Part shown: one piece after another, positions 1 through 64,000 of the stretch | How positions within the stretch are numbered: position 1 is the stretch's first letter | Layout of the letters: the number at the start of each line of letters is the position of its first letter | Assembly: GCA_045123995.1 (NCBI GenBank) | Contig: JBGVKY010000007.1 | Location: 109 to 64,108, forward strand | DNA from: Clostridia bacterium | GTDB lineage: Bacteria; Bacillota; Clostridia; CAKSNL01; HGM11501 | Reading direction: 5' to 3' | Length of the DNA: 64,000 nucleotides | The notes under the pieces: generated by a model | What the model saw: only the letters and a program-made list of their open reading frames with translations | What the model was told of the DNA's origin: nothing | The model's database searches: none | Program-made: the position numbers and the translations under genes

Positions 1-2
1 TC

Positions 3-203
3 AAAGGTTCTCATCAGGTTGCACAGCAACTCAAAAATTTAATAAGTGAAAACGGGATCGGTGACAAAGTGGAGCTTTGCGGAATTTTTTGCATGGGCAA
101 ATGCCAGAAGGGCGTTTGTGTAACTTTGGATGACGAATTTCATTCAGTTACCCCTGAAACCGTAGTGGACTTTTTCAAAAACGAAGTTTTAACGAAAGTG
201 TGA
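3..203 (+). CDS. thioredoxin-like [2Fe-2S] ferredoxin, C-terminal fragment (5-prime end lies outside window)
   Basis: Frame 3 is open from the window edge to TGA at 201-203. Translation ...ELCGIFCMGKCQKGVCVTLDDEFHSVTPETVVDFF... carries the Cx3C half of the Cx4C...Cx3C motif and parallels the next ORF. Confidence 0.45.
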   Translation, partial: KGSHQVAQQLKNLISENGIGDKVELCGIFCMGKCQKGVCVTLDDEFHSVTPETVVDFFKNEVLTKV

Positions 204-209
204 TATTTT

Positions 210-455
210 ATGATTATACAGATTTGTGTCGGCAGTTCCTGCCACTTAAAAGGCTCACCTGAAATTGTGAACTTAATTACAGAGGCGATTAAAGAACATA
301 AGCTGGAAGACGAAATAACGCTTACCGGTAGTTTCTGTATCGGTAAATGCAACCGCCAGGGCGTTACCATACAGGTGGATGATGAAATTCACGTTGGCAT
401 TACCCGTGAAAATTTCAAAGACTTCTTCCGTGATAAAGTTCTCGCCTTAATGTAA
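210..455 (+). CDS. thioredoxin-like [2Fe-2S] ferredoxin (NuoE/HydC-like small subunit)
   Basis: 81 aa with CVGSSC ... CIGKC (Cx4C...Cx3C), the hallmark of Trx-fold 2Fe-2S ferredoxins. It is a tandem paralog of the upstream partial ORF and sits directly 5-prime of the hydrogenase genes. Confidence 0.6.
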   Translation: MIIQICVGSSCHLKGSPEIVNLITEAIKEHKLEDEITLTGSFCIGKCNRQGVTIQVDDEIHVGITRENFKDFFRDKVLALM

Positions 456-472
456 AAGAAAGGAAAAGTAAA

Positions 473-2152
473 ATGCCAAACTGTTTAACCCTTAAAAAAT
501 CTAATTGTAAAAACTGTTATAAATGTATACGTCACTGCCCTGTCAAGGCCATTCGTTTTTCCGGAAATCAGGCTCATATCATTGGAAACGAGTGTATTCT
601 TTGCGGACAGTGTTTCGTTGTCTGCCCCCAGAATGCAAAACAGATTGTGGATGAAACCGAAAAGGCAAAGGTTCTTCTTCAGTCAGGTGACCCTGTTATT
701 GTAAGTCTTGCTCCCTCCTTCGTGGCAAACTACGATGGTGTAGGAATCGACTCAATGCGCAATGCCCTTAAAAAGCTGGGCTTTTCAGATGTAGAAGAAA
801 CTGCTATAGGTGCCACAATAGTAAAGAAAGAGTATGAAAGAATGTTAAAGGAGGATGACCTGGATATAGTTATATCTTCATGTTGTCATTCTATAAACCT
901 TCTCATACAGAAGTACTTCCCCGCTGAGCTTGAGTATCTGGCAGATGTGGTTTCTCCCATGCAGGCCCACTCTATGGATATAAAAAAGAGAATTCCGGGT
1001 GCAAAAACCGTATTTATTGGCCCTTGTGTTGCCAAAAAGGACGAAGCAGAACACTATGAGGGTATTGTTGATGCCGTTTTAACCTTTGAAGAACTTACAA
1101 ACTGGTTAAACGAAGAAAATATTGAGCTTTCAAAAGAAATGGATTACGAAGAAGAAAGCCGAGCAAGATTCTTCCCCACCACAGGCGGGATCCTAAAGAC
1201 CATGGTCGATGCTCCTTCCGGCTATACCTATATGGCTCTTGATGGAATTGAAAACTGTATCAGCGCTCTTAAAGACATAGAAAGCGGCAAAATTCACAAA
1301 TGCTTCATCGAAATGTCCGCTTGCGTGGGAAGTTGTATCGGCGGTCCTGTAATGGAAAAATACCACCACACTTCTCCTATAAAGGACTTTATCACAATTT
1401 CAAATTATGCAGGAGACAAAGACTTCACTGTCACTACTCCCGAAAACACAGAGCTTAAGAAACAGTTTACATATATAGAACACAGACTTCAGCCTCCCAC
1501 AGAAACCGAAATTTATAATGTCCTTCGCCAGATGGGTAAATTCAAGCCCTCGGATGAACTCAACTGCGGTTCCTGCGGATATAACACCTGTCGCGAAAAG
1601 GCCATTGCCATCTGCCAGGGAAAAGCAGAAATTTCCATGTGTCTTCCCTACCTTAAAGACAAGGCTGAAAGCTTTTCAGATACCATAGTCAAGAACACTC
1701 CCAACGGACTTATTGTTCTTAACGAAGAACTTGAGGTACAGCAGATAAACGAATCTGCAAGACGCTTAATGAACATTCGTTCAAGTGCTGATGTATTGGG
1801 AGATCTGGTTGTCCGCATCATGGACCCCAAAGACTTTATGGAAGTTAAAACCACGGGCAAAAATATCAAAAACAAAAGAGTATATCTTGCCGAGTACAAG
1901 CGTTTCATAGAACAAACCATTGTATATGATAAGGATTCTCACCTTTTAATCGGAATTCTTCGTGATATCACAGATGAGCAGAACGAGCGCGAAAAGAAGG
2001 AAAGCATCAGCCGTCAAACCGTTGAGGTTGCCGATAAGGTTGTTGATAAACAGATGCGCATTGTTCAGGAAATAGCATCACTTCTGGGAGAAACCGCCGC
2101 AGAAACAAAAATTGCTCTTGCAAAGCTGAAGGAGTCGATACAGAATGAATGA
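473..2152 (+). CDS. hydS: sensory (putative H2-sensing) [FeFe]-hydrogenase with C-terminal PAS domain
   Basis: N-terminal CKNCYKCIRHCP and CILCGQCFVVCP (two 4Fe-4S motifs). The H-cluster domain has variant motifs SSCCHS (P1), FIGPCVAKKDE (P2) and EMSACVGSCIGGP (P3, Met to Ser). The C-terminal ~150 aa (TIVKNTPNGLIVLNEELEVQQINESARRLMN...) is PAS-like. RBS AAAGGAAAAG lies before ATG 473. Confidence 0.75.
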   Translation: MPNCLTLKKSNCKNCYKCIRHCPVKAIRFSGNQAHIIGNECILCGQCFVVCPQNAKQIVDETEKAKVLLQSGDPVIVSLAPSFVANYDGVGIDSMRNALKKLGFSDVEETAIGATIVKKEYERMLKEDDLDIVISSCCHSINLLIQKYFPAELEYLADVVSPMQAHSMDIKKRIPGAKTVFIGPCVAKKDEAEHYEGIVDAVLTFEELTNWLNEENIELSKEMDYEEESRARFFPTTGGILKTMVDAPSGYTYMALDGIENCISALKDIESGKIHKCFIEMSACVGSCIGGPVMEKYHHTSPIKDFITISNYAGDKDFTVTTPENTELKKQFTYIEHRLQPPTETEIYNVLRQMGKFKPSDELNCGSCGYNTCREKAIAICQGKAEISMCLPYLKDKAESFSDTIVKNTPNGLIVLNEELEVQQINESARRLMNIRSSADVLGDLVVRIMDPKDFMEVKTTGKNIKNKRVYLAEYKRFIEQTIVYDKDSHLLIGILRDITDEQNEREKKESISRQTVEVADKVVDKQMRIVQEIASLLGETAAETKIALAKLKESIQNE

Positions 2153-3317
2153 TTTATGTGCAGATATCGGCTGGAAAAGTATCAATCATTACGGTGAACA
2201 ACTTTGCGGTGACCATGTGGACATAGTTGAGCAAAATGATTCTTCAACAGTAATCGTTCTGGCAGACGGTCTTGGCAGCGGAGTTAAAGCAAGTATCTTA
2301 TCAACCCTTACATCAAAAATCATTTCTACCATGATGGCTTCGGGTCTTCCCCTCGAAGAATGTGTTTCTACCATCGCTGCCACTCTTCCCGTATGTTCCG
2401 TAAGGGGTGTTGCATACTCAACATTTACAATTATGCATTTAATAAATAACGATACTGCCGAAATTATTCAATATGATAACCCATTAGCTATAGTTCTTCG
2501 TGACAATAAAAATTTCGACTATCCCAAAACAGAAATGAATATTGACGGAAAGAAAATTTACAAGTCCGTTATACGTTTGGAGGAAGGCGACATTTTTATT
2601 GCAATGAGTGACGGTTGTCCCCATGCCGGAATAGGCATGGCGTATAACTTCGGCTGGAAGAGAGAAGAAATAATTGAATTTATGGAAACCGTCAGCCTTT
2701 CGGGGCTTACTGCCAAAAATCTCTCAACAGTTTTAGTTGATGAGGTTGATAAGCTCTACGGCGGAAAACCGGGAGACGATGCAACGGCATGTATCATAAA
2801 AATCAGAAAGCGAGAACCCATGAACATTCTTTTCGGTCCTCCTTCTAACCGTGATGACTGTGACCGTATGATGTCCCTTTTCTTCTCAAAAGAAGGAAAG
2901 CATATTATATGCGGAGGAACAACTTCTTCTATTGCTGCAAAATATTTAAGAAAGCCACTCCAGACAACTCTCAACTTTGAAAGCTCAGATATTCCTCCCA
3001 TTGCAAAGCTTGAGGGGGTTGATCTGGTGACAGAAGGTGTTATAACTGTAAACAGAGTTTTGGAATATGCCAAAGACTATGTGGGTGATAACCAGATGTA
3101 CGAGCACTGGAATTATAAAAGGGACGGCGCTTCACTTATCTGTCAGCTTCTCTTTGAAGAAGCTACAGATATAAACTTCTATGTAGGCCGTGCCATAAAT
3201 CCTGCTCATCAGAATCCCGATTTGCCTATCAATTTCAGTATTAAAATGAATCTGGTTGAGGAGCTTTCAAAGAGCCTCAGACTTATGGGCAAAAGAATTA
3301 AAGTAAGCTATTTTTAA
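2145..3317 (+). CDS. PP2C/SpoIIE-family serine phosphatase with uncharacterised C-terminal domain
   Basis: N-terminal ~220 aa with VIVLADGLGSGVKASILS and downstream Asp-rich motifs typical of PPM/SpoIIE phosphatases. Overlaps the hydS stop by 8 nt (translational coupling). The C-terminal ~170 aa has no recognisable motif. Confidence 0.7.
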   Translation: MNDLCADIGWKSINHYGEQLCGDHVDIVEQNDSSTVIVLADGLGSGVKASILSTLTSKIISTMMASGLPLEECVSTIAATLPVCSVRGVAYSTFTIMHLINNDTAEIIQYDNPLAIVLRDNKNFDYPKTEMNIDGKKIYKSVIRLEEGDIFIAMSDGCPHAGIGMAYNFGWKREEIIEFMETVSLSGLTAKNLSTVLVDEVDKLYGGKPGDDATACIIKIRKREPMNILFGPPSNRDDCDRMMSLFFSKEGKHIICGGTTSSIAAKYLRKPLQTTLNFESSDIPPIAKLEGVDLVTEGVITVNRVLEYAKDYVGDNQMYEHWNYKRDGASLICQLLFEEATDINFYVGRAINPAHQNPDLPINFSIKMNLVEELSKSLRLMGKRIKVSYF

Positions 3318-3329
3318 GGAGTGTGAGTT

Positions 3330-4757
3330 ATGAGAAAATTTGATACAAAAGTACAACACCTTAAATATAAAGTACTTCGCGAGGTTGCTAAAGAAGCCTG
3401 GAATGACACTCTTCTTGAAAACATCCTTAAAATTCCCGAAACTATTGTTCCGGGGAAAACCCCTACCATGCGTTGCTGTGTCTATAAAGAAAGGGCAATT
3501 TTGCAGGAAAGAATAAAGATTGCAATGGGCGGTAACAAAGAAAATCCCAATGTAATCGAGGTTATCGACATTGCCTGCGACGAATGTCCTGCTGCGGGTT
3601 ATGATGTAACTGATTCATGCAGAGGCTGTCTTGCCCACAGATGCGAAGATGTCTGCAAGAGAGGGGCCATTTCCTTTGACCGTAATCATGTGGCACACAT
3701 TGATAAATCAAAGTGTGTCGAATGTGGTCAGTGCGCAAAGGTATGCCCTTATTCTGCTATTGTAAACCGCAAGCGCCCCTGTCAGAATGCTTGCAAAGTA
3801 AAAGCTATCTCAATTAATGATGATAATGCTGCGGCCATTGACAACAATAAGTGCACTGCCTGCGGTGCTTGTGTTTACCAGTGTCCATTCGGTGCAATAA
3901 CCGATAAATCTTATATTTTAGAAGTTATTGACTTTATAAAGAAAAGTGAAGATAACAAAAAATATAAAGTTTATGCTATGGTAGCACCCTCGATTTCCAG
4001 CCAGTTTACTTATGCAAAGCTGGGTCAGGTTATAAAAGGTCTTAAAAATCTCGGTTTTTACACCGTTATAGAGGCTGCTCTCGGTGCGGATATGGTAGCT
4101 CAGTCAGAATCAAAAGAGCTTTTTGAAAAAGGCTTTCTTACAAGCTCATGTTGCCCGGCATTTGTTTCCTATGTAAAATCGGCATTTCCAGATTTAGTTA
4201 AATATATTTCACATAATCTTTCCCCCATGGCAACTTTAGCTAAATACATAAAGGAAACCGATCCTGAATCAAAAGTAGTATTTATCGGTCCCTGCACCGC
4301 AAAAAAAGCAGAAGCGCAGCTTGAGGAAGTCAAGCATTACGTAGACTCTGTTATGACCTTTGAAGAGCTTCAGGCACTTTTTGACAGCAAAGATATTGAT
4401 ATTACAACTCTCGGGGAAGATGTTCTTGATAACGCATCATATTTCGGAAGAATTTTCGCCCGCAGCGGCGGTCTTTCCGACGCTGTTGCCCAGGCTCTCA
4501 AAGAACAGAATATAGAATTTGACTTAAAGGCGATTCCTTGCGACGGCATTGAGGAATGCAGAGTTGCCCTTCTCAAAAAGAGCAAAAATGTACTTGATGC
4601 CAACTTTATCGAGGGTATGGCTTGCGTTGGAGGTTGTATCGGTGGTGCAGGTTGTCTGACTCACGGTGAAAAAAACAAGGCAGAAGTTGATAAGTACGGA
4701 AAAGAAGCTTTTGAAAAAACCATTTCAGATGCTGTTTCTGTATTAAAACCACTATAA
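3330..4757 (+). CDS. hydA: [FeFe]-hydrogenase catalytic subunit (monomeric HydA2-type with Cys-rich N-terminus and two ferredoxin-like 4Fe-4S motifs)
   Basis: Canonical H-cluster motifs TSSCCPAF (P1), FIGPCTAKKAEA (P2) and EGMACVGGCIGG (P3). CxxCxxCxxxCP motifs CVECGQCAKVCP and CTACGACVYQCP. RBS AAGGAG 8 nt before the ATG. Confidence 0.8.
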   Translation: MRKFDTKVQHLKYKVLREVAKEAWNDTLLENILKIPETIVPGKTPTMRCCVYKERAILQERIKIAMGGNKENPNVIEVIDIACDECPAAGYDVTDSCRGCLAHRCEDVCKRGAISFDRNHVAHIDKSKCVECGQCAKVCPYSAIVNRKRPCQNACKVKAISINDDNAAAIDNNKCTACGACVYQCPFGAITDKSYILEVIDFIKKSEDNKKYKVYAMVAPSISSQFTYAKLGQVIKGLKNLGFYTVIEAALGADMVAQSESKELFEKGFLTSSCCPAFVSYVKSAFPDLVKYISHNLSPMATLAKYIKETDPESKVVFIGPCTAKKAEAQLEEVKHYVDSVMTFEELQALFDSKDIDITTLGEDVLDNASYFGRIFARSGGLSDAVAQALKEQNIEFDLKAIPCDGIEECRVALLKKSKNVLDANFIEGMACVGGCIGGAGCLTHGEKNKAEVDKYGKEAFEKTISDAVSVLKPL

Positions 4758-4851
4758 TAAAAAAGAGATAATACCTTTGAACTGTTCCAGTTTGTACAGA
4801 CAATACAAAAAAATAGTTCCTAAGGTAGACCGTTAAATTTTAAGCAACATA

Positions 4852-4885
4852 CTGACATCGCTTTTCAAGCGGTGTCATTTTTGTT
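4852..4885 (+). terminator. rho-independent terminator after hydA
   Basis: tgacatcgc-ttttcaa-gcggtgtca hairpin (9 bp, one G-U) followed by tttttgtttt. Confidence 0.5.
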
Positions 4886-5162
4886 TTCAGTTGTATTCTT
4901 TTATTATTGTACAAAGCAGAATTGCCTGTGTAAGACAGCAGAACGAATTAAGGGAAAATCAATTCGATAATTCTTCATAAAAGCCTTAGAAGACATTTTT
5001 GAGTCGATTATTCCCGAACTTTCTCTGACCATCATATCAAAATATGACATTCATCAATCAAAGAAAAGACGGAACGAAACTCACTCTTTATTAAACTTTA
5101 TTTTTGTTAGTATATCCGCTCACAAAACAAGAAATACTATACAAAAACCACGGAGATAATAA

Positions 5163-5339
5163 ATGTCAAAAAATAACTATTTTAAAGGTTGGTACTTTAA
5201 ATGCTATGCAAATGATACAACAATTACTTTTATTCCGGCGTACCATCTAGTAATAGAATGGTACGCTTATGTTATCCGTTGCAGAAATTGCAATATATGG
5301 GTCCCATTCCACAGCAAATTTAAACACATTGAATTTTGA
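5163..5339 (+). CDS. hypothetical small protein (58 aa, aromatic/Cys-rich; may be spurious)
   Basis: ATG with GGAGA RBS 6 nt upstream. MSKNNYFKGWYFKCYANDTTITFIPAYHLVIEWYAYVIRCRNCNIWVPFHSKFKHIEF. Below the 60-aa ORF-track cutoff. Contains a perfect 9-bp hairpin (gcgtaccat...atggtacgc, 5236-5264). Confidence 0.2.
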   Translation: MSKNNYFKGWYFKCYANDTTITFIPAYHLVIEWYAYVIRCRNCNIWVPFHSKFKHIEF

Positions 5340-5473
5340 AAGTAGCTTGTTTTATTTATCTTAGCACACTCACTACTTGTGTATTTATATAAAACCTGGG
5401 GTATACTTTCTTTGTATGAGTTAATTCAACATTTTTTGTGATATATCAACCTAATAATAAGGAGAATAAAATC

Positions 5474-5779
5474 ATGTCGGTATTAGTAGTTAGTAAAAAT
5501 AATTTCCAAAAAGAAGTTTTAGAAAGCGACAGACCGGTGCTATTAGATTTCTGGGCAAGCTGGTGCGGACCTTGCAAGGCGATTTCGCCTATTATAGATG
5601 AAATATCAGCGGAATATCCTGAGATTAAGGTATGCAAGGTAAACATAGATGAAGAACAAGAACTTGCCTCACAATTTGACATAATGAGTGTTCCGACACT
5701 TCTGGTTATTAAAGACGGTAAAGTAGTAAATCAATCAGTTGGACTAAAGTCTAAAAATCAAATTCTCCAGATGCTTTAA
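5474..5779 (+). CDS. trxA: thioredoxin
   Basis: WCGPC active site ([14 protein letters not shown]). GGAGA RBS 8 nt before ATG 5474. The ORF-track start at 5438 lies upstream of the RBS. Confidence 0.85.
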
Positions 5780-5816
5780 ACATGTAAAGAGTATGTCACT
5801 ATAAGGAGAATAAGCA

Positions 5817-6740
5817 ATGGAAAAAATATATGATGTAATTGTAATTGGTGGGGGTCCTGCAGGATATACTTCGGCAATTTACACATCAAGATCAGGTTTT
5901 GATACTTTAGTGCTTGAAAAATTTTCTGCAGGCGGACAGATGACACAAACTCCACAAATAGATAATTATCCCGGTTTTCCCGAAGGCGTGGACGGATTTG
6001 AGTTAGGAACTAAAATGCGAGAGGGAGCAGAAAGATTTGGCTCCAAAACTGTTCAAGCAGAAGTTATTGAGGTAAATCTGAAAGATAAAATAAAAACAAT
6101 TAAGACACCAGACGAAGTTCTTTTTGCTCACAGCGTCATAATCGCAATGGGAGCTGAGCATAAGCATTTGGGACTTGAAAATGAAGAAAATTTGATTGGC
6201 AAAGGTGTAGGATATTGTGCCGCTTGCGATGGTATGTTCTATAAAGGGAAAACCGCCACAGTTATCGGCGGAGGAAACTCAGCAGCGGCAGATGCTCTTT
6301 TACTTTCTAAAATATGTGAAAAGGTTATCTTAGTCCATAGAAGGGACACATTAAGAGCTGAAAAGGTTTATCATGAGCCTCTACTTAAAGCTCAGAATGT
6401 AGAGTTTGAGTGGAATAGCAAGGTTTGTGAAATTTTAGCTGACAATAAGGTTACGGGTATTAAAATCAAAAATTCAGCACAAGGCACGGAAAAAGAAATC
6501 CATACAGACGGTGTTTTTATAAGCATTGGAAGAGTGCCTCAGACAGAGTTATTTCGCGGTCAACTTGATATTGATAAAAATGGTTACATTATAGCAGACG
6601 AAACAACAAAAACCAGTATAAGCGGAGTTTTTGCAGTAGGAGATGTCCGTACCAAACCCGTTCGTCAGATTGTAACCGCTACGGCTGATGGAGCATGTGC
6701 ATCTCATTTTGCAGAAGAATATTTAGCAACTATACAGTAG
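5817..6740 (+). CDS. trxB: thioredoxin-disulfide reductase (low-Mr TrxR; active-site variant CAAC)
   Basis: FAD motif VIVIGGGPAGYTSAIY, NADPH motif GGGNSA, redox Cys pair in GYCAACDG. RBS AAGGAGAA. Confidence 0.85.
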   Translation: MEKIYDVIVIGGGPAGYTSAIYTSRSGFDTLVLEKFSAGGQMTQTPQIDNYPGFPEGVDGFELGTKMREGAERFGSKTVQAEVIEVNLKDKIKTIKTPDEVLFAHSVIIAMGAEHKHLGLENEENLIGKGVGYCAACDGMFYKGKTATVIGGGNSAAADALLLSKICEKVILVHRRDTLRAEKVYHEPLLKAQNVEFEWNSKVCEILADNKVTGIKIKNSAQGTEKEIHTDGVFISIGRVPQTELFRGQLDIDKNGYIIADETTKTSISGVFAVGDVRTKPVRQIVTATADGACASHFAEEYLATIQ

Positions 6741-6791
6741 ATAATATACATTTATCAGTAAGCTATATCTAAATTTGAAGAAAAGACACGG

Positions 6792-6828
6792 ATTTCAATC
6801 GAAATCTGTGTCTTTTTCTGATAGAGAT
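6792..6828. terminator. bidirectional terminator between convergent trxB and ferritin
   Basis: aaaagacacggatttc-aatcg-aaatctgtgtctttttc: 12-bp stem with an A-run upstream and a T-run downstream. Confidence 0.5.
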
Positions 6829-6881
6829 AACCATAAGGCTTTAATCTTAACACTTTGCTATTATAAAGCTTTTATAAAAAA

Positions 6882-7394
6882 TTATAAAACTAACGACGGA
6901 GCTGTATAAACTCGTGCTGCAAGTTCCTGATTGAGCATATAAAGACTTTTTGGATCCGAACCAAAAAGTTCCATCTTTGTAATCAAATCATTTGCATTTG
7001 TTTCCTCTTCACCTTGTTCCTTAACAAACCAATCAAGGAACTGCATTGTGCGAAAATCTTTAACATTGTATGCTGCTGCATAAATATCATTTATAAGTGA
7101 TGTTACATATTCTTCGTGTTCAAGTCCTGCCTTTAAAACATCCATATGGCTAGAAAATGTCTTGTCAGGTTTTGCAATAGCCTCAAGAGTTACTTTTTGA
7201 TTCTCGTTTTGGAGATACTGATAGAAAAGCATTGCATGGTCACGCTCTTCCTGTGCCTGAATCTTATACCAGTTGGCAAATCCGTCAAGGCCTGCATCTT
7301 CAAAATAATTCGAAAAATCAAGGTAGAGATACGCAGAATAGAACTCTTTGTTGATCTGTTGATTTAAAAGTTCATGTACTTTTTCATTCATCAT
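6882..7394 (-). CDS. ftnA: ferritin (non-haem, Ftn-like)
   Basis: Ferritin-like di-iron motifs (EFYSAYLYLDF, QEERDHAMLFYQYL). TTGATT-17-TATAAT promoter and GGAGG RBS upstream on the minus strand. Confidence 0.8.
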   Translation of the reverse strand: MMNEKVHELLNQQINKEFYSAYLYLDFSNYFEDAGLDGFANWYKIQAQEERDHAMLFYQYLQNENQKVTLEAIAKPDKTFSSHMDVLKAGLEHEEYVTSLINDIYAAAYNVKDFRTMQFLDWFVKEQGEEETNANDLITKMELFGSDPKSLYMLNQELAARVYTAPSLVL

Positions 7395-7455
7395 AATATT
7401 ATACCTCCGTTTTTTACCTTTATTATATCATGTATGTATGAAAAAATCAACAAAA

Positions 7456-7496
7456 AAACACAGATGGAGAAATTTTGAACCTCCGTCTGTGTTTTT
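7456..7496. terminator. terminator after SDR gene
   Basis: cacagatggag-aaattttgaac-ctccgtctgtg hairpin flanked by A and T runs. Confidence 0.45.
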
Positions 7497-7498
7497 GT

Positions 7499-8296
7499 CT
7501 ATCTGCGATTTAATTTGTCTGACAAATCTCCATATACAGGTGTTGCCAAACCAAAACCGCCGGACACGGTTAGTATTTGACCCGTGGTATAAGCAGAATC
7601 ATCTGATGCAAAGTAAACTGCTGCTGCGGCAATTTCTTCTGGTGCACCCATTCTTTTAAAGGGAATATGACGCATAAACAGTTCTCTGAAACCCTCCGTA
7701 AGATTTTTTTCTACTGCATCGGTTGCAGTCATTCCCGGTAAGATTGCGTTACATCGAATATTATTTTTTGCTTCATGTACCGCTATAAGTTTTGTCAGGT
7801 AGTTAATAGCAGCCTTACTTGTTCCGTATGCAACCTGAGAAATATCAGGAACAAGACCTCCCACAGAGGAGATATTTATAATACTTCCTCCACCGTTTTT
7901 CACCATATGTTTTGCTGCCTCTTTGCTTGCCATAAAAACGCTTCGCAAATTGATATTTACAATATCAAAGAAAATCTCTGTATCGGTATTTGAAAAGTCA
8001 AGGTCTTTTCCAGGATTTGAAGTGCCGAAGTTGTTAACCAAAACATCAATACGCCCTGCATCTTTTATTACTTCATCAGTCATAGAAATATAAGATTCGC
8101 TCTTACTTGCATCGTTATAAACATATCTTACTATACAGCCCTGGTCATTCAGCTTGTCAGCCTCCTGCTTTGCAAGTTCTAAATTTCTTGCCGCCATATA
8201 AACTATAGCACCTTCTTTAGCAAAGGATTTAGTGATGGCAAGACCTATTCCTCGGGTTGAGGCAGTTATTAAAACAACTTTGTCTTTTAATTTCAT
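7499..8296 (-). CDS. SDR-family NAD(P)-dependent oxidoreductase (7-alpha-HSDH/FabG-like)
   Basis: TASTRGIG Rossmann motif, YGTSKAAINYLTK catalytic YxxxK. Start overlaps the MFS stop (ATGA-type). Confidence 0.7.
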   Translation of the reverse strand: MKLKDKVVLITASTRGIGLAITKSFAKEGAIVYMAARNLELAKQEADKLNDQGCIVRYVYNDASKSESYISMTDEVIKDAGRIDVLVNNFGTSNPGKDLDFSNTDTEIFFDIVNINLRSVFMASKEAAKHMVKNGGGSIINISSVGGLVPDISQVAYGTSKAAINYLTKLIAVHEAKNNIRCNAILPGMTATDAVEKNLTEGFRELFMRHIPFKRMGAPEEIAAAAVYFASDDSAYTTGQILTVSGGFGLATPVYGDLSDKLNRR

Positions 8297-9708
8297 GCTT
8301 TTTCTCCTTTTTTATTATAAATTTTAGGCAGGAACAACACTATCGCAATTCCCGCAATAACATAAATAATTTCCGCTACAGCAAGAAACTTTATAGAATT
8401 TACTGCGGCGGTTATTTCACCCTTCCCGCTACTTATAATATTTGTTACTCTGTTTGTGAAAAGAGGAACAAATATAGCTACACCAAAGGGTGCTGCAAGG
8501 TCTCGGAATAAACCATAAGTTCCGGTTCCTGCTCCTGCAGTTTCAGCAGGCACCCCTGACAATACAACTTTCATAAAAATAGTGGCATTTCCTCCAAGCC
8601 CAAAGCCCAAGATACCAAGAGATACGGCAAGAATAATTACAGAAGTTTGGGCAGTAAATAAAAGCATAATAGCACATCCAACCCCTGTAAGAGAAAGAGA
8701 AGCAGTCAAAACCTTTTTAGGCTCTATGCGGTCTGCTAACGGGCCTAAAACAACTGACCCAAGTGACATCCCTATATACATAATTGAAATTGCATAGCTG
8801 GATATAATAGTATTATCAGGCTGTGTGTAGTTGATAAATACAATTATATTTGTCATATTTGCCTGCATAAGTCCCTGAGTTAAAAAGAGAGCCAGAACTG
8901 AGAGAAAAAACTTTTTTCTCTTCATAAACTTCCAACTGAGAATTGGATTTATTGCCTTTTTTTCTGCATAAAACAAACCGACAAATGATATAACTGATGC
9001 AATTAAAATAATTAAAAACCATATTGATCTGATACCAAAATTCTGACCAAAGGACGGCAAACATAACACAAGAGTAAAGAAAATTAAAACCCATACAGAA
9101 CCGATACCGTCAAAATCTGCAAGAGGTCTTATGCTTATGCCATCTTTTCTGTGTGTTACAAGGCAAAGCAAAAATATGATAACAGAGATTGCAACGCATA
9201 TCCACATCATTGAACCCCAGCCATAAAACTCAATAAGTAATCCGCCAAGTGTAGGTCCGAAAATTACTGCACTGCTCGAAATAAGCATATATAAAGAAAA
9301 ACCCTTTGCAATTTTCTCACGCGGAAACTCTGTAACAATGTATGACATTACCACCGGTGCAATGGCTGCGCTTCCTATGCCTACAATAAAACGGGCAATA
9401 ATCATAAAAAACAGCGATGAGGCTATTGCCGTAAGGATATTACCCAAAGTAAAAATCGCTATACCAATCAATAATGTTGCTTTCCTGCCTATTACATCAC
9501 CCAGCTTGCCAAGAATGGGTGCAAACGCTGCTGTGGAAGCTGCCATCGCTAAAGCTGTCCATGTTGTGTTGTTGTACGGCAAGTTTAAGTCACTTACGAA
9601 TGCAGGTCCAAGCACGGCAGTAAATCCGCCCACAGCACCTACTAAAAATGCCGCGAGCGCATATGGCACAAAACCACTTAAATAAGGTTTTGAAGAACTA
9701 ATTTCCAT
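8293..9708 (-). CDS. MFS transporter (14-TM, DHA2-like)
   Basis: 471 aa, highly hydrophobic with multiple TM segments; GxLaDrxGrk-like MFS motif (LGKLGDVIGRK). Confidence 0.7.
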   Translation of the reverse strand: MEISSSKPYLSGFVPYALAAFLVGAVGGFTAVLGPAFVSDLNLPYNNTTWTALAMAASTAAFAPILGKLGDVIGRKATLLIGIAIFTLGNILTAIASSLFFMIIARFIVGIGSAAIAPVVMSYIVTEFPREKIAKGFSLYMLISSSAVIFGPTLGGLLIEFYGWGSMMWICVAISVIIFLLCLVTHRKDGISIRPLADFDGIGSVWVLIFFTLVLCLPSFGQNFGIRSIWFLIILIASVISFVGLFYAEKKAINPILSWKFMKRKKFFLSVLALFLTQGLMQANMTNIIVFINYTQPDNTIISSYAISIMYIGMSLGSVVLGPLADRIEPKKVLTASLSLTGVGCAIMLLFTAQTSVIILAVSLGILGFGLGGNATIFMKVVLSGVPAETAGAGTGTYGLFRDLAAPFGVAIFVPLFTNRVTNIISSGKGEITAAVNSIKFLAVAEIIYVIAGIAIVLFLPKIYNKKGEKA

Positions 9709-9725
9709 AAGTTATCACTCCAATC

Positions 9726-9997
9726 TAGCCGTTGGAGTATCAAACTCCATACGCCTTAAACTTGTTAAATTTTAATCTTTTTAATTTGTCGTCCTCGAAA
9801 GGCGACAGCATTCCTTCGTACTCCGCATCAAAAATCTTGAAAATTTTTCTTAGTTTAAGGTCGAAGAGTTTCAAAACAAGAAATTTTTATTAAGATAAAG
9901 AAATTTCAAGAATTATACTTTCGTATGTTCGCAGGAATTTCTGCGATATTAAGGGAAATTTCTGTTTTCAAACCGCATGGAGTTCGATACTCCGACG
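9726..9997. repeat. 24-bp near-perfect inverted repeats flanking ~225 bp (MITE-like or large regulatory palindrome)
   Basis: agccgttggagtatcaaactccat (9726-9749) versus the reverse complement of atggagttcgatactccgacggct (9974-9997): 22/24 match. Internal secondary IRs (gccttaaac/gtttaaggtc; cgcaggaatttctgcg). Confidence 0.4.
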
Positions 9998-10076
9998 GCT
10001 AACCATAGTATACCCTATATTCGCGTATTTATTTAGCACACTTGGTTATACTTTTATGTAGAAAGGAGGAATAGTT

Positions 10077-10451
10077 TTGAAAGAACTGTTTTTTATTTGC
10101 AAGCATTGCGGAAATATCATTGCGATGATAAAAAATAGCGGTGTTCCTATACAATGCTGCGGCGAAGATATGCAGGAAATAATTCCGGGCACTACGGAGG
10201 CATCCGAAGAAAAACATATTCCCGTATATAAAACAGAAGGTGATAAGGTAACCGTTTCAGTCGGTTCGGCCCAGCATCCGATGGAACCGGAGCATTATAT
10301 CGAGTGGGTGTGCATTGAAAGTGATGATGGCTTCCAGTACAAGAGGCTTTCGCCAAACACACCTCCGAAGGCAAACTTTTCATTATCCAAGGGAGACAGC
10401 GTAAAAGCAGTATATGCCTTTTGCAATCAGCATAGCCTTTGGAAAGCATAA
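10077..10451 (+). CDS. dfx: desulfoferrodoxin (superoxide reductase, 2Fe-SOR)
   Basis: N-terminal desulforedoxin CxxC...CC (CKHCGN ... QCCGE) plus a neelaredoxin domain (EKHIPV, HPMEPEHYIEW). TTG start 6 nt after GGAGGA. Confidence 0.8.
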   Translation: MKELFFICKHCGNIIAMIKNSGVPIQCCGEDMQEIIPGTTEASEEKHIPVYKTEGDKVTVSVGSAQHPMEPEHYIEWVCIESDDGFQYKRLSPNTPPKANFSLSKGDSVKAVYAFCNQHSLWKA

Positions 10452-10479
10452 AATTAAAAAAGTAAAGGAGAATAAAATT

Positions 10480-11043
10480 ATGTCATTGATTAACAAAGAA
10501 ATTTCAGATTTTAAAGCTTACGCATTTCACGGAGACGATTTTAAGATGGTTTCCAAAGAAGAGATTTTAGGTAAATGGAGCGTGTTCTTTTTCTATCCTG
10601 CGGATTTTACCTTTGTATGCCCAACGGAGTTGGAAGATTTAGCAAATAAGTATGAGGATTTTAAAAATGTGGGATGTGAGATATACTCTGTATCTACCGA
10701 CACTCATTTTGTTCATAAAGCATGGCACGATGCATCTGAAAGAATTAAAAAAATCAATTATCCTATGCTTGCTGATCCGACTCATGAAATTTCAAGAGAT
10801 TTTGAGGTTTTAATCGAAGCTGACGGCCTTGCAGAACGCGGCACCTTTATCATAAATCCTGAAGGAAAGATCGTGGGTTATGAAGTAACAGCAGGAAATG
10901 TTGGGAGAAACGCAGAAGAACTCTTCCGTAAGGTTCAGGCATGTCAGTTTGTTCATGCTCATGGCGACCAGGTATGTCCTGCTAACTGGCAGCCTGGTGC
11001 TGAAACATTAAAACCGAGTCTTGATCTCGTAGGTCAGTTATAA
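10480..11043 (+). CDS. ahpC: peroxiredoxin AhpC (typical 2-Cys)
   Basis: FFFYPADFTFVCPTE peroxidatic Cys motif and resolving Cys in HGDQVCPANW. AAGGAGAA RBS before ATG 10480. Confidence 0.85.
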   Translation: MSLINKEISDFKAYAFHGDDFKMVSKEEILGKWSVFFFYPADFTFVCPTELEDLANKYEDFKNVGCEIYSVSTDTHFVHKAWHDASERIKKINYPMLADPTHEISRDFEVLIEADGLAERGTFIINPEGKIVGYEVTAGNVGRNAEELFRKVQACQFVHAHGDQVCPANWQPGAETLKPSLDLVGQL

Positions 11044-12701
11044 TGAGCAGTATACAAAACATTAACCAAGATAATTTATATGATGTTGTAGTGATAGGCG
11101 GCGGGCCGGCAGGACTTACCGCCGCCATTTATCTCTCTCGTGCAAGATACCGTGTGTTAGTTCTTGAAAAAGAACAGTTTGGCGGTCAGATTACCATTAC
11201 ACATGAGGTTGTAAATTATCCGGGCTTAGGAAAAATAAGTGGAAAAGAGCTTACCGAAACTATGCGCCGTCAGGCAGAAACCTTTGGAGCAGAATTTTTA
11301 ATGGCAAAAGCAGAAGGCCTGAAAATGGATGATATTGTTAAAACCGTTCACACAAGCCGTGGGGATTTTCAATGTTTAGGAGTTCTGCTTGCTACCGGTG
11401 CACATCCGAGATCTATAGGATTTAAAGGAGAAGAAGAACACAAAGGTCGAGGAGTTGCTTATTGTGCTACATGTGACGGAGAATTTTTTACAGGGAAAGA
11501 GGTTTATGTAGTTGGCGGAGGCTTTGCTGCGGCAGAAGAAAGTGTATTCTTAACTAAATTTGCCCGTCATGTAACAATTCTTGTTCGGAATGATGATTTC
11601 ACATGTGCTATGGCTGTTGCAGAACCGGCGAAAAATCACGAAAAAATAACCGTTATTTATAACACGGTTGTAGAAGAAGTAAACGGCGAAAATGGTCTTA
11701 ATTATATTAGATATAAAAATACCAAAAGCGGAGATGTTACCGAATATCAAGCAGAAGACGGAGATAACTTCGGAGTATTTGTGTTTGCCGGATATTCTCC
11801 TGACACAGAGCTTGTTAAAGATATTGCAAAGTTAAATGAATACGGCTATGTTATAACCGACTCAAGTCAAAAAACGACTATTGATGGATTGTATGCAGCA
11901 GGCGATGTATGTATTAAACCGCTTCGTCAGGTGGTTACTGCTACAGGCGACGGTGCATTGGCGGCTACAGAGCTTGAAAAATATGTTGCCGAAATGCAGA
12001 GAAAAACAGGTCTTCATCCGAAACCTCCCGTTACAAGAATGACAGAATATCCAAATGCAACAAAAACCGCTGAGACATCTGATGATTCCGATGATATATT
12101 TACAGCAGAAATGAAAGCACAGTTAGAGGGCGTGTTTTCGAAAATGGAACGCAAGCTTATCCTTAAGCTGTATCTTGATAATCGCCCTGTGTCTTTAGAA
12201 TTGGAAAATTATATAACAAATCTTGCAGACCTTACAGACAAGCTTACAGTCATGGTAGCTGATAAAAATGACCAATCAAATCTTGCACCATGTGTGCGAG
12301 TCTTTTCAGAGGATGGAATTGATTCGGGGATTGCATTTCACGGTGTGCCGGGAGGACATGAGTTTACCTCTTTTGTACTGGGGCTTTACAATGCAGCAGG
12401 TCCCGGACAGACAATAGATGAAGATACATTAAAGGAAGTTGAAGAAATTCAAAATCAAACCGATATGAAGATTTTAGTTTCTTTGTCTTGTACGATGTGC
12501 CCCGATTTGGTAATTGCCTGTCAGCGCATAGCAACTATAAATAAAAATATTAAAGCAGAAGTATACGACCTTCAACATTTTGAAGATTTAAAGACAAAAT
12601 ATAATGTTATGAGCGTTCCTTGTTTGGTTATCAACGATGAACATGTATCTTTTGGAAAAAAGAATATAAATCAGATTGTTGATATAGTAAAAAAAGTATA
12701 A
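11043..12701 (+). CDS. ahpF: AhpF-like NADH-dependent peroxiredoxin reductase with swapped domain order (TrxR-like N-terminus, AhpF-NTD-like double Trx fold at C-terminus)
   Basis: N-terminal VVVIGGGPAGLTAAIY and AYCATCDGEFF (TrxR CATC). The C-terminus has GVPGGHEFTSFVLGLYNAAG and a CTMCPD redox motif matching the AhpF N-terminal domain. TAATG overlap with ahpC. Confidence 0.7.
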   Translation: MSSIQNINQDNLYDVVVIGGGPAGLTAAIYLSRARYRVLVLEKEQFGGQITITHEVVNYPGLGKISGKELTETMRRQAETFGAEFLMAKAEGLKMDDIVKTVHTSRGDFQCLGVLLATGAHPRSIGFKGEEEHKGRGVAYCATCDGEFFTGKEVYVVGGGFAAAEESVFLTKFARHVTILVRNDDFTCAMAVAEPAKNHEKITVIYNTVVEEVNGENGLNYIRYKNTKSGDVTEYQAEDGDNFGVFVFAGYSPDTELVKDIAKLNEYGYVITDSSQKTTIDGLYAAGDVCIKPLRQVVTATGDGALAATELEKYVAEMQRKTGLHPKPPVTRMTEYPNATKTAETSDDSDDIFTAEMKAQLEGVFSKMERKLILKLYLDNRPVSLELENYITNLADLTDKLTVMVADKNDQSNLAPCVRVFSEDGIDSGIAFHGVPGGHEFTSFVLGLYNAAGPGQTIDEDTLKEVEEIQNQTDMKILVSLSCTMCPDLVIACQRIATINKNIKAEVYDLQHFEDLKTKYNVMSVPCLVINDEHVSFGKKNINQIVDIVKKV

Positions 12702-12730
12702 GGGTAATTTGACTTTATTCACGCCGTATG

Positions 12731-12802
12731 CCTTCTTAAGGTTCAAATCCTTTCTTTAACATAAAAAACAGGCAAAGCCCTTTGGCTTGCCTGTTTTTTG
12801 GT
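12731..12802 (+). repeat. 72-bp direct repeat copy 1 (contains a T-arm-like GGTTCAAATCC and a bidirectional terminator hairpin)
   Basis: Identical to 13122-13193: ccttcttaaggttcaaatcctttctttaacataaaaaacaggcaaagccctttggcttgcctgttttttggt. Confidence 0.7.
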
Positions 12803-12990
12803 GCGAATGTTCATAACGTGTCAAAATTAAAACTCGCAAAAAGTTGGTAGCAACAGCGAACCGTTGTGAGGGCGTTTACAACCGAACAGGTGAGCCAAGC
12901 GTGACTTTTTGCGAAAGAGGAGAAGCAAGGAAGCGGGCGGATGACTTTTTTGAATAAAAAAGTCGAAGCAAAGCGAACTTTACTTCGACG

Positions 12991-13008
12991 TGGTCGGGAT
13001 GACAGGAT
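12991..13008. other. 18-bp duplicate of the tRNA-Pro 3-prime end (att-core-like fragment)
   Basis: tggtcgggatgacaggat is identical to 13190-13207, i.e. the 3-prime 15 nt of the tRNA plus 3 flanking nt. Confidence 0.5.
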
Positions 13009-13121
13009 GTATATTGCTTCGCAATCTACTCTGCTCGGTTACCCAAATGCTTTGCATTTCGGTACCAACCTTCGCACTTTTTTGCTAAAAACAATTATCA
13101 ATTGTTTTTTTAACGCAAAAA

Positions 13122-13193
13122 CCTTCTTAAGGTTCAAATCCTTTCTTTAACATAAAAAACAGGCAAAGCCCTTTGGCTTGCCTGTTTTTTGGT
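13122..13193 (+). repeat. 72-bp direct repeat copy 2, abutting the tRNA-Pro 3-prime end
   Basis: Exact copy of 12731-12802. Confidence 0.7.
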
Positions 13194-13266
13194 CGGGATG
13201 ACAGGATTTGAACCTGCGGCTTCTACGTCCCGAACGTAGCGCCCTACCAAACTGGGCCACATCCCG
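13193..13266 (-). tRNA. tRNA-Pro (anticodon CGG)
   Basis: Manual fold: acceptor cgggatg/catcccg, D-arm gccc/gggc, anticodon stem ctacg/cgtag with loop ttCGGga, T-arm gcagg-TTCAAAT-cctgt, discriminator A, no encoded CCA. Confidence 0.8.
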
Positions 13267-13345
13267 AAATACACAAGGGATATTATACCCTATAAGATAA
13301 ATTTTGTCAAGGGAGACTTAAAAGTTTCCCCTGACAAAACTGCCT

Positions 13346-14692
13346 TTATCTGTCCTTTAATTCTATGTATTTTCTGTCTTCCTGCACAGACATATATGCA
13401 GGTCTTATTATCTTTCCTGCATTTATAATCTCCTCTAATCTGTGGGCACTCCAGCCTGCAATTCTCGCCACTGCAAAGAGCGGAGTGTAAAGTTCCTCGG
13501 GAATATCTAACATGGAATATGCAAATCCTGAATAGAAGTCAATATTCGGGCTTACGCCTTTATATATTTTCCTTTTTTCTGCAATTACTTCCGTGGCTAT
13601 CCTTTCAACGTTTTTATAAAGTGCAAATTCATCCGTCTTTCCTTTTTCTGCCGAAAGCTTTTGAACGAAATCTTTAAATATCTCAGCTCTGGGGTCTGAA
13701 AGAGAGTATACCGCATGCCCCATTCCGTATATTAGTCCTGTATTATCAAAAGCTTTTTTATCAAGAACTTTCACTAAATAATCCCTTATTTCCGTTTCGC
13801 TTTCCCAGTTTTTAATATTTTTCTTTATATCTAAAAACATCTGCTTTACCTTTATATTTGCACCACCGTGCTTTGGCCCTTTAAGAGAGCATAAGGAAGA
13901 TGCCATAGATGAATAGGTATCTGTTCCAGAAGAAGTTACTACATGAGTGGTAAACGTAGAGTTGTTGCCTCCCCCGTGCTCTGCATGAAGAACCAGTGAC
14001 ATATCAAGAATTTTCGCTTCCGTTGGAGTAAATTCCTTGTTCGGGCGAAGAAGTCTTAAAAAGTTTTCCGCTGTGGACATAGATGAATCAGGCCTATGTA
14101 TATAAAGTCCCTTACCCAGTCCGTAATGTCTGTATGCCTGATAAGCATAAACAGACAGCATAGGAAAAACTGAAATTAAATTTATACATTGTTTAAGTAC
14201 ATTCGGTATAGATAAATCATTGGCATTTTTATCGTAAGAATATAAAGTAAGAACGCTTCTTGCCAAAGAATTCATAATGTCAGAGTTAGGAGCTTTCATT
14301 ATAACATCTCTTGTGAAGTTTTTTGGAAGTGTTCTTAAATTTATCAAGAGCCTATTAAATTCATAAAGCTCATCTTCTCTTGGGAGATTGCCGAATAAAA
14401 GAAGATAAACAGTTTCTTCAAAGCCAAATCTTCCGTCTTCGGTAAAACCTTTAACCAAATCCTTTACATCAATTCCACGATAGCAAAGCTTTCCCTCTGT
14501 CGGAACGGTATTTCCGTCTATCATCTTGCTTGATGTTATGGTAGATATTTCAGTGAGCCCTGCTATAACTCCTTTGCCGTTTAAATCTCTCAGGCCCTTT
14601 TTAACATCATGCTTAACATAAAGCTCTTGGTCTATTTTTCCTCTTTCTATACATTTTTCCGAAAGTTTTAATATCTCAGGCGTTAATTTCAT
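13346..14692 (-). CDS. gltA: citrate synthase (GltA family; could be 2-methylcitrate synthase)
   Basis: HAEHGGGNNSTFTTHVVTSSGTDTYSS, GPKHGGAN and GMGHAVYSLSDPR signature blocks. AAAGGAG RBS. Confidence 0.8.
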   Translation of the reverse strand: MKLTPEILKLSEKCIERGKIDQELYVKHDVKKGLRDLNGKGVIAGLTEISTITSSKMIDGNTVPTEGKLCYRGIDVKDLVKGFTEDGRFGFEETVYLLLFGNLPREDELYEFNRLLINLRTLPKNFTRDVIMKAPNSDIMNSLARSVLTLYSYDKNANDLSIPNVLKQCINLISVFPMLSVYAYQAYRHYGLGKGLYIHRPDSSMSTAENFLRLLRPNKEFTPTEAKILDMSLVLHAEHGGGNNSTFTTHVVTSSGTDTYSSMASSLCSLKGPKHGGANIKVKQMFLDIKKNIKNWESETEIRDYLVKVLDKKAFDNTGLIYGMGHAVYSLSDPRAEIFKDFVQKLSAEKGKTDEFALYKNVERIATEVIAEKRKIYKGVSPNIDFYSGFAYSMLDIPEELYTPLFAVARIAGWSAHRLEEIINAGKIIRPAYMSVQEDRKYIELKDR

Positions 14693-14706
14693 TAAATACT
14701 CCTTTC

Positions 14707-16446
14707 TTAATTTTCATATAATTTATAAAGTTTTTTATAAATTCCGTCCTTTGCTATAAGTTCCTCATGAGTTCCGGCTTCTTCAATCCCCTTGTCCGTC
14801 AGAACCATTATAAGGTCAGCTCCCTTTATGGTTGTAAGTCTGTGAGCTATGGTAAAGGTTGTTCTTCCCTTTGTAAGCACCTTTAGGGACTCTTTAACCA
14901 AAAGTTCGCTTTCATTGTCAAGAGCACTTGTTGCCTCGTCTAAAATTAAAATCGGAGGATTTTTAAGGAAAACTCTCGCGATGGAAATTCTCTGCTTCTG
15001 ACCACCGGAAAGCTTAACCCCTCTTTCTCCAACGTAGGTATCATATCCGTTTTCAAGCTTTTCTATAAAGTCATCACAACCTGCAGCCTTTGCCGCATTT
15101 ATAACCTCTTCTTTCGTTGCTCCGATTTTTCCGTAGGCGATATTTTCGTATATTGTGCCGGAGAAAAGATACACATCCTGCTGTACGACACCGATATTTG
15201 CTCTTATTGAGTCCTGAGTATATTCTCTTATATCCATACCGTCAATTAAGACACGGCCGTCGGTAACATCATAAAATCTGGGAATTAAATTTACCAGCGT
15301 GGTCTTTCCTCCCCCGGAGGGACCCACTATGGCGATATTTTCTCCTTTTTTCACTTCGAGATTTATTCCTGAAAGCACCTGACCTCCACCGTCGGGATAG
15401 CTGAACTTTACATTTTCGAACGTCACTTCTCCCGATACCTTGGCAAGCTCCTTTGCTCCTTTAATATCTTTTATATCTATGGGAGCATCCATAATTTCAG
15501 AAAATCTTTCAATTCCCGTCATTCCTCTCTGAAACTGCTCGGTAAATTCAACTATACGGCGTATTGCCGCAATGAGCGTTGCTACATAGAGCAGATAAGC
15601 TGTGTAATCTCCGGGAGTAATTTCCCCTTCTATCATGAAAAGTGCTCCGGCAACCACAACCACAATATACATAAGTCCGTCAAAAATCCTTACTGAAGTC
15701 TGAAAGCCCGCCATGTATTTATAGGTTTTATATTTGATTTTCAAAAACTTCTGATTGTCTTTTCCAAACTTTTTTCGCTCAATATCCTCATTAGCAAAGC
15801 TTTTTACAACCCGTATTCCCAGCATGGCATCTTCCACACCGGAATTTATTTCTCCTATCTGCTCACGGGATTCTTTAAACGCCCTTTTCATTTTCCTGTT
15901 GTAATAGGTAGATACAATGAGCATCAAGGGAACAACAGAAAACATTATAAGAGTAAGGGGCATGCTCATAGAAGATAAAATTAAAAACGCTGCTATAATT
16001 TTTATCCCTGCGATAAAAAATTCTTCCGGGCAGTGATGGGCAAACTCCGTAATATCGAAAAGGTCGCTGGTTATTCTTGCCATTATCTGTCCTACCTTGG
16101 TATTACTGAAATAGGAAAAGGACATTTTCATAAGATGGTCAAAAAGATCACTTCTCATGTCTGTTTCTATTTTCGCCCCCATTATATGTCCTTGATACGC
16201 CATGAAATAGTTTGCGGAAGCATCAATTATCCTTAAAAGAAGATAGACTATTCCCGCCTTTAGTATAACACCCGCCGTAAGGGACGCAAAATCGTTAATT
16301 GCACGATTAGTAATTTCTCTTACAATAAGAGGTAGAACTATTTCGCAGACAGTTGTCATTGCCGCAAAAAACAAATCCAGTATCATGATAGCCTTATATC
16401 TCCTAAAGTAAGGAGCAAATCGCCTCATAAGCAGACCTTTCTTCAT
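14707..16446 (-). CDS. ABC transporter, fused permease/ATP-binding exporter (MsbA/LmrA-like)
   Basis: Six-TM N-terminal half. Walker A GPSGGGKTT, signature LSGGQKQRISIAR, Walker B ILILDEATSALD. Confidence 0.75.
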   Translation of the reverse strand: MKKGLLMRRFAPYFRRYKAIMILDLFFAAMTTVCEIVLPLIVREITNRAINDFASLTAGVILKAGIVYLLLRIIDASANYFMAYQGHIMGAKIETDMRSDLFDHLMKMSFSYFSNTKVGQIMARITSDLFDITEFAHHCPEEFFIAGIKIIAAFLILSSMSMPLTLIMFSVVPLMLIVSTYYNRKMKRAFKESREQIGEINSGVEDAMLGIRVVKSFANEDIERKKFGKDNQKFLKIKYKTYKYMAGFQTSVRIFDGLMYIVVVVAGALFMIEGEITPGDYTAYLLYVATLIAAIRRIVEFTEQFQRGMTGIERFSEIMDAPIDIKDIKGAKELAKVSGEVTFENVKFSYPDGGGQVLSGINLEVKKGENIAIVGPSGGGKTTLVNLIPRFYDVTDGRVLIDGMDIREYTQDSIRANIGVVQQDVYLFSGTIYENIAYGKIGATKEEVINAAKAAGCDDFIEKLENGYDTYVGERGVKLSGGQKQRISIARVFLKNPPILILDEATSALDNESELLVKESLKVLTKGRTTFTIAHRLTTIKGADLIMVLTDKGIEEAGTHEELIAKDGIYKKLYKLYEN

Positions 16447-17795
16447 CCGAATATATCCTCCTTGAACAAATCGCTGACAGTATTTATTCCGATTAAATTT
16501 ATCCTTAAGTTCTTATCTGCCTGTCCCAGAGCACTCTTTGGTACAATGCAGGATTTAAATCCCAATCTTTCTGCCTCCTGCACTCTTCTTCCTATTCCGG
16601 AAACAGACCTTAATTCACCCGAAAGTCCCACTTCTCCCAGGAAAACCATGGCAGGGTCCAGAGGCTTATTTTTTATACTTGATAAAAGCGATGCTAAAAT
16701 TGCCAGATCCGCCACGGTTTCATCAACCTTAAGTCCGCCCACTACATTCAAGTAGGCATCCTGATTTTGCATGGGAAGTCCCAGTTTTTTCTCAAGTATT
16801 GCAATTAACATGACCATTCTTGAATAGTCCATACCCTCGGCTGCTCTTCTGGGCACACCGAAGCCCGTGGGAGATGTGAGTGCCTGGATTTCAGCAAGAA
16901 TCGGTCTTGTCCCTTCCATCAGGCAGGTTACACAGGAGCCGGGGGCATCCTTCATCCTTCCTGAAAGGAGAGTTTCAGAGGGGTTATCCACCGATTTCAG
17001 TCCCTCCCCTGTCATTTCAAACATACCCACTTCATTTGTGGAGCCGAAACGGTTTTTAACCGCTCTTAAAATTCTGTAGCTCTGATTTCTGTCACCCTCG
17101 AAATACAAAACCGAGTCCACCATGTGTTCAAGCATTTTAGGTCCTGCTATATTTCCCTCTTTTGTTACATGACCCACTATGAAAAATGCGGTGCCCGATT
17201 CTTTAGCCTTTCTCATGATTTTCATTGTAACATCTCTTATCTGGCCAAGGCTTCCGCCTGCCGAATCGGTATTTTCTGAAAACATTGTCTGAACCGAATC
17301 CACAATGCAAGCTGCAGGCTTTATTTCATCTATGTAAAAAAGTGCCTTATCTATATCTGTCTCGGGCAAAATAAGTAAATTGTCCCCTAAAACCGAAAGA
17401 CGCTCCGCCCTCATTTTAAGCTGCATTTCAGATTCTTCCCCAGATATATAGAGTATTTTTTCCTCTTTCCCTATATTTGAGCACACCTGCATGAGCAAGG
17501 TTGATTTTCCTATTCCGGGCTCGCCCCCCACAAGGACAAGACTCCCTTTAACCAATCCTCCGCCTAAAACTCTGTCAAGCTCACTAATCCCTGTTAAGAT
17601 ACGTTCCGATTCATCGCTTTTAATTTCATTAAGCGTCATGGGGCGGGCTGAAACTTCACGGCTTAAGGAAGTTTTCTTTTCTTTATATATCTTTTGTTCC
17701 TTTAAGGTGTTCCATGCCCCGCAGGAGGGACATTTGCCCAGGTATTTCACGGTTTCATAGCCACATTCAGAGCAGCAAAAAACTGATTTACTCAT
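16443..17795 (-). CDS. radA: DNA repair protein RadA/Sms
   Basis: N-terminal CSECGYETVKYLGKCPSCGAWNT zinc finger, Walker A GGEPGIGKSTL, KNRFG motif, C-terminal Lon-like domain. Confidence 0.9.
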   Translation of the reverse strand: MSKSVFCCSECGYETVKYLGKCPSCGAWNTLKEQKIYKEKKTSLSREVSARPMTLNEIKSDESERILTGISELDRVLGGGLVKGSLVLVGGEPGIGKSTLLMQVCSNIGKEEKILYISGEESEMQLKMRAERLSVLGDNLLILPETDIDKALFYIDEIKPAACIVDSVQTMFSENTDSAGGSLGQIRDVTMKIMRKAKESGTAFFIVGHVTKEGNIAGPKMLEHMVDSVLYFEGDRNQSYRILRAVKNRFGSTNEVGMFEMTGEGLKSVDNPSETLLSGRMKDAPGSCVTCLMEGTRPILAEIQALTSPTGFGVPRRAAEGMDYSRMVMLIAILEKKLGLPMQNQDAYLNVVGGLKVDETVADLAILASLLSSIKNKPLDPAMVFLGEVGLSGELRSVSGIGRRVQEAERLGFKSCIVPKSALGQADKNLRINLIGINTVSDLFKEDIFG

Positions 17796-18498
17796 ATTTT
17801 CCTCCGTTAAAATAATTTTCTATGCCCAAAACTATTGCATCTGCAAGCTTTTCCTGATATTCTTCGTTTCTTAAATTTTCATCATCCGTTGGATTTGACA
17901 AAAATCCGCATTCTACCAGACAGGCGGGAATTTGCGCTTTTTCCATTAAGTAAATGCCTTTGTCAGCTTTTTTTAATATACGGTTATTTCTTTCGTCAAG
18001 CTTTATAAGGGACCGCCTTATAGCTTCTGCCACTTCTTTTGACTCTTCTTTGTTTTTCGAATAAAAAACCTGTGCCCCGAAAACAGATGGGTCAGAAAAG
18101 AAATTTAGGTGTATGCTCAAAAACAAATCTGCATCAAGGCCGTTTAAAAGTTCTTCCCTGTTATGCATGTCGGATAGCTTTTTCTCCTTTATAGATTTTC
18201 CTTTTGAATAAATTCCTTCCTCGGTTTCTCTTGTCATAACTACATTATAACATTTTTTATTTAACTTTGCACTAATTTTTTCTGAAATTTCCAAATTTAT
18301 TTTACTTTCGCTAACCCCGGAAACTCCCGTTGTTCCCCCGTCTGGCTCTCCGTGGCCCGGGTCTATTATAACCGTCTTTTCATAAATCCCTGAAAACGTG
18401 GGCTTAAAGCCGTTTTTATAAAGGTTCTCTATTAAATATGTAACTATAAAAGACATTAAAAGAAAAATTATAATCCCTCGTTTTAAGTAAATGTTCAA
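17788..18498 (-). CDS. cwlD: N-acetylmuramoyl-L-alanine amidase CwlD-like (Amidase_3, germination-specific type)
   Basis: N-terminal TM then IIDPGHGEPDGG, SIHLNFFSDPSVFGAQVFYS and CLVECGFLSNPTDDE, matching the CwlD blocks. Start chosen at TTG 18498; the longer ORF-track start at 18564 falls inside the typA terminator hairpin, so the start is uncertain. Confidence 0.7.
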   Translation of the reverse strand: MNIYLKRGIIIFLLMSFIVTYLIENLYKNGFKPTFSGIYEKTVIIDPGHGEPDGGTTGVSGVSESKINLEISEKISAKLNKKCYNVVMTRETEEGIYSKGKSIKEKKLSDMHNREELLNGLDADLFLSIHLNFFSDPSVFGAQVFYSKNKEESKEVAEAIRRSLIKLDERNNRILKKADKGIYLMEKAQIPACLVECGFLSNPTDDENLRNEEYQEKLADAIVLGIENYFNGGKYE

Positions 18499-18543
18499 AA
18501 AACCACCCCAATATATTTTATTAAGGGCGGCTTTTCTATATGA

Positions 18544-18573
18544 AAAAAGATGTGGCTTTACCACATCTTTTTT
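18544..18573. terminator. terminator after typA (perfect hairpin)
   Basis: aaaaagatgtgg-cttta-ccacatcttttt. Confidence 0.6.
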
Positions 18574-18575
18574 AT

Positions 18576-20420
18576 TTACTTTCCCTCTGCCTGGGCACGG
18601 AGACGCATCTGGTGGTCAGCCTTTGCTCGAAGGTCTGCATTTAATATTCTTTTTCGAAGGCGAAGGCTTTTGGGAGTTACCTCTAAAAGCTCGTCTGCGG
18701 TAATAAATTCAAGACACTGCTCAAGGCTCATATCCCTGGGAGTTGTGAGCTTTAAGGCATCGTCGGAGCCTGATGCACGAGTGTTGGTGATGTGTTTTTT
18801 CTTGCACACATTTACCACCACATCTTCAAGTCGGCAGTTTTCACCAACAATCATGCCCTCGTACACCTTATCCCCGGGATTTATAAAGAGTGTTCCTCGC
18901 TCCTGAGCATTGAAAAGACCGTAGGTAACGGCTTCACCTGTTTCAAAGGCAATTAAGGAGCCTCTTGAACGCTCTGGAATATCTCCCTTATAAGGCTCGT
19001 AATCACGAAGCATGTGGTTTATTACAACGGTACCCTTGGTGGCGGTTAAGAGTTCACTTCTGTATCCTATAAGACCTCTTGAAGGAATGGTGAATTCAAG
19101 TCTTGTATATCCTCCGGTTATTGGTACCATATTGGTCATTTCTGCTTTTCTTTTGGCCGCACTCTCTATAACTGTTCCCGAATATTCGTCGGGCACGTCA
19201 ATTACCAAATCTTCAATAGGCTCTAATTTTTCTCCGCCCTCGCCCTTCTTAAATATAACCTCGGGGCGGGAAACCTGGAATTCATAGCCCTGACGACGCA
19301 TATTTTCAATGAGGACCGAAAGGTGAAGCTCCCCTCTTCCCGATACCACAAAAGAGTCCGCTAAATCCGTATCCTCTACCTTTAAGCTTATATTGCTTTC
19401 AAGTTCCTTATAGAGTCTGTCACGAAGGTGTCTGCTTGTAACAAAGTCACCCTCTTTTCCTGCAAAAGGGCTGTTATTTATGGAAAATGTCATGGACATA
19501 ACGGGCTGGTCTATCTCCACGAAAGGAAGAGGCTCGACTTTTCCCGGGTCGCACAAAGTTTCGCCGATTTCAATGTCTGCTATTCCTGAGATGCACACAA
19601 CATCACCTGCTATAGCTTCCCCTACAGCCTGTCTTTTAAGTCCCTGGTAGGTGTATAAAGCCGCAACCTTGCCCTGCTTTATTTTTCCCTCTCTTGTGGA
19701 AACCGCCAATGGAGAGCCAACTTTTACAGTTCCTCTTTCAATGGTTCCCACCGCAATTCTTCCTGTATATCCATCAAAGTCAATGTTTGAAACAAGCATC
19801 TGGAAAGGCTCGGTCTTATCCCCCTTGGGATGAGGAACATGCTTTAATATAAGGTCGAACATGGGAGACATATCGCCACCGCCTGCCTCTGCATCCATGC
19901 TTGCCCAGCCATCTCTTCCCGATGCATAAATTACAGGTGAGTCAAGCTGCTCCTCTGTTGCATCCAAATCAAGGAACAGCTCCAAAACCTCGTCAACCAC
20001 CTGATATGGTCTTGCATTAGGTCTGTCCACCTTATTAACAACAATGATAGGCACTAAATTTAAGGCAAGTGCTTTTTTAAGCACAAATCTTGTCTGGGGC
20101 ATACAGCCTTCAAAAGCGTCAACCAGCAAAAGCACACCGTCAACCATTTCAAGGGCACGCTCAACCTCGCCACCGAAATCAGCATGGCCGGGGGTGTCAA
20201 CAATGTTTATTTTTGTTCCTTTATATTCTAAAGATGTGTTCTTCGCAAGGATTGTAATTCCTCTTTCTTTCTCCAAGTCGTTGGAGTCCATAACCCTCTC
20301 TTCCACCTGCTCATTTGCACGGAAAGTTCCGCTCTGATGAAGCATGGCATCAACCAATGTAGTTTTGCCGTGGTCAACATGGGCAATTATCGCAACATTT
20401 CTTATATCTTTGGTTTCCAT
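18576..20420 (-). CDS. typA: translational GTPase TypA/BipA
   Basis: AIIAHVDHGKTTLVD, DTPGHADF and NKVDR G-motifs. 614 aa with EF-G-like domain order. Confidence 0.9.
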   Translation of the reverse strand: METKDIRNVAIIAHVDHGKTTLVDAMLHQSGTFRANEQVEERVMDSNDLEKERGITILAKNTSLEYKGTKINIVDTPGHADFGGEVERALEMVDGVLLLVDAFEGCMPQTRFVLKKALALNLVPIIVVNKVDRPNARPYQVVDEVLELFLDLDATEEQLDSPVIYASGRDGWASMDAEAGGGDMSPMFDLILKHVPHPKGDKTEPFQMLVSNIDFDGYTGRIAVGTIERGTVKVGSPLAVSTREGKIKQGKVAALYTYQGLKRQAVGEAIAGDVVCISGIADIEIGETLCDPGKVEPLPFVEIDQPVMSMTFSINNSPFAGKEGDFVTSRHLRDRLYKELESNISLKVEDTDLADSFVVSGRGELHLSVLIENMRRQGYEFQVSRPEVIFKKGEGGEKLEPIEDLVIDVPDEYSGTVIESAAKRKAEMTNMVPITGGYTRLEFTIPSRGLIGYRSELLTATKGTVVINHMLRDYEPYKGDIPERSRGSLIAFETGEAVTYGLFNAQERGTLFINPGDKVYEGMIVGENCRLEDVVVNVCKKKHITNTRASGSDDALKLTTPRDMSLEQCLEFITADELLEVTPKSLRLRKRILNADLRAKADHQMRLRAQAEGK

Positions 20421-20564
20421 TAAATTCTTCCTTTCGGAGTTAGTCTTTCTTTTTACAACCTTTTTATTTTACTAAAAAATTCCCCGTTTGTCAAGAAAGG
20501 CTTGTTTGTTTCTAATAGAATAACACTTCTCGCTTCTTTTATTTTAATTTTTTCAAAAAAACTA

Positions 20565-20593
20565 TTGACAATTTGACCTTCTTTGACTATAAT
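20565..20593 (+). promoter_or_regulatory. sigma-A promoter of the ctsR operon (TTGACA-17-TATAAT)
   Basis: -35 TTGACA at 20565-20570, 17-nt spacer, -10 TATAAT at 20588-20593. Confidence 0.6.
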
Positions 20594-20627
20594 GTACTTA
20601 GAAAAGTCAAAAATAGTCAAAGTCAAA
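20572..20627 (+). promoter_or_regulatory. tandem CtsR operators (heptad direct repeats) overlapping the promoter
   Basis: 20572-20588 tttgaccttctttgact is the reverse complement of AGTCAAAGAAGGTCAAA. 20605-20627 AGTCAAAAATAGTCAAAGTCAAA. Both fit A/GGTCAAA-NAN-A/GGTCAAA. Confidence 0.65.
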
Positions 20628-20638
20628 GGAGAATTGTT

Positions 20639-21085
20639 ATGCATTTAAGTAACAGTATTGAAGAATTTTTAAATGAACTTCTTTCTTCCATGGACGGAAG
20701 CGTTGAAATAAAGAGAAATGAGCTGGCAGAACGTCTTGGTTGCGTTCCCTCCCAGATTAACTATGTTATACAGACCCGTTTTACTAAAGAACGCGGTTTT
20801 TCTGTGGAAAGCAGGCGCGGAGGCGGTGGCTTTATCAGGATTACAAAGGTCAAGGTCAAAGGCGACGAATATATCATGCATATAATAAACAGCATAGGTC
20901 CCTCACTTGACTATCCTACAAGTCATGCTTTAGTATCAAATCTCTTAGGGTATAATAAAATAACAGATAGAGAAGCAAAAATAATGCTTGCCGCCCTTTC
21001 CGATTCATCACTTCCCTTCCCCATTTCTGTAAAAAATCAGGTAAGAAGCTCAATTATGAAAAATATACTTATAAATCTTATATAA
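20639..21085 (+). CDS. ctsR: class III stress-gene repressor CtsR
   Basis: HTH region (ERLGCVPSQINYVIQTRF) and glycine-rich loop RRGGGGFIRI. AAGGAGAA RBS before ATG 20639. First gene of ctsR-mcsA-mcsB-clpC. Confidence 0.85.
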   Translation: MHLSNSIEEFLNELLSSMDGSVEIKRNELAERLGCVPSQINYVIQTRFTKERGFSVESRRGGGGFIRITKVKVKGDEYIMHIINSIGPSLDYPTSHALVSNLLGYNKITDREAKIMLAALSDSSLPFPISVKNQVRSSIMKNILINLI

Positions 21086-21108
21086 TTCGACACAATCAAA
21101 AGAAAGGA

Positions 21109-21585
21109 ATGATTATAATGTTATGTGAAAGATGTAATAAAAATCCTGCCACCATGCACTATACCCAGGTTATAAACGGTCAGGTTTCTGAATATCACCT
21201 TTGCGAAAAATGTGCCAGGGAGGAAAAAATGACATCGGATTTTTCCGATTTTGATATATTCAACATGTTTTCTCCCAAAAAGGTAAAAAGTGAAAGTTCG
21301 CTTATTTGCCCCAACTGCAAAACCACTTTATCCGAATTCAGGAAACACGGAATTGCAGGATGTGCCACCTGCTATGATGTTTTCTCTTCCGTTATAGAGC
21401 CTATACTCCTCCAGACTCAGGGAACAAAAACTCACTTAAAGCCGAAGGCTGAAAAGAAAGAAGAGACAAAGAAAGAAAAAATCACCCGTCTCGAAAATGC
21501 TTTGAAGGAAGCAGTTAAAAAGGAAGAATATGAAAAGGCTGCTTCTTTGCGAGACGAAATAAAATTACTTAAGGAGGAAGAATAA
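21109..21585 (+). CDS. mcsA: McsA (activator of protein arginine kinase McsB; zinc-finger plus UVR domain)
   Basis: CERCNK...CEKC and CPNCK...CATC zinc fingers. C-terminal UVR motif EEYEKAASLRDEIKLLKE. Confidence 0.75.
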   Translation: MIIMLCERCNKNPATMHYTQVINGQVSEYHLCEKCAREEKMTSDFSDFDIFNMFSPKKVKSESSLICPNCKTTLSEFRKHGIAGCATCYDVFSSVIEPILLQTQGTKTHLKPKAEKKEETKKEKITRLENALKEAVKKEEYEKAASLRDEIKLLKEEE

Positions 21586-22598
21586 TGAGCTGGTATAAAG
21601 AGAAAGGTCCTGAAAGCGAAATAGTTTTGAGCACAAGAGTCCGTTTTGCCAGAAATCTGCCAGGTTATAAATTCCCCTCAAAAATGACGGAAGAAGAAAG
21701 AAGCAAGCTTATAGGTGAAGTTTCTGATGCGTTTTTTGGTTCCAACAGTACATTTTCGGATAACTTCCGCCTTTTAAAAACCAAAGAAGAAACAAAGGAC
21801 AGGCTTCTTAGCTTATATGAAAAGCATTTAATAAGCCGTGAGCTTATAAGAAATCCCCTGCCCTCGGCAGTCATAATGGGAAATGACGAAAAATTCTCTT
21901 TAATGCTTTTAGAAGAAGACCATGTAAGACTTCAGGTTATACTTCCCGGAAATCAGATGAAAGAGGCACTTAAAATGGCTAAGGACTACGAAAAGCTCCT
22001 TGACGGAAGGCTTTCTTTCTCCAGAAACGAATCTTTGGGATATTTAACAGCCTGCCCCACCAATCTCGGTACGGGATTAAGGATTTCTGTTATGCTCCAT
22101 CTTCCCGCTCTTACGGTTACTAAAAAAATCGGCAGAATATTAAACTCTGTCGGTAAATTGGGCCTTACGATAAGGGGAATGCACGGAGAGGGCACCGAAG
22201 CCAAAGGCTCGTTCTATCAGCTTTCCAACCAGGTGACGTTGGGAATGAATGAGGAAGACATCTTGAAAAAGGTCGATTCTGTTTTAGTAAGAATTATTGA
22301 AATAGAGAAAAACCTAAGAGAAGAATTGCTTAAAAATGCTGAATCTGAAATAAAAAACAAGTGCATGAGAGCCTACGGAATACTTAAAAATTCCTACGCC
22401 TTAACCAGCGAAGAAGCCATAACCTTCCTTTCTGATGTAAGACTGGGAAAAGCTCTCGGCTTTTTGGAGGCAGACTATACCTCCCTTAATACCTTTATGG
22501 TTTTAAGCTCTCCTTACTATCTGTCGTCTGAAGAGAATTTAAAAGATCCCAATCTCCGCGATATAAGAAGAGCTTCTTTAGCGAAAGAAATTTTATAG
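21585..22598 (+). CDS. mcsB: protein arginine kinase McsB
   Basis: ATP:guanido phosphotransferase signature CPTNLGTGLR. ATGA overlap with mcsA. Confidence 0.9.
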   Translation: MSWYKEKGPESEIVLSTRVRFARNLPGYKFPSKMTEEERSKLIGEVSDAFFGSNSTFSDNFRLLKTKEETKDRLLSLYEKHLISRELIRNPLPSAVIMGNDEKFSLMLLEEDHVRLQVILPGNQMKEALKMAKDYEKLLDGRLSFSRNESLGYLTACPTNLGTGLRISVMLHLPALTVTKKIGRILNSVGKLGLTIRGMHGEGTEAKGSFYQLSNQVTLGMNEEDILKKVDSVLVRIIEIEKNLREELLKNAESEIKNKCMRAYGILKNSYALTSEEAITFLSDVRLGKALGFLEADYTSLNTFMVLSSPYYLSSEENLKDPNLRDIRRASLAKEIL

Positions 22599-22613
22599 AA
22601 AAGAGTGATTTAA

Positions 22614-25052
22614 ATGCCGTCCTTTGAAGACAGATTTACAGAAAAATCAAAACACGTATTATCCGCCGCCCAATCCTTTGCGGAAAAAATGGGAACAGGC
22701 TATGTAGGAAGCGAACATGTGCTTTTAGGTCTTTTAGACGAAGAAACAGGCACCGCCTTTCGCTATCTTTCAGAAAAAGGTGTGACACTTTCAAAAGTAA
22801 TTGATAAAATCAATGAATTTTTGGAGGTTCCCAACGAGCCTAAAAGTATTACGGAATATACCCCCAGAACCAAGCGTATTTTAGAGATAAGCTTTATGGA
22901 GGCAGGAAATTTAGGTTCGAGCTTTATTGATACAGAACACATACTTCTGGCGCTTTTCAGGGAGGGACAAAATGTAGCCTTGAGAATTTTATCCTCCTTA
23001 GGCCTTCCCAGAAACGCCTATAACGACATATTGAACTTCCTTTTGGGTGCATCCGGAGAAAGCCATCATGACACATCAAATCCCCAGGGGAAGCCGGGCA
23101 AAAAGAGTAACACTCCCACATTAAATCAGTTTGGCAGAGACCTTACCCAAGGTGCCAAAGAGGGTAAGTTTGACCCTGTAATAGGCAGAAGCGAAGAAAT
23201 AGAAAGAGTAATTCAGATTTTATCAAGACGAAGCAAAAACAATCCCTGTCTGATAGGTGAGCCCGGTGTCGGTAAAACGGCTATTGCCGAGGGTCTTGCC
23301 CAGATGATTGTAAAAGGAGAAGTTCCTGAAAACTTAAAGGGCAAGCGCCTTTTCACTTTGGATTTATCCTCCATGCTGGCAGGTGCAAAATATCGAGGCG
23401 AATTTGAAGAAAGATTAAAAACAGCAGTTGATGAAATTATAAAGAGCAAAAACGTCATTTTATTTATTGACGAAATTCACACCATCATAGGTGCCGGTGC
23501 TGCCGAGGGAGCCATTGATGCTTCCAATATATTAAAGCCCTCACTTGCCCGTGGAGAGCTTCAGTTAATAGGTGCCACCACCATAAACGAATACAGAAAA
23601 TATATAGAAAAGGACTCTGCCTTGGAAAGACGATTTCAGCCTGTCACCGTTGGCGAGCCCACGGTGGACGAGACCATTTTAATCTTAAAAGGCTTAAAGG
23701 ATAAGTACGAGGCTCACCACAATACAAAAATCACAGACTCAGCTATAGATGCGGCTGCAAAGCTTTCCGCAAGATATATCTCCGACAGATTTTTGCCCGA
23801 TAAAGCTATTGACTTAATTGATGAGGCCTGCTCCAGAGCACGAATGGTCAGCCTTACCCCACCTCCTGAATTAAAGGAACTTGAAGATAAATTAAATGAA
23901 GTTAAAAAGGAAAAGGAATCATCAATAGCTTCTCAGGAGTTTGAAAAAGCCGCAGCATTGCGTGATAAGGAAAAGGAAATTTCAGACAATCTTAAAATAA
24001 AGAAAGACGATTGGTCTAAAAAAACTTTCGAAAGTCACACTGAAATCACAGAGGATAATATTGCACAGGTTCTTTCTGCCTGGACTCATATTCCCGTAAG
24101 CAAGTTAGGTGAAGACGATGCAAAAAGACTTTTAGATCTTGAGAATGTTCTCCACCAGAGGGTTGTGGGGCAGAGCGATGCAGTAAGTGCAGTTGCCAGA
24201 GCTATACGCCGAGGAAGAATGGGACTTAAAGATCCCAAAAGACCCATTGGTTCCTTTATATTCTTAGGCCCCACGGGTGTGGGAAAAACCGAGCTTTCAA
24301 AGGCTCTGGCAGAGGCTATGTTTGCAGATGAGGATGCTCTCATACGAGTTGATATGTCTGAATATATGGAAAAGCACTCTGTATCCAAGCTTGTAGGCTC
24401 ACCTCCGGGATATGTGGGATTTGACGAAGGCGGTCAGCTTACGGAAAAGGTAAGAAGAAAACCTTATTCCGTTATACTGTTTGACGAAATTGAAAAGGCA
24501 CATCCCGACGTTTTCAATATCATGCTCCAGATTTTAGACGACGGTATTTTAACGGATTCACAGGGTAAAAAAGTGGATTTCAAAAACACCGTAATCATTA
24601 TGACCTCCAACATCGGGGCAAGGAAAATTACCGATACTGCAAAATCCATCGGCTTTTCTGATACCTCCAAGGCAGCGGATCATGAAAAGATAAAGGAAAA
24701 TGTACTTTCAGAACTGAAAAAAGAATTCCGTCCCGAATTTTTAAACAGAATTGATGAAATTATAGTGTTCCATAAGCTTTCAGAAGAAGAAATAAAGAAA
24801 ATCGCAAAGCTTTTATTAAAGAGTGTTGAACAAAGAATGGAAGCCATGGAAATAAAAATTTCCTTTGATGACTCTCTCCTTTCCATGATTGCAAAAGAGG
24901 GCTTTGATGAAACCTATGGTGCAAGACCTTTAAAACGCGCAATACAGAGCAAGATTGAAGATTTTCTGGCAGAAAAAATGCTTTCTGGCGAAATCAAAAA
25001 AGGCGATGAGAAAAACCTTTCCTTTGACGGAGAAAAGGTTATAGTTAAATAA
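22614..25052 (+). CDS. clpC: ATP-dependent Clp protease ATP-binding subunit ClpC
   Basis: Two Clp-N repeats, AAA-1 GEPGVGKT, middle UVR motif (QEFEKAAALRDKE), AAA-2 GPTGVGKTE, sensor GARPLKR. Confidence 0.9.
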   Translation: MPSFEDRFTEKSKHVLSAAQSFAEKMGTGYVGSEHVLLGLLDEETGTAFRYLSEKGVTLSKVIDKINEFLEVPNEPKSITEYTPRTKRILEISFMEAGNLGSSFIDTEHILLALFREGQNVALRILSSLGLPRNAYNDILNFLLGASGESHHDTSNPQGKPGKKSNTPTLNQFGRDLTQGAKEGKFDPVIGRSEEIERVIQILSRRSKNNPCLIGEPGVGKTAIAEGLAQMIVKGEVPENLKGKRLFTLDLSSMLAGAKYRGEFEERLKTAVDEIIKSKNVILFIDEIHTIIGAGAAEGAIDASNILKPSLARGELQLIGATTINEYRKYIEKDSALERRFQPVTVGEPTVDETILILKGLKDKYEAHHNTKITDSAIDAAAKLSARYISDRFLPDKAIDLIDEACSRARMVSLTPPPELKELEDKLNEVKKEKESSIASQEFEKAAALRDKEKEISDNLKIKKDDWSKKTFESHTEITEDNIAQVLSAWTHIPVSKLGEDDAKRLLDLENVLHQRVVGQSDAVSAVARAIRRGRMGLKDPKRPIGSFIFLGPTGVGKTELSKALAEAMFADEDALIRVDMSEYMEKHSVSKLVGSPPGYVGFDEGGQLTEKVRRKPYSVILFDEIEKAHPDVFNIMLQILDDGILTDSQGKKVDFKNTVIIMTSNIGARKITDTAKSIGFSDTSKAADHEKIKENVLSELKKEFRPEFLNRIDEIIVFHKLSEEEIKKIAKLLLKSVEQRMEAMEIKISFDDSLLSMIAKEGFDETYGARPLKRAIQSKIEDFLAEKMLSGEIKKGDEKNLSFDGEKVIVK

Positions 25053-25080
25053 AAAAACAGCCCCAAGGGCTGTTTTTTTA
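25052..25080. terminator. bidirectional terminator between clpC and fba
   Basis: aaaaaaacagcccc-aa-gggctgttttttt. Confidence 0.6.
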
Positions 25081-26109
25081 TTATCTGAATAAGGTTTTTC
25101 CTGCGGACTCCAAGTCGTTACAAGCTTCAACCACGCGCTTTGCCATTCCTTCTTCGCCTTTCTTTAAGTAAGCACGGGGGTCGTACATCTTTTTATTTCC
25201 CACTTCTCCGTCGATTTTAAGCATTCCGTCATAGTTTTTGAACATATGGTCAACAACGGGAGTAGAGAAAGCGTACTGAGTATCGGTATCTATATTCATC
25301 TTTATTACGCCATAGCCTAAAGTTTCCTTGATTTCTTCCTTGGAAGAACCTGAACCGCCATGGAATACAAGGTAGAATCCCTTATCATTTCCGTATTTAG
25401 CCTTTAAGGCATCCTGTCCGTTTTTGAGAATTGAGGGATTTAACTTTACGTTGCCCGGCTTATATACGCCGTGAACGTTACCGAAGGTTGCGGCAACAGT
25501 ATATGTACCGTCTATATCCTTTAAGGCATCGTAAACCTTTAACATATCTTCGGGAGTTGTATATAACTTATCATTTGCTACGCCTTCGTTGTTCTGACCG
25601 TCTTCCTCTCCGCCTACAACGCCGGTTTCAACTTCTAAAACAATCTGGCTTTTTGCGCAACGTGCGAAAAGCTCTTTTGCGATTTTTATGTTTTCATCAA
25701 GGGTAATATCGCTTCCGTCAAACATATGACTGTTGAAAAGATTTGGTCTTCCCTCGGCACGTCTCTTTTCTGTTTCAGCTATAAGAGGAAGCATAAAGCC
25801 TTCAAGCTTTCCCTTTGTGCAGTGGTCTGTATGCAGAGCAACATATACGTTATATTTTTCTGCCATGAGTCTAACATGGTCTGCCAGGCTTATAGCACCC
25901 AAAACCTTGTCATTGAGATTAAGTCCTGACGCGAATTCAGCTCCGCCGACAGAAACCTGAATGATACCGTCGGACTTGGCATCTGCCAGACCTTTTAATA
26001 CTGCATTTGCAGTTTCCATGGAAGAAATGTTTACAGCGGGATATGCATAATGATTGTCATAAGCCGCTTTCATCATATTTAAGTACTGTTCATAATTTAC
26101 TACGGGCAT
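25081..26109 (-). CDS. fba: fructose-1,6-bisphosphate aldolase, class II
   Basis: Strong block identity to class IIA FBA (HTDHC, SSHMFDGS, ASFGNVHGVYKPGNV, FVFHGGSGS, KMNIDTDTQ). Start at ATG 26109 after GGAGG; the longer TTG start lies inside the RBS. Confidence 0.9.
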   Translation of the reverse strand: MPVVNYEQYLNMMKAAYDNHYAYPAVNISSMETANAVLKGLADAKSDGIIQVSVGGAEFASGLNLNDKVLGAISLADHVRLMAEKYNVYVALHTDHCTKGKLEGFMLPLIAETEKRRAEGRPNLFNSHMFDGSDITLDENIKIAKELFARCAKSQIVLEVETGVVGGEEDGQNNEGVANDKLYTTPEDMLKVYDALKDIDGTYTVAATFGNVHGVYKPGNVKLNPSILKNGQDALKAKYGNDKGFYLVFHGGSGSSKEEIKETLGYGVIKMNIDTDTQYAFSTPVVDHMFKNYDGMLKIDGEVGNKKMYDPRAYLKKGEEGMAKRVVEACNDLESAGKTLFR

Positions 26110-26309
26110 TATCAAAACCTCCAACTTATATTTTTTTTATTCTACCATAAATCCCAAGGTATGTCAATTATTTAACTAATGAAAAAGTCCACTAATTTAG
26201 AAAATTCAACACTTTATCCAATATTCTTCCCTATATAACTTTTTTTCTTGTCATAAAACAATGACTTTATGTGTAGACTATAACTATCTTAATAAAAAGG
26301 ACTGATTTT

Positions 26310-26783
26310 ATGTGGAAAAAATATAAGCCTTATGTAATTTCTTCGGCTATAGCTCTTTTAGTCGGAGGGCTTTCTGCTCTTTTTACCAAAGACAACATGG
26401 ATATTTATAAGGATATTGTCGCTCCTCCTTTAGCTCCGCCCTCATTTCTATTTCCCATTGTATGGTCAATTTTATATATTTTAATGGGAATTTCATCCGC
26501 CCTGGTCTATAAAAACAGAAAGCTGAATCCCCATAAAGCAAAAAATGCCCTGACCTATTATGCCGTATCTTTATTCTTTAACTTTTTCTGGAGCATTTTA
26601 TTTTTCAATTTCCGCACGTTTTTGGCCTCTTTCATCTGGCTTTTTATACTCTGGATTTTAATACTCATCTGCATTATAAAATTTTATCATTTTTCAAAAA
26701 CAGCTTCATATCTCTTAATTCCCTATTTTTTGTGGGTTTTGTTTGCTCTTTATCTGAATCTGGCTATTTATGTGTTAAATTAA
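26310..26783 (+). CDS. tspO: TspO/MBR family tryptophan-rich sensory protein
   Basis: 157 aa, five TM segments, Trp-rich (PSFLFPIVWSILYILMG, FFNFFWSILFFNF). Confidence 0.65.
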   Translation: MWKKYKPYVISSAIALLVGGLSALFTKDNMDIYKDIVAPPLAPPSFLFPIVWSILYILMGISSALVYKNRKLNPHKAKNALTYYAVSLFFNFFWSILFFNFRTFLASFIWLFILWILILICIIKFYHFSKTASYLLIPYFLWVLFALYLNLAIYVLN

Positions 26784-26815
26784 AAAGAAGGTGCATACCA
26801 TGCACCTTCTTTTTA
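26782..26815. terminator. bidirectional terminator between tspO and the prophage-like cassette
   Basis: agaaggtgca-tacca-tgcaccttct with flanking A and T runs. Confidence 0.6.
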
Positions 26816-26817
26816 AT

Positions 26818-27792
26818 TCATACCTCACGCCAGTCAGGTCCGTACAAAATTCCGTCTCTTATCTTATATCCTGCATTTTCAAGATAATCCACATCAGCTG
26901 CGCTCAAAGCTTTTATTCCGTTTGTTTTATATATAGCTACAGCATTTTCAACCGGGTCATAGTTTGAAAGATAACTGTTTCCCGCAGCATCATATAAAAT
27001 CCCTGTGGAGGGATCGTACCAACACCCCTCTTCTATGGCTAAAAGCTTCTGGTCCCTGGATAAAGCCTCCCAGCCCATTGACTGAAAGTCCTGCATCATT
27101 AAAATATAATCTGACTTCTTAGCCTTATTTTCTGTTTCCTCTTCCTCCAAGGCCTCTTTTTCCTTTTCCCAAATTTCCTCTTCTTTTCTGATTTTTTCTT
27201 CGGCAAGAGCTATTTCCTTTAAGTTTTTGTCCTGCTCGTATAAAAATTCATCATATGCCATTTTATAAAAATCTGTCATTTTATCCGCCGCTTCCTCCAT
27301 GTAATCATTGTACTCTCCGCTTGCGGCCGATACTGCGTAGCTTCCTGCCACGCCTCCTGTCATGGAAGAAAGCTTACCAAGGGTATCTTCCATGGCCTTT
27401 TTTCCCTCTCTCTCCATCTTATTCACATAATTTTTATATTTTTTATCACTTTCAGGGTCATAGGTAAATTCGGCATCTTCATACTTTTTTAATGCCTTTT
27501 CTAAATCTACGTAGCCTTCTGCCTCTTCATAGTTGAAGGCGGGACTCATAGTACTGTTTCCCTTAAGACCCATGCCTATTTCATCGCTTCGTCTTCCGTC
27601 AGAAAGCTCCCATATACCTGTAGCTTCATCATAATAACTATCCTTACCGGTTTTTGCATCCCATCTTTTTACAAGCTGCACCTGTCTCTCATGGGCTCCT
27701 TCAGGGTCCAATGCCCAATCTTCTCTGTTTTTTTGAAATTCCCGATCAAATTCTTCTTTTGTAATATCTTCATACATAAACTCATCTTTCAT
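26818..27792 (-). CDS. phage protein of unknown function (acidic, coiled-coil; positionally like the SPP1 gp7-type minor head protein)
   Basis: 324 aa. Overlaps the portal stop by 11 nt. GGAGAAGG RBS. No diagnostic motif. Confidence 0.3.
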   Translation of the reverse strand: MKDEFMYEDITKEEFDREFQKNREDWALDPEGAHERQVQLVKRWDAKTGKDSYYDEATGIWELSDGRRSDEIGMGLKGNSTMSPAFNYEEAEGYVDLEKALKKYEDAEFTYDPESDKKYKNYVNKMEREGKKAMEDTLGKLSSMTGGVAGSYAVSAASGEYNDYMEEAADKMTDFYKMAYDEFLYEQDKNLKEIALAEEKIRKEEEIWEKEKEALEEEETENKAKKSDYILMMQDFQSMGWEALSRDQKLLAIEEGCWYDPSTGILYDAAGNSYLSNYDPVENAVAIYKTNGIKALSAADVDYLENAGYKIRDGILYGPDWREV

Positions 27793-29443
27793 AAGCCTTC
27801 TCCTCTCTCAATTTTTCCTGCCTTTCAAAATTGGTTATTTTTGAAACAATCTCATCCTTTCCGTCAAAATCCATCATGGATAACATGAGCAGAGCCTGAT
27901 GAGAATTTTTCGGATTGAAAATCCCCATTCTGTAAAGATTACTTGCCGTTTCATTCTGGGAAAGCTTTGAATAAGGATTGGTTTTCTGCGCCTTCACACT
28001 TATATCAAATATGGGTTTCCTTTTCAGAGAATTTCCTTCGTGGTCCGTAAGCTTCACCCCACCGGGACCTACAGTATCCTTAATCACCAGGTTTTTGTTG
28101 GAATAAGACACAAATTTTTCGCCCTCATTTGGTTTTACAATTCTGAAGGTTCTCTCGTTTGTATAAAACTGTCTTATAAGCTCGATAACAAGATTTATTA
28201 TCTTGACGTAGGCACGGTAACTGGTTTTTATCATATCACGGCTGGTTTTGTTCCCTGCCTCCTGAAGTGTTGCTATTGCCGCACCGCTGGTTACGCCGCC
28301 CTGGGTTCCTCCGGAATTTACATCTCTGTTTCCTATATTTTCTTTAAGCTCGTAAATCTTTCTTTCCAGAAGCTTATAATAAATTCCGCTTAAGGGATTT
28401 AATGAAATCTGATGGAAACGTTCATCAGATATATCTCCCGCCACGGAAACAAAGGGCTTTGACCAGTCGGAAAATTCCTTTTCGTTTATGCCAACGTCTT
28501 TTTTCTTGAACCATCTGGGAGTTGTGGCTTTCTTGGTATAATCCATTATAAGGGCGTCCAGACAGTCGATATATTCCTGGGCATCTTTGGTTACACTTAT
28601 AATTCCGTAGCCTGTAACCTTATCAGCTTCAGGATAAAGTGTATCTATAACCACAGGATATAAACCGTGGTCATAAAATCCCTTTTCTTTATAGTCCGGG
28701 TCATCTTCAGATGCGTAAAGCACGGTATCACCTGTATATTTACAGTAGTGAAGCACTGTTTTTCCATTGACCCTTTTCTTATAGTACCAGTCCACAACCA
28801 ATGTCTGATTGCTTCTATCCACCTCGTCATCCTTTTCATATTCCGATAGGGTAACAGCTTCCTTTGATATTTCCTTATCGGGATAGCGTTCCTTAAGAAC
28901 ATCTGCGTCCATAGCGGCACAGATAAAAAGATTTGGACTTTTCTGTATATCCGAAACCGCAGGGTCCCAGAAAAGATTTAAAAGGTCAATATTTTTAACC
29001 GTTATATCTCCTATTCCAAAGTCTTTGTCCACATCCCAGAAAACTCCGTAGCAGGCACTTCCATGTTTAAGCTTGTACCAGGTGCCTTCAGAGTAGGTTT
29101 CTTCAAATTCATTTCTGTCCAAAATAACCGGAATTATATCCGTGAGCATGGCCGCTTCATTCATATCTGACTCTTCCCTTGGAAGCATATAGGGTATGGG
29201 GTAGCTATCCATCATGTCGGCATGCTTATTCACAACTGCATTCCACATATACGCCGAGCTCGAGGGGGTAACTCCATTGTTTTCTCCGGATTTTTTCCAC
29301 ATCTGAAGACGCCATGCTTTTTCTTCCTCCACTATTCTGGATTCCAGGTTGACTTTCCCGTTCTTATATCTTTCCAATATAGCGGAAGCTTCCATGATTC
29401 TTTCATCCGAAGCTTTTTTATTTACACTTTTAATCTTTTTCAT
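27782..29443 (-). CDS. phage portal protein (putative)
   Basis: ~550 aa, immediately 3-prime of the terminase large subunit, as is usual for portals. Start chosen at ATG 29443 (RBS GAAAGGAGAATT); the ORF-track start is a TTG at 29509. Confidence 0.5.
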   Translation of the reverse strand: MKKIKSVNKKASDERIMEASAILERYKNGKVNLESRIVEEEKAWRLQMWKKSGENNGVTPSSSAYMWNAVVNKHADMMDSYPIPYMLPREESDMNEAAMLTDIIPVILDRNEFEETYSEGTWYKLKHGSACYGVFWDVDKDFGIGDITVKNIDLLNLFWDPAVSDIQKSPNLFICAAMDADVLKERYPDKEISKEAVTLSEYEKDDEVDRSNQTLVVDWYYKKRVNGKTVLHYCKYTGDTVLYASEDDPDYKEKGFYDHGLYPVVIDTLYPEADKVTGYGIISVTKDAQEYIDCLDALIMDYTKKATTPRWFKKKDVGINEKEFSDWSKPFVSVAGDISDERFHQISLNPLSGIYYKLLERKIYELKENIGNRDVNSGGTQGGVTSGAAIATLQEAGNKTSRDMIKTSYRAYVKIINLVIELIRQFYTNERTFRIVKPNEGEKFVSYSNKNLVIKDTVGPGGVKLTDHEGNSLKRKPIFDISVKAQKTNPYSKLSQNETASNLYRMGIFNPKNSHQALLMLSMMDFDGKDEIVSKITNFERQEKLREEKAYER

Positions 29444-29453
29444 AATTCTCCTT

Positions 29454-30860
29454 TCAGTACAGCAAATAGTCATATTTCCCCACTTTAACATCCTTTGAAA
29501 GAGGGTCAAATGCCTTTATTTCATAAGGAATGCTAAGCGAAGGAGCAATGGGCTTTGCCATACACATATACCTTACCTCATCGGCAATGTGATCCTCTCC
29601 CTCAGTGTCCAGATCCTCAGGATGAGTTTTCGAAAAAACCAAGGAGGGAAAGGTTTTTATAAATCCCTCGCAGTTGGAAAACACATACATCATCGGAATT
29701 TTATTTTCATCAAAATTCAGTCTGTAATGTACCTGCATCCAACCGGGGATTCTGTTATTGTCTCCCTTGTCAAAGTATATACCGAAGCTTTCTGCTGTTT
29801 CGTAAACCGAAGTCCCACGGGACTTGTCCCAGATAGAGGGGTCTGCAACACCTGAAATTTCTTTGCCTTTCAGCCAGGCGTGGCTTTTTTCCAATTCGGA
29901 AACTTTCGAAAATATCTTTTCAGGTGTCCATTTAACCCCTCTGTTGGGTATATAAAATCCGCCCTCATCCCTTGCACAGCCATAAAGCTCTAAAATTCTG
30001 TAGAGTCTGCCGTCAAAGTCAATCGCCCACCAGGCAACTGAAAAGGGCCTTGCGTATCCGAAGTCGAAGCTTCGCATAATTGTCCATTCCGGTGGCGGAG
30101 TAAAGGGTGCAATAACATGTGTATCAATTCTGTCTTCGTAATGCTCAATATTATTTTTAAATTCCGAAAAAAACTGTCCCTCGAAAATATCCCAGTCTCC
30201 GTATAATAAGGCCTTCTTCTCCGATAGGGGTAGAGATTCCAGTCTCTTTATATATGACGGGTCGTTTTCCATTAAAAACTTATTTTCCTCCACTCTTGCT
30301 GGAATGAACAAAAAAGTTGTATCTCCTTTTCTAAAGGGTTTTCCGGGGATTCCTGGGTTTATGAACATGGTCTTCACCCAGGAATGCCCCTTGCTTCCGG
30401 GGTTGGTGGAGGACTTTATCTGCTTAGGAAATTTATTGACGCCTCGAAGACGGCTCCTCATATACTTATACTGATATTCCGTAAAATGAGTAAGCTCATC
30501 AAAGCGGATTATATCATATTCTGCCGACTGGTAATTGGTAACATCAGAATCATTTGCTATATACCCAAACTCAATGAATGAACCGTTTACAAAAGTCATC
30601 TTATGATTTACGGAAGAATATGTATAAATTTCTTTCGGAAAAAGGGAAAGTGCCGTAAGTATAATTGAACGGTTAAGCTCAGGAAATGAATTTCTTAAAA
30701 TTATCTGCTTTATTCCGGGATATGCCATAGCCTTTATAAAAGCATCTATAAGCTGTCCGTAGCTTTTTCCGCCCCCGGCGGCTCCTCCGTATAAAACTTC
30801 ATCCTCTTTGGCATCAATAAACATTTTCTGTTTTTTTGTTACATTTAAGTCTATCTCCAT
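29454..30860 (-). CDS. terL: phage terminase large subunit
   Basis: Walker A YGGAAGGGKSY near the N-terminus, Walker B-like IIRFDELTHF, C-terminal nuclease region with acidic residues. 468 aa. Confidence 0.75.
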   Translation of the reverse strand: MEIDLNVTKKQKMFIDAKEDEVLYGGAAGGGKSYGQLIDAFIKAMAYPGIKQIILRNSFPELNRSIILTALSLFPKEIYTYSSVNHKMTFVNGSFIEFGYIANDSDVTNYQSAEYDIIRFDELTHFTEYQYKYMRSRLRGVNKFPKQIKSSTNPGSKGHSWVKTMFINPGIPGKPFRKGDTTFLFIPARVEENKFLMENDPSYIKRLESLPLSEKKALLYGDWDIFEGQFFSEFKNNIEHYEDRIDTHVIAPFTPPPEWTIMRSFDFGYARPFSVAWWAIDFDGRLYRILELYGCARDEGGFYIPNRGVKWTPEKIFSKVSELEKSHAWLKGKEISGVADPSIWDKSRGTSVYETAESFGIYFDKGDNNRIPGWMQVHYRLNFDENKIPMMYVFSNCEGFIKTFPSLVFSKTHPEDLDTEGEDHIADEVRYMCMAKPIAPSLSIPYEIKAFDPLSKDVKVGKYDYLLY

Positions 30861-30879
30861 TTTTCCTCCCCGGTCCTTT

Positions 30880-31128
30880 TTAGCCTTCAGACAATTCGCT
30901 TATGCGCTCCTGGGCCTTGCCCTTCTGTCCCAATGCCTGCTCTATTACTAGGGCATATTTTCTCTTGATTTTTACTTTCTTTCCTCTGGGAACTATGAGC
31001 GCTGTTCCGTTTAAGATTACAACAACGTCATCTTTATATCTGCCGTCATCCTTGTGAAGTGTTATTTCAACTTCCTCATTTAAGTAATCCTTGTTTTCGT
31101 AAATGTTTTCTTTAACCTTTGTAGCCAT
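30880..31128 (-). CDS. small phage protein of unknown function (82 aa, basic)
   Basis: ATG 31128 preceded by GAAAGGAA; the ORF-track TTG start at 31146 abuts the capsid stop. No motif. Confidence 0.3.
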   Translation of the reverse strand: MATKVKENIYENKDYLNEEVEITLHKDDGRYKDDVVVILNGTALIVPRGKKVKIKRKYALVIEQALGQKGKAQERISELSEG

Positions 31129-31146
31129 AGTATCAATTCCTTTCAA

Positions 31147-32148
31147 TTAGTTTTCTTCGTCTTCAAAGCTTGATGTGGTTTCTACTCTTACCATGTAAGG
31201 TTCAACCAGAATTTCTGCAGTATGGTATGCTTTCCAGCCCACTGTAGAACGCTGATTTAAGGGGTCTCCCGTACCTGCGGAACCCAACGCCTTAACGATG
31301 GTTGTAAGACCTCCGCCTTCAATATCTGTTATACCGTAAGCATCCTTACCGAAAATAAGAGTTGCATAAACGCTTCTTCCGTCGGCACCTTCCTTCCAGA
31401 TTTTAGCCTCTGTTGATTCGATTACCTTTACTCCTGCAATTTCTCCGATTTCACCGTTATAGATTTTTTCGACGTTATTTGAAGTGTACTTCTGGGCTTC
31501 AATCCAGTCGGGATCACTCATCAAATCGTAAGCTACTGAAGGATGCATGATTGCAATATAGTAACCGTCAATTTTGGGTGTGTTGTTCATTTTAAGAGTG
31601 CGGACTGCTCTCTTTAATACGTCAACGGACATATAGTGATTTCCTGTTTCAGCTCCGCCCTTTAATGCCCCTCTTGCTTCAACGCTGCCGTCAAAGTACT
31701 GAACGTTTGTACCGCAAACCAAAATATCTCTTTCCACGTTGTCGATGGTTCTTGCCGCCTGGTCTGAAATAAGCTCCAGGGTTTCGGTTACCACGGGGTC
31801 TATTGACATAACGTTAAGATTATCGGAAATTGTGACATATCCGCCGTACTGGTGAATTGTACCCGTCACAGTGGATACGTCAAGATTCTGTCCGTCGGGA
31901 GTTACGCCCTCTGTGAGAGGTGTTGTAGCCTTACCGAGAGGTGTAAACTTACGGAACTCGATCTGATTACCGCCGTTTACAGGGATGTTTCTCTTCTGAC
32001 CGAACTGACCGTGTATAAGATTGGGCTTTGCCAGATGAATTAAGGTTTTGTCATAGAAAACCTTGTTCTGTGATACTAAATTGTTGCCTTCCTTGTTAGA
32101 TGTCATTGTGTTGGTGTTAAGACCAAATAAGTTTAAGTTGATATTCAT
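31147..32148 (-). CDS. phage major capsid protein (putative)
   Basis: 333 aa, directly downstream of the scaffold-like and Prp-like genes. Strong GGAGGA RBS. Assignment by position and size only. Confidence 0.45.
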   Translation of the reverse strand: MNINLNLFGLNTNTMTSNKEGNNLVSQNKVFYDKTLIHLAKPNLIHGQFGQKRNIPVNGGNQIEFRKFTPLGKATTPLTEGVTPDGQNLDVSTVTGTIHQYGGYVTISDNLNVMSIDPVVTETLELISDQAARTIDNVERDILVCGTNVQYFDGSVEARGALKGGAETGNHYMSVDVLKRAVRTLKMNNTPKIDGYYIAIMHPSVAYDLMSDPDWIEAQKYTSNNVEKIYNGEIGEIAGVKVIESTEAKIWKEGADGRSVYATLIFGKDAYGITDIEGGGLTTIVKALGSAGTGDPLNQRSTVGWKAYHTAEILVEPYMVRVETTSSFEDEEN

Positions 32149-32166
32149 TATAATTCCTCCATTTAA

Positions 32167-32844
32167 TTATTCTGCGAAAGTTATTTTTTCGCCGTTTTTT
32201 ACTTTTTTGAGAATTTCATCAATTTCCTTATCTGTCAGTGCTCCTGCACTTTTCTTAGCACGGACAGAGGGTGAATTTTCAATTCCCGCTTCATTGATAC
32301 GGCCTTTTCCTGCACGGATATTTTCCAGGGCCGCTTTAGATGCATGTTCGCTTATGCCTTTTGATATTTCGTCGAAATTTAAAGCCCTGTATAAAGAAGT
32401 CATGGGAATTCCTGCATTAAGTCCTTTTACAAAATCAGGTTTTTCAAATTCCTTTGAAAACTTGAATTCAGGATATATTTCCGAGGTTTTCTTCGCCTCG
32501 TCCATCCACTTTTCATACATTTTTTCAAACGTTTCTCCTTCGTAGTTATTTTTAGAAGGAGCAAGCACCTCCTTCTTTAAATCCTTTAATATAAGAGTTA
32601 CAAGGCTTTCTATGTCGCTTATGCCGTAATACTCTATTAAAGGTGCAAGGCTTTTTCTAATTGATACCAGTGCTTCTTCGGTTTCTCTCATTTTTTTGAA
32701 GCGCTTGGCAAATTCTCTGTCGAATTTCTTCTGAAACTCGTCTTTATATTCATTTTGCATGAGGTCTGAAAATTTCTTTCCTTTTTCTTCTCCCACGCCC
32801 GGGCTTTTTACTTCCCTCTCATTTTTTTCTTTCTTATTTTCCAT
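32167..32844 (-). CDS. phage scaffolding protein (putative)
   Basis: 225 aa, very charged and predicted helical (KE-rich), located between the Prp-like protease and the capsid gene. Confidence 0.4.
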   Translation of the reverse strand: MENKKEKNEREVKSPGVGEEKGKKFSDLMQNEYKDEFQKKFDREFAKRFKKMRETEEALVSIRKSLAPLIEYYGISDIESLVTLILKDLKKEVLAPSKNNYEGETFEKMYEKWMDEAKKTSEIYPEFKFSKEFEKPDFVKGLNAGIPMTSLYRALNFDEISKGISEHASKAALENIRAGKGRINEAGIENSPSVRAKKSAGALTDKEIDEILKKVKNGEKITFAE

Positions 32845-32864
32845 GAAAAATCCCTCCTAAAAGT

Positions 32865-33158
32865 TTACTCCGCAAATTCTTTTGCTAAAATCAAATCTTC
32901 CCTGTATTTTTCCCCTATTATTTCTATACCGCATCTGAACATTTTCAGTGCTTCTTTCGCCTTTCCATTAAAGATAATTTCTGAATTACCCTCAAGGACC
33001 CGGCACTTTTTGAAAATACAGCCCGACTCTTTTAAGTACCCTAAAAGAGCGTAAAACAATCCGGATACCGCATGGCATACCTCACTTTTTTCGGCATGTC
33101 CCAAAATTTTTATTCGGGTATCCTCATTTTCTTCTACCGAAACCGAAATCATACGCAT
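32865..33158 (-). CDS. Prp-like cysteine protease (ribosomal-processing protease homologue used by phages for capsid/scaffold N-terminal cleavage)
   Basis: ILGHAEKSEVCHAVSGLFYAL fits the Prp GHA...VCAAVS catalytic His/Cys dyad pattern. ~100 aa. Confidence 0.5.
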   Translation of the reverse strand: MRMISVSVEENEDTRIKILGHAEKSEVCHAVSGLFYALLGYLKESGCIFKKCRVLEGNSEIIFNGKAKEALKMFRCGIEIIGEKYREDLILAKEFAE

Positions 33159-33179
33159 CCCCCCTTTCAATAATTTTTC

Positions 33180-33770
33180 CTATTTTTCGATTAACTTTTT
33201 CTGATATCTTCTTATTATTGCCCTTAAGTAATCTGCCTTGACCTTTGCTTTTCCCGATAAGAAAAGCTCCCAGTTTATCACATTCTTAAAGGTTATAATG
33301 CCATCTTTATACATGGTGTTCACAAGTTCATCTTCCGATACCTTAAGGATTTCATCAAAGGGGAATTTATCTCCGGGACACTCTGTTACCGAAAAGTCCG
33401 AATGTTTATAAATTCTAAAATCCTTGCCGTAGATTTCTTCTAAGTAAGCTAAAAGCTTTCTTCCTGCTTCCAGCTGTTCCTTCCCCATGGACTCTTTTGT
33501 AAAGTCTCCCTCAAAGCAAATTCCTATACTTTCCGTGTTCTTTCCCTGGCAGTGGGCACCCATGGTTTCTATGGGCCTTCCACGATATATGGAGCCGTCG
33601 CACCTCACATAGAAGTGATAGCCAATTCCTGCCCAGCCTTTTTTTATGTGGTCTTTATGTATGCTTAAAATATCACCGAAGCCTGCCCTGTGGTGCAAAA
33701 TTATTTTTTCAGTCTTGCTTCTTGCCTGAAGTCCGCCTTCAAATACAAGCTCTGTTTCAATTATGTTCAT
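33180..33770 (-). CDS. N-acetylmuramoyl-L-alanine amidase (Amidase_2/PGRP-type endolysin)
   Basis: Zn-binding His/Cys pattern of T7-lysozyme-type amidases (ILHHRAG, GYHFYV, HSDFSVTECPG). Confidence 0.8.
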   Translation of the reverse strand: MNIIETELVFEGGLQARSKTEKIILHHRAGFGDILSIHKDHIKKGWAGIGYHFYVRCDGSIYRGRPIETMGAHCQGKNTESIGICFEGDFTKESMGKEQLEAGRKLLAYLEEIYGKDFRIYKHSDFSVTECPGDKFPFDEILKVSEDELVNTMYKDGIITFKNVINWELFLSGKAKVKADYLRAIIRRYQKKLIEK

Positions 33771-34212
33771 TTAATACCCCCTCTACTTTACTTTTGCTTA
33801 CTTCAAGTCCTTTAATTAAAAATGAGGGAACTTCAACCTCCATCAATATAAGATTTTCCAGAATCGAGCGTATTTCATTTATAATAAATGTTGCCAGGGT
33901 AAACCAGCCGAAAAGAGCAGTAAAGCTTAAATCGGCTCCTATGTGATGCCCCATTTCCTTTAAGGAAACAGCTATGAAAAACGCCACGGCTATGCAAATC
34001 CAGTAACCTAATTTTTTAACTATTCCCCTGGCTCCTTTTAAGGAATTTTCAGCTCCGAAATACTTGGCTTTTAATATTCCCGTTATGTAATCCAAGATAT
34101 TCAATATCAAAAAGCATAAAAATAGGTACCAGTATTCTCCCAATATTCCCGAAAGCAAGGTGACTAAACTTCCCCACAAAAAGTTCATTTTGTTAAATAA
34201 TTTCTCCATCAT
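33757..34212 (-). CDS. phage holin (holin_4_1/TcdE-like family)
   Basis: 151 aa with three hydrophobic TM helices and a charged C-terminus. Overlaps the amidase start. Confidence 0.6.
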   Translation of the reverse strand: MMEKLFNKMNFLWGSLVTLLSGILGEYWYLFLCFLILNILDYITGILKAKYFGAENSLKGARGIVKKLGYWICIAVAFFIAVSLKEMGHHIGADLSFTALFGWFTLATFIINEIRSILENLILMEVEVPSFLIKGLEVSKSKVEGVLNEHN

Positions 34213-35090
34213 TTCTTCCTTATTTCCTCCTCTAATTCAAATATTTTTTCGTCGTATTTCTTAACCAGTGTGTCTACAATTTTTGCCATTTCACCACGTT
34301 TTAATGCTCCCTCGGGCTCAAAGGAGTTTTCGCTTCTTCCGTCGAAAATTCCCGAAAAATATCCATTTCTTATGTATTTTTCTGCCCAGTGGCCTGAAAC
34401 GTCATTAAAGGGCAGGTCGAACTTGTCCATAAATATCAGATACACCTCAGAAAGGTATTTAAAGTCCACCTCATGAAGACCATTATCTCCGAATTCTTCG
34501 CCCCAGGAATTCTGGCAAAGGGCTAAATTGTCCTTTGTCCAGCCTATAATGATTTCTGCATGACGGCCTAAACTTCCGTAGTCCCATATCATCATAAGGG
34601 GCAGATTAAATTCATAAAGAGTTCTTTTTATGTTGGTAGCAAAATCCTCATTCTTTTTGACCTTAAAATAATTACCCACCTTAAAGCCCATGGATTTAGG
34701 ATATTTTTCCTTATATTCCTTTGCCTTTTCGATTGCTTCGGGCACCTCAAAATTTCCCGGTGCAATCCTTCTTGTGGTTGTTCCTTCCTCTCTTCCCAGT
34801 TTTATTGTGGTTTCAGGGAACATTCCCTCTCCCGTGTGCTTTCTCCAGAGTCCGTAAACCATCAGCACCGAAAGGTCTGTATCATCCTTTTTATTTTTAA
34901 TTAAGTTTGCCTGCATACATTCGCAGATGGCATGAGCCACGCATGAGCTCACTGTTTTCTGGTCAAGTACCTTTGGCCTGTTTTTTATTATATATTCTTC
35001 GGGGAGCTCCTCCTTTTTTACCGTGATAATTTTTTCAATATCGTAAACTCCCGTACTTCCTACACTTTTCAATACTCCTGTTTTATGCAT
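34209..35090 (-). CDS. papain-like cysteine peptidase with C-terminal SLH (S-layer homology) domain; probable cell-wall-targeted lysin
   Basis: Cys in QKTVSSCVAHAICE and His in LGRHAEIIIGW (peptidase dyad). C-terminal FNDVSGHWAEKYIRNGYFSGIFDGRSENSFEPEGALKRGEMAKIV matches the SLH consensus. Confidence 0.5.
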   Translation of the reverse strand: MHKTGVLKSVGSTGVYDIEKIITVKKEELPEEYIIKNRPKVLDQKTVSSCVAHAICECMQANLIKNKKDDTDLSVLMVYGLWRKHTGEGMFPETTIKLGREEGTTTRRIAPGNFEVPEAIEKAKEYKEKYPKSMGFKVGNYFKVKKNEDFATNIKRTLYEFNLPLMMIWDYGSLGRHAEIIIGWTKDNLALCQNSWGEEFGDNGLHEVDFKYLSEVYLIFMDKFDLPFNDVSGHWAEKYIRNGYFSGIFDGRSENSFEPEGALKRGEMAKIVDTLVKKYDEKIFELEEEIRKK

Positions 35091-36915
35091 AATATCTCTC
35101 CCTTCCTATTCCGTAAATAGTATATTTTCCTGTTCCTTCAAATCTTAATCTGTATGTACTGCACCGTCTTATAACTACAGGGATTTTAAATACGTTCCTC
35201 TTTTCTTTTCCTTCTTTTTCCCAGAGAGGAATAAAATCTTCCCCGTCATAGCTTATAAGAAGTTTAAGACGTGCCCCTTCTTCTATTTTGCAGCTTACAG
35301 AAATTCCCGAAACTCCCTTTTCCTCTAAAGATGCATCGTAAATGGGGGCATATTCAACAAAGCTTTCTATCTCTTCGTCATCAATTTCCCCGTTTACAAG
35401 ATAAATGCCTTTTTCGTCCATGAAATAAAAGTTCTTACCTAGTCTTGCAAAATCAATTATTTCACCTGACGATTCTTTTACCCATGCCCTGATTTTTGTG
35501 TCATATTTATAAATAACATTTTCACCCGAGGAAAGCTTTGTGGCCAAATAGTACTTATCTTCAACTGTTCCTCCAACTCCACTTCTGAGCTTTTCCCCAA
35601 GGGCTGCCCCCACTAAGTAAGGGTAAGAGCCGGAATATCCCATAACTCCCTGAGAAGAAAGATAATATAAAACTCCGTTTACTATAGCTAGACTCTTTTC
35701 AGCCCCTTTCATAACTCCTGCTATATCCTTTGTTTCATAAGTAGAGTACTGTGATGTATAGTTTCCTCCAATCCTTATAAGCGAATCCTCCTTGAAAAAT
35801 GTCGGATATCCGTTGTACTCTATGCCTCCGGTAAATTTTCCGTTTGAAAGTACCGATACCGCCCAGGCACTTCCCGAAAGAGTGCTGTAATTATTGTAGT
35901 TAAAGGGGTCTCCCAGAGCCGATGCATGAATTTCGTCTCCGTCAATTCCCCAGAGTCGGTTGTTGGAACAAAAGGCAAATTCAAAATTCGGTACTACTCT
36001 TTCAATGGTTATCGATAGCACTTTTGATATTTTAAATTTCGTATCAAATGTCAAAGTTGCATATTCTTTCGAGTCGCTTGTAGTTGTTCCTTTTTTTACA
36101 AGTTCTGTATAATATATTTTATTTTTCCCCCCCTCCACGGTTGCGCCCACTAAAAGTGTAACTTTGAAATAGTCCCCTATTCTCATCCAGTTTATATCTC
36201 TGGCTTTCGATTCTCTTATCTGTACCAACTGATGAAGTTCATTATCCAGACTCTCATAGAACTTTATGTAATTTAATTCTTCTTTATCTTCAACGTAAAG
36301 CTTACCTCCCATTTCCCCGAAAGTATCCAAAAGATATATCCATCTGTCTTGCTCCGCATAATCTTCAACATCACTTTTACTTCTTTTTACCGCTTTCCAT
36401 GTTCCCTGAGAATTAAATTGTACTACCGCATAGGGAGCCTTTGTCCCCACAGTATATATATCACCATCCTTCAAGGTTGGGTCGTTTAATGTCGCCTCCT
36501 GGAGCGCGGTTAAGGTTTCATAGGTCCCCAGGCTTTCCCTTTCCCACAAGGAAAAATATTTTCTGTCCGGGAAAACGCATATATATTTATTTACAACAGC
36601 AAAGGTCTTTTCTGACTTTTCAACTTCAAAGAATTTTTCATCGTCATAGTAAAAATATGCCCTCCCGTCTTCCTCATCCACCGCACAATAATATAACTTA
36701 TCGTCTCTTCCCATACCGTAAGGTTTTTCCCTAAAAGATTTTATCAAGTCCCTTTTGTTTCTTACGGATAACGAAGGATAGTCGTCGGTTGTAATATTCA
36801 TGCAATCGTAAATTTCACCGTCTTTTGCTCCTTCGGTGTGGTTTATTCCGGCAAAAAGAAATTTATTTGCCGTTTTTTTTGATTTAGTGTATTTTGCCTT
36901 TGGCAGTTTTAACAT
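35083..36915 (-). CDS. large phage protein of unknown function (610 aa; possibly tail-fibre/receptor-binding or other structural protein)
   Basis: First gene of the leftward operon with a strong AAGGAGAAAAAAT RBS. Gly/Tyr-rich C-terminal half. No catalytic motif. Confidence 0.3.
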   Translation of the reverse strand: MLKLPKAKYTKSKKTANKFLFAGINHTEGAKDGEIYDCMNITTDDYPSLSVRNKRDLIKSFREKPYGMGRDDKLYYCAVDEEDGRAYFYYDDEKFFEVEKSEKTFAVVNKYICVFPDRKYFSLWERESLGTYETLTALQEATLNDPTLKDGDIYTVGTKAPYAVVQFNSQGTWKAVKRSKSDVEDYAEQDRWIYLLDTFGEMGGKLYVEDKEELNYIKFYESLDNELHQLVQIRESKARDINWMRIGDYFKVTLLVGATVEGGKNKIYYTELVKKGTTTSDSKEYATLTFDTKFKISKVLSITIERVVPNFEFAFCSNNRLWGIDGDEIHASALGDPFNYNNYSTLSGSAWAVSVLSNGKFTGGIEYNGYPTFFKEDSLIRIGGNYTSQYSTYETKDIAGVMKGAEKSLAIVNGVLYYLSSQGVMGYSGSYPYLVGAALGEKLRSGVGGTVEDKYYLATKLSSGENVIYKYDTKIRAWVKESSGEIIDFARLGKNFYFMDEKGIYLVNGEIDDEEIESFVEYAPIYDASLEEKGVSGISVSCKIEEGARLKLLISYDGEDFIPLWEKEGKEKRNVFKIPVVIRRCSTYRLRFEGTGKYTIYGIGRERYYA

Positions 36916-36941
36916 ATTTTTTCTCCTTCCTCAATTTAATT

Positions 36942-37091
36942 TTATCCTGCCGGATTTTCGATTTTTCTTTCGTAAAGACTTTCTTCTTCATCTTTCGTAA
37001 GCTCCTGACTTAAAACAAAGCACCAGTTATATAAAATTTTTAATTTTTCATCCGGGCTCATGTTCTCTTCTACTCTGGGAAGCTTTTGCAT
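36942..37091 (-). CDS. small acidic hypothetical protein (49 aa) heading the leftward operon
   Basis: GGAGGAATTTGT-ATG. MQKLPRVEENMSPDEKLKILYNWCFVLSQELTKDEEESLYERKIENPAG. Not in the ORF track (under 60 aa). Confidence 0.3.
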   Translation of the reverse strand: MQKLPRVEENMSPDEKLKILYNWCFVLSQELTKDEEESLYERKIENPAG

Positions 37092-37244
37092 ACAAATTCC
37101 TCCTTTAACTCATTAGGTTACAAACGGGCGAAAAAAATTACCCCACCGCCCAATACAGGCTGCAGGAACCTATATTGGCAGAGAGAACTCAATTCTTACG
37201 CTGTATAATAAGTATACCACACTTTTTTACACCTGTCAAGTCAT

Positions 37245-37320
37245 TTTTTAAAAAAATTTCTTTTTAGGTCATTTTGTACAAAAAACTCTTGACTTTATTG
37301 ACTCATTATGTTAATATATA
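37245..37320. promoter_or_regulatory. divergent repressor/lytic promoter-operator region with repeated TTGACT/AGTCAA half-sites
   Basis: TTGACT-17-TAATAT promoter for the repressor (about 37290-37318). TTGACT/AGTCAA motifs recur three times (tgtcaagtca; cttgactttattgactc). Confidence 0.4.
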
Positions 37321-37335
37321 TACGAGGTGATACTT

Positions 37336-37971
37336 ATGACTATGGGTCAGAGAATTTATTCTTTACGTAAACAAAGAAAAATGACACAGGAAGATGTAGC
37401 AAAAAGATTGGGCGTTGCAGTTCAGACAGTTTTTAAATATGAAAAAGGAATTGTAACCAATATCCCCTTGGACAAGCTTGAGGTTTTGGCAAGGATTCTT
37501 GACACCACCACTACCTACCTTACCGGCTGGGGCGGTGAAGATGAGGACTCAGGCAGAGAAACAATAAAAAATCTCATCACGGCAGACCTTGTGAAAATCC
37601 CCCTGCTTGGAGAGATTGCCGCTGGCGAGCCCATTTTAGCTCAGGAAGAGCATGAATCATTTGTAGAAGCAGGAAGCGACCTTCATGCCGACTTCTGTCT
37701 TAAGGTTCACGGTGACTCAATGATAAATGCCCGTATCTACGACGGTGATGTGGTTTTCATTCACAAACAGCCTATGGTTGAAAACGGTGAAATTGCCGCT
37801 GTTATCATAGATAACGAAGCCACATTAAAGAGAGTTTATTACTATCCCGAGAAAAATAAGCTTATGCTGACTCCCGAAAACCCTGCTTATGAGCCCTTTG
37901 TTTTCATGAATGAGGAGCTTTCTAACGTAAGAATTTTAGGAAAGGCAATCGCATTCCAGAGTAAGTTATAA
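37336..37971 (+). CDS. CI/LexA-like phage repressor (XRE HTH + S24 peptidase domain)
   Basis: HTH QEDVAKRLGVAVQTVFKYEKG. Autocleavage-type Ala-Gly (EIAAGEP), S24 catalytic Ser in GDSM and Lys in ATLKRV. GAGGTGA RBS. Confidence 0.8.
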   Translation: MTMGQRIYSLRKQRKMTQEDVAKRLGVAVQTVFKYEKGIVTNIPLDKLEVLARILDTTTTYLTGWGGEDEDSGRETIKNLITADLVKIPLLGEIAAGEPILAQEEHESFVEAGSDLHADFCLKVHGDSMINARIYDGDVVFIHKQPMVENGEIAAVIIDNEATLKRVYYYPEKNKLMLTPENPAYEPFVFMNEELSNVRILGKAIAFQSKL

Positions 37972-38016
37972 AAAAATAAGGTTGAAAACGAAAGTTTTCA
38001 ACCTTATTTTTTTATT
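37972..38016. terminator. bidirectional terminator between the repressor and mrp
   Basis: aaggttgaaaac-gaaa-gttttcaacctt (12-bp perfect stem) flanked by A7 and T9. Confidence 0.65.
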
Positions 38017-38845
38017 TCTCGTAAATATCGTTTAAAATTTTTTCGGCATCCTTTAACCAGTCTCCCTCGAAAAGCTCAATCATACCTGCATCGCAGGCTG
38101 CTGCAAGACGGGGATCAAAGGGAATTTTACCAAGTACGGGAATTCCCTTTTCCTTGGCAATATCTTCTATATGGCTTTCGCCGAAAACTTTAATTACTTT
38201 TCCGCAGTCAGGACAGGTAACATAGCTCATGTTCTCAACCAGACCAAGAACTGGAATATTCATGAGATTTGCCATGTTAAGAGCCTTTTCCACTATCATT
38301 CCTACCAGTTCCTGAGGTGATGCCACCACGATAATTCCGTCAACGGGAATGGACTGAAATACAGTCAAGGGAACATCGCCTGTTCCGGGAGGCATGTCTA
38401 TAAACATAAAGTCAACCTCGCCCCAGATTACATCTGTCCAGAACTGTTTTACCGCTCCTGCAATAACGGGGCCTCTCCATACAACGGGGTCTGTTTCATT
38501 TTCCATCAAAAGATTAAGAGACATTAAACGAAGCCCTGTTTTTGTATTTACAGGATAAATTCCGTTTTCAGCACCTAACGCCTTTTCTTTTGCTCCAAAC
38601 ATTTTTGGAACAGAAGGGCCTGTGATATCCGCATCAAGTACCGCAGTTTTAAATCCGTTTCTCTGACTTATAACAGACATAAGACCGGTCACTAAGGATT
38701 TTCCTACGCCGCCTTTGCCGCTCACTATACCTATTACCTTTTTAATATCAGACATTTCATGGGGCTTTTCCAAAAAGCTCTCTTTTGTTCTTTCGCTGCA
38801 GTTGCCTTCACCGCAGGTTTCACAGTTGTGTGTGCATTCACTCAT
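38012..38845 (-). CDS. mrp: Mrp/ApbC/NBP35 family Fe-S cluster carrier ATPase
   Basis: N-terminal Cys cluster (CTHNCETCGEGNC), deviant Walker A GKGGVGKS, CxxC (CPDCG). Start at ATG 38845 with AAAGGA RBS. Confidence 0.8.
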   Translation of the reverse strand: MSECTHNCETCGEGNCSERTKESFLEKPHEMSDIKKVIGIVSGKGGVGKSLVTGLMSVISQRNGFKTAVLDADITGPSVPKMFGAKEKALGAENGIYPVNTKTGLRLMSLNLLMENETDPVVWRGPVIAGAVKQFWTDVIWGEVDFMFIDMPPGTGDVPLTVFQSIPVDGIIVVASPQELVGMIVEKALNMANLMNIPVLGLVENMSYVTCPDCGKVIKVFGESHIEDIAKEKGIPVLGKIPFDPRLAAACDAGMIELFEGDWLKDAEKILNDIYEK

Positions 38846-38862
38846 TTTATTCAATCCTTTCA

Positions 38863-39975
38863 TTAAGATGCGCTGGCATCAATCATTCCGTTATCAAAAT
38901 AGTCCTTTACAAATATCTTTATGGTTGCCATAATCGGAACACCTAAAATCATTCCGAAAAATCCGAATAAATCCCCGAATACAATAACGGCTAAAAGCAC
39001 CAGTAGAGGATTTACTCCCGTGGATTTGCTTAAAATTCTGGGCTGAATAAGATTGGAATCTATCTGTCCCAATATAATCTGGAATAAAAGAACCCAAAGA
39101 GCCTTGACGGGTCCTATTGAAACTGCACCTATGATATATGTTATAACTGTAGCCACAATAGGTCCGAAAAAAGGAATCATATTTCCCAGCGCCACTAAAA
39201 AGCCTAAAAGCACTGCATAGGGAACACGGAAAAAAGTAAGAGCAATGGCTGTAATCGTTCCCACAATAAGAGCGTCAAGGGAAAGCCCTGCAAAATAAGA
39301 ATAAAATACCCCAACCATATCCTTTGCATACTTTTTTATTATATCCCTTTTATGTCCTTGTATAAATCTGTTATATGCCTTGGAGCTGACCTTTTTAATT
39401 CCGTCTCTTTCAAGTAGAATATAAATTGAAAAGACAACGCCAAGAAAAAAGTTCATAAAGGAACTTGCAAGAGCCCCTAATACCGAAACATACTTATTTA
39501 TTTTATTTAATGTGAAATTCTCTTTTACGAAATCTCCTATTTTTTCGCTTATAGTATCTAAAAGTCCGATTTCAGATATAATCTGATTTTCATTTAAGAA
39601 CTCTTCTGCCTTTTTTATATAGGAGGGTGTGTTTTGTGCCAAATCCAAAACATTTTTCTTAAGTCCTGGAAGTAAAAAATTAACGCACAAAGCAAGGACA
39701 ATGAAAATAACGGCATAAAGTCCCAATACGGAAATTATTCTTTTCCCTTTGAGTAAAAATTTTTTCCTTGTTTTCTCTAAAAGTTTTTCAATCTTTTCCG
39801 ACGGCTTCCACAAAAAGAATGCAATTATAATACCTATAATGCAAGGAGTGAAAACGCTCAAAAAATTCCCTGCTGCTTTAAGAAAGCCTTCATAATTTTC
39901 AGCTATTCTGTAAATAAATATAAGAATTGTGCCCAGAAGAAATGCCCGAACCCAATTACTGTGAATTTTTTTCAT
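38863..39975 (-). CDS. AI-2E family transporter (PerM/YdiK-like, UPF0118)
   Basis: 370 aa, 7-8 TM segments. GGGAGG RBS. Confidence 0.7.
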   Translation of the reverse strand: MKKIHSNWVRAFLLGTILIFIYRIAENYEGFLKAAGNFLSVFTPCIIGIIIAFFLWKPSEKIEKLLEKTRKKFLLKGKRIISVLGLYAVIFIVLALCVNFLLPGLKKNVLDLAQNTPSYIKKAEEFLNENQIISEIGLLDTISEKIGDFVKENFTLNKINKYVSVLGALASSFMNFFLGVVFSIYILLERDGIKKVSSKAYNRFIQGHKRDIIKKYAKDMVGVFYSYFAGLSLDALIVGTITAIALTFFRVPYAVLLGFLVALGNMIPFFGPIVATVITYIIGAVSIGPVKALWVLLFQIILGQIDSNLIQPRILSKSTGVNPLLVLLAVIVFGDLFGFFGMILGVPIMATIKIFVKDYFDNGMIDASAS

Positions 39976-40083
39976 ATTTTCCTCCCATACTTTTCCTTAA
40001 AAGCACGATTATCATTTTAGCACAAAACCCTTAAAAAAGCAAGTGTCAAATACCTTTTATATACTTTACCCAATATTATAATA

Positions 40084-40143
40084 AAAAAACGGCAAAATCC
40101 CGGTGCCCTTATCAAGAAGCTATCACCCGAAGTCTGCCGTTTT
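40084..40143. terminator. terminator of the V-ATPase operon
   Basis: aaaacggca...tgccgtttt long-range stem enclosing an internal hairpin; U-run on the minus-strand transcript. Confidence 0.4.
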
Positions 40144-40180
40144 CATAATCTTTATAAACTACCTCCGTTTATAAATCAAA

Positions 40181-40606
40181 TTACCCTAAAGCTACCATGC
40201 TGAAAACCAGTGCGAACAATGCAACAGTTTCGCAAAGACCTACAACAGTTATATATTGAGAAAAGCCTTTTCCTGTTTCAGCCAAAGCATCCGCACCCGC
40301 AGCACCAGCTTTTCCCTGATAAACTGCGGAAAAGGCCATAGCAACACCGGATGCAATACCAAGGCCAAACAAGAAGGCAGGATCTGCATCAGATGCTTTC
40401 ATCTGCTGCATTAAAAGAAATCCATAAATAGTCTGTGTAAGAGGAGCTCCGGCAAAAACAGTAAGAATAAACGGTGCCGCCTTATTGCTCATATAGCATT
40501 TTTTCCACGCCCCGATAGATGCCTGGCCTGCCAGACCAATACCGATAGCCGATCCGATAGCAGCAATACCCATTGCCAGCGCTGTTCCAAGAATTCCTAA
40601 ATTCAT
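40181..40606 (-). CDS. atpK: V-type ATPase proteolipid subunit K (c-ring)
   Basis: Two hairpin TM pairs, Gly-rich (AIGSAIGIGLAG, GLGIASGVAMAFSAV), conserved Glu. Start ATG 40606 after AAGGAGA. Confidence 0.8.
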   Translation of the reverse strand: MNLGILGTALAMGIAAIGSAIGIGLAGQASIGAWKKCYMSNKAAPFILTVFAGAPLTQTIYGFLLMQQMKASDADPAFLFGLGIASGVAMAFSAVYQGKAGAAGADALAETGKGFSQYITVVGLCETVALFALVFSMVALG

Positions 40607-40619
40607 AACGATTCTCCTT

Positions 40620-42542
40620 TTAATCAATTTGTTCTTTAAATGGTTGAAATTTATGTCCACTCCACGACATATCTAAGTGTGAAGAAAACTCCAGTGTATT
40701 AAGTCTGATTCCATGAACTATAACAGACAGAATATTTAATATCATATTAAGTCCGTGACCAAATACCAGAAGAACAATAGCAAGTATCATAAACATAAAT
40801 TTACCGAGCAGAGGTCCTGCCAACTCATTTACAGTAGCAGAGATTGCCGCTCCTGCAAGACCGACAGCCCAGAGTCTGATATACGAAACGATATCAGAAA
40901 ATACATTCACTACTCCAAGCAAAACCGACACAATATTGGTAAGGCTTGAAAGAATGGATTTTACTACGCTTCCTTCATAATTTGAAAATACAAAACTTGT
41001 GATAAACCCTATGCCTATAAGTATAACGGCAACAGTTCCTATGGGGATGCCACTTATCACAAGACCAAAACTGAACACCTCGGCATTTACAACAAGGCTA
41101 AGCACCAGGTAATAGATTCCTAAAAGTTGCAGTATCGAACCTATATCACCGAGCATTTTAAGTGAGCTTCTGTTTCTTACAACACCTTTTATATGTGCCA
41201 CAGAAAGCTGTATCAAAGCTAGAGAAAAGCAGAATATCTGCAAGTTTTGAGCCGTTGTCAACCCAGCTTTTCCGTTTGTCCAGAAAGGATACCATATCTT
41301 ATCGGAATACACATTTGAAATTACCGGTACGGATAAACTCTTCAGCCAAGCAGGTAACTGCTCGGGGCTCAGCCCAAACCAGGTACAAGTCAGCGTTCCC
41401 CATAAAACCGTAGAAAGCCCAAAAAGTCCTATCAGTAAAAACATAGGGGAAACTTTCTTTTTTGAAACTATGGCTTTTATGACAGGAATCGCAGCAACAG
41501 CTGAAATTAACAGTCCGTATCCTCCGTCACCGAAAATTATCCCGAAAAATATGAGTATAAATGCAAGGAACCAACCGGAAATATCATATTCAAAATATCC
41601 CGGAACAGTCCCCAGAAAGTCAGTCAGAGGATAAATAAGACTTACAAATTTATTGTTTCGGAGTTTGGTAGGAACATTATCCTCTTCTCCTGGCTCTTCT
41701 ACTAAAAGCCCCCAGGAATTTTTTGTTGCTGTTTGTTTTAGCCTGTCTATGTTCTCTGCCTCAATATAACCTTTGAAATATGCTACAGAAACCACTTGTT
41801 TGCCATATGAAGCTATGTTTTCATCAGTCATACCGGTATGATAAGTTTCAAATTCAATTTCCTTTTCAATACTTTTGATTGCTCGCTTTATACTTTCAGT
41901 ATAACAAGCTTTTTCTTCAATCAATCGGTCTATTTCGTCAATGCGGCTTTCACTTTCAGAAATTCTTTTTTTCATATTTGCAGAGGAAATCTGTGGGAGC
42001 TCCAAGCGATAAGCAGCAATAGAAGAAATAAATTCTTCTTCGTCCTCAGAATCAGATTTTACCAAAAGAAATCTGACTGTCGATTTTGTTGTGTCTAGCC
42101 TGAGTGTTTTAACGTTATCAACAATCTCTTCATATTCATTCTTCGGCATCTCATAAAATAATAACTCTATACCTTTTTTCTCTAAATGGCTTATATCTTC
42201 CGGTGAAATATCTCCCCAGTTTTTAAGACGTTCAAGCTCTGAAATAAGTGCAACCCTTTCTGCCTGGCATTGTTTCTTTTCTTCATCAAGAGAAGAAACT
42301 TCTCCGGCAATGGCTAACACCTCTTCAGTATTTACACTTTTCTGTTCTATCTTATCCCCTTTTCCTATAGAAAATGCCGTGCTTTCAAGTAAAGCGAGCT
42401 GTTCGCTTAACCTCTCAAGCTTTTCTCCCGAGCCCTCGGTTATCTCCATATGGAGCATTCCTAAGCTACGTAATATTTTCAAGGCATTTTCTTTTTCATT
42501 CCCTCTTATAATGAGAACCACTTTTTTCATAGGCACTATCAT
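40620..42542 (-). CDS. atpI: V-type ATPase subunit I (a-subunit, stator/proton channel)
   Basis: 640 aa with a soluble coiled-coil N-terminal half and a C-terminal multi-TM half carrying a conserved Arg (RLWAVGLAGAA). Confidence 0.8.
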   Translation of the reverse strand: MIVPMKKVVLIIRGNEKENALKILRSLGMLHMEITEGSGEKLERLSEQLALLESTAFSIGKGDKIEQKSVNTEEVLAIAGEVSSLDEEKKQCQAERVALISELERLKNWGDISPEDISHLEKKGIELLFYEMPKNEYEEIVDNVKTLRLDTTKSTVRFLLVKSDSEDEEEFISSIAAYRLELPQISSANMKKRISESESRIDEIDRLIEEKACYTESIKRAIKSIEKEIEFETYHTGMTDENIASYGKQVVSVAYFKGYIEAENIDRLKQTATKNSWGLLVEEPGEEDNVPTKLRNNKFVSLIYPLTDFLGTVPGYFEYDISGWFLAFILIFFGIIFGDGGYGLLISAVAAIPVIKAIVSKKKVSPMFLLIGLFGLSTVLWGTLTCTWFGLSPEQLPAWLKSLSVPVISNVYSDKIWYPFWTNGKAGLTTAQNLQIFCFSLALIQLSVAHIKGVVRNRSSLKMLGDIGSILQLLGIYYLVLSLVVNAEVFSFGLVISGIPIGTVAVILIGIGFITSFVFSNYEGSVVKSILSSLTNIVSVLLGVVNVFSDIVSYIRLWAVGLAGAAISATVNELAGPLLGKFMFMILAIVLLVFGHGLNMILNILSVIVHGIRLNTLEFSSHLDMSWSGHKFQPFKEQID

Positions 42543-43171
42543 AATGAATACACCTCCTTTTCGGGAGAAGCAACATTGCGAAGTGCTATTTTACGTTTTG
42601 ATATTTTCGAACGCACCACAGCACTGACCTGCTGGTCTGCCATATAAATAGATATTTTTTTTATATTCTCTTTTGTTTCGGGGATTTTAACCTTTTCAAA
42701 AAGATTCACTCTTTGAGAGGTAGAAAGAAGCTCTTTTTCCAAAAGTCTGACCTGCTCATCCAACACTTCTGCCTCCAGTTCCATGGCTATTGCTTTTTCC
42801 ATGTGGTTTGCAGCTATATCCACCCAAAGCGGAGTTTCATAAAGATCATATTCTCCCCTCTGAAAATCCGCCCCTTCAAATACAGGAATATCTACTCCGG
42901 CAATGTTTCCGGTTCCCTTTCTTATATTGCTGACAACTATGATTCCACGTGGGAAAGCATCCTCTTCGCTGAAAACAGCTATCCATTCACTGAAACCAAG
43001 TTCAAGAATTTCTCTTTCTTTTCTTACCGCTTCAGCTTTTGCTTCAATGGAGCGTATTTCTGCTTGGAGCTGTTGTTTTTTCAGTGTCAGAGTAGGCAAA
43101 TATCTGCGGTACATTTTTAAAGCATCTTTTTGTACCTTTAACTCATTTTTAGTCAGTTTGATTTTTGCCAA
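42539..43171 (-). CDS. atpD: V-type ATPase subunit D (central stalk)
   Basis: MAKIKLTKNELKVQKDALKMYRRYLPTLTLKKQQLQ is the canonical subunit D N-terminus. ATGA coupling. Confidence 0.8.
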   Translation of the reverse strand: MAKIKLTKNELKVQKDALKMYRRYLPTLTLKKQQLQAEIRSIEAKAEAVRKEREILELGFSEWIAVFSEEDAFPRGIIVVSNIRKGTGNIAGVDIPVFEGADFQRGEYDLYETPLWVDIAANHMEKAIAMELEAEVLDEQVRLLEKELLSTSQRVNLFEKVKIPETKENIKKISIYMADQQVSAVVRSKISKRKIALRNVASPEKEVYSL

Positions 43172-43185
43172 AACTACACCCCTCC

Positions 43186-44487
43186 TTACTTCTTAGGCCA
43201 AAACTCATCAGTAAGGTCTGATTTTATTCCGGTTTCATCTTTATCAAAGCAATCAGCTAAAATTTCCCATCCTAAATCAAGGGCTCCTTCCAGTGAAAGA
43301 TTTACTGACAGAGACATCATCTTGCTTTCAAAAAGTTCGCCGTATTTAAGCAATTTTTCATCCCAGCGGCTCATAGCAAACCCCATATTCTTCTTTTCCA
43401 GGGTTTCTTTATAGGAAGAATACATTCGTATCATTGCATCCATAAGAGCACGATGATCTTTTCGTGTTTTTCCGTTTACATTTTGCTTGAGTCTGGAAAG
43501 AGATCCAAAAGGCTCTATTCGGCCTCCTTTAAGGTAATACTGACCCTCGGTAATATATCCTGTATTATCGGGAACAGGATGAGTTACATCATCTCCGGGC
43601 ATTGTAGTAACTGCCAAAACAGTGACAGAACCTGAATCTGCAAAATCAACTGCCTTTTCGTAACGGGCAGCAAGCTGCGAATATAGATCTCCGGGATATC
43701 CACGGTTGGATGGCACCTGTTCCTGAGTAATAGCAATTTCTTTCATGGCATCGGCAAAGTTTGTCATATCCGTGAGAAGCACCAATACATCCTTGTTTTG
43801 TAGTGCAAACTGCTCTGCCACCGCCAACGCCATGTCAGGAATCATCATGCATTCTACTGTAGGATCTGAAGCTGTATGGATGAACATAACCGTTTTACTC
43901 AAAGCTCCTCCTTTGGAAAGTGCATCCTTAAAATACAAAAAATCGTCATATTTAAGTCCCATTCCACCCAGCACAATTACATCTGCTTCTGCCTGCATGG
44001 CAATACGGGCCAGAAGCTGATTATAGGGCTCTCCGGAAATAGAGAAAATGGGTAACTTCTGAGAAACAACCAGAGTATTAAACATGTCAATCATCGGAAT
44101 ATTGGTTCTCATCATACGATTTGCAAGAATACGTTTGGTAGGATTAACCGAAGGGCCACCGATACTCTTCATGTTTTCCGTAAGAGCCGGTCCTTTATCT
44201 CTCGGTTCTCCTGATCCGTTGAATATACGTCCCAACAGATCATCGCTGAATGACACTCTCATTTCGTGTCCAAGGAATCTCACTTCATCTCCTGTAGAAA
44301 CACCCTGTCCTCCGGCAAATACCTGTAAAGACACTATATCTCCTTCAATCTTATTAACCTGAGCCAAAGACTTTCCAAAGCGGGTATTTATTTGTGCTAA
44401 TTCCTTATATTGAACATCGTTTGCCCGGACGGTAATGACGTTGCCTGTAATTGACTCTATTTTGCTATATACTTTATTCATTATCAT
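43186..44487 (-). CDS. atpB: V-type ATPase subunit B (regulatory)
   Basis: Alpha/beta fold with a degenerate P-loop region. 433 aa. Operon position between A and D. Confidence 0.85.
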
Positions 44488-46253
44488 TCACCGTCCTTTA
44501 ACAGTTTTTCGGCAATAGCGGATAAATATCCTCCGCCATCACAATACAACATATCTATTTCAGCTTCAGATTTCTTGAATGCTTCACTTTCAAATTCGGT
44601 ATAATTCCAGTCTATAAATTTCTGGCGCATACGGTTAAAGAAGCTGCGTGCATCGTCTTTGTTACCAACTTCATAATTACTTCCGAGAACATATACCAGC
44701 TTGTCTGTTACATAGCGCTGGCGCAATGTTCCGCAGTTTGCCTCAATTAAATCGAAAGAGTTCTGTTGCAGATAAACGGCATCGAGCATTTCAGACTTCA
44801 AATAGATGATATAATCTGAAAGACTCGTCCCTTCTTCACCTACAACCTTCATCATGGAACCAATCTCATCCCCGTGATGAATTATCTCCTTGCAAAACTC
44901 CAACTTTGCATCATCAATAACGCTATTATATTTTGACCATGAAATAAGCGGATCAATAGCGGGATATTTTCTTGCATCCGAACGTTCTCTTGAAAGACCA
45001 TGAAAAGCTCCCACAACCTTCAACGTGGCCTGTGTTACAGGTTCTTCAAAGTTTCCCCCCGCAGGTGACACAGTTCCTCCTATGGTAACAGAACCGGTAC
45101 TTCCATCAGGCAAACGAACATAACCTGCTCTTTCGTAAAATGCAGCTATATATGATTCAAGATATGCAGGAAAAGCCTCTTCTCCGGGAATTTCTTCAAG
45201 TCTTCCTGACATCTCACGAAGTGCCTGCGCCCAACGTGATGTAGAATCCGCCAAAAGCAGAACATTGAGCCCCATCTGTCTGTAATACTCAGCAAGTGTT
45301 ACAGATGTATACACGGAAGCTTCACGGGATGCAACTGGCATAGATGAAGTGTTGCATATAATAATAGTTCGTTCCATCAGCGAACGACCTGTTTTAGGAT
45401 CTGTAAGTTCAGGAAATTCAGTCAATGTCTCTACAACTTCTCCTGCTCGCTCTCCACAGGCTGCAATAATTACGATATCCACATCTGCATATTTGGAGGT
45501 AGTATGCTGCAGCACTGTTTTTCCTGCCCCGAAAGGTCCTGGGGTGCAATACGTTCCTCCTTTTGCTACCGGAAAGAATGAATCGATAAGGCGCACCTTG
45601 GTTTCCATGGTTTCTACGGGAGCCAATCTTTCACTATAACATTTAATAGCACGCTTAACAGGCCATTTAAAAGACATAGATAATGAAATTTCACGACCTC
45701 TGTCATCTGTTACTACTGCAACAGTTTCCTTAACGGTATATTCGCCCTTCTGCGCAATGGATTTTACTTTATAGCTTCCTAAAAGATAAAATGGTATAAA
45801 TATTTTATGTGTAAAAGGTCCTTCCGGAACTGTACCGAAGTATTCGCCTGCACGAATAACATCTCCTACATTAGCCGTTGGTGTAAATTCCCATTTCTTT
45901 TCTGTATCAAGCCCTTCTGCATATATTCCTCTTTCCAGGAACCAACCCGCCTGTTCAGCTAAAACAGGTAATGGATTTTGAAGTCCGTCATATATCTGCC
46001 CAAGTAAACCGGGACCCAGATCTGCCGAAAGCATATCTCCTGTAAATTCCACACAGTCTCCGCATTTTATTCCATCGGTCATTTCATAAACCTGTACCTG
46101 AGCAATATTACCTCTTATACGAATAACTTCGCTTTTAAGAGAAGTATCTCCAAGCTTAACATAGCATATTTCATTCATAGAAACATTTCCGTCAAATTCA
46201 ACTGACACCAAGTTTCCGTTTATGCTTAATACCTTTCCTTTATTTTCGGTCAT
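44484..46253 (-). CDS. atpA: V-type ATPase catalytic subunit A
   Basis: Walker [10 protein letters not shown], Walker [10 protein letters not shown]. 589 aa including the non-homologous insert region. Confidence 0.9.
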
Positions 46254-46807
46254 TGTTTCGCCTCCAGCCTATCTACATTTAAAATAGTGTCATAAATATT
46301 TCTGTATGATTTTTCTCCCGCCTCTTTGTCAAATTGTCTCATACGCAGAAGAAGTTTCAACTTAAGTCCGTAATAGATAATATAATCATCTGAAAAACTA
46401 TCCATCGGTCTCAGCGTTTCTAATATTGCCAAGCGATAACCGTTCAGATACTTTTCAGCTTCCATTGGGTTTTTTGTTTCCATTGCCGTACTGGCCGCCC
46501 TTATATATTCTACAGGTAAAATTCTGTTTCCCGTATCAAAAGGCTTCTTCATTTTTTCCGCCCTGACCTTACCAAGTGCAAAACGCAAATTTGATTCTCT
46601 TTCATTCCACGAATCAATTAAAGAAAAACCTGAACCCTGGATAACTTTCGGAGGAGATAAAGTAAGTTTTTTTATAGCCTCTTGCACTCTTTTTCCCAAA
46701 AAGCGATCACAAAGTTCATTAAATCGCTCTTCGGTAATCGGAACAGGAGCATTTTCACTTATTCCATCCAAAGACGGAAGCTGTGAAATCAAATAATATT
46801 CAGACAT
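46250..46807 (-). CDS. conserved hypothetical protein of reduced V-ATPase operons (DUF2764-like; occupies the position of subunit C)
   Basis: 185 aa, no motif. Same position as the hypothetical gene in E-x-A-B-D-I-K operons of spirochaetes and chlamydiae. Coupled ATGA to atpA. Confidence 0.45.
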   Translation of the reverse strand: MSEYYLISQLPSLDGISENAPVPITEERFNELCDRFLGKRVQEAIKKLTLSPPKVIQGSGFSLIDSWNERESNLRFALGKVRAEKMKKPFDTGNRILPVEYIRAASTAMETKNPMEAEKYLNGYRLAILETLRPMDSFSDDYIIYYGLKLKLLLRMRQFDKEAGEKSYRNIYDTILNVDRLEAKQ

Positions 46808-46808
46808 A

Positions 46809-47417
46809 TTATTCCGCCTCTTTCAAAATTTCGGTAACCTTTGGACTAAGATAATTTGAAAGCATATCCACAACCTCTTCGGCAGAATAATCATAGTAGA
46901 CACTGCCGTTATTTACAGCAATACGAAATCCACCGCTTAAATTATCATTTGCCTTTAATGTTACACCTTTTAACATTTTTTCTTTAAGTACAGCGAGTAA
47001 AGCACCTTCCATTCTTTTGAAATCTTCATCATTCAAAATTACCGTAATATCTTCCGCATCCGGTTTTTTTGTCCAGTTCTCAATAGCGCTGTTAATAATC
47101 CCCAGGAGAGAATCAGATGAATACACTTTAGCAACATTTTCTTCAATAATCGTTTTAAGTTCTCTTGTTACACTCTCTCTGAATGATATAAGGAGATTAC
47201 GACCTGCCTGACGAATAGCTTCCTCACTTGATTTTCTCATTCGTTCAGTCTCAGTTTTTGCTCCTGATAAGATTTTTTCTGCCTGTTCCCTTGCTTGTGC
47301 AATAATATTTTCTGATTCTGCTCTTGCAGCATTAACTATTGTCTCCGCCTCTGCTTCAGCCGCTTCCACGCCTTCCTTCTTAATCTGCTCTATAAGTTCC
47401 CCAAGTTGTACTTCCAT
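46809..47417 (-). CDS. atpE: V-type ATPase subunit E (peripheral stalk)
   Basis: Coiled-coil N-terminus (EAAEAEAETIVNAARAESENIIAQAREQAEKIL). Start ATG 47417 after AAAGGAGA; the ORF-track GTG start covers the RBS. Confidence 0.7.
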   Translation of the reverse strand: MEVQLGELIEQIKKEGVEAAEAEAETIVNAARAESENIIAQAREQAEKILSGAKTETERMRKSSEEAIRQAGRNLLISFRESVTRELKTIIEENVAKVYSSDSLLGIINSAIENWTKKPDAEDITVILNDEDFKRMEGALLAVLKEKMLKGVTLKANDNLSGGFRIAVNNGSVYYDYSAEEVVDMLSNYLSPKVTEILKEAE

Positions 47418-47467
47418 AATCTTATCTCCTTTATATTTAGTCACAATTTTTAGTTAAAGAGCAAAAA

Positions 47468-47499
47468 GGAACCAACATCCTCTGCAGTCAGCTGGTTCC
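47468..47499 (-). promoter_or_regulatory. leader hairpin plus U-tract in the 5-prime UTR of the V-ATPase operon (candidate attenuator)
   Basis: Minus-strand RNA ggaacca-(18 nt)-tggttcc followed by uuuuugcuc, ~50 nt before the atpE RBS. Confidence 0.3.
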
Positions 47500-47533
47500 T
47501 TTAAATACTATTATAACTAATTGAATTTCTATC

Positions 47534-47562
47534 ATTCTAGCATACTTTTCCTCCTTAGTCAA
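47534..47562 (-). promoter_or_regulatory. sigma-A promoter of the V-ATPase operon
   Basis: On the minus strand: TTGACT-17 nt-TAGAAT. Confidence 0.5.
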
Positions 47563-47640
47563 GTATCTTGATTAGTAAATCAGTAAACACCTTAATTTTG
47601 TAGCCCTTTTAATAAAATTCCCCAGTGTTAAAACAAAAAA

Positions 47641-47679
47641 AATACAGTATAGCCCGACAAAGACTATACTGTATTTTTT
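47641..47679. terminator. terminator of the ribosomal alpha operon (after rplQ)
   Basis: atacagtatag-cccgacaaaga-ctatactgtat perfect 11-bp stem with a T-run. Confidence 0.6.
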
Positions 47680-47687
47680 ATTTGAGA

Positions 47688-48029
47688 TTAAACCAACTCG
47701 ATAATAGCAGTAGGAGCAGCGTCACCGCGTCTTACTCCGCCCTTATAAATTCTGGTATAACCTCCGTTGCGCTCTGCATACTTCGGCGCAATTTCATCAA
47801 ACAACTTCTTAACAACATCTTCGCTCTGAATAAAGGAAAGAGCCTGTCTTCTTGTATGAAGAGTGTTCTTTTTACCAAGAGTAATCATCTTCTCTGCGAT
47901 GGGACGAATTTCCTTGGCACGAGCTTCTGTTGTAGAAATCTTACCGTTTTCCAAAAGTGCGGTAACCAGATTTTTGAGCATAGCTATTCTGATATCAGTC
48001 TTACGACCTAATTTTCTTGTACCGGGCAT
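47688..48029 (-). CDS. rplQ: 50S ribosomal protein L17
   Basis: Conserved L17 sequence ([17 protein letters not shown]...); operon position after rpoA. Confidence 0.9.
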
Positions 48030-48041
48030 CTAACGCACCTC

Positions 48042-48992
48042 CTATTCTTCTTCAGACGCCAATGAAAGTCCAAGGCCATGAAGCTTATTTATAACTTCTT
48101 CCAAAGACTTGCGTCCTAAGTTTCTAACCTTCATCATATCTTCATCTGTTCTTGCGATTAAGTCCTCAACTGTGTTGATTGCCGCACGCTTCAAGCAGTT
48201 GTAGGAACGAACAGAAAGATCAAGCTCTTCAATGGTCATTTCTAAAAGTCTGCTCTGGCTGGGCATTGCTTTTTCAACTAAGAAATCAGTTGTCTTTGCA
48301 TCGTCAGACAAATCTATGAACAAATTAAGATGTTCGTTTAATATCTTTGCACCTAAAGAAATTGCTTCGTCAGGAGTCAGTGTACCATTAGTCCAAACTT
48401 CAAGTGTAAGCTTGTCATAGTCGGTAATCTGTCCTACACGAGTGTTTTCAATATAGTAATTTACCTTAGGCACAGGGGTGTAAATGGAATCTACACTGAT
48501 AAGTCCGATTATGGGCTGCTGATTCTGCTTGTTGCGCTCAGCACTTACATAACCACGACCTTTTCCGATTGTAATTTCCATATACAGTTTAGCATCCTCA
48601 TTCAAGGTTGCTATATGAAGATCACCGTTGATAATTTCAACATCGCTGTCATGTTTTATGTCAGCTGCTGTAATCTCCTGTTCGCCCTTTGCATCTATAT
48701 AGATGGTCTTGGGGCCTTCCCCATGGAGCTTTACAATAAGCTGCTTAATATTGATAATGATATCCGTTACATCTTCTTTAACGCCGTTGATTGTGGAAAA
48801 CTCGTGGAGTACACCATCAATCTTAACGCTAGTAGCTGCAACGCCGGGAAGAGACGACAAAAGTATTCTTCTCAAAGAATTTCCAAGTGTCGTTCCGTAA
48901 CCTCTCTCAAGAGGCTCAACAACAAACTTTCCGTATGTCTTTTCATCATTAAGTTCTATACAACTTATCTTTGGCTTTTCTATTTCTATCAT
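48042..48992 (-). CDS. rpoA: DNA-directed RNA polymerase subunit alpha
   Basis: 316 aa with N-terminal dimerisation domain and C-terminal CTD (HGLGLSL); classic position. Confidence 0.95.
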
Positions 48993-49045
48993 GATAAGCG
49001 CTACCTCCCTTTAATTTTATTAATTTTACAATGAGGGAGCAAATC

Positions 49046-49639
49046 TTACTTGGAGTACAACTCGACAATAAGAGTTTCCTCTACGGGGAAATCAATATCC
49101 GCACGGTCAGCAAGGGCAACTACCTTTGCTGTAAGGCTGTTTCTGTCCATATCAAGCCACTTAGGAACGATTCTCTGAGCGTTAGCTTCGAATACTCCCT
49201 TGAAGTGATCATTGCTCATGCACTTTTCTGTTACAGCGATTACATCGCCGGGCTTAACAAGGATAGAAGGAATGTTAACCTTCTTGCCGTTTAATGTGAT
49301 GTGTCCGTGAACAACTATCTGTCTTGCTTCACGACGTGTTGATGCAAGACCTAAACGGTAAACAACGTTATCAAGTCTGGATTCCAGTATCTGAAGTAAC
49401 ATTTCACCTGTGATGCCATGTCTCTTTGTAGCCATTACATAGTACTTTCTGAACTGCTTCTCAAGTACGCCGTAAATGAACTTAACCTTCTGCTTTTCAT
49501 TAAGCTGAATACCGTATTCCGACTTCTTCTTTCTGTTCGGATTGGGGTTTCTGTTTGTGGTTTTGCTATATCCCATTACACCGGGTTCAATACCAAGTGT
49601 TTTACATCTTTTTGTGATGGGCTGTGTGTTTCTAGCCAT
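49046..49639 (-). CDS. rpsD: 30S ribosomal protein S4
   Basis: S4 domain ([13 protein letters not shown]...) ; position. Confidence 0.9.
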
Positions 49640-49665
49640 AAATAAACTTCCTCCTTTCCCCTAAA

Positions 49666-50067
49666 TCAAACTCTTCTACGCTTAGGCGGACGGCAACCAT
49701 TATGAGGAATGGGTGTTACGTCCTTGATCATACTGATCTCAAGACCTGCTGCCTGAAGAGCTCTGATTGCTGCTTCTCTACCTGCACCGGGGCCTTTTAC
49801 GTAAACTTCTACAGTTTTAAGACCGTGCTCCATAGCAGCCTTTGCAGCTGTTTCAGCAGCTGTCTGAGCTGCGAAAGGAGTGCTCTTCTTTGAACCGCGG
49901 AATCCTAATCCACCTGCACTTGCCCAGGAAAGAGCATTTCCTGCAGTGTCGGTTATTGTTACAATTGTGTTATTAAATGTGGAACTGATATGAACGGCGC
50001 CGCGCTCGATATTCTTGCGCTCTTTACGACGTCTAACAGTTTTCTTAGCCACAACAGTCTTAGCCAT
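49666..50067 (-). CDS. rpsK: 30S ribosomal protein S11
   Basis: [16 protein letters not shown]...; position. Confidence 0.95.
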
Positions 50068-50088
50068 GAAAATTATCCTCCCTTACTA

Positions 50089-50460
50089 TTATTTCTTCTT
50101 GTTCGCCATGGTCTTTCTGGGACCTTTTCTTGTACGAGCATTCGTCTTGGTACGCTGACCTCTTACGGGAAGACCTTTTCTATGTCTCATTCCTCTGTAG
50201 CAGCCGATCTCAACGAGTCTCTTAATGTCGAGAGCCATGTCACGTCTTAAGTCACCTTCAACCTTGTATTCATCGCCTGCTAATATTTCTCTGATTTTCG
50301 CAACATCGTCATCAGAAAGATCCTTTACTCTTATGTCAGGATTTACGCCTGCTCTTTCAAGAATCTCCATAGCAGTTGAACGACCAATACCATAAATAGC
50401 GGTAAGACCAATTTCAATACGCTTTTCTCTCGGTAAATCTACACCGGCAATTCTAGCCAT
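50089..50460 (-). CDS. rpsM: 30S ribosomal protein S13
   Basis: [26 protein letters not shown]. Confidence 0.95.
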
Positions 50461-50509
50461 TTAACTTACACCTCCTGCTTTCGCATGTAAAATTTTAATG
50501 TTTGTGGGA

Positions 50510-50653
<144 letters not shown>

Positions 50654-50872
50654 TTATTTGTCTCTCCAGGTTATACGACCCTGCGTAAGGTCATAAGGAG
50701 ATATTTCTATCTTGACCTTATCGCCCGGTAATATCTTTATAAAATTCATTCTGAGTTTTCCTGAAATGTGGGCAAGGACTGTATGCCCGTTGGGAAGCTC
50801 TACCTTAAACATTGCGTTGGGGAGTGCTTCTGTTACCGTTCCTTCAAACTCTATTACATCATCTTTAGCCAA
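50654..50872 (-). CDS. infA: translation initiation factor IF-1
   Basis: [53 protein letters not shown]. Confidence 0.95.
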
Positions 50873-50887
50873 GGTTTTCTACCTCCT

Positions 50888-51172
50888 TTACTCCACCGGA
50901 AACGCCGATGGATTAAGCGAGTCAATAAATTTGCTTATTTCATTGCGCAGCTCGGTATTTGTTACCTTCTGGCCCTCTGCAAAGCGTTTTTTTATAAATT
51001 CGCTTCCGAATCCCGTCTGCACAACATGTTTGATTTTTTTCTTCTTCGGTCTGTCTGTCTTTCTTAAGTTTCCGTCTGCTATAAAGCAGTAATCGGACCA
51101 GACCTCCATTACTACGTAATAAAAGTCTTTATCTCTTCCCTTTTCTGACAGCACCAAATCTCCGGGTTCCAT
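50888..51172 (-). CDS. KOW-domain RNA-binding protein (conserved small ORF between map and infA in Firmicutes)
   Basis: 94 aa; N-terminal MEPGDLVLSEKGRDKDFYYVV (KOW-like); position. Confidence 0.55.
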   Translation of the reverse strand: MEPGDLVLSEKGRDKDFYYVVMEVWSDYCFIADGNLRKTDRPKKKKIKHVVQTGFGSEFIKKRFAEGQKVTNTELRNEISKFIDSLNPSAFPVE

Positions 51173-51183
51173 ATATTTCCTCC

Positions 51184-51930
51184 TCAGATAAGGGTAAGAA
51201 TTCTCGGACCATTCCCTGTTATTGCCAGAGTGTTTTCATAATGTGCCGATAACTTACCGTCAAGGGTTACCGTCGTCCAACCGTCGGAGAGAGTTTTAAG
51301 CTCATAGGTTCCTTCGTTTATCATAGGTTCAACTGCAATACACATTCCCTCAATAAGGCGAATTCCACGACCCTCTCTTCCAAAGTTCGGAACATCGGGA
51401 GCCTCATGAAGAGCTCTTCCTATGCCGTGTCCCACCATATCCCTTACCACACCATAGCCGAAGCTTTCAGCGTAAGACTGAATCAGACTTCCTATATCGC
51501 CGATTCTCTTTCCGGGATAAGCCGCTTTGATTCCCTCAAAAAAGCACTGTTCAGTAACTTCAATGAGCTTTCTGGCCGTATCTGTTATTTTCCCTACTCC
51601 AAAGGTTCTTGCCGCATCTGAATGATAGCCCTTATAGTAAGAACCAACATCCACGCTGACAATATCCCCTTCTTCCAAAACTCTTTTACCGGGTATTCCG
51701 TGAACGATTACATCGTTTACTGAAATACAGGCAGATGACGGAAATCCGTTATAGTTTTTGAATGAAGGTCTTGCTCCGTGATTTACTATATAATTTTCAA
51801 TCAGAGAGTCAAGCTCACCGGTTGTCATACCGGGGCGCACGGATTCTCTAGCAAGTTCCAATGCTCCGCCGGTAATCTTTCCGCTTTCATACATTAATTC
51901 TATTTCAGAGTTCGATTTAATTAAAATCAC
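51184..51930 (-). CDS. map: methionine aminopeptidase type I
   Basis: Metal ligands in HGIPG, DIVSVDVG, GHGIGRALHE, EPMINEG. Confidence 0.9.
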   Translation of the reverse strand: MILIKSNSEIELMYESGKITGGALELARESVRPGMTTGELDSLIENYIVNHGARPSFKNYNGFPSSACISVNDVIVHGIPGKRVLEEGDIVSVDVGSYYKGYHSDAARTFGVGKITDTARKLIEVTEQCFFEGIKAAYPGKRIGDIGSLIQSYAESFGYGVVRDMVGHGIGRALHEAPDVPNFGREGRGIRLIEGMCIAVEPMINEGTYELKTLSDGWTTVTLDGKLSAHYENTLAITGNGPRILTLI

Positions 51931-52565
51931 TTTATTTCACCCAGTGCTTTAAGCACTTCCAGTTTGGTATTTTCAAGAAGCTTTTGTCCTTTTGCTGTAA
52001 CTAAAAGTCCCTTATTCTCATAAAAAGCTTTAAGAGGTTCTGTTGACTTATAGTATATAGCCAAACGATTTTTTATTGTTTCAGGCTTATCGTCGTCACG
52101 ACAGATAAGCTCACCTCCACACTTATCACAGATTCCTTCTTTTTTAGAAGGCTTATCTTCTATATGATAAGTGGCTCTGCAGGACTTACATTCACGTCTT
52201 CCTGAAAGTCTTTTTAATATTTCCTCATCAGAAACTTCGATAGATAAAACCTTATCTATTTCTATTCCCATCTTATCGATGGCTTCAGCCTGTGCTATAG
52301 TTCGGGGGAATCCGTCAAGAATGTATCCTGACTCACAGTCTTTTTCCTCAAGTCTTTTCTTGACCATCATGACAACTTTTTCATCAGAAATAAGCTCTCC
52401 TCTGTCTATCAAAGCCTTAAGTTCACGTCCCTCTTCACTACCGGAAGAGATCACGCCTCTTATAATAGCACCGGTTGAAATCTGCGGAATACCAAATCTT
52501 TCAGAAAGAAATTCTGCCTGAGTGCCTTTGCCGGCACCAGGAGGTCCTAACATAATAAGTTTCAT
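51927..52565 (-). CDS. adk: adenylate kinase (with Zn-binding lid CxxC...CxxC)
   Basis: P-loop GPPGAGKGTQ; lid CKSCRATY...CDKCGGELICRDDD; start ATG 52565. Confidence 0.9.
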   Translation of the reverse strand: MKLIMLGPPGAGKGTQAEFLSERFGIPQISTGAIIRGVISSGSEEGRELKALIDRGELISDEKVVMMVKKRLEEKDCESGYILDGFPRTIAQAEAIDKMGIEIDKVLSIEVSDEEILKRLSGRRECKSCRATYHIEDKPSKKEGICDKCGGELICRDDDKPETIKNRLAIYYKSTEPLKAFYENKGLLVTAKGQKLLENTKLEVLKALGEIK

Positions 52566-52589
52566 TTTACGTCGACCTTTCGCCAAAGA

Positions 52590-53900
52590 TTAATCTAAAA
52601 ATCCTTTGTAATGTCTCATCATCATCTGAGCTTCTATCTGCTTAACGGTTTCTAATGCTACACCTACTAAAATGAGGATAGAAGAACCGCCGATTAATCC
52701 CAATGTAGCAAACTTGGGGAATATAATTCCGATTACTACAGGCACAATAGCCACGATGCTTAAAAAGAGTGCACCGGAAAGATTAATTCTTGCAAGAACT
52801 CTTGCGATGAAATCGCTGGTGGGCTTTCCGGGTCTGATACCTGGAATAAATCCACCGTTCTTTTTCATGTTATTCGATATCTCAATGGGATTGAAACTAA
52901 TTGATGTGTAGAAATAGGTAAAAGCAATTATAAGGAGGAAGTAGATAACCGCATACACCCAGCTGTTAGTAGAGAAAAGCTCTACTATCTTCTGTAAGAA
53001 GGGGTGTCCTGCTGCACCTATATCCGCTGCAGTTGTTTTACCTGTGAAAAGCTGTATAATCGTTGTGGGGAAAGAAAGAATTGAAATTGCGAAGATGATG
53101 GGCATAACGCCTGCCATAGCAACCTTTAAAGGAATGTATGTTGCCTGACCACCGTACATCTTTCTGCCAACTACTCTCTTGGAGTACTGAACAGGAATTC
53201 TTCTTTCGCTGGAATCGAAATATACAACAAATGCAATCATTGCAATAGCATAGATTAAGATGAGAAGCTGAATCCACCACTCTGTCTTAAAATCAAAGCT
53301 CATTACTACATTGCTGATAATTGTGGGGATACTTGCAACGATACCGATGAAAATGATAAGAGAAATACCGTTTCCGATACCTTTATCGGTAATCTGTTCA
53401 CCAAGCCACATTACAAACGCAGTACCTGCGCTCAAGGTTGTTACAATGATAAATCCATCCATGAAGTTTACGGATTTATGAAGTAAACCGTAATTGTTCA
53501 AAAGGAAGTAAATACCTATGCTCTGCACAAGTGCAAGACCAACAGTAACAATTCTTGTAATTGACTGGATTTTCTTTCTTCCCTCTTCTCCTTCTTTCTG
53601 CAATCTCTCAAGTGCGGGAATAGCAACTGTGAGAAGCTGCATAATAATGGAGCTGTTAATATAGGGAGAAATACCCATTGCAAATATGGTTGCCTGAGAA
53701 AATGCACCACCTGAGAATAAGTTCATTATAGAGAACATATTGAAGTTATCTCCGGATGCTATTCCTTCAAGAATGCCGGGCTGCAATCCGGGAACCGGAA
53801 TGGCTGAACCGAATCTGAATACCACAAGCATAAATAAAGTGAATAAAAGCTTTTTCCTTAAATCAGGAAGTCTCCATGCGGCTTTTAAAGTTTCTATCAC
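52590..53900 (-). CDS. secY: preprotein translocase subunit SecY
   Basis: 10-TM protein; position between rplO and adk. Confidence 0.95.
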   Translation of the reverse strand: MIETLKAAWRLPDLRKKLLFTLFMLVVFRFGSAIPVPGLQPGILEGIASGDNFNMFSIMNLFSGGAFSQATIFAMGISPYINSSIIMQLLTVAIPALERLQKEGEEGRKKIQSITRIVTVGLALVQSIGIYFLLNNYGLLHKSVNFMDGFIIVTTLSAGTAFVMWLGEQITDKGIGNGISLIIFIGIVASIPTIISNVVMSFDFKTEWWIQLLILIYAIAMIAFVVYFDSSERRIPVQYSKRVVGRKMYGGQATYIPLKVAMAGVMPIIFAISILSFPTTIIQLFTGKTTAADIGAAGHPFLQKIVELFSTNSWVYAVIYFLLIIAFTYFYTSISFNPIEISNNMKKNGGFIPGIRPGKPTSDFIARVLARINLSGALFLSIVAIVPVVIGIIFPKFATLGLIGGSSILILVGVALETVKQIEAQMMMRHYKGFLD

Positions 53901-53901
53901 T

Positions 53902-54342
53902 TTAAATCACCTCAGCCTTTCCGCCGGCTGCGTTTATCTTTTCCTCTGCCACCTTGGAGAATTTTGCTGCCTTAACGGTTACTTTCTTTGTAACTTCACC
54001 GTTTCCAAGAACAACAAGTCCGTCGTATGCCTTTCCAATGATGCCCTTCTCCATGAGCTCGGTAACGCTTACAACGTCTCCGTCATTAAATGCATTTAAT
54101 GCGTCTACGTTAATTTCAGCATATTTTTTAGCAAATATGTTTGTGAAGCCTCTCTTGGGAATTCTTCTCATTAAAGGCATCTGACCGCCTTCAAATCCGG
54201 GTCTAACACCGCCGCCGCTTCTGGATTTCTGGCCCTTGTGACCGCGTCCGGCCTGTGTGCCGTTACCGCTGCCGTGACCTCTACCCTTTCTCTTAGCTTC
54301 TTTGGTGCTGCCGGGAACAGGACTAAGCTCGTACAACTTCAT
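53902..54342 (-). CDS. rplO: 50S ribosomal protein L15
   Basis: [38 protein letters not shown]; start ATG 54342 after AAGGAGGTG. Confidence 0.9.
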
Positions 54343-54365
54343 TTGCTGCACCTCCTTTTTCCTAA

Positions 54366-54545
54366 TTATATTTCTTCGCACTTAACAAGATAAGAAATCT
54401 TGTTAACCATACCTCTGATTGTTGCATTGTCGTCTTTTTCAACGACGTCTCTTATTTTCTTGAGACCGAGAGCCTTTGCAGTTGCAATGTGGTCATCCTT
54501 ACGTCCGATCAAGCTCTTCTCAAGTGTAATCTTAAGTTTTGCCAC
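54366..54545 (-). CDS. rpmD: 50S ribosomal protein L30 (GTG start)
   Basis: [59 protein letters not shown]; AAGGAGGG 7 nt before the GTG; not in the ORF track. Confidence 0.85.
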
Positions 54546-54563
54546 CTTAAAACCCTCCTTGTA

Positions 54564-55070
54564 TTAGAGTTCTTCAACGGACTTTCCTCTTCTTGCTGCC
54601 ACTTTATTAGCATCAACAAGATTTGAAAGACCTTCGATTGTAGCTTTAACCACATTTCTGGGGTTGTTGCTTCTCATGGATTTTGCTCTTATATCCTTGA
54701 TACCGCAAAGTTCAACAACGGCTCTGACACTTCCGCCGGAAATGATACCGGTACCGGGCTTAGCGGGCATAAGTAAAACCTTACCTGCGCCAAACTCACC
54801 GATAATTTCGTGAGGAATTGTTCCGTTTTCGATAGGAACGGTTATCATGTTCTTCTTAGCGTCTTCTATTCCCTTTCTTATAGCATCGGGAATTTCAGCA
54901 GCCTTACCTGTGCCGGCGCCTACGCGACCCTTTCCGTCACCTACTACAACTAATGTAGCGAAACGGAAAGTACGACCGCCCTTAACAACCTTTGCAACAC
55001 GTGTTATGCTGACAACCTTTTCCTGGATTTCATCTTCTACGTTGTTTGCTTTATCAAAACGCTCTGACAT
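54564..55070 (-). CDS. rpsE: 30S ribosomal protein S5
   Basis: [24 protein letters not shown]; position. Confidence 0.95.
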
Positions 55071-55105
55071 TTTACTGCTACACTTCCTTTCTTATGCCTC
55101 GACTC

Positions 55106-55468
55106 TTAAAATTCGAGTCCGGCTTCTCTGGCACCATCAGCGACCCTTTCAACTCGGCCGTGATAAATGTAGCCGCTACGGTCAAATACTACGGTCTTGA
55201 TACCCTTTTCAATAGCCTTTTTGCCTATAAGCTTTCCGACTTCAAAAGCAGCTTCTTTGTTGCCTCCGGCAGAGCCCTTAAGCTCCGCATCCAATGTGGA
55301 AGCAGCTACTAAAGTTACGCCTTTTGTATCGTCGATGAGCTGAATATACATATTGTTAAGACTTCTGTAAACACTGAGTCTGGGTCTTTCTGCTGTTCCA
55401 GAAATCTTGTTACGAACTCTTAAGTGTCTCTTCTGTCTTGCTTTATTGCTGCTCGACTTAGTAATCAT
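55106..55468 (-). CDS. rplR: 50S ribosomal protein L18
   Basis: [18 protein letters not shown]. Confidence 0.95.
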
Positions 55469-55490
55469 TTGAGACTTACTCCCTTCTTAC

Positions 55491-56036
55491 TTATTTCTTT
55501 GCCTTACCGGCTTTACCTTCCTTGCGTCTAATATGTTCTTCAACATACTTGATGCCCTTGCCCTTATAAGGCTCAGGAGGTCTCTTTTCTCTTACATTGG
55601 CTGCAAATGCGCCTACTAACTGCTTATCAGCACCGCTTATGATAATCTTGTTCTGATCCGGTACATCAATGGTAATACCGTCGATTTCATCCATTTCAAC
55701 CGGATGAGAATAGCCAAGATTCAACACAAGCTTCTTACCCTGCTTAGCTGCTCTGTAACCAACACCGTTGATTTCGAGCTCCTTCTTGAAGCCTTCGGTA
55801 ACGCCGACAACCATGTTGTTCAAAAGAGATCTGGTAAGTCCGTGGAGCGCCTTATGCTCCTTTACTTCAGAAGGACGCTTTACGATTAATTCTGCGCCTT
55901 CTCTCTCAATTATCATATCGGGATGCAATTCCTGTGTTAAGGTTCCCTTGGGTCCCTTTACAGTCACGGTATGTCCCTCCATCTTTACGTCTACCCCGGC
56001 GGGGACTGTGATAGGCATTCTACCTATTCTTGACAT
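55491..56036 (-). CDS. rplF: 50S ribosomal protein L6
   Basis: [18 protein letters not shown]. Confidence 0.95.
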
Positions 56037-56068
56037 TTAACTCACCACCTATTATTTTAATTTAATAT

Positions 56069-56467
56069 TTACCAGATAAATGCAAGAACCTCTCCGCCTA
56101 CATTGGCAAGTCTTGCCTTTTTATCAGTCATAATGCCCTGTGAAGTTGAAATTATTGCAATACCAAGTCCTCTGTATACTCTGGGAAGTTCATCCTTTGT
56201 TGCGTATACTCTGAGACCGGGCTTTGAAACTCTCTTAAGACCTGTGATAGCCTTTTCCTTGTTGGCACCATACTTAAGAGTGATATCAATCATGCCCTGT
56301 TTGTCATCTTCGGTAACCTGGTATCCTTTAATATAGCCTTCCTCAAGAAGAATCTGAGCGATTGCCTTCTTCATGTTAGAAGCGGGAACCTTTACAGATT
56401 CATGTTTCTGGGAATTAGCGTTTCTGATACGCGTAAGCATATCAGCAATAGGATCTGTTATCTGCAT
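56069..56467 (-). CDS. rpsH: 30S ribosomal protein S8
   Basis: [18 protein letters not shown]; start ATG 56467 after GGAGG. The longer ORF-track N-terminal extension overlaps rpsN. Confidence 0.9.
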
Positions 56468-56496
56468 TATTATGCCTCCTTTTCCGTTAGAATGGA

Positions 56497-56682
56497 TTAC
56501 CAGCTGGCTTTTGTTACACCGGGAATCTCGCCCTTGTAAGCCAACTCTCTGAAGCAGATACGGCAAATGCCGTACTTTCTCAGATATGCATGGGGTCTGC
56601 CGCAGATTTTGCATCTGTTATATTCTCTTGTAGAATATTTCTGCTCTTTCTGCTGCTTTAAGATCATAGATTTCTTAGCCAT
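56497..56682 (-). CDS. rpsZ: 30S ribosomal protein S14 type Z (zinc-binding C+ form)
   Basis: 61 aa with [22 protein letters not shown]. Confidence 0.9.
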
Positions 56683-56703
56683 AACTTATCCTTTCCTCCC
56701 TGC

Positions 56704-57243
56704 TCAGTGAGCGAACGGAGCACCCATAAGTGTAAGGAGCTCACGTGCTTCTTCATCGGTCTTCGCAGTTGTTACGATTACGATATCCATACCTCTGATC
56801 TTATCGATCTTGTCGTACTCTATTTCAGGGAATATGATCTGTTCCTTAATACCTACATTGTAGTTACCTCTACCGTCGAAACTGTCAGGATTGATACCGC
56901 TGAAGTCTCTTACTCGGGGAAGTGCAACGTTAAAGAATCTGTCAAGGAACTCATACATCTTTTCTCTTCTGAGTGTTACCTTACAACCGATTGCCACACC
57001 TTCTCTGAGCTTGAAGTTAGCGATGGACTTCTTAGCCTTTGTTGTAACAACCTTCTGACCTGTAATCTTTTCAAGATCGCCGACAGCAGCTTCAAGCTCC
57101 TTCGGATTATCTTTAGCTTCACCAACACCGATGTTGATAACTATCTTTGAAATCTTAGGTATTTCCATGGGGTTTTTATAACCGAACTTTTCAACCAAAG
57201 CCTTGGTTACCTGTTCGTCATACAATGTTTTAAGTCTTGCCAT
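56704..57243 (-). CDS. rplE: 50S ribosomal protein L5
   Basis: [12 protein letters not shown]...; position. Confidence 0.95.
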
Positions 57244-57262
57244 TGGTTACAACCTCCTCTCA

Positions 57263-57583
57263 TCAGTCGTTAAAGGTTTCTCCGCACTTTTTGCATATGC
57301 GAACCTTGTTGCCGTTTTCAAGCAGCTTATAGCCTATTCTTGTAGGCTTATTGCACTTGGGGCAAACATGCATAACCTTGCATGCATAAATGGGTGATTC
57401 CTGCTTAATGATTCCGCCGGGCTGTGTCTGGCTCTTAGCTTTCTGGTGCTTTGTAGAAATGTTAACACCTTCAACTACAACCTTGCCAGCCTTGGGATTT
57501 GTGGAAAGCACCTTGCCCTGTTTACCTTTATGGGCACCGGATAATACTACTACCTGGTCACCCTCTTTAATATGAAGCGACAT
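57263..57583 (-). CDS. rplX: 50S ribosomal protein L24 (with unusual C-terminal CxxC-19-CxxC zinc-ribbon-like motif)
   Basis: KOW N-terminus ([20 protein letters not shown]); C-terminus [32 protein letters not shown]. Confidence 0.9.
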
Positions 57584-57595
57584 ATTGGTACCTCC

Positions 57596-57964
57596 TTACA
57601 GAACTTCAGGAGCAAGAGAAAGTATTTTCATATACTCTTTTTCTCTGAGCTCTCTTGCTACGGGGCCAAAAATACGAGTTCCCTTGGGGTTCTTGTCTTC
57701 CTGGATAATAACCGCAGCGTTTTCGTCAAATCTTATATAAGAACCGTCCGCACGTCTTAAATTGTTAACTGTACGAACTACAACCGCCTTTACAACATCA
57801 CCTTTTTTAACAATACCGCCGGGTGCTGCCTTTTTAACGGAGCAGATGATTACGTCGCCAACGGACGCATACTTTCTGCCAGATCCGCCAAGTACACGAA
57901 TGCACATAACTTCTTTAGCACCTGTATTGTCAGCTATTTTCAAAAGAGACTGCTGCTGTATCAC
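57596..57964 (-). CDS. rplN: 50S ribosomal protein L14
   Basis: [27 protein letters not shown]. Confidence 0.95.
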
Positions 57965-58002
57965 GATTCTTCACTCCTTCCGATAATTTAGCTTGGAACT
58001 AA

Positions 58003-58260
58003 TTATTTTACTTTTTCTACGATTTCAACAAGTCTCCATCTCTTGTCGCGGCTTAAGGGTCTTGTTTCCATAACCTTTACCTTATCGCCAATCTGGCACT
58101 CATTTAACTCATCATGAGCCTTAAGTGTATAAGTTCTCTTAACAACCTTGCCGTAGAGAGGATGCTTTACGTGTTCTTCAATTGCTACAACAATGGTCTT
58201 ATCCATCTTGTCGCTCTTTACAACACCTATTCTGACTTTACGAAAATTTCTTTCAGACAT
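58003..58260 (-). CDS. rpsQ: 30S ribosomal protein S17
   Basis: [22 protein letters not shown]. Confidence 0.95.
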
Positions 58261-58285
58261 TTACATATACCTCCTTCCGAGCCTT

Positions 58286-58480
58286 TTAAGCGTTCATCTC
58301 TTTCTCTTTGATGACCGTCATGACTTTAGCAATTGACTTCTTCGTCTCAACAATCTTCATGGGGTTGTCGAGCTGATTGGTCGCATGCTGGAATCTGAGA
58401 TTAAAAAGCTCGCTCTTAAGGTCTGTAAGCTTTGTCTTCAGTTCCTCTAAGGATAATTCACGAATTTCTTTAATTTTCAC
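58286..58480 (-). CDS. rpmC: 50S ribosomal protein L29 (GTG start)
   Basis: [40 protein letters not shown]; GGAGGG 8 nt before the GTG. The longer ORF-track start overlaps rplP. Confidence 0.85.
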
Positions 58481-58901
58481 AAGAATCACCCTCCGTTTCC
58501 TTTTTAACAAATTTGCACTTAATCGGAAGCTTATGCATTGCAAGTCTCATAGCTTCTCTTGCTGTTTCTTCGTCTACACCCTTAACTTCGAAGAGAACTC
58601 TTCCGGGCTTAACAACAGCTACCCAGTATTCGGGAGAACCTTTACCGGAACCCATTCGTGTTTCAGCAGGCTTCTCTGTTACGGGCTTGTCGGGGAATAT
58701 TTTGATAAATACCTGACCGCCTCTCTTAATGTATCTTGTAAGAGCGATACGGGCAGCTTCTATCTGGTTTGAAGTAATCCAGGAGGGCTCTAAAGCCTGA
58801 AGACCGAAATCACCGTAAGTAACCTTGTTACCTCTCTGAGCAGTACCGGTCATTCTTCCTCTGAATACTCTTCTGTGTTTAACTCTTTTAGGCATTAACA
58901 T
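58470..58901 (-). CDS. rplP: 50S ribosomal protein L16
   Basis: [19 protein letters not shown]. Confidence 0.95.
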
Positions 58902-59622
58902 TGTTTTTGCCTCCTTCCGTCTTGCGGGGAGCTCTCTTGTCCCTTCTGGGTCTTTCGCTTACAGGAGGAGCTATCTCTGCTGCAGCCTTTGTACCGGGAA
59001 GAACTTCTCCCTTGTAGATCCAAACCTTAACGCCGATCTTACCATAGGTTGTGTTTGCCTCCCAGAAGCCGTAGTCAATGTCAGCTCTCAATGTCTGAAG
59101 CGGAATTGTTCCCTCGTGATAGTGCTCTGATCTTGCGATTTCAGCACCACCGAGACGACCTGAACAAGTAGTCTTAATACCCTTTGCTCCCATCTTCATA
59201 GCTCTCTGCATAGAGCTCTTCATAGCTTTTCTGAAAGATATTCTCTTTTCAAGCTGTGCAGCAATGCTCTCAGCAACAAGCTGTGCATTTGTTGAAGGAT
59301 TCTTTACTTCAACGATGTTGAGTGCAACTTCCTTACCGGTCATTGCAACGATATCAGCTTTAATCTTTTCGATTTCAGAACCGTTCTTACCGATGATAAC
59401 ACCGGGTCTTGCCGTGTTGATAGAAACTGTAACCTTGTTGTTTGCTCTTTCAATTTCAATCTTAGAAACGTTTGCGGCAAAAAGTGTCTTTTTAAGGAAG
59501 GTTCTGATTTTGTAATCTTCTACAAGATTATCACCGAAAGTTTTCTTATCAGCGTACCACTTAGAGTCCCAGTCTTTTATAACGCCGACTCTTAAACCGT
59601 GGGGATTAACTTTCTGGCCCAT
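58888..59622 (-). CDS. rpsC: 30S ribosomal protein S3
   Basis: [24 protein letters not shown]; KH domain. Confidence 0.95.
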
Positions 59623-59981
59623 TATTTTGCCTCCCTTTCTTTAACAACGATAGTAATGTGGCATGTTCTCTTTAAGATCCTGAACGCACGTCCCTGAGCT
59701 CTGGGTCTGATTCTCTTAAGTGTAGGACCCGCATTAGCATAAGCCTCAGCTACGTATAAATCATCAGGATTCATGCCGAAATTGTTTTCCGCATTTGCGA
59801 TAGCGGAGTTCAAAAGTTTTATTAAAACCTCAGAAGCAGCCTTGGGTGTATTCTTTAAGATACCCATTGCAACACCAACAGGCTTATTTCTGATGAGGTC
59901 GTTAACAATATTCACCTTTCTGGGTGATATGCGAATAAAGCGTGCAATAGCTTTCGCTTCTGTTCTTGCCTCCATCGACAA
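59622..59981 (-). CDS. rplV: 50S ribosomal protein L22
   Basis: [23 protein letters not shown]. Confidence 0.95.
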
Positions 59982-60002
59982 TTCCTCCTCTCTTACGAGA
60001 TA

Positions 60003-60278
60003 TTACTTTCCGGTTGTCTTTGCGCCTGCATGACCCTTGAAGGTTCTTGTAGGAGCAAATTCACCTAACTTATGACCAACCATATCTTCTGTTACATAAA
60101 CCGGAACATGCTTTCTTCCGTCATGTACTGCTATTGTATGACCTACAAAATCAGGGAAAATCGTGGAAGATCTTGACCAAGTTTTAAGAACTCTTTTTTC
60201 GCCTGCTTCGTTCATTTTGGAAATACGAGCAAAAAGCTTCGCATCAACGAAGGGGCCTTTCTTTACACTGCGTCCCAT
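60003..60278 (-). CDS. rpsS: 30S ribosomal protein S19
   Basis: [12 protein letters not shown]...[19 protein letters not shown]. Confidence 0.95.
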
Positions 60279-60296
60279 ATTAAAATCCTCCTTCTA

Positions 60297-61130
60297 TTAT
60301 TTACCGTTACGGGTCTTAACGATGTACTTTGTAGAGTACTTCTTATTCTTACGTGTCTTAAGACCGAGTGCAGGTTTACCCCAGGGTGTAACAGGACTGG
60401 GCATACCGATGGGTGACTTACCTTCACCACCACCGTGAGGATGGTCGTTGGGGTTCATTACAACACCGCGGACTGTGGGACGAATACCCATATGTCTCTT
60501 TCTTCCGGCTTTACCGATATTGATGTTTTCATGATCCTGGTTTCCGATAACACCGATTGTAGCCTTGCAGTCAACGTCTATCATTCTTACTTCTCCGGAA
60601 GGCATTCTTATCTGAGAATACTTATCTTCCTTAGCCATAAGCTGAGCGCCTGCGCCGGCACTTCTTACAAGCTGACCGCCCTTACCCTTGGAAATTTCGA
60701 TATTGTGTATCAAAGTACCAACGGGAATTGCTCTTATGGGGAGGCAGTTACCGGGCTTAATGTCTGCATTAGCACCTGACATAACTTTGCTTCCAACCTT
60801 AAGATCCTGAGGAGCCAAGATATAGCTCTTTACTCCGTCTTCATACTGAATAAGTGCGATGTTTGCACTTCTGTTGGGATCGTATTCGATTGTAAGAACT
60901 GTAGCTTCCATATCAAGCTTGTTTCTCTTAAAATCGATGATTCTGTATTTTCTCCTGTTTGCGCCGCCTCTGTGACGAACCGTGATTCTACCGTAGGAAT
61001 TTCTTCCGGCATTATTCTTCAAAGGTTCGAGCAGAGAACGCTCTGGTTTATTTGTGGTGATTTCCTCAAATGTAGAAACCGTCATCTGTCTGCGCGCAGG
61101 AGAGGTAGGGTTGTATTTTCTTATAGCCAT
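60297..61130 (-). CDS. rplB: 50S ribosomal protein L2
   Basis: [16 protein letters not shown]...; 277 aa. Confidence 0.95.
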
Positions 61131-61169
61131 TTTTAATCAAACTCCTAACTTCTTTTACTTACGTACAGC

Positions 61170-61466
61170 TTATACCAAACCTTCAAAGGCTTCAATTGTC
61201 TTGCTCTTTTCTGTAAGCTTAACTACTGCCTTTTTCCAGTTGGGTCTGCTGCCGATGCTTGCGCCCATTCTCTTTACTTTGCCGAGGTATCTTGCGGTTG
61301 TAACCTTTTCAACCTCTGTGCCGGGGAAGAGCTCCTCAACAGCCTTTTTGATTTCAATCTTATTAGCGGTGAGACTTACTACGAAAGTATACTTTCTGTC
61401 CGCAATCTGCTCCATACCCTGTTCTGTGATTAAGGGCTTTTTAATGATATCATAAGCTGACTTCAT
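61170..61466 (-). CDS. rplW: 50S ribosomal protein L23
   Basis: YDIIKKPLITEQGM. Confidence 0.9.
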   Translation of the reverse strand: MKSAYDIIKKPLITEQGMEQIADRKYTFVVSLTANKIEIKKAVEELFPGTEVEKVTTARYLGKVKRMGASIGSRPNWKKAVVKLTEKSKTIEAFEGLV

Positions 61467-62089
61467 TATGCATACACCTCCTGGAGTTTCTCTACCGCAC
61501 TCTTAGCCACGATGAGCTTGTCGTATTTGATTAAATCATATACATTAAGCATTCCAACGAAAGAAGCTTTTGCTCCCTCGATGTTTCTTGTGGAAAGATA
61601 TACGTTTTCATTCTTATCGCAAGTAACTACTAAAGCTTTCTTGTCTTCGCCGAGCTTTGCGATAAACTGTGCCATTGTCTTTGTCTTAACTTCATCCATC
61701 TTAAGGTCGTCAATAACAAAAATCTTGTTTTCCAAAACCTTAGCGGAAAGAGCAGATCTCATAGCAACAGCCTTTACCTTCTTATTTACAGAATATCTGT
61801 AATCTCTGGGCTTGGGTCCTAATGCAATACCGCCGCCTACATGATTAGGAGCTCTTAATGAACCCTGTCTTGCACGGCCTGTTCCCTTCTGTCTGTAGGG
61901 CTTAGCACCGCCGCCTTCTACTTCTGTACGGGTCTTTGTAGACTGAGTGCCCTGTCTCTGGTTAGCCAGGTAATTCACAACAACTGTGTGAAGCACTGCA
62001 CCGTTTACTTCCTGACCGAATACTGCGTCGGAAAGCTCAATTTCGCCAACCTTTGCAGCAGTCATATCAAATAAATCAGTTTTAGGCAT
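61466..62089 (-). CDS. rplD: 50S ribosomal protein L4
   Basis: 207 aa; QGTQSTKTRTEVEGGGAKPYRQKGTGRAR. Confidence 0.95.
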   Translation of the reverse strand: MPKTDLFDMTAAKVGEIELSDAVFGQEVNGAVLHTVVVNYLANQRQGTQSTKTRTEVEGGGAKPYRQKGTGRARQGSLRAPNHVGGGIALGPKPRDYRYSVNKKVKAVAMRSALSAKVLENKIFVIDDLKMDEVKTKTMAQFIAKLGEDKKALVVTCDKNENVYLSTRNIEGAKASFVGMLNVYDLIKYDKLIVAKSAVEKLQEVYA

Positions 62090-62113
62090 CTAAAATTCCT
62101 CCTTCCTTAAGTC

Positions 62114-62746
62114 TTACGCCTTGATGGCGTTTCTTACTGTAACGATTCCGCCCTTAGCACCGGGAATCGCACCCTTTATCAAAAGAAGATTTCTTTCGGC
62201 ATCAACTTTTACGATTTCAAGGTTCAATACAGTAACTCTGTCAACACCCATATGTCCTGCAAGCTTCTTGCCCTTTAATACTCTTGAGGGAGTGGAGCAA
62301 GCGCCCATTGAACCGGGATGTCTGTGTACGGGGCCTGTACCGTGTGTCTCCTTAAGTCTGGAGAAGTTGTGACGCTTAATAACGCCTGCATATCCCTTAC
62401 CTTTGGAGATACCGATTACGTCAACCTTATCTGCTTCTGCAAATATGTCGCACTTAATCTCGTCGTTTACGTTGAGAGAAGCTGTGTCCGCCAAACGGAA
62501 TTCCCTCAGATACTTCTTTGCTTCAGCCTCAGCCTTAGCGAAATGTCCTTTAAGGGGCTTTGAAACGTGCTTGTCCTTAATGGAGCCGAAGCCGACCTGA
62601 ACTGCCTCGTAGCCGTCCTTTTCTACGGTCTTCTTCTGAATTACTGTGCAAGGACCAGCTTCCACTACGGTAACGGGAATTACTTTTCCGTCCGGAGCGA
62701 AAACCTGGGTCATGCCGATTTTCTTACCGATAATTGCCTTTTCCAT
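62114..62746 (-). CDS. rplC: 50S ribosomal protein L3
   Basis: [16 protein letters not shown]; start ATG 62746 after AAGGAGGA. Confidence 0.9.
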
Positions 62747-62828
62747 GAGTATAACGTCCTCCTTAATATTGGTTATTGGTTGGCATTTCACCAACATTGA
62801 CCGGTAAACCGGAGTTTAATTGATGTTC

Positions 62829-63152
62829 TTATTTTGCGTTCTGTAAGAGCTTAATCTCAACCTGTACGCCGGCAGGAACATCGAGTCTGCCGAGAGCTTC
62901 AACAGTCTTCTGTGTGGGAGAGAGAATGTCGATAAGTCTCTTGTGAGTTCTCATTTCAAACTGTTCGCGAGAATCCTTGTACTTATGAACCGCACGAAGA
63001 ATTGTCACAACTTCCTTTTCTGTGGGAAGAGGAATGGGACCCTTTACTTCAGAACCTGTTCTCTTGGCTGTTTCCACAATCTTGTCTGTGGACTGGTCTA
63101 AAAGAGCATGGTCATAAGCTTTCAATCTGATTCTGATTTTCTGTTTTGCCAT
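62829..63152 (-). CDS. rpsJ: 30S ribosomal protein S10
   Basis: [44 protein letters not shown]. Confidence 0.95.
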
Positions 63153-63465
63153 GAGTAAAATCGCCTCCTTATATTATTTGCTTTGGTATTATTTAGGAGA
63201 CAGAGAAAAATTCGACTTACACTCGTCCGGGTGTTTCATGTACCCCAACATTAAATCCCAGCCTTGGCTGGGCTGCTTCTTCCAAGGAATTCCACACATT
63301 TCCTTTTCCGTCGCTTTCTTGTAAGCCTTTTTAGCTTTCGCCCGGTTTCTCTGAATCGGACTTCCTCGGCAGGAAAACCGGCATTTACCGCAACCTCCTG
63401 CTTCATCGGTAGTCTGTTTTCATATGCCCCAAAACGCATACAAAAACAGTGGTCACATAGACCGA
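63153..63465 (-). promoter_or_regulatory. long (~310 nt) structured 5-prime leader of the S10 operon (candidate autoregulatory/attenuator RNA)
   Basis: Multiple stable hairpins (cccagcc-ttg-gctggg at 63256-63272; ccggttt...aaaccgg) between the promoter and the rpsJ RBS. No credible ORF. Confidence 0.4.
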
Positions 63466-63472
63466 CCTTGTA

Positions 63473-63501
63473 ATAATACCATGAAAAAGGCAGTTTGTCA
63501 A
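63473..63501 (-). promoter_or_regulatory. near-consensus sigma-A promoter of the S10-spc-alpha super-operon with an A/T-rich UP element
   Basis: Minus strand TTGACA (63496-63501) - 17 nt - TATTAT (63473-63478), with an A/T-rich tract upstream (63502-63535). Confidence 0.6.
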
Positions 63502-63707
63502 CACTTTTTTTTACATTTTTTACTTTTTGTCAATTCTGTCAAAAAGCTGATTTTTTTCTCCATTTTTTGTGCATTTTAACAATGCACCCGATAAATCTGA
63601 AAAATTCCTTCCTTATTATATATACTATATCTGCATTTATTTTATTAAATTTACAATCTCTGTATATTTTATTCCGTCCCGGAAACACTATATCCGAGGT
63701 GAATTTT

Positions 63708-64000
63708 ATGAAAAATCGTCGCAACGTCATTTTCTTCTCTTTAATGGCTTTTGTCCTTATACTTAACATCTTCATCACCCCTTTTGTTTCCTCTCTCCCC
63801 ACCTTGTCCAAATTAGGCTCCAGGGGACAGGAGGTAAAAAACATACAGTACCGTCTTCGTGAATGGGGCTATTACAACGGAAGCATTGACGGAGTGTACG
63901 GTCAGAAAACGAAAAATGCCGTAATAAAATTCCAGCGAAAAAACGGACTTACTCCTGACGGAATTGCAGGCAATGCCACATTGGCGGCCATAGGCCTTTC
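63708..64000 (+). CDS. peptidoglycan-binding (PG_binding_1) domain protein with signal peptide, SleB-like spore cortex-lytic enzyme N-terminus (3-prime end outside window)
   Basis: GAGGTGA RBS. MKNRRNVIFFSLMAFVLILNIF signal/TM, then GSRGQEVKNIQYRLREWGYYNGSIDGVYGQKTKNAVIKFQRKNGLTPDGIAGNATLAAIG PG-binding repeat. Confidence 0.55.
   Translation, partial: MKNRRNVIFFSLMAFVLILNIFITPFVSSLPTLSKLGSRGQEVKNIQYRLREWGYYNGSIDGVYGQKTKNAVIKFQRKNGLTPDGIAGNATLAAIGL

Follow-up and report, generated by a model that had tools for sequence, protein, structure and literature searches.

The window, the whole 64,000-nucleotide stretch of DNA analysed here, opens with five co-directional, tightly packed genes within positions 1–4757, all on the + strand by ORF translation, as a sequence-only reading of the same DNA had proposed. 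They encode two thioredoxin-like ferredoxins, a putative sensory [FeFe]-hydrogenase (HydS), a SpoIIE/PP2C phosphatase and a second [FeFe]-hydrogenase. Gaps of 6, 17 and 12 nt separate the genes, apart from the hydS stop and the phosphatase start, which overlap by 8 nt (ATGAATGA) with a GAAGGAG Shine–Dalgarno sequence ahead of them; the overlap proposed earlier is thus borne out, and the phosphatase is predicted to be translationally coupled to HydS. A strong intrinsic terminator on the + strand (4853–4887; 11-bp stem with 5 GC pairs, 3-nt loop and T-run tail, TTTTTGTTTT) closes the operon and is followed by an AT-rich spacer of ~550 nt before trxA. The window begins partway through the first ferredoxin gene, which leaves the upstream half of the operon, encoding LysR, Rex, AdhE and a kinase in R. 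albus, out of view.

What remains of the first ferredoxin gene (3–203, + strand) is its 3' portion, 66 codons and a stop, with ~13 codons lost at the window edge as estimated from a full-length, 79-aa orthologue in the related locus L001 (start MKIKVCIGSSCHIKGS). Only the CMGKC half is visible in this truncated gene, which gives weak NuoE-family matches (E 8.5e-4). The second ferredoxin (210–455, + strand; 81 aa) exceeds the cutoff for Pfam PF01257 (2Fe-2S_thioredx; 34.2 versus 24.8 bits) and shows the Cx4C...Cx3C pattern (Cys6-x4-Cys11 ... Cys43-x3-Cys47). The proposed pair of thioredoxin-like ferredoxins is upheld, above threshold for the second and through weak family matches for the first.

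HydS (473–2152, + strand; 559 aa) combines a 4Fe-4S dicluster, Fe_hyd_lg_C, PF04060 and a weak PAS match, with five predicted FeS sites. Its N-terminal 2×[4Fe-4S] ferredoxin-like domain (494–637; aa 8–55; Fer4_21, Fer4_7 and Fer4_10) precedes an H-domain (692–1348; aa 74–292; Fe_hyd_lg_C 170 bits, E 8e-50) carrying the motifs SSCCHS, GPCVAKKDE and EMSACVGSCIGG, in which the H-cluster ligands C138, C185, C284 and C288 align with CpI C300, C355, C499 and C503. In the alignment to CpI, the proton-relay residues are lost (E279 to Y121, E282 to M124 and S319 to A157), M353 is replaced by G183 and M497 by S282. HydS also falls below both curated catalytic models (NCBIfam B1, 193 bits versus 450; group A, 86 versus 406). 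Its description as catalytically de-tuned is well founded on these residues: the H-cluster site is complete, the proton relay is predicted to be dismantled, and the M353G/M497S pocket is typical of slow sensory enzymes. Thermotoga maritima TmHydS (group C, M2f) has the same succession of 2×[4Fe-4S], H-domain, Cx2Cx4Cx16C and PAS (putative in the window's HydS), the same Gly and Ser at positions 353 and 497, and likewise does not conserve E279, E282 or S319 (PMC8163306, PMC10055695). At the CpI C299 position, in contrast, TmHydS has Ala and the window's HydS keeps Cys, as do only about 17% of sensory enzymes (PMC10055695), so HydS may turn over faster than TmHydS.

Beyond the H-domain, a Cx2Cx4Cx16C [4Fe-4S] motif (1559–1648; aa 363–392), readable as CGSCGYNTC-x16-C, matches PF04060 at 37 bits (cutoff 23), lies within a block of HydS that is among its best conserved and is a defined hallmark of M2e/M2f sensory enzymes (PMC8163306). 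For the putative PAS domain that follows (1679–1975; about aa 403–501), PAS, PAS_9, PAS_8 and PAS_4 are the top Pfam matches, all below cutoff (best 18.7 versus 22.6 bits); the PAS_9 match spans its entire model, PDB sequence matches to the CitA and ThkA PAS domains are weak (E 0.05–0.08), and the R. albus HydS orthologue is described as PAS-containing (PMC10838669). HydS thus probably carries a PAS domain, but the earlier label calls for more caution: PAS-clan families rank first, and by sequence all stay sub-threshold. The most conserved segment is the C-terminal helix (2033–2149; aa 521–559): across 77 orthologues, the last two blocks have mean identities of 0.96 and 0.87, versus 0.46–0.7 in the PAS core, and these last ~40 residues go without mention in the cited literature on such systems. 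Gene context and orthology to R. albus HydS suggest a group C (M2f / HydDB C3) putative sensory [FeFe]-hydrogenase; the phosphatase gene adjoining HydS, here across the 8-nt overlap, is the feature that defines HydDB C3.

The HfsC-type SpoIIE/PP2C Ser/Thr phosphatase (2145–3317, + strand; 390 aa; SpoIIE 57 bits versus cutoff 25) yields an AF2 model with pLDDT 91 and pTM 0.90. Its PP2C catalytic domain (2145–2810; aa 1–222) contains the motifs CGD (21–23), DGLGSG (41–46), SDG (155–157) and DD (211–212). The enzyme shows a PPM fold, and the metal-binding aspartates, whose absence had been named beforehand as a possible refutation, are conserved, so that it is predicted to be catalytically intact. 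The C-terminal domain (2817–3314; aa 225–390; motifs GPP, CGGTT, PP, DLVTEG and NPAH) has a conserved Rossmann-like fold with no family match and is not mentioned in the cited literature on such systems; the fold is of the nucleotide-binding type, with the conserved motifs at strand ends. Relatives of the phosphatase are encoded in at least 598 species-level genomes.

SpoIIE, RsbU and RsbP partner-switching phosphatases carry their regulatory domains N-terminal to the catalytic domain, whereas the extra domain here is C-terminal and Rossmann-like. The window's phosphatase also differs from partner-switching modules in having no STAS substrate or GHKL anti-sigma kinase nearby, the kinase in relatives being APH/RIO-like. 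We considered such a module (RsbU/SpoIIE with STAS and a GHKL kinase) and do not favour it, as no STAS or HATPase_c_2 protein was found with the phosphatase in the window ORFs scanned by Pfam (5.4 to 46.8 kb) or among the neighbours that recur in 81 related loci.

The last gene (3330–4757, + strand; 475 aa; Fe_hyd_lg_C 202 bits plus several Fer4 matches) had been called a canonical catalytic HydA, a class that proved wrong. It scores 574.5 bits against NCBIfam TIGR04105 FeFe_hydrog_B1 (cutoff 450; aa 4–445 on model positions 1–461/462) versus a sub-cutoff 155.8 bits against the group A model (cutoff 406), and we rejected a prototypical group A HydA in favour of a group B (HydA2/HfsD-type) catalytic [FeFe]-hydrogenase. 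Relative to CpI, it retains C299, E279, E282, S319 and M497, with Gly for M353 (in its own numbering, C274, E260, E263, S294, K325 and M430 are retained and G320 occupies the M353 position); Gly at this position also occurs in CpIII (PMC10055695). Model score and alignment together identify a group B ferredoxin-type hydrogenase with a predicted intact catalytic site.

This gene set is real and intact but belongs to an already described class and is not novel; the arrangement had been framed as a lead, and its class is established through hfsABCD, R. albus hydS–hydA2 and HydDB C3. In R. albus 7, plasmid pRUMAL01 carries LysR, Rex, AdhE, a phosphotransferase, two ferredoxins, HydS, a SpoIIE phosphatase and HydA2 (RUMAL_RS17345–17385; Zheng et al. 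2014 as cited; Greening et al. 2019, PMC6776011). From the first ferredoxin gene to hydA2, order, orientation and the 8-nt HydS/phosphatase overlap are identical to those in the window; HydS, phosphatase and hydrogenase are 558/389/478 aa long in R. albus versus 559/390/475 aa, and the H-cluster motifs SSCCHS, GPCV.KKDE and EMSAC.GSCIGG are common to both. In order, the five proteins are 64% (RUMAL_RS17365, a '(2Fe-2S) ferredoxin domain-containing protein'), 62% (RUMAL_RS17370), 72.5%, 79% (RUMAL_RS17380) and 79.7% (HydA2) identical, and by these sequence comparisons we regard the window operon as orthologous to fdx-fdx-hydS-phosphatase-hydA2 of R. albus 7.

Set alongside by description, the operon would also correspond to hfsABCD of Thermoanaerobacterium saccharolyticum and T. 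thermosaccharolyticum, described in 2009 (Shaw 2009 as cited; genetics in PMC5707799; also PMC11837493). These operons encode a PAS-hydrogenase (HfsB), a serine phosphatase (HfsC) and a ferredoxin-linked, HydA2-like enzyme (HfsD); published papers treat HfsB as the counterpart of HydS and HfsD as that of HydA2. The hfs operons have one small upstream gene (hfsA) and thermophile hosts, whereas the window operon has two ferredoxin genes. HydDB group C3, 'phosphatase-linked (putative)', groups a PAS-type hydrogenase with an adjacent Ser/Thr phosphatase and, two genes off, a group B enzyme, the layout also seen in the window, where the PAS domain is putative; its members 'may sense H2 and regulate via serine/threonine phosphatases', are often paired with group B (PMC5037454) and include Vallitalea peg.96/98 (PMC6163223).

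Among 81 loci taken from related genomes, at least 63 preserve all five genes in this order, and short contigs or split ORF calls account for most of the others; together with R. albus 7, this recurrence argues that the order is not due to chance. The overlapping HydS–PP2C pair is conserved over identities ranging from 91% to 33% and in different orders of Clostridia, its overlapping stop/start persisting in family members only 33–35% identical. In distant lineages, the pair accompanies other output hydrogenases, either of group B or within a bifurcating operon that includes NuoF. We disfavour, as highly improbable, the view that adjacency carries no signalling meaning and that the phosphatase is an unrelated housekeeping PP2C sharing the operon by chance. 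That view can draw on the phosphatase having no known substrate in any system and on a distant two-domain homologue from Acetoanaerobium (38% identical) with no HydS within 8 kb, but it is at odds with the long-range conservation of the overlapping pair and with a fermentation phenotype that changes with hfsC genotype (PMC5707799).

Neither a kinase nor a STAS or anti-sigma gene turned up in the window by Pfam search of ORFs from 5.4 to 46.8 kb (leaving out 46809–47444 and 47625–48011) and by regular expressions for kinase/STAS motifs elsewhere, in agreement with the earlier statement that a cognate kinase or anti-sigma partner is absent. Related loci supply a candidate kinase: in 43 of the 81, a gene for a ~249-aa APH/RIO-fold protein immediately precedes that of the first ferredoxin, often with LysR, Rex and AdhE ahead of it. 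The genes that recur as neighbours in those 81 loci include none for a STAS or anti-sigma protein; a HATPase_c_2 gene near one 33%-identical HydS–PP2C pair stands among DRTGG-like, not STAS, proteins. The likely partner kinase is this APH/RIO-like protein, whose gene in relatives occupies the place immediately left of where the window begins. The closest relatives disagree at this position, L002 carrying the kinase and L001 a divergent Na/Pi–PhoU gene.

We read positions 1–4887 as the 3' five genes of a hydS/hfs-type H2-sensing operon from a Ruminococcus relative (Oscillospirales) of the gut or rumen, in which HydS would signal through the phosphatase to AdhE and the group B hydrogenase, with a probability of roughly 0.7 for this explanation as a whole. 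HydS would bind or slowly oxidise H2, with the two small [2Fe-2S] ferredoxins as a possible electron outlet, and its state would reach the phosphatase by way of the C-terminal cluster, the PAS domain and the conserved helix at the HydS end, in a roughly 1:1 HydS:phosphatase complex. HydS would restrain the phosphatase as long as H2 is absent; once H2 is present, or HydS has been deleted, the phosphatase would oppose the APH/RIO-like kinase on a putative common target. Expression or activity of AdhE and the group B hydrogenase would then rise, shifting acetate + H2 towards ethanol when H2 accumulates. H2 dependence, complex formation and direction of control are carried over by analogy from other organisms. 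Expression of the R. albus cluster is 90–111-fold lower alongside an H2-removing partner organism (PMC6776011, PMC10838669). Deleting hfsA or hfsB in T. saccharolyticum leads to more adhE transcript, more ADH and hydrogenase activity and a higher ethanol yield, an effect that requires intact hfsC and hfsD (PMC5707799) and is the pattern expected if the sensor inhibits the phosphatase; published genetics likewise point to a regulatory role for HfsB (PMC5707799, PMC11837493). Deletion of hfsA is polar on hfsB (PMC5707799), so the ferredoxin role is not cleanly separable, and the C-terminal cluster of the group D enzyme TamHydS is unresponsive to H2 (PMC13104023), which leaves the cluster-to-PAS relay putative. 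As the sequence-only reading had said, signalling downstream of such sensors is still mechanistically uncharacterised in papers of 2024–2026 (PMC11376134, PMC13104023).

The same genetics bear on the original 'Hfs' view, under which all five gene products would assemble into a single multi-subunit catalytic hydrogenase, with H2 made by HydS as well as by the group B enzyme, the ferredoxins acting as electron-transfer subunits and the phosphatase only tuning the complex post-translationally. Hydrogenase activity falls when all of hfs is deleted (PMC5707799), but loss of hfsB alone raises both hydrogenase activity and adhE, the opposite of what losing a catalytic subunit should do (PMC5707799). 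In favour of this view, HydS has both Cys299 and a full set of cluster ligands, slow H2 turnover is known for sensory-type enzymes (PMC8163306), the genes lie close together with co-translation probable, and a 2026 paper raises a functional HfsABC hydrogenase without HfsD as a possibility (PMC13277313). Set against this, HydS has lost the E279, E282 and S319 proton path and has M353 and M497 replaced as in slow enzymes, and distant HydS–PP2C pairs serve different output hydrogenases in the manner of a regulatory cassette, and we consider a single catalytic complex improbable.

We also find it unlikely that HydS reports ferredoxin or NAD(H) redox rather than H2, with the ferredoxins, C-terminal cluster, PAS domain and perhaps the Rossmann-like domain sensing reducing power alongside Rex. 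Consistent with such a role are the two dedicated ferredoxins, the five FeS sites predicted per HydS, a Rex gene within the cluster of R. albus and of 21 related loci, the nucleotide-binding type of the phosphatase C-terminal fold with its motifs at strand ends, and a description of the HfsB PAS domain as possibly redox-responsive (PMC11837493). A complete H-cluster site, however, depends on HydEFG maturation, a cost that would make little sense if HydS sensed redox alone, and R. albus fermentation stoichiometry tracks H2 level (PMC6776011), both in favour of H2 sensing.

As a speculative extension of the H2-sensing operon, and one we rate as rather doubtful, the HfsC-family phosphatase may respond to two inputs: H2 via HydS, with the nearly invariant HydS C-terminal helix as docking element, and a nucleotide-type metabolite (such as NAD(H)) or phospho-ligand on the Rossmann-like domain, working with the APH/RIO-like kinase. 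If so, phosphatase versus kinase would integrate H2 pressure with redox/energy state to set AdhE and hydrogenase levels.

R. albus HydA2 is labelled 'group A1' in PMC6776011, a label that conflicts with the curated model used here. The R. albus cluster lies on a 421-kb plasmid, whereas the window operon lies amid chromosomal-type housekeeping genes and is followed, unlike in R. albus, by an oxidative-stress gene cluster.

Five ORFs occupy the first 4.9 kb of the window, all on the + strand and with almost no spacing between them. The first (3–203, +) is the C-terminal 66 aa of ferredoxin 1, cut by the window edge; its 79-aa orthologue in L001, one of the numbered related loci from other genomes, begins MKIKVCIGSSCHIKGS, so approximately 13 codons are missing from the window copy. 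There follow an 81-aa thioredoxin-like [2Fe-2S] ferredoxin (210–455, +; PF01257, 34 bits, cutoff 24.8), a 559-aa HydS-type hydrogenase (473–2152, +) with a two-[4Fe-4S] domain, an H-domain (170 bits), a PF04060 cluster motif and a weak PAS match, a 390-aa phosphatase (2145–3317, +) with a SpoIIE/PP2C domain at aa 32–220 (57 bits) and approximately 165 more residues lacking a family match, and a 475-aa hydrogenase (3330–4757, +) with several 4Fe-4S motifs and an H-domain (202 bits). The HydS and phosphatase genes overlap by 8 nt (ATGAATGA), with a GAAGGAG ribosome-binding site before the overlap, and the 12 nt from the phosphatase stop to the ATG of the last hydrogenase contain AAGGAG. A terminator with an 11-bp stem and a T-run (4853–4887) ends the operon. 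The coordinates and content of the five-gene module proposed in the sequence-only reading are therefore correct. A sigma-70 promoter scan stayed at background level (16 found versus 14.1 expected); the real operon promoter lies outside the window. Positions 1–6000 matched no Rfam family, riboswitch or leader.

We then placed this operon among its relatives, scanning one genome per species for the phosphatase. At least 598 species-level genomes encode a relative, the best 80 of which (76–91% identity) are MAGs from the gut and rumen that carry the labels Clostridia, Acutalibacteraceae, Oscillospiraceae or Ruminococcus. The complete order fdx-fdx-HydS-PP2C-hydrogenase is present in at least 63 of 81 loci, the remainder being mostly short contigs or split ORF calls; in Monoglobus the order is fdx-HydS-PP2C-hydrogenase, at 56% identity. 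The decisive comparison, made between protein sequences, is with plasmid pRUMAL01 of Ruminococcus albus 7, from the plasmid collection, which carries LysR-Rex-AdhE-phosphotransferase-fdx-fdx-HydS-SpoIIE-HydA2 with the same 8-nt overlap and whose last five proteins are, in gene order, 64, 62, 72.5, 79 and 79.7% identical to those of the window. The window operon adds one more member, and no new principle, to a system that is already described and widespread; its orthology to the hydS/hfs system is close to certain. For the combined statement that it is orthologous to this system and acts as an H2-sensing phosphatase switch, we estimate a probability of roughly 0.7, and the switch model by itself is reasonably probable.

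The H-domain of HydS is of the sensor type, as judged by alignment to a fragment of the [FeFe]-hydrogenase CpI. All four H-cluster ligands (C138, C185, C284 and C288) are present, as are K358 and E361, whereas the proton relay of CpI is altered (E279 to Tyr, E282 to Met, S319 to Ala) and the methionines that frame the diiron site are replaced by Gly183 and Ser282, the same two substitutions reported in the characterised sensor TmHydS (PMC8163306, PMC10055695). The motif CGSC-GYNT-C-x16-C fits the Cx2Cx4Cx16C cluster pattern, a hallmark of the sensory M2e/M2f classes (PMC8163306, PMC10055695), and HydS falls under the cutoffs of both curated catalytic-hydrogenase models (B1, 193 versus 450 bits; A, 86 versus 406 bits). 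The equivalent of Cys299, kept by only approximately 17% of sensory sequences (PMC10055695), is retained. The putative PAS domain is represented by four PAS-clan matches, all sub-threshold, and weak PDB matches, and the literature describes the orthologue as PAS-containing. Across 77 orthologues, conservation peaks in the last 40 or so residues (0.96 identity), followed by the cluster motif together with the beginning of the PAS region, and the PAS core is the least conserved part of the protein. The C-terminal helix (2033–2149; aa 521–559) is better conserved than either H-domain or PAS core, and may be a docking or signalling element.

The 475-aa protein matched NCBIfam FeFe_hydrog_B1 over its full length (574.5 bits, cutoff 450), and scored 156 bits with the group A model, whose cutoff is 406. 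It keeps C299, E279, E282, S319 and M497 (CpI numbering) and has Gly at the M353 position, as also reported for the group B enzyme CpIII (PMC10055695). The model match and retained residues together identify it, by homology, as a catalytically competent group B (HydA2/HfsD-type) hydrogenase. It had been proposed to be a canonical catalytic HydA; the catalytic part of that proposal stands, but the class is B1 rather than prototypical group A. One paper labels R. albus HydA2 (10187–11623 in L082, the pRUMAL01 locus) as group A1 (PMC6776011), whereas the curated NCBIfam model puts its 80%-identical orthologue in the window firmly in B1, so that the literature is inconsistent on this classification.

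No record matched the exact sequence of the window phosphatase, and a 90%-identical relative stood in for it. A word-indexed homologue search returned relatives that were all at least 89% identical and were named 'SpoIIE family protein phosphatase' or unnamed, a set not diverse enough, so we used a 50%-identity representative library. The search of this library gave 2125 relatives, of which 524 reached E ≤ 1e-30, and nearly all complete ones were approximately 385–395 aa long and aligned end to end. In a 57-sequence alignment (32–69% identity), the PPM motifs CGD (21–23), DGxGSG (41–46), SDG (155–157) and DD (211–212) were invariant or nearly so, upholding the earlier call of a phosphatase that, by these motifs, appears intact; its gene is predicted to be translationally coupled to HydS. 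The C-terminal domain, which the phosphatase of this cassette always carries, had no Pfam match even at E ≤ 10. It is modelled as an uncharacterised Rossmann-like domain, a small addition of this analysis, and its conserved motifs (GPP, CGGTT, PP, DLVTEG and NPAH) lie at strand ends and helix starts, positions where such folds usually bind ligands.

Against the possibility that the adjacency of phosphatase and hydrogenase is meaningless, family members just 33–35% identical still lie directly 3' of, and overlap, a HydS-like gene. The genes 3' of such distant pairs differ: in one case there is a bifurcating-hydrogenase operon that contains NuoF and encodes DRTGG-like and HATPase_c proteins, in the other a HAMP histidine kinase. 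With the overlap kept and the downstream genes changing, the comparison marks the overlapping HydS–phosphatase pair as the invariant core of the cassette, with variable output genes. On the other side, neither HydS nor any other hydrogenase is encoded within 8 kb of a full-length two-domain homologue in Acetoanaerobium noterae (L083:7992–9173, 38% identity), and therefore the phosphatase family is not strictly hydrogenase-linked; this homologue also weakens the idea that the C-terminal domain is specialised for HydS docking. Its neighbours, judged from N-terminal sequence alone, look like transporter, CoA-transferase-like, threonyl-tRNA-synthetase-like and ribosomal-protein genes. At one such locus (L085:3332–11179), a 33%-identical pair that likewise overlaps by 8 nt comes first in another kind of operon, laid out like those for bifurcating hydrogenases. 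Its further products are a NuoE-like protein, two DRTGG-like small proteins, a HATPase_c_2 kinase-like protein, a shorter M2e-like hydrogenase, a PHP protein, a second HATPase_c protein and a NuoF-type subunit. The small proteins beside a HATPase_c_2 gene at a distant locus resemble DRTGG rather than STAS proteins.

Clustering of flanking genes in the 81 loci revealed a kinase of approximately 249 aa with an APH/RIO fold (Pfam APH, 60 bits; RIO1, 39 bits; motif HGDFNPSN...DWS) directly 5' of ferredoxin 1 in 43 (for example, L002:5037–5792 and, in R. albus, L082:6058–6807). AdhE (25 loci), Rex (21) and a LysR regulator (29) also recur upstream, often preceding the kinase gene. Since the window starts inside ferredoxin 1, the position of this kinase in relatives falls immediately beyond the left end of the window. 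At this position the closest relatives differ, L002 having the kinase and L001 a divergent Na/Pi-PhoU gene. Pfam scans of ORFs at 5.4–46.8 kb (minus 46809–47444 and 47625–48011) found no kinase, STAS or anti-sigma gene, and a six-frame regex scan of the whole window found no Hanks kinase, STAS or GHKL motif, in agreement with the earlier statement that the cognate kinase or anti-sigma partner is not in the window. As these scans showed no STAS or anti-sigma gene, classic partner switching was considered and rejected. Lactate dehydrogenase lies beside or inside the module in approximately 12 loci (L005, L012, L058, L059, L061, L066 and others), which connects the cassette with another branch point of fermentation; in some loci it separates the phosphatase gene from that of the group B hydrogenase.

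Physiology reported for the described system bears on how the switch might work. A genome paper places C3 and B enzymes two genes apart (PMC6163223), and the R. albus eight-gene cluster is 90–111-fold lower when Wolinella takes away H2 (PMC6776011, PMC10838669). In Thermoanaerobacterium saccharolyticum, deletion of hfsA or hfsB leads to more adhE transcript, higher ADH and hydrogenase activities and a better ethanol yield (PMC5707799), an effect that needs hfsC and hfsD intact (PMC5707799; see also PMC11837493, PMC12288451, PMC13277313). For the phosphatase switch, restraint of the phosphatase by HydS at low H2 would, by analogy, best fit these genetics. HydS would react slowly with H2, with the two ferredoxins as electron outlet, and its state would reach a bound phosphatase by way of the C-terminal cluster, the PAS domain and the terminal helix. 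The APH/RIO-like kinase would be opposed by the phosphatase on a putative common target, which may govern the expression or activity of AdhE and hydrogenase. The rival explanations, all of low probability, are a single multi-subunit catalytic enzyme, a HydS that senses redox state rather than H2, and an adjacency without meaning. In reviews and a 2026 study, signal transduction and interaction partners of sensory [FeFe]-hydrogenases are described as still unknown (PMC11376134, PMC13104023).

The original finding is real and was rightly read in outline. By homology, the sensor-type H-domain, intact group B hydrogenase and conserved cassette are all evident here, and our small additions are the phosphatase C-domain, HydS-tail conservation, Cys299 retention, the invariant HydS–phosphatase overlap and the kinase position just outside the window. 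In gut and rumen fermenters, H2 partial pressure decides between acetate plus H2 and ethanol plus lactate, a choice on which methanogens and other users of H2 feed. The hydS–phosphatase cassette is the leading candidate for H2 sensing in Clostridia, and its spread, gene-pair core, phosphatase C-domain and upstream APH/RIO-like kinase offer concrete targets for biochemistry.

Beyond the operon terminator, an AT-rich spacer of approximately 550 nt (4890–5437; GC about 0.33) precedes trxA and contains a 58-codon ORF from 5164 (MSKNNYFKGWYFKCYANDTT...), below ORF-list size, that could be a small gene or gene fragment. Directly 3' lies an oxidative-stress cluster (5438–12701) encoding thioredoxin, thioredoxin reductase, ferritin, an SDR, an MFS transporter, desulfoferrodoxin, an AhpC-type peroxiredoxin and an AhpF-like reductase with a thioredoxin domain. 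The CtsR-McsA-McsB-ClpC stress operon follows at 20573–25052; its McsB is an arginine kinase with no relation to the HydS-coupled phosphatase. A compact phage-like block (26818–37971) encodes a P22-like portal, large terminase, capsid protein, Prp-like protease, amidase, holin and SLH-domain protein, together with four ORFs that had no Pfam match (26818–27792, 30880–31146, 32167–32844 and 35083–36915) and a LexA/S24-type repressor (37327–37971); it may represent the remnant of a prophage or a particle locus of phage origin. Judged from ORF sizes alone, the genes beyond 48 kb resemble a ribosomal-protein operon.

Follow-up and report, generated by a model that had tools for sequence, protein, structure and literature searches.

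An 11.2-kb phage-derived cassette in an uncultured gut Clostridia genome is, on balance, probably a host-domesticated, gene transfer agent (GTA)-like element, descended from a temperate gut-Clostridia podophage of ~40 kb that was cut down and reordered into one operon. The cassette was analysed within a 64-kb window (the whole stretch of DNA under study), and the sequences of these uncultured organisms all come from MAGs or metagenomes. Its 12 minus-strand genes (26818-37091) form one operon with a single sigma-70 promoter, from which the gene of an HTH_3+S24 repressor diverges. According to family and profile searches, the cassette encodes a head, packaging, nozzle and lysis set, with the following features:

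26784-26817, both directions: bidirectional hairpin terminator, AAAAAGAAGGTGCAT-ACC-ATGCACCTTCTTTTT, read from the sequence
26818-27792, minus: g324, a 324-aa helical protein
27782-29509, minus: portal, P22 type (PF16510, 4e-33; phrog_156, 3e-72)
29454-30860, minus: large terminase, TerL (PF04466 and PF03237; phrog_979, 3e-48)
30880-31146, minus: small protein of 82-88 aa, s88 (phrog_15239, 5e-14)
31147-32148, minus: major capsid protein, N4-gp56 family (TIGR04387, 281 bits; phrog_1357, 6e-80)
32167-32844, minus: putative scaffolding protein, 225 aa, charged and helical (phrog_13908, 1e-34)
32865-33170, minus: Prp-like cysteine protease (PF04327, 1.4e-4; phrog_4478, 4e-7)
33180-33770, minus: N-acetylmuramoyl-L-alanine amidase, endolysin (PF01510, Amidase_2, 1.5e-17; phrog_35436, 4e-34)
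33757-34212, minus: holin, holin_4_1 family (PF05105, 2.6e-29)
34209-35090, minus: papain-like (C1-type) cysteine peptidase with SLH (SLH PF00395, 2e-9; phrog_16701)
35083-36915, minus: predicted podovirus tail nozzle, 610 aa, tail tubular protein B class (confident structural model)
36942-37091, minus: 49-aa ORF, first of the operon (conserved in L006-L008, L015 and L022)
37110-37140, minus: conserved 5' leader box, GGTAATTTTTTTCGCCC...TAACC
37211-37239, minus: operon promoter TTGACA-17-TG-TATACT (11 of 12 matches, extended -10)
37240-37290, unstranded: two operator-like boxes 28 bp apart, GTCATTTTTTAAAAAA... and GTCATTTTGTACAAAA..., repeat family D2
37327-37971, plus: CI/LexA-type repressor, Xre-type HTH and S24 domain (PF01381, PF00717)
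37970-38013, both directions: bidirectional terminator with a 20-bp stem

Gene content and borders

The layout agrees with that described in an earlier, sequence-only reading of this DNA, namely packed minus-strand ORFs with strong ribosome-binding sites opposite a divergent S24 repressor. The ORFs overlap or are closely spaced, the coordinates coincide, and every one has an ATG start and a GGAGG-type site; for the portal the starts are ATG 29473 (563 aa) and TTG 29509 (575 aa). Both borders are clean terminators beside housekeeping genes, as that reading had it; the two hairpins are perfect and enclose 11,230 bp. The first marks the distal end of the operon and is common to the convergent TspO gene, on a flank that also carries FBA and ClpC; the second separates the repressor gene from the host's Mrp gene, on the flank of Mrp/NUBPL-ParA, AI-2E and V-ATPase.

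Profile matches upheld the families earlier assigned to the portal, TerL, amidase, holin, SLH peptidase and S24 repressor. The scaffold match covers just the C-terminal half of the phrog_13908 profile, and the protein has 225 aa as compared to about 270-377 aa in most phage homologues; in relatives its gene invariably lies between those of the portal and the capsid. The s88 gene is always capsid-linked, and about 50 related loci have it behind that of the capsid; its product, which had no sequence match in PDB, is a candidate head completion or adaptor protein. A role for s88 as small terminase was ruled out, since related phages place it after the capsid and have their own separate TerS (phrog_309). 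The Prp protease was confirmed in part: a GHA...VCHAVS dyad is present, but the match is weak (22.5 bits, under the gathering score). The Prp-like protein is a probable capsid maturation protease, and the sequence MNINLNLFG|LNTN at the start of the capsid protein is similar to a Prp cleavage motif; the protease gene is missing in sister cassettes L016-L018.

In the SLH peptidase the Peptidase_C1 match is faint, and the motifs SSCVAHA, GRHAEIIIGW and CQNSWGEEFGDNG were read from the sequence. It has one SLH repeat, at the C-terminus, and no signal peptide, and is a candidate accessory enzyme, directed at the S-layer or cell wall, for lysis or entry.

The 610-aa protein can be assigned confidently, from its structural model, as a podovirus tail nozzle: the predicted fold is that of P22 gp10 and T7 gp12, with a beta-propeller and tip domains, and 8eap_D is among its top Foldseek matches. 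The element had been called tail-less, and this part of the claim fell with the nozzle. The rest of it stood, as neither the cassette nor the remainder of the 64-kb window was found to contain genes for an integrase, replication, TerS or fibres, TerS being undetectable by homology throughout; nor were an excisionase, a pac-recognition gene or a recognisable portal-nozzle adaptor found in the cassette. The 324-aa protein, g324, had been termed gp7-like, a label that was dropped because it has no match in Pfam, PHROG, NCBIfam or PDB; the protein is likely to be virion-associated or of the ejection type. The sister subclade, but not the present lineage, has a fibre whose N-terminus is phrog_12105-like. 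As neither a fibre or receptor-binding protein nor an adaptor was found, the particle may fail to adsorb or to deliver DNA; this would not apply if the missing parts were encoded elsewhere, as with operon II of FpGTA (see below).

Control region

The repressor gene likely starts at ATG 37336, giving 211 aa. Its motifs are of the LexA self-cleavage type (AAG|EP, GDSM, LKR), with a predicted Ala-Gly site at A96-G97 and predicted catalytic residues Ser128 and Lys165. These motifs, together with a match of the C-terminal domain only to the LexA equivalog (104 bits, cut-off 111), sustain its earlier description as LexA-type. The -35 and -10 hexamers of the operon promoter do not vary across six loci, and a conserved AAAATGAC motif abuts the -35. 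The two operator-like boxes, each holding an AT palindrome, lie between the divergent promoters and overlap them, and would be the sites at which the repressor binds. The 5' leader box is likewise invariant in six loci, distant ones included; it had no Rfam match and gave no convincing consensus fold. In three cassette lineages the 49-aa ORF lies next to that of the nozzle; it had no family match.

Inheritance and selection

The same 12-gene order with the repressor was found in GCA_045595485, GCA_045588365 and GCA_965319795, in all three beside Mrp/ParA and downstream of the ribosomal/rpoA operon. This order and the repressor are also kept, at a different chromosomal site, in GCA_017411325 and other GTDB-representative MAGs. 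Identities in loci L007, L008 and L009 are 96/93/82 % for the capsid, 92/84/74 % for the portal and 97/87/74 % for the repressor; where the capsid is 96/93 % identical, host Mrp is 94/94 % identical. In comparison with L007, dS is 0.43-1.42 for the cassette and 0.73 and 1.07 for the flanks, and dN/dS is 0.03-0.27 for every cassette gene and 0.05-0.06 for flanking Mrp and TspO. Values against L008 are similar, but approximate, as dS above about 1 is near saturation. Low dN/dS was seen for TerL and portal (0.05 each), capsid (0.04), s88 (0.03-0.04) and the SLH peptidase (0.03-0.08). The nozzle and g324 evolve fast. The cassette-Mrp junction is kept where the flanking genes have diverged to dS of about 0.7-1.0. 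Vertical descent of the cassette with the chromosome under purifying selection is thus strongly supported by these comparisons.

The sequence-only reading had proposed domestication rather than decay, and had raised the question of synteny across genomes. The shared Mrp/ParA junction in diverged MAGs answers the latter, and with the dN/dS values, a GC content equal to that of the host (39.6 % in the cassette, 40.3 % in the remainder of the window) and no att repeats found flanking the cassette, domestication is well supported. One Ruminococcus MAG carries a related cassette (L021 and L025) that has apparently decayed, with TerL, amidase and SLH protein fragments. That the present cassette is an inert prophage remnant, its decay merely pending, would suit its obvious phage ancestry and the state of those copies, but it is highly improbable: at least four genomes, at dS 0.4-1.4, have all 12 ORFs and the repressor in intact form, neutral decay over such a distance would destroy the reading frames, and this explanation is effectively refuted.

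Another explanation is a still-mobile minimal element, a mini temperate podophage or satellite that packages its own ~11.2-kb genome in a small head and re-enters the chromosome through homologous recombination or host or helper functions. Its control is of the CI type, as in temperate phages, its chromosomal site differs between two subclades, and elevated-dS patches between near-identical strains suggest recombinational exchange. Its length is also close to the 11.8 kb predicted to fit into the T=3 head of a tailed phage (PMC7762592), so that the GTA criterion of a locus larger than its head capacity cannot be asserted here. We nevertheless consider such mobility quite unlikely, given the lack of integrase, excisionase, replication, TerS and pac-recognition genes and of att repeats, the Mrp junction conserved despite the divergence of its flank, and the viral record: no member of the compact clade was found among 2.9 million IMG/VR viral contigs, where the 40-kb phage relatives are abundant.

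Relatives, known systems and a proposed mechanism

Relatives at capsid identities of 57 % or less are canonical podophages, found as prophages and as ~40-45-kb viral contigs; the cassette capsid is 39 % identical to that of Bacillus phage Page and up to 57 % to those of IMG/VR contigs. In these N4-gp56-capsid podophages, which are temperate or virulent and comprise the Bacillus phage Page group and uncultured gut phages of ~40-45 kb, TerL, portal, scaffold, capsid, s88, nozzle and g324-like genes are homologous to those of the cassette, and their order is TerS(phrog_309)-TerL-portal-scaffold-capsid-s88-fibres-nozzle. The scrambled order noticed at the outset therefore holds against the cassette's own phage relatives. 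The phages carry TerS, collagen-like fibres, and replication and lysogeny modules; the cassette has neither TerS nor fibres and keeps about a quarter of the ~40-kb genome.

Among described systems FpGTA of Faecalibacterium prausnitzii comes closest, with an N4-gp56-family capsid (RCH50849, which carries that name), a portal and a nozzle (RCH50846) that its authors matched to P22 gp10 (8eap); its ~40-nm particles carry ~8.4-8.9 kb of random host DNA, and GTA-like packaging has also been seen in Oscillospiraceae, Christensenellaceae and Ruminococcus (PMC12946183, Nat Commun 2026). GTA-like, one of the options first proposed, is the best reading, and it has this precedent in a neighbouring family. 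Both systems are chromosomal, about 10-11 kb and podovirus-derived, with portal, scaffold, TerL, an N4-gp56 capsid and a nozzle of P22 gp10 fold; both lack replication and integration genes, and their hosts are gut Clostridia, neighbours at the order level. They differ in gene order, which in FpGTA is the canonical TerS-TerL-portal-scaffold-MCP-adaptor-nozzle; its TerS lacks a DNA-binding domain and its adaptor is Sf6-gp7-like, while in the cassette neither TerS nor adaptor is detectable. In FpGTA a second operon, at a distance of 125 kb, carries fibre, RBP, holin and endolysin, whereas the cassette is a single rearranged operon including its lysis genes. The papain-SLH and Prp-like proteases set the cassette apart, as does the linked CI/LexA-type repressor, no regulator having been reported for FpGTA. 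No Faecalibacterium locus was found among the best 80 genome matches (capsid identity down to about 49 %), so the FpGTA capsid is probably less than about 50 % identical to the cassette's.

The defective prophage PBSX of Bacillus subtilis is a single species-conserved, DNA-damage-induced locus with its own repressor, holin and amidase, which packages DNA by the headful without replicating and has no integrase-mediated mobility; it is ~28 kb and myovirus-type, with a contractile tail, TerS and TerL, and an Xre repressor without S24. The cassette resembles it in having one locus, its own repressor, holin and amidase and no integrase, and differs in being 11 kb, podovirus-type and devoid of TerS. 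PBSX served as a GTA-like control in the FpGTA study (PMC12946183). A PBSX-like killer or altruistic-lysis function is one possible, if rather unlikely, explanation: SOS lysis and/or adsorbing particles would harm competitors or free public goods, DNA being packaged and its delivery not productive. The shared architecture, including a headful-type TerL, would fit, as would the rapid evolution of nozzle and g324, expected of surface-interaction or arms-race proteins, and the fibre lost in this lineage and unrecognisable adaptor speak against efficient DNA injection. However, the housekeeping-like dN/dS of TerL, portal and capsid (about 0.04-0.05) is hard to explain were packaging irrelevant, the cassette has no contractile sheath or toxin to serve as a killing module, and FpGTA, the closest relative studied by experiment, is described as packaging DNA (PMC12946183).

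The cassette is RcGTA-like in its vertical inheritance, in purifying selection on head and packaging genes and in lacking replication and integration genes. RcGTA resembles a siphovirus; its head is T=3 and of the HK97 type, and its genes form a ~15-kb cluster with further, dispersed loci. A subpopulation of producers lyses, and TerS is retained but non-specific. Capsid-forming PICIs (cf-PICIs) are equipped with integrase, replication module, TerS and head-tail connectors but lack tail genes, needing helper tails. They share with the cassette a small chromosomal element (~10-15 kb) with its own capsid, portal, TerL and repressor. The earlier alternative of a PICI-like element or the capsid part of a satellite is not supported, as the cassette has no integrase, replication module or TerS, encodes its own nozzle and is vertically inherited at a fixed locus. 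RcGTA is controlled by host CtrA, GafA and quorum sensing and not by an SOS-type repressor (PMC9638019). Control of the cassette by an element-linked SOS-type repressor counts against the GTA-like reading, as it is prophage-like, in contrast to the host-regulon control of alphaproteobacterial GTAs.

For a domesticated, GTA-like cassette we infer that the SOS response induces it, that particles form and package DNA non-specifically, and that they deliver it to recipients, as follows. At rest, the CI/LexA-type repressor would occupy the two boxes overlapping the strong sigma-70 promoter; upon DNA damage, RecA* would trigger its self-cleavage at Ala-Gly and derepress the operon. A single transcript would then yield nozzle, SLH protease, holin, amidase, Prp-like protease, scaffold, capsid, the 82-aa protein, TerL, portal and the helical virion protein. 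Procapsids would assemble and mature, the capsid N-terminus being trimmed Prp-style, and TerL would fill them by the headful; since the operon encodes neither TerS nor a pac-recognition subunit, the packaged DNA is probably any available cellular DNA. The nozzle would shut the portal to give a stubby podovirus-like particle, holin and amidase, possibly with the SLH protease, would lyse the producer cell, and the freed particles would behave as an FpGTA- or PBSX-like gene transfer agent. Inheritance with the chromosome, together with strong purifying selection, makes a host-owned particle maker of the GTA kind, and not a dying prophage, most likely.

Layout and control of the cassette

The cassette comprises 12 ORFs on the minus strand (26818-37091), packed tightly or overlapping and each provided with an ATG start and a GGAGG-type ribosome-binding site, together with a divergent repressor gene.

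Features of the cassette (products numbered in transcription order)
37327/37336-37971, plus strand: repressor gene (HTH_3 and Peptidase_S24), divergent from the operon
37239-37211, minus strand: operon promoter, near-consensus sigma-70 (TTGACA-17-TGgTATACT)
product 1: 49-aa protein (s49)
product 2: 610-aa protein, no family match in Pfam, PHROG and NCBIfam scans
34209-35090, minus strand: product 3, papain-like peptidase with one SLH repeat
product 4: holin (PF05105, 2.6e-29)
product 5: Amidase_2 endolysin (1.5e-17)
32865-33170, minus strand: product 6, Prp-like protease, weak match
32167-32844, minus strand: product 7, scaffold-like protein (phrog_13908)
31147-32148, minus strand: product 8, N4-gp56-family capsid (TIGR04387, 281 bits)
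product 9: 82-88-aa protein (s88; phrog_15239)
products 10 and 11: TerL, then P22-type portal (PF16510)
product 12: 324-aa protein (g324), no family match
26784-26817: operon-end terminator, a perfect hairpin common to the convergent TspO gene
end of the repressor gene: terminator with a 20-bp stem, adjoining the host Mrp/NUBPL-type ParA gene

Housekeeping genes make up the remainder of the window: hydrogenases, peroxiredoxin, citrate synthase, RadA, BipA, CtsR-McsAB-ClpC, FBA and TspO on one flank, and on the other Mrp, AI-2E and two operons, one for a V-ATPase and one for rpoA, ribosomal proteins and SecY. The cassette has a GC content of 39.6 %, against 40.3 % for the sequence outside it. 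Pfam, PHROG and NCBIfam scans and tblastn revealed no genes for an integrase, an excisionase, replication, a small terminase (TerS) or fibres in the 64-kb window, bearing out what the sequence-only reading had claimed for integrase, excisionase, replication and small-terminase genes. When TerS, fibre and other genes of a canonical relative (L078) were compared with the window by tblastn, only noise was obtained (E ~0.1 or higher). No att-like direct repeats were found at the cassette borders, and an Rfam scan of the whole cassette and its leader yielded only sub-threshold chance matches, at the terminator. Phage structural and packaging genes residing in a host chromosome without replication or integration genes are one of the criteria for a gene transfer agent (GTA), and this is the arrangement found here.

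The repressor carries an Xre-type HTH_3 domain at its N-terminus, where LexA has a winged helix, and its match to LexA (TIGR00498; 103.9 bits, 8e-30) is confined to the C-terminal domain and does not reach the equivalog cut-off of 110.95. Because of these features the protein is classed as CI-like, with LexA-type self-cleavage motifs, and is not the host LexA. In its 211-aa form the motifs are LGEIAA/GEP (Ala96-Gly97), GDS128M and LK165R. Two boxes of 19-23 nt, GTCATTTTTTAAAAAA... and GTCATTTTGTACAAAA..., lie 28 bp apart between the divergent promoters, one abutting the -35 element of the operon promoter and the other overlapping the repressor promoter; the promoter hexamers and a AAAATGAC motif are invariant in six loci. 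Given the LexA-type motifs, the boxes and the conserved promoter, SOS-type derepression of the operon can reasonably be inferred. A further box in the 5' leader (37110-37140, minus strand; GGTAATTTTTTTCGCCC...(A)TAACC) does not vary among six cassettes, although the 610-aa protein is down to 39 % identity in some of them. RNAalifold gave no convincing structure for the conserved leader (-5 kcal/mol), which was also without an Rfam match; the box may bind a protein or act as an attenuator.

Particle genes and podophage ancestry

The 610-aa product was modelled confidently with AlphaFold2 from 56 homologues (pLDDT 86.8, pTM 0.84). When this model was searched with Foldseek, the top 21 matches were all nozzle chains (E 3.6e-14 to 1e-6), P22 gp10 (8eap_D) among them. 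These matches indicate that the protein is a podovirus nozzle, so that the cassette encodes the part at the centre of a short-tailed phage's tail, and the label "tail-less" given to it earlier was misapplied.

The s88 gene lies directly after the capsid gene in about 50 related loci, phages with a separate TerS included. The 82-aa ORF upstream of TerL was considered as a small terminase and ruled out, since it is capsid-linked in all relatives, which carry a separate phrog_309 TerS. In the related phages this TerS sits upstream of TerL; no phrog_309-like sequence was detected in the window by tblastn. Profiles of the s88 and g324 families gave no meaningful match to PDB sequences. The possibility that s49 is a truncated phrog_12105 adaptor or fibre anchor was also rejected, BLASTP showing no similarity, and no adaptor or fibre was recognized in the window's lineage by profile comparison with the PDB, BLASTP or tblastn.

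Most members of the compact clade have a scaffold of 215-228 aa (319 aa in L020), whereas lengths of ~270-377 aa prevail among the ~40-kb phage relatives; the protein aligns to the C-terminal half of phrog_13908 only; speculatively, a shorter scaffold hints at a smaller head. The Prp-like ORF has a His-Cys dyad (GHA...VCHAVS), and the capsid N-terminus (MNINLNLFG/LNTN) resembles the Prp cleavage site of ribosomal L27 and phage 80alpha. The Prp gene is missing from the sister cassettes L016-L018, which implies that a host Prp can substitute for it. The papain-like enzyme retains the full C1 motifs SSCVAHA, GRHAEIIIGW and CQNSWGEEFGDNG, carries a single SLH repeat without a signal peptide, and shows a dN/dS of 0.03-0.08. 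It is unusual to find a papain-family (C1) peptidase with an SLH repeat together with a holin and an amidase; speculatively, the enzyme may act on the S-layer or on proteins anchored in the wall, during exit or entry.

Homologues of the capsid number in the thousands. Among cultured phages the closest are podophages of Bacillus megaterium that belong to the Page group (capsid 39 % identical), and scaffolds from human-faecal viromes carry homologues of TerL, portal, scaffold, capsid, nozzle and g324 in canonical order. A capsid-profile scan of one genome per GTDB species returned at least 574 relatives, the best 80 of which were sorted into three groups.

Groups among the best 80 relatives
Group i: capsid identity at least 71 %; L014-L020; human and goat MAGs labelled "Clostridia bacterium"
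Group ii: capsid identity about 61 %; L022, L023, L024 and L026; MAGs labelled Ruminococcus sp. or Clostridia
Group iii: capsid identity at most 56 %; the rest of the best 80; canonical podophage prophages

Where enough of the locus was present, group i displayed the window's exact rearranged order and the same divergent repressor. Group ii has another compact permutation (portal-s49-nozzle-g324-TerL-scaffold-capsid-s88), and group iii follows the order TerS-TerL-portal-(Prp)-scaffold-capsid-s88-collagen-like fibres-...-phrog_12105-nozzle-g324. In IMG/VR, a capsid-alignment scan found phages only, with at most 57 % capsid identity and many on ~40-45-kb contigs; a scan with a single capsid protein found zero loci, and no compact-clade member was seen among the 2.9 million viral contigs. 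An intact temperate podophage (Page-like or gut 40-kb) has ~40 kb, a TerS, fibres, replication and lysogeny modules and the canonical order, none of which the cassette possesses. Judged from its canonical kin, the cassette is a reduced, multiply rearranged descendant of a ~40-kb podophage, from which TerS, fibres and the modules for lysogeny and replication have disappeared.

Several further observations were made on these loci. Within group ii, the L022 cassette (2418-11923) contains no lysis genes and is immediately followed by host genes (AraC, GH2, ABC transporter), and L023 (2892-11307) has a divergent S24 repressor. A sister subclade in group i (capsid 82-84 %) encodes an extra protein of 430-676 aa after the nozzle (L018 4833-6863; L015 4706-5998), with a phrog_12105-like N-terminus and, in L015, collagen-like fibre repeats; it is absent from the window's lineage, and is probably a tail fibre since lost there. 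One MAG (JAZSAR01) holds two different cassette fragments, L019 and L020, whose capsids are 81 % and 71 % identical to that of the window; either the genome has paralogous copies or the bin mixes strains.

Divergence with the host

The same 12-gene layout with its repressor adjoins Mrp/ParA in GCA_045595485 (L006), GCA_045588365 (L007) and GCA_965319795 (L008), and the junction with Mrp is identical in the four genomes. The wider neighbourhood is altered among them, the V-ATPase operon being present or absent and the downstream gene differing. In the window the V-type ATPase operon (40181-47444) lies between the rpoA-rplQ operon and AI-2E/Mrp; it is also found in L006 and is absent from this place in L007 and L008, a host rearrangement beside the cassette. 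All sequences compared came from MAGs or metagenomes.

Identity to the window in three related loci
Capsid: L007 96 %, L008 93 %, L009 82 %
TerL: L007 94 %, L008 86 %, L009 76 %
Portal: L007 92 %, L008 84 %, L009 74 %
Repressor: L007 97 %, L008 87 %, L009 74 %
Nozzle: L007 86 %, L008 56 %, L009 39 %
g324: L007 77 %, L008 56 %
Host Mrp: L007 94 %, L008 94 %
Host AI-2E: L008 75 %

Substitution rates between the window and L007 were calculated by the Nei-Gojobori method (NG86). dS was 0.43-1.42 in the cassette genes, and 0.73 (Mrp) and 1.07 (TspO) in the flanks. dN/dS was 0.03 for the SLH-peptidase and the repressor, 0.04 for the capsid, 0.05 for TerL, portal and amidase, 0.06 for the nozzle and 0.08 for the holin; the highest value in the cassette was 0.27 (s49), and flanking host genes gave 0.05-0.06. 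Against L008 dN/dS was similar, with dS near saturation. Co-divergence with the host under selection predicts what is seen here: dS equal to that of the neighbouring host genes, an unchanging junction, and all genes constrained as housekeeping genes are. A recent deletion derivative does not predict this, nor does a neutral remnant. Taken together, these data strongly support the view that the cassette has co-diverged with its host under purifying selection and has been domesticated. The sequence-only reading, which had argued for domestication and not decay, thus gains strong support from the fixed Mrp junction and from dN/dS values of 0.03-0.27 at dS 0.4-1.4. Vertical inheritance with purifying selection is another GTA criterion, and it likewise describes the cassette.

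A single 207-kb contig of a Ruminococcus sp. MAG (CAYXRC010000002.1) holds two related loci (L021 and L025) in which TerL, amidase and the SLH protein are present only as fragments; in contrast to the intact cassette, these look like decaying versions of it. Between the window and L006, which are near-identical genomes, dS was patchy, with low values for TerL (0.014), scaffold (0.015), Mrp (0.011) and AI-2E (0.016) and higher ones for capsid (0.16), nozzle (0.14), SLH-peptidase (0.12) and holin (0.10), a pattern suggesting that parts of the cassette have been replaced by recombination.

Possible function and known counterparts

Derepression would give rise to one transcript of ~10.3 kb. Scaffold and capsid would then assemble procapsids on the portal, and a Prp-type protease, element-encoded or the host's, would trim the capsid N-terminus. 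TerL would package DNA by headful, with a substrate choice that is probably non-specific since there is no TerS, the nozzle would seal the portal, and holin and amidase would lyse the cell. A GTA-like function is the best mechanistic reading of this scheme, held with somewhat better than even confidence. A further GTA criterion, a head too small for the genes that encode it, may or may not apply to the cassette: the locus has 11,230 bp, and a tailed-phage head with T=3 is predicted to take up 11.8 kb (PMC7762592), while FpGTA of Faecalibacterium packs 8.4-8.9 kb. A self-packaging mini-element is therefore a minor rival. The main rival to the GTA-like reading is a non-delivering particle resembling PBSX. 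PBSX occupies one locus, is damage-inducible and carries its own lysis genes; it is the closest analogue of the cassette in regulatory logic, but it is myovirus-like whereas the cassette is podovirus-type.

cf-PICIs and PICIs possess an integrase, a replication (pri-rep) module and att sites, have no tail genes and use the tails of helper phages. The cassette differs from them in lacking integrase, replication module, att repeats and TerS and in encoding a nozzle; the "PICI-like" part of the sequence-only reading fails for want of an integrase, replication genes and a TerS, and because a nozzle is encoded. Overall that reading was largely right, its domestication claim above all, apart from the tail-less label.

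Returning to a GTA-like function, the closest known system is FpGTA of Faecalibacterium prausnitzii, compared here by its published description. Operon I of FpGTA (10.5 kb) encodes a TerS without DNA-binding domain, TerL, portal RCH50851, scaffold, major capsid protein RCH50849 of the N4-gp56 family, adaptor RCH50847 and nozzle RCH50846, listed as 'Tail nozzle (PDB=8eap)'; the distant operon II (5.5 kb) encodes baseplate, fibre, RBP, holin and endolysin, and the particles are ~40 nm, tail-less-looking and filled with ~8.4-8.9 kb of host DNA (PMC12946183). The two systems are alike in the N4-gp56 capsid family (cassette TIGR04387, 281 bits; FpGTA RCH50849), in the portal (cassette PF16510) and in a P22 gp10-like podovirus nozzle. 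They differ in that FpGTA has TerS immediately upstream of TerL, where the cassette has its phrog_15239 capsid-linked protein, and is split into two operons in canonical head-tail order, whereas the cassette is a single rearranged operon with holin and amidase inside; the cassette also has no recognizable TerS or adaptor and has a linked SOS-type repressor. No Faecalibacterium locus was present among the best 80 of the at least 574 relatives (capsid identity at least 49 %).

The cassette belongs with the recently described podovirus-type GTA-like elements of gut Clostridia, as a variant. GTA-like host-DNA packaging is common in gut Ruminococcaceae, Oscillospiraceae and Christensenellaceae and occurs in Ruminococcus callidus, and the encoding loci are known only for Faecalibacterium, the authors not having found them for other taxa; a strong candidate locus was seen in only one of four MAGs searched, a Faecalibacterium MAG (PMC12946183). 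The cassette offers a compact genetic signature for such loci in uncultured Clostridia (CI/S24 repressor, nozzle, lysis genes, N4-gp56 capsid, TerL and portal, no TerS, no integrase), backed by evidence of long-term host selection, and cautions annotators against taking such cassettes for "incomplete prophages". It is a testable single-operon system; if functional, it would be SOS-controlled, could be transferred whole for mechanistic studies or to serve as a DNA-delivery chassis, and would put to the test whether a GTA can do without TerS and fibres.

A broader proposal, which we put forward tentatively and consider less likely than not, is that a family-wide clade of uncultured gut Clostridia possesses a self-contained GTA more compact than any seen so far, in the form of one 11-kb operon derepressed by the SOS response. 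Its fibre-less, TerS-less podovirus-like particle (head, portal and nozzle) would package host DNA non-specifically by TerL alone, its SLH-anchored papain-like protease would breach the S-layer on exit or entry, and it would have been domesticated independently of FpGTA. If this is true, then together with the permutation in the Ruminococcus-like MAGs (L022 and L023) it would mean that N4-gp56-type podophages have repeatedly been converted to host gene-exchange devices across Oscillospirales.

Follow-up and report, generated by a model that had tools for sequence, protein, structure and literature searches.

A papain-family gene heads a lysis cassette within a phage-derived block

The DNA analysed here, referred to as the window, is a 64-kb stretch from an uncultured gut Clostridia bacterium. 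On its minus strand, positions 34209..35090 encode a 293-aa protein, hereafter C1-SLH, that comprises a papain-family peptidase domain, a single S-layer homology (SLH) domain and a C-terminal helix. The open reading frame extends from an ATG at 35090 to a stop codon at 34209-34211; only 5 in-frame codons lie 5′ of the ATG before a stop is reached, and a ribosome-binding site, GGAAGGGAGAG, is situated 5 nt 5′ of the ATG. The product is a stand-alone 33 kDa protein whose gene has a dN/dS of 0.068, and Pfam matches place a catalytic domain at its N-terminus, followed by a C-terminal wall-binding domain. Inspection of the N-terminal sequence revealed neither a hydrophobic N-terminus nor a signal peptide, and no virion-docking domain was recognisable in the protein. 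The AF2 model of C1-SLH had a pLDDT of 88.9 and a pTM of 0.87.

Translation of C1-SLH is coupled to that of a holin and an Amidase_2 gene, all three lying within a phage-derived operon under repressor control. The C1-SLH stop and the start of the holin gene (33757..34212, minus strand; Phage_holin_4_1, E 2.6e-29; TIGR01593, E 1.2e-19) share 4 nt (ATGA), and a simple Kyte-Doolittle scan identified two hydrophobic segments in the holin. The holin gene in turn overlaps by 14 nt the gene for an Amidase_2 N-acetylmuramoyl-L-alanine amidase (33180..33770, minus strand; 196 aa; Pfam, E 1.5e-17; phrog_35436 amidase, E 4e-34), in which no wall-binding domain was recognisable; this protein is the conventional endolysin of the cassette. 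On the other side, the C1-SLH start overlaps by 8 nt the stop of p610 (35083..36915, minus strand), a podovirus tail nozzle gene. The AF2 model of p610 (pLDDT 85, pTM 0.83) retrieved nozzle or tail-hub proteins of T7, P22, Sf6, SU10, Kp9 and others as its top 22 Foldseek matches in the PDB (E 8e-14 to 9e-8).

A candidate promoter at 37211..37239 (minus strand; TTGACA, a 17 nt spacer and a TG-extended TATACT, 11/12 matches) faces the 12-gene operon; this is a pattern-only assignment from a consensus scan, in which the regional site count was not above that of shuffled controls. Within the cluster, the scan for minus-strand terminator-like sites gave a single weak one (33908-33893). The divergent plus-strand gene at 37327..37971 encodes an XRE-HTH plus Peptidase_S24 repressor (CI-type, LexA-like), whose domains were assigned from the Pfam hits of a 99%-identical copy in the related locus L001, and palindromes TTTTTTAAAAAA and TTTTGTACAAAA lie in the adjoining intergenic region. 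A reading of this ORF as LexA was rejected, because the XRE-HTH and S24 combination is of the CI type and the gene moves with the element; in L008 and L009, where the cluster lies at other loci, it is found together with repressor copies that are 75-77% identical.

The whole phage-derived block spans 11 kb (26818..37971) and contains the repressor, orf49, the nozzle, C1-SLH, the holin, the amidase, a Prp-like protease, a scaffold, the major capsid protein, orf88, the large terminase, a P22-like portal and p324. Both L001 and L002 carry the same block at the same chromosomal site, and dN/dS ranged from 0.04 to 0.27 over the 12 block genes for which it was computable. A search for an integrase or for att-like direct repeats bounding the block found none, and p324, considered as a tail adaptor, had no PDB sequence match. 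Collectively, the block is an unusual repressor-controlled, fibre-less podovirus-type head, nozzle and lysis operon under purifying selection. Related capsid and nozzle genes also occur in 11-12 kb records labelled 'Bacteriophage sp.'; we did not accept these as evidence for complete tiny genomes, since they are unverified linear scaffolds without terminal overlap and prove nothing on genome size.

Sequence and predicted fold place the peptidase domain in papain family C1A

The peptidase domain occupies residues 1-222 (34425..35090, minus strand). Conservation was assessed in two alignments, A1 with 26 sequences and A2, a 15-sequence core that formed the basis of the related-locus search. Gln44 (codon 34959-34961), Cys50 (34941-34943) and His177 (34560-34562) are invariant across the 26 relatives, and Asn194 (34509-34511) is kept in at least 90% of them, within an N-S-W-G motif whose Ser195 and Gly197 are likewise invariant. 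Pairwise alignments showed that the catalytic residues of C1-SLH fall on the catalytic motifs of xylellain and cathepsin B. A Cys...His dyad had been proposed in an earlier note made from the sequence of this stretch; alignment substantiated it as Cys50 and His177.

C1-SLH alone matched Pfam Peptidase_C1 (PF00112) with an E of 0.0086 and 16.6 bits, below the cut-off of 20.7. Searching the PDB with the family profile retrieved xylellain (2.4e-7) and cathepsin K (5e-5), and 94 of 102 members of the wider clade matched PF00112, with a best E of 1e-49. Foldseek ranked xylellain (3ois) first for the C1-SLH model (E 1e-12, TM-score 0.70 normalised to target), followed by pro-papain, Der p 1 and cathepsins (E 1e-12 to 3e-8, probability 1.00); as modelled, C1-SLH is a two-lobed papain fold. 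Over residues 37-217, xylellain (3OIS) gives the best match in both structure and sequence, at an identity of only ~19%. The two proteins share the Gln/Cys/His/Asn centre and the lack of a long I29-type prodomain, whereas xylellain, unlike C1-SLH, lacks a wall-binding domain and is not linked to lysis genes. In C1-SLH, the mature-domain motif begins ~10 residues or fewer from Met1, and the I29-type inhibitory prodomain and secretion signal of classical papain-like zymogens are both absent, which fits the short xylellain-type subgroup (PMC10380794). Short bacterial C1A peptidases of this type have reportedly been acquired by tailed phages (PMC10380794).

The description 'papain/CHAP-like' in the earlier note was half right: the papain part stands and the CHAP part does not. 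Neither CHAP (PF05257) nor NlpC/P60 (PF00877) gave a Pfam match to C1-SLH at E ≤ 0.1, and no CHAP or NlpC/P60 structure was present among its 50 best Foldseek PDB matches; with neither profile nor fold in agreement, both identities were ruled out. LysK-type CHAP+Amidase_2 and other CHAP or NlpC/P60 endolysins display the same layout, in which a holin releases a Cys-His peptidase domain combined with amidase and wall-binding domains (PMC10318531), but C1-SLH belongs to a different family with a larger two-lobed fold. Peptidoglycan-cleaving papain-like enzymes have been classed in the NlpC/P60-CHAP cluster, with no C1 member known among them (PMC10318531). Together, sequence and model indicate that the peptidase domain of C1-SLH is a xylellain-type member of papain family C1A with an intact Gln/Cys/His/Asn centre, and its predicted activity is peptide-bond hydrolysis.

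A single SLH domain precedes a candidate trimerising helix

Residues 227-269 (34284..34412, minus strand) form the single SLH domain, one per C1-SLH chain. The C-terminal SLH motif proposed earlier, represented by the peptide FNDVSGHWAEKYIRNGYFSGIFDG...FEPEGALKRGEMAKIV (residues 228-272), proved to be a complete Pfam SLH domain that covers profile positions 1-44 of 44 (PF00395; 37.7 bits where the cut-off is 20.8, E 2e-9), and profile searches of this region against the PDB retrieved SbsB (2.6e-10) and Sap (2e-9). The named ligand-binding motifs of SLH domains are a conserved Trp, a G-I-I-x-G-type loop and TRAE (PMC12285257); C1-SLH has W235, a G-x-x-x-G loop ending at G251, and the TRAE-type K-R265-G-E267. 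Within the 15-member core alignment, W235, G251, R265 and E267 are invariant, and the TRAE motif reads [TK]R[GA]E, with KRGE in the window copy.

The remaining residues, 270-293 (34212..34283, minus strand), form a C-terminal amphipathic helix, a candidate trimerising coiled coil. This helix prolongs helix 2 of the SLH domain, as DSSP of the AF2 model assigned a helix to residues 265-292. Hydrophobic enrichment at the a/d positions of heptads in the tail reached p ≤ 0.03 in 15 of 22 family members, and p = 0.086 for the short window copy. Furthermore, the SLH domain and helix align in one stretch with the stalk of trimeric OmpM1 (8BZ2; E 1.7e-8, family-profile residues 227-294). OmpM1 of Veillonella parvula (8BZ2, 8BYM; PMC10628300) is the closest solved single-SLH-plus-helix protein and, like C1-SLH, has its single SLH directly before a helix; it differs in being an outer-membrane porin tether of a diderm, with an N-terminal SLH and no enzyme domain.

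A second point of comparison is LysBT1 of the Brevibacillus thermoruber prophage PBT1, published in 2025 and, according to its authors, the first SLH-containing endolysin (PMC12285257). Both LysBT1 and C1-SLH are (pro)phage lysis-associated enzymes with one C-terminal SLH that carries the Trp, G-x-x-x-G and TRAE-type motifs. In LysBT1, however, the SLH is fused to an Amidase_2-type amidase, whereas in the window it is fused to a papain-family peptidase and the amidase is separate and anchor-less; the window protein also has a heptad-patterned tail after the SLH. LysBT1 trimerises through its single SLH, which also mediates cell-surface binding (PMC12285257). By analogy with LysBT1, and given the heptad pattern and the OmpM1 homology, C1-SLH is probably a trimer. 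In a Clostridium MAG (L018), a gene resembling the amidase plus single-SLH type of LysBT1 was noted by eye.

That C1-SLH binds pyruvylated secondary cell-wall polymer (SCWP), and hence is specific for S-layer-bearing hosts, is an assumption. No other SLH protein and no csaB gene were found within the 64-kb window. OmpM1 binds polyaminated peptidoglycan (PMC10628300), and the SLH of LysBT1 bound diverse bacteria (PMC12285257).

Homologues and gene contexts of C1-SLH

Full-length homologues of C1-SLH are rare, numbering ~30 among 5.8 billion clustered proteins, and all derive from uncultured Clostridia or their phages. This count, together with the publication of the first SLH endolysin only in 2025 (PMC12285257), bears out the view that an SLH-targeted lysin is an uncommon architecture. 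The gene order of peptidase, holin and amidase that had been read at this locus is correct here. Of 10 arrangement types, 7 place Amidase_2 beside C1-SLH, whether or not a holin is also present, and these come from podovirus-like as well as siphovirus-like genomes; an adjacent holin or amidase is absent in the other three contexts (L107, L010 and L110). Homologues are present in bona fide 35-42 kb phage contigs, and in relatives the gene often lies directly 3′ of tail-fibre-like genes (collagen-repeat or Mtd_N-like). A small acidic ORF upstream of C1-SLH in relatives may resemble XkdX, a likeness for which NCBIfam and Pfam gave no support.

The wider C1 clade comprises 399 of 1.84 billion representative proteins. 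A signal-peptide-like N-terminus is missing in 100 of 102 clade members. Their wall-binding modules include SLH (29/102), SPOR (four members), Cu_amine_oxidN1 and choline-binding repeats, and some of the SLH-bearing members have the triple SLH repeat typical of surface proteins. Other members carry a second wall hydrolase domain, either Amidase_2 or Peptidase_M23. One of them, P0153, is a C1+Amidase_2 fusion followed 4 nt later by the start of a Phage_holin_6_1 gene, an arrangement that mirrors CHAP+amidase endolysins. Distant C1-only and C1+Cu_amine_oxidN1 relatives lie among the DNA-metabolism genes of 128-203 kb phage contigs, outside lysis cassettes.

Among 50,697 deposited phage records, the only relative was Tsac_2838, annotated 'peptidase C1A papain', of Thermoanaerobacterium phage THSA-485A (NC_018264), which resides as a prophage in a cultured strain. 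Tsac_2838 is 25% identical to residues 1-212 of C1-SLH and has, in place of the SLH, a short C-terminal tail. Its gene begins 16 nt after that of a GH25+PG-binding endolysin whose C-terminal tail is homologous to that of Tsac_2838 (BLASTP E 1e-8; 0/20,000 shuffles). A corresponding C-terminal module common to the window amidase and C1-SLH was ruled out (C-terminal 62 aa of the amidase, E 5.3).

An extra non-amidase protein at the head of a holin+amidase cassette is also known from the PBSX element of Bacillus subtilis, where XepA occupies this position (xepA-xhlA-xhlB-xlyA; PMC6834076). Like the window block, PBSX is a defective, repressor-controlled phage-like element, and XepA may contribute to lysis. 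XepA and C1-SLH have no kinship in sequence or fold: XepA forms a pentameric dumbbell and lacks both a catalytic centre and an SLH.

C1-SLH is likely to act in holin-dependent lysis

We consider it likely that C1-SLH is a holin-dependent, wall-anchored lytic enzyme. With somewhat less assurance, we favour the reading that it is a lysis-time, wall-targeted cysteine peptidase working beside the amidase, a grading that represents a compromise between the broad lytic-enzyme claim and the specific substrate. As for that substrate, stem or cross-link peptides of peptidoglycan are tentatively the most likely target, in which case C1-SLH would be a second enzymatically active domain supplied as a separate gene; the main alternative target, an S-layer or other SLH-anchored surface protein, appears distinctly less probable.

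Under this proposal, inactivation of the CI-type repressor, probably via an SOS signal, would allow C1-SLH to build up in the cytoplasm, and only when the holin opens the membrane would it get to the wall. The three single SLH domains of a trimer would then constitute a three-pronged wall-binding unit, as in Sap, LysBT1 and OmpM1, and dock on a polymer of the wall, which may be pyruvylated SCWP or modified peptidoglycan. Once anchored, the peptidase would cut peptide bonds of the envelope, and the amidase would meanwhile remove stem peptides from the glycan.

C1-SLH shares with canonical holin-dependent endolysins its phage-encoded origin, holin adjacency, lack of a signal peptide and domain order; what it lacks is a catalytic family with demonstrated peptidoglycan hydrolase activity, and it is not an amidase fused to a single C-terminal SLH of the LysBT1 type. 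Since peptidoglycan cleavage is not known for any C1 enzyme (PMC10318531), the strict label 'endolysin', which implies such cleavage, is unproven for C1-SLH. Our literature search retrieved no paper linking Peptidase_C1 to endolysins and no characterised C1 peptidoglycan hydrolase.

Alternative substrates and roles

The alternative that survives best, although we judge it unlikely, is that C1-SLH cleaves the S-layer or other surface proteins as a third lysis component, cutting the lattice so that progeny escape after the amidase has opened the peptidoglycan, in parallel with spanins at the outer membrane or LysB at the mycolate layer. Family C1 consists of protein endopeptidases, the complete classical catalytic set is kept in C1-SLH, and the cassette already contains a conventional peptidoglycan hydrolase. 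Moreover, the SLH anchor is the anchoring system of S-layer proteins and would bring the protease onto the very wall polymer that carries SLH-anchored S-layer proteins; the frequency of SLH in the clade (29/102) and its surface-protein-type triple repeats point the same way, and enzymes that degrade S-layers when viruses exit are postulated in the literature, although none has been identified (PMC4456609). However, members of the same clade carry fusions to SPOR, choline-binding repeats, Amidase_2 and M23, which points to a substrate common to all walls, and some hosts probably have no SLH-anchored S-layer. In THSA-485A, a non-SLH tail common to both proteins links the peptidase to an endolysin that binds peptidoglycan, and a general protease without a prodomain would need very narrow specificity in the cytoplasm.

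Position alone does not discriminate against a virion protein, because C1-SLH adjoins the nozzle gene here and tail-fibre-like genes elsewhere. As a virion enzyme or receptor-binding protein, C1-SLH would be a tail-attached trimer whose SLH recognises a wall polymer and whose peptidase breaches the S-layer or wall at infection, a role that we regard as improbable. The overlap with the nozzle stop and the position of relatives directly 3′ of collagen-repeat or Mtd_N-like fibre genes agree with it, as do the versions of the element in the window and L002, which hold no other candidate fibre or spike gene, and the loci L010 and L107, where C1-SLH lies among structural and packaging genes with no lysis genes nearby; a trimeric coiled coil would also suit six-fold fibre attachment. 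Against this, C1-SLH has no recognisable virion-docking domain, and its conserved N-terminal motif is the start of the mature papain domain, common to non-virion relatives. Its size and catalytic-then-wall-binding layout are those of endolysins, its linkage to holin and amidase is more consistent than that to any structural gene, and the C1 domain is fused to Amidase_2 beside a holin in P0153.

A host autolysin or secreted surface protease lying by chance inside a prophage remnant is far less credible still: SLH domains are typical of host surface enzymes and the block shows vertical conservation at a single chromosomal site, under purifying selection, but C1-SLH has no signal peptide, is encoded in an operon with overlapping codons alongside holin, nozzle and capsid genes, and has homologues in bona fide 35-42 kb phage contigs. 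The suggestion in the earlier note of a 'self-targeting autolysin' is unsupported on the same grounds, because a signal peptide is lacking and the operon is phage-derived. Least plausible of all is a phage protease that acts inside the cell, either in capsid maturation or in taking over host proteins. The missing secretion signal and the distant relatives among early or DNA-metabolism genes of large phages would fit this, but a wall-binding SLH has no cytoplasmic role; the capsid-maturation variant was ruled out by this domain and by the Prp-like protease beside the scaffold and capsid genes, which already covers capsid processing.

Implications for lysis and for the C1A clade

Papain-family (C1) domains are so far without characterisation in phage cell-wall-lysing enzymes. 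The catalytic domains given in endolysin catalogues are CHAP, NlpC/P60, M15, M23, amidase and glycosidase. A wall-targeted lytic role for C1-SLH would bring C1A into modular, holin-dependent use, a reading based on the clade's fusions to SLH, SPOR, choline-binding repeats, Amidase_2 and M23 and on its place beside holins; the enzybiotic toolbox would then gain a catalytic class and perhaps also a new bond specificity. The single SLH with its coiled-coil tail would offer a compact targeting module, probably trimeric, that is directed at uncultured gut Clostridia and could serve as a probe. As for the host element, the lack of an integrase and of a tail fibre, the SOS-type repressor and the purifying selection suggest that it may be a domesticated particle-producing locus.

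Should the less probable S-layer substrate apply, C1-SLH would be the first known case of an S-layer protease encoded by a phage: a papain-type enzyme, trimeric and anchored through SLH, that is released by the holin and dismantles the SLH-anchored lattice. Such an activity would answer the long-standing question of how progeny exit through the lattice of S-layer-bearing bacteria, and would define a dedicated third lysis step, or an entry step if virion-borne, in S-layer-bearing Firmicutes. The signal-less C1A clade would then represent a general class of phage enzymes for clearing protein barriers from the cell surface.

C1-SLH heads a peptidase, holin and amidase cassette

C1-SLH, a minus-strand gene at 34209..35090, specifies a 293-aa protein. 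The earlier note had proposed an ORF here, and its start context (only five in-frame codons lie 5′ of the ATG before a stop), the strong ribosome-binding site upstream and the Pfam SLH match confirmed that it is real. The stop codon overlaps the start of the Phage_holin_4_1 holin gene (ATGA), which in turn overlaps the Amidase_2 gene by 14 nt, bearing out the proposed order of peptidase, holin and amidase; at the other end, the C1-SLH start overlaps the stop of an upstream 610-aa gene by 8 nt. A dN/dS of 0.068 indicated purifying selection on C1-SLH. The protein carries no export signal and is not an autolysin, an option that the earlier note had raised.

The N-terminal domain is a predicted C1A peptidase

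Taken alone, the C1-SLH protein matched Peptidase_C1 weakly (residues 41-208, E 0.0086, below the Pfam cut-off) and had no Pfam match to CHAP or NlpC/P60. Among 5.8 billion clustered proteins we found ~30 full-length homologs (283-333 aa) that share its architecture, almost all of them metagenomic. In a 26-sequence alignment, Gln44, Cys50, His177, Ser195 and Gly197 were invariant, including the proposed Cys and His dyad, and Asn194 was conserved in at least 90% of the sequences. Aligned pairwise with xylellain and cathepsin B, these residues fall on the oxyanion Gln and the catalytic Cys and His of papain and on its Asn-Ser-Trp-Gly motif; judged from sequence, the papain-type catalytic center is intact.

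The AlphaFold2 model (pLDDT 88.9, pTM 0.87) found its best structural match in xylellain (E 1e-12; TM-score 0.70, normalized to the target); pro-papain, Der p 1 and cathepsins ranked next, with no CHAP-type structure among the 50 best matches, and the family profile aligned to xylellain over positions 37-217 (E 2.4e-7). An exhaustive phmmer search of 1.84 billion representatives with residues 1-225 yielded only 399 matches at E ≤ 1e-3 (the clade), 48 of which reached E ≤ 1e-10; among 102 of these relatives, 94 matched Peptidase_C1, with a best E of 1e-49. Together, the alignment, the model, the profile and the matches of these relatives argue that the N-terminal domain, although divergent, is a true C1A peptidase of the short, xylellain-type group, so that of the "papain/CHAP-like" domain first described, the papain part stands and the CHAP part does not. 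Since the mature-domain motif starts at most ~10 residues from the N-terminus, the protein lacks a papain-type prodomain. The xylellain-type group is reported to have been acquired by tailed phages, and the review describing it gives no function for it (PMC10380794).

A complete SLH domain continues into a putative trimerization helix

The single C-terminal SLH motif noted earlier proved to be a complete SLH domain in Pfam (residues 227-269; E 2e-9; 37.7 bits versus a cut-off of 20.8). Sap, SpaA and LysBT1 bind their ligands through tryptophan, G-x-x-x-G and TRAE-type residues (PMC12285257); C1-SLH retains W235 and a G-x-x-x-G loop whose last residue is G251, and the TRAE-type motif of the family takes the form [TK]R[GA]E, in which R265 and E267 are invariant.

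In the AlphaFold2 model, SLH helix 2 extends into a 28-residue helix. Hydrophobic residues were enriched at the heptad a/d positions of this tail in 15 of 22 family members (p ≤ 0.03), the short window copy giving p = 0.086, and the family profile aligned without interruption, through SLH and helix, to the Veillonella OmpM1 stalk (8BZ2; E 1.7e-8). OmpM1 is a trimer of single SLH domains (PMC10628300), and LysBT1 trimerizes through its single SLH (PMC12285257); from the heptad tail, the homology to OmpM1 and these two trimers, we reasonably infer that the C1-SLH protein would trimerize. Its ligand is uncertain, because OmpM-type SLH domains bind polyaminated peptidoglycan instead of pyruvylated secondary cell-wall polymer (PMC10628300). 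Separately, an uncultured Ruminococcus sp. MAG (L012, 9884-10228) encodes a 114-aa derivative in which the peptidase is cleanly deleted and the N-terminal ~25 residues are joined straight to the SLH and coiled-coil tail; small ORFs and an amidase-like gene still follow it, and it is either the product of a recent deletion or a wall-binding protein in its own right.

The cassette lies within an 11-kb phage-derived block

The phage-derived block (26818..37971) encodes a CI-type XRE+S24 repressor, the nozzle, the lysis cassette, a Prp-like protease, scaffold, capsid, terminase, a P22-like portal and a 324-aa protein, while no integrase, replication gene, fiber gene or flanking att-like repeats were found in or around it. 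The nozzle assignment comes from the model of the 610-aa protein (pLDDT 85), whose top 22 PDB matches were T7 gp12, P22 gp10 and similar structures, identifying a predicted podovirus tail nozzle. The Prp-like cysteine protease gene (32865-33170; Pfam E 1.4e-4; phrog_4478) sits between the amidase gene and the scaffold and capsid genes, a position suggesting that capsid or scaffold proteins are processed at their N-termini. The region between the operon and the repressor gene (37211-37317) contains two candidate divergent promoters with near-consensus extended −10 elements, one directed toward the operon (37239-37211, minus strand) and one away from it (37289-37317, plus strand). The palindromes TTTTTTAAAAAA (37244-37256) and TTTTGTACAAAA (37273-37285), which lie within a 23-nt direct repeat of this region, may be operators for the XRE+S24 repressor; a long bidirectional terminator hairpin spans 37970-38013.

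A nearly identical copy of the 12-gene block is present in the related locus L001, and in L002, a second genome, the block recurs at the same chromosomal site as in the window with 56-93% protein identity. All block genes are intact, with dN/dS against L002 of 0.04-0.27 in the 12 for which it was computable. Their dS against L002 is saturated and comparable to that of flanking host genes, and the GC content of the block is in line with its surroundings. The block is not a decaying prophage and may represent a satellite, a temperate podovirus of unusually small size or a GTA-like particle locus that was domesticated.

Neighborhoods and domain fusions across the family

In other uncultured Clostridia MAGs and phage contigs, C1-SLH occurs in shuffled arrangements. 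Amidase_2 lies directly downstream, with or without an intervening holin, in seven of ten arrangement types, including those of a 35-42 kb podovirus-like contig and a siphovirus-like contig; adjacent lysis genes are absent in the other three (L107, L010 and L110). Fiber-like genes with collagen repeats or a weak Mtd_N match often stand just 5′ of C1-SLH, frequently separated from it by a conserved small acidic ORF (L108, 197-358; L010, 3542-3703; L003, 9822-10004; L008, 6769-6996; L107, 169-381). This ORF of 53-75 aa, which is absent from the window, bears the motif TDGxxYGKxIxLxEG...YEITxEEY, has no TM segment and no Pfam or NCBIfam match, and may resemble XkdX-type proteins.

SLH domains, in one or three copies, are found in 29 of the 102 clade relatives, alongside SPOR, Cu_amine_oxidN1, choline-binding repeats and long coiled coils as other modules, and two relatives have an additional wall hydrolase domain (Amidase_2 in P0153, Peptidase_M23 in P0197). 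A hydrophobic N-terminus occurs in only 2 of 102, one of them a truncated start; a wall-binding domain without a secretion signal is a hallmark of holin-dependent endolysins. A Phage_holin_6_1 gene begins 4 nt after the C1+Amidase_2 fusion P0153. The sole relative among 50,697 deposited phage records is in Thermoanaerobacterium phage THSA-485A (NC_018264), where the C1A peptidase gene (Tsac_2838) follows a GH25+PG-binding endolysin gene (Tsac_2839) by 16 nt, both within 5080-6834 of L112. The two proteins have homologous C-terminal tails (E 1e-8; 0 of 20,000 shuffles), unannotated and ~25 aa long after a Pro/Gln-rich linker (Y-x-I-x-F-D-D-x-N-x-A-x-x-V-A), which possibly serve targeting or association of the pair.

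By analogy with the P0153 fusion before a holin and the THSA-485A endolysin-peptidase pair, the window cassette looks like the split form of a two-enzyme lysin, in which an anchor-less amidase and an SLH-anchored peptidase would be made separately around the holin gene. Only for the closer relatives in the clade does the link to lysis stand firm, since distant C1-only and C1+Cu_amine_oxidN1 relatives (L102, L104 and L105) lie in 128-203 kb phage contigs outside lysis cassettes, neighboring DNA ligase, thymidylate synthase, helicase and primase genes. The gene retrieved from L102 and from L103 did not yield the query protein on translation, and long parts of L102 are without called genes, which may reflect an alternative genetic code.

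C1-SLH as a probable holin-dependent lytic enzyme

The C1-SLH product is probably a holin-dependent, wall-anchored lytic enzyme. It would accumulate in the cytoplasm, be freed to the wall by the holin and anchor as a trimer on a wall polymer, where the peptidase would cut envelope peptide bonds together with the amidase. Within this reading, peptidoglycan peptides are our tentative choice of substrate, at slightly below an even chance, as the SPOR, choline-binding, Amidase_2 and M23 fusions argue for a substrate shared by all walls. Cleavage of the S-layer or of SLH-anchored proteins would accord with the precedent of the peptidase family, with a cassette that already has a conventional peptidoglycan hydrolase and with an anchor that would co-localize the peptidase and its targets; we nevertheless consider it unlikely. 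C1-SLH lies at the junction of tail-fiber and lysis genes, a position that alone cannot tell a "last tail" from a "first lysis" gene, and a virion-borne protein is quite improbable.

As a lytic enzyme, C1-SLH is of the modular endolysin type, with a catalytic family uncharacterized in this role and an anchor rarely described; the interpretation in the earlier note is supported, with corrections. At the cassette head it resembles xepA of the PBSX xhlA-xhlB-xlyA cassette, but the two share no homology (PMC6834076). Papain-like enzymes that cleave peptidoglycan are classed in the NlpC/P60-CHAP cluster, separate from C1 (PMC10318531), and our literature search found no paper linking Peptidase_C1 to endolysins. 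A 2015 paper listed viral enzymes that degrade S-layers as unknown (PMC4456609). LysBT1, reported in 2025 as the first SLH-containing endolysin according to its authors, has an amidase catalytic domain (PMC12285257), whereas that of C1-SLH is of the C1A type. A Clostridium sp. MAG (L018, 9449-10204) encodes a 252-aa protein with a single C-terminal SLH and an N-terminus that is amidase-like by eye, resembling the LysBT1 architecture; if this reading is true, single-SLH lysins occur in Clostridia too.
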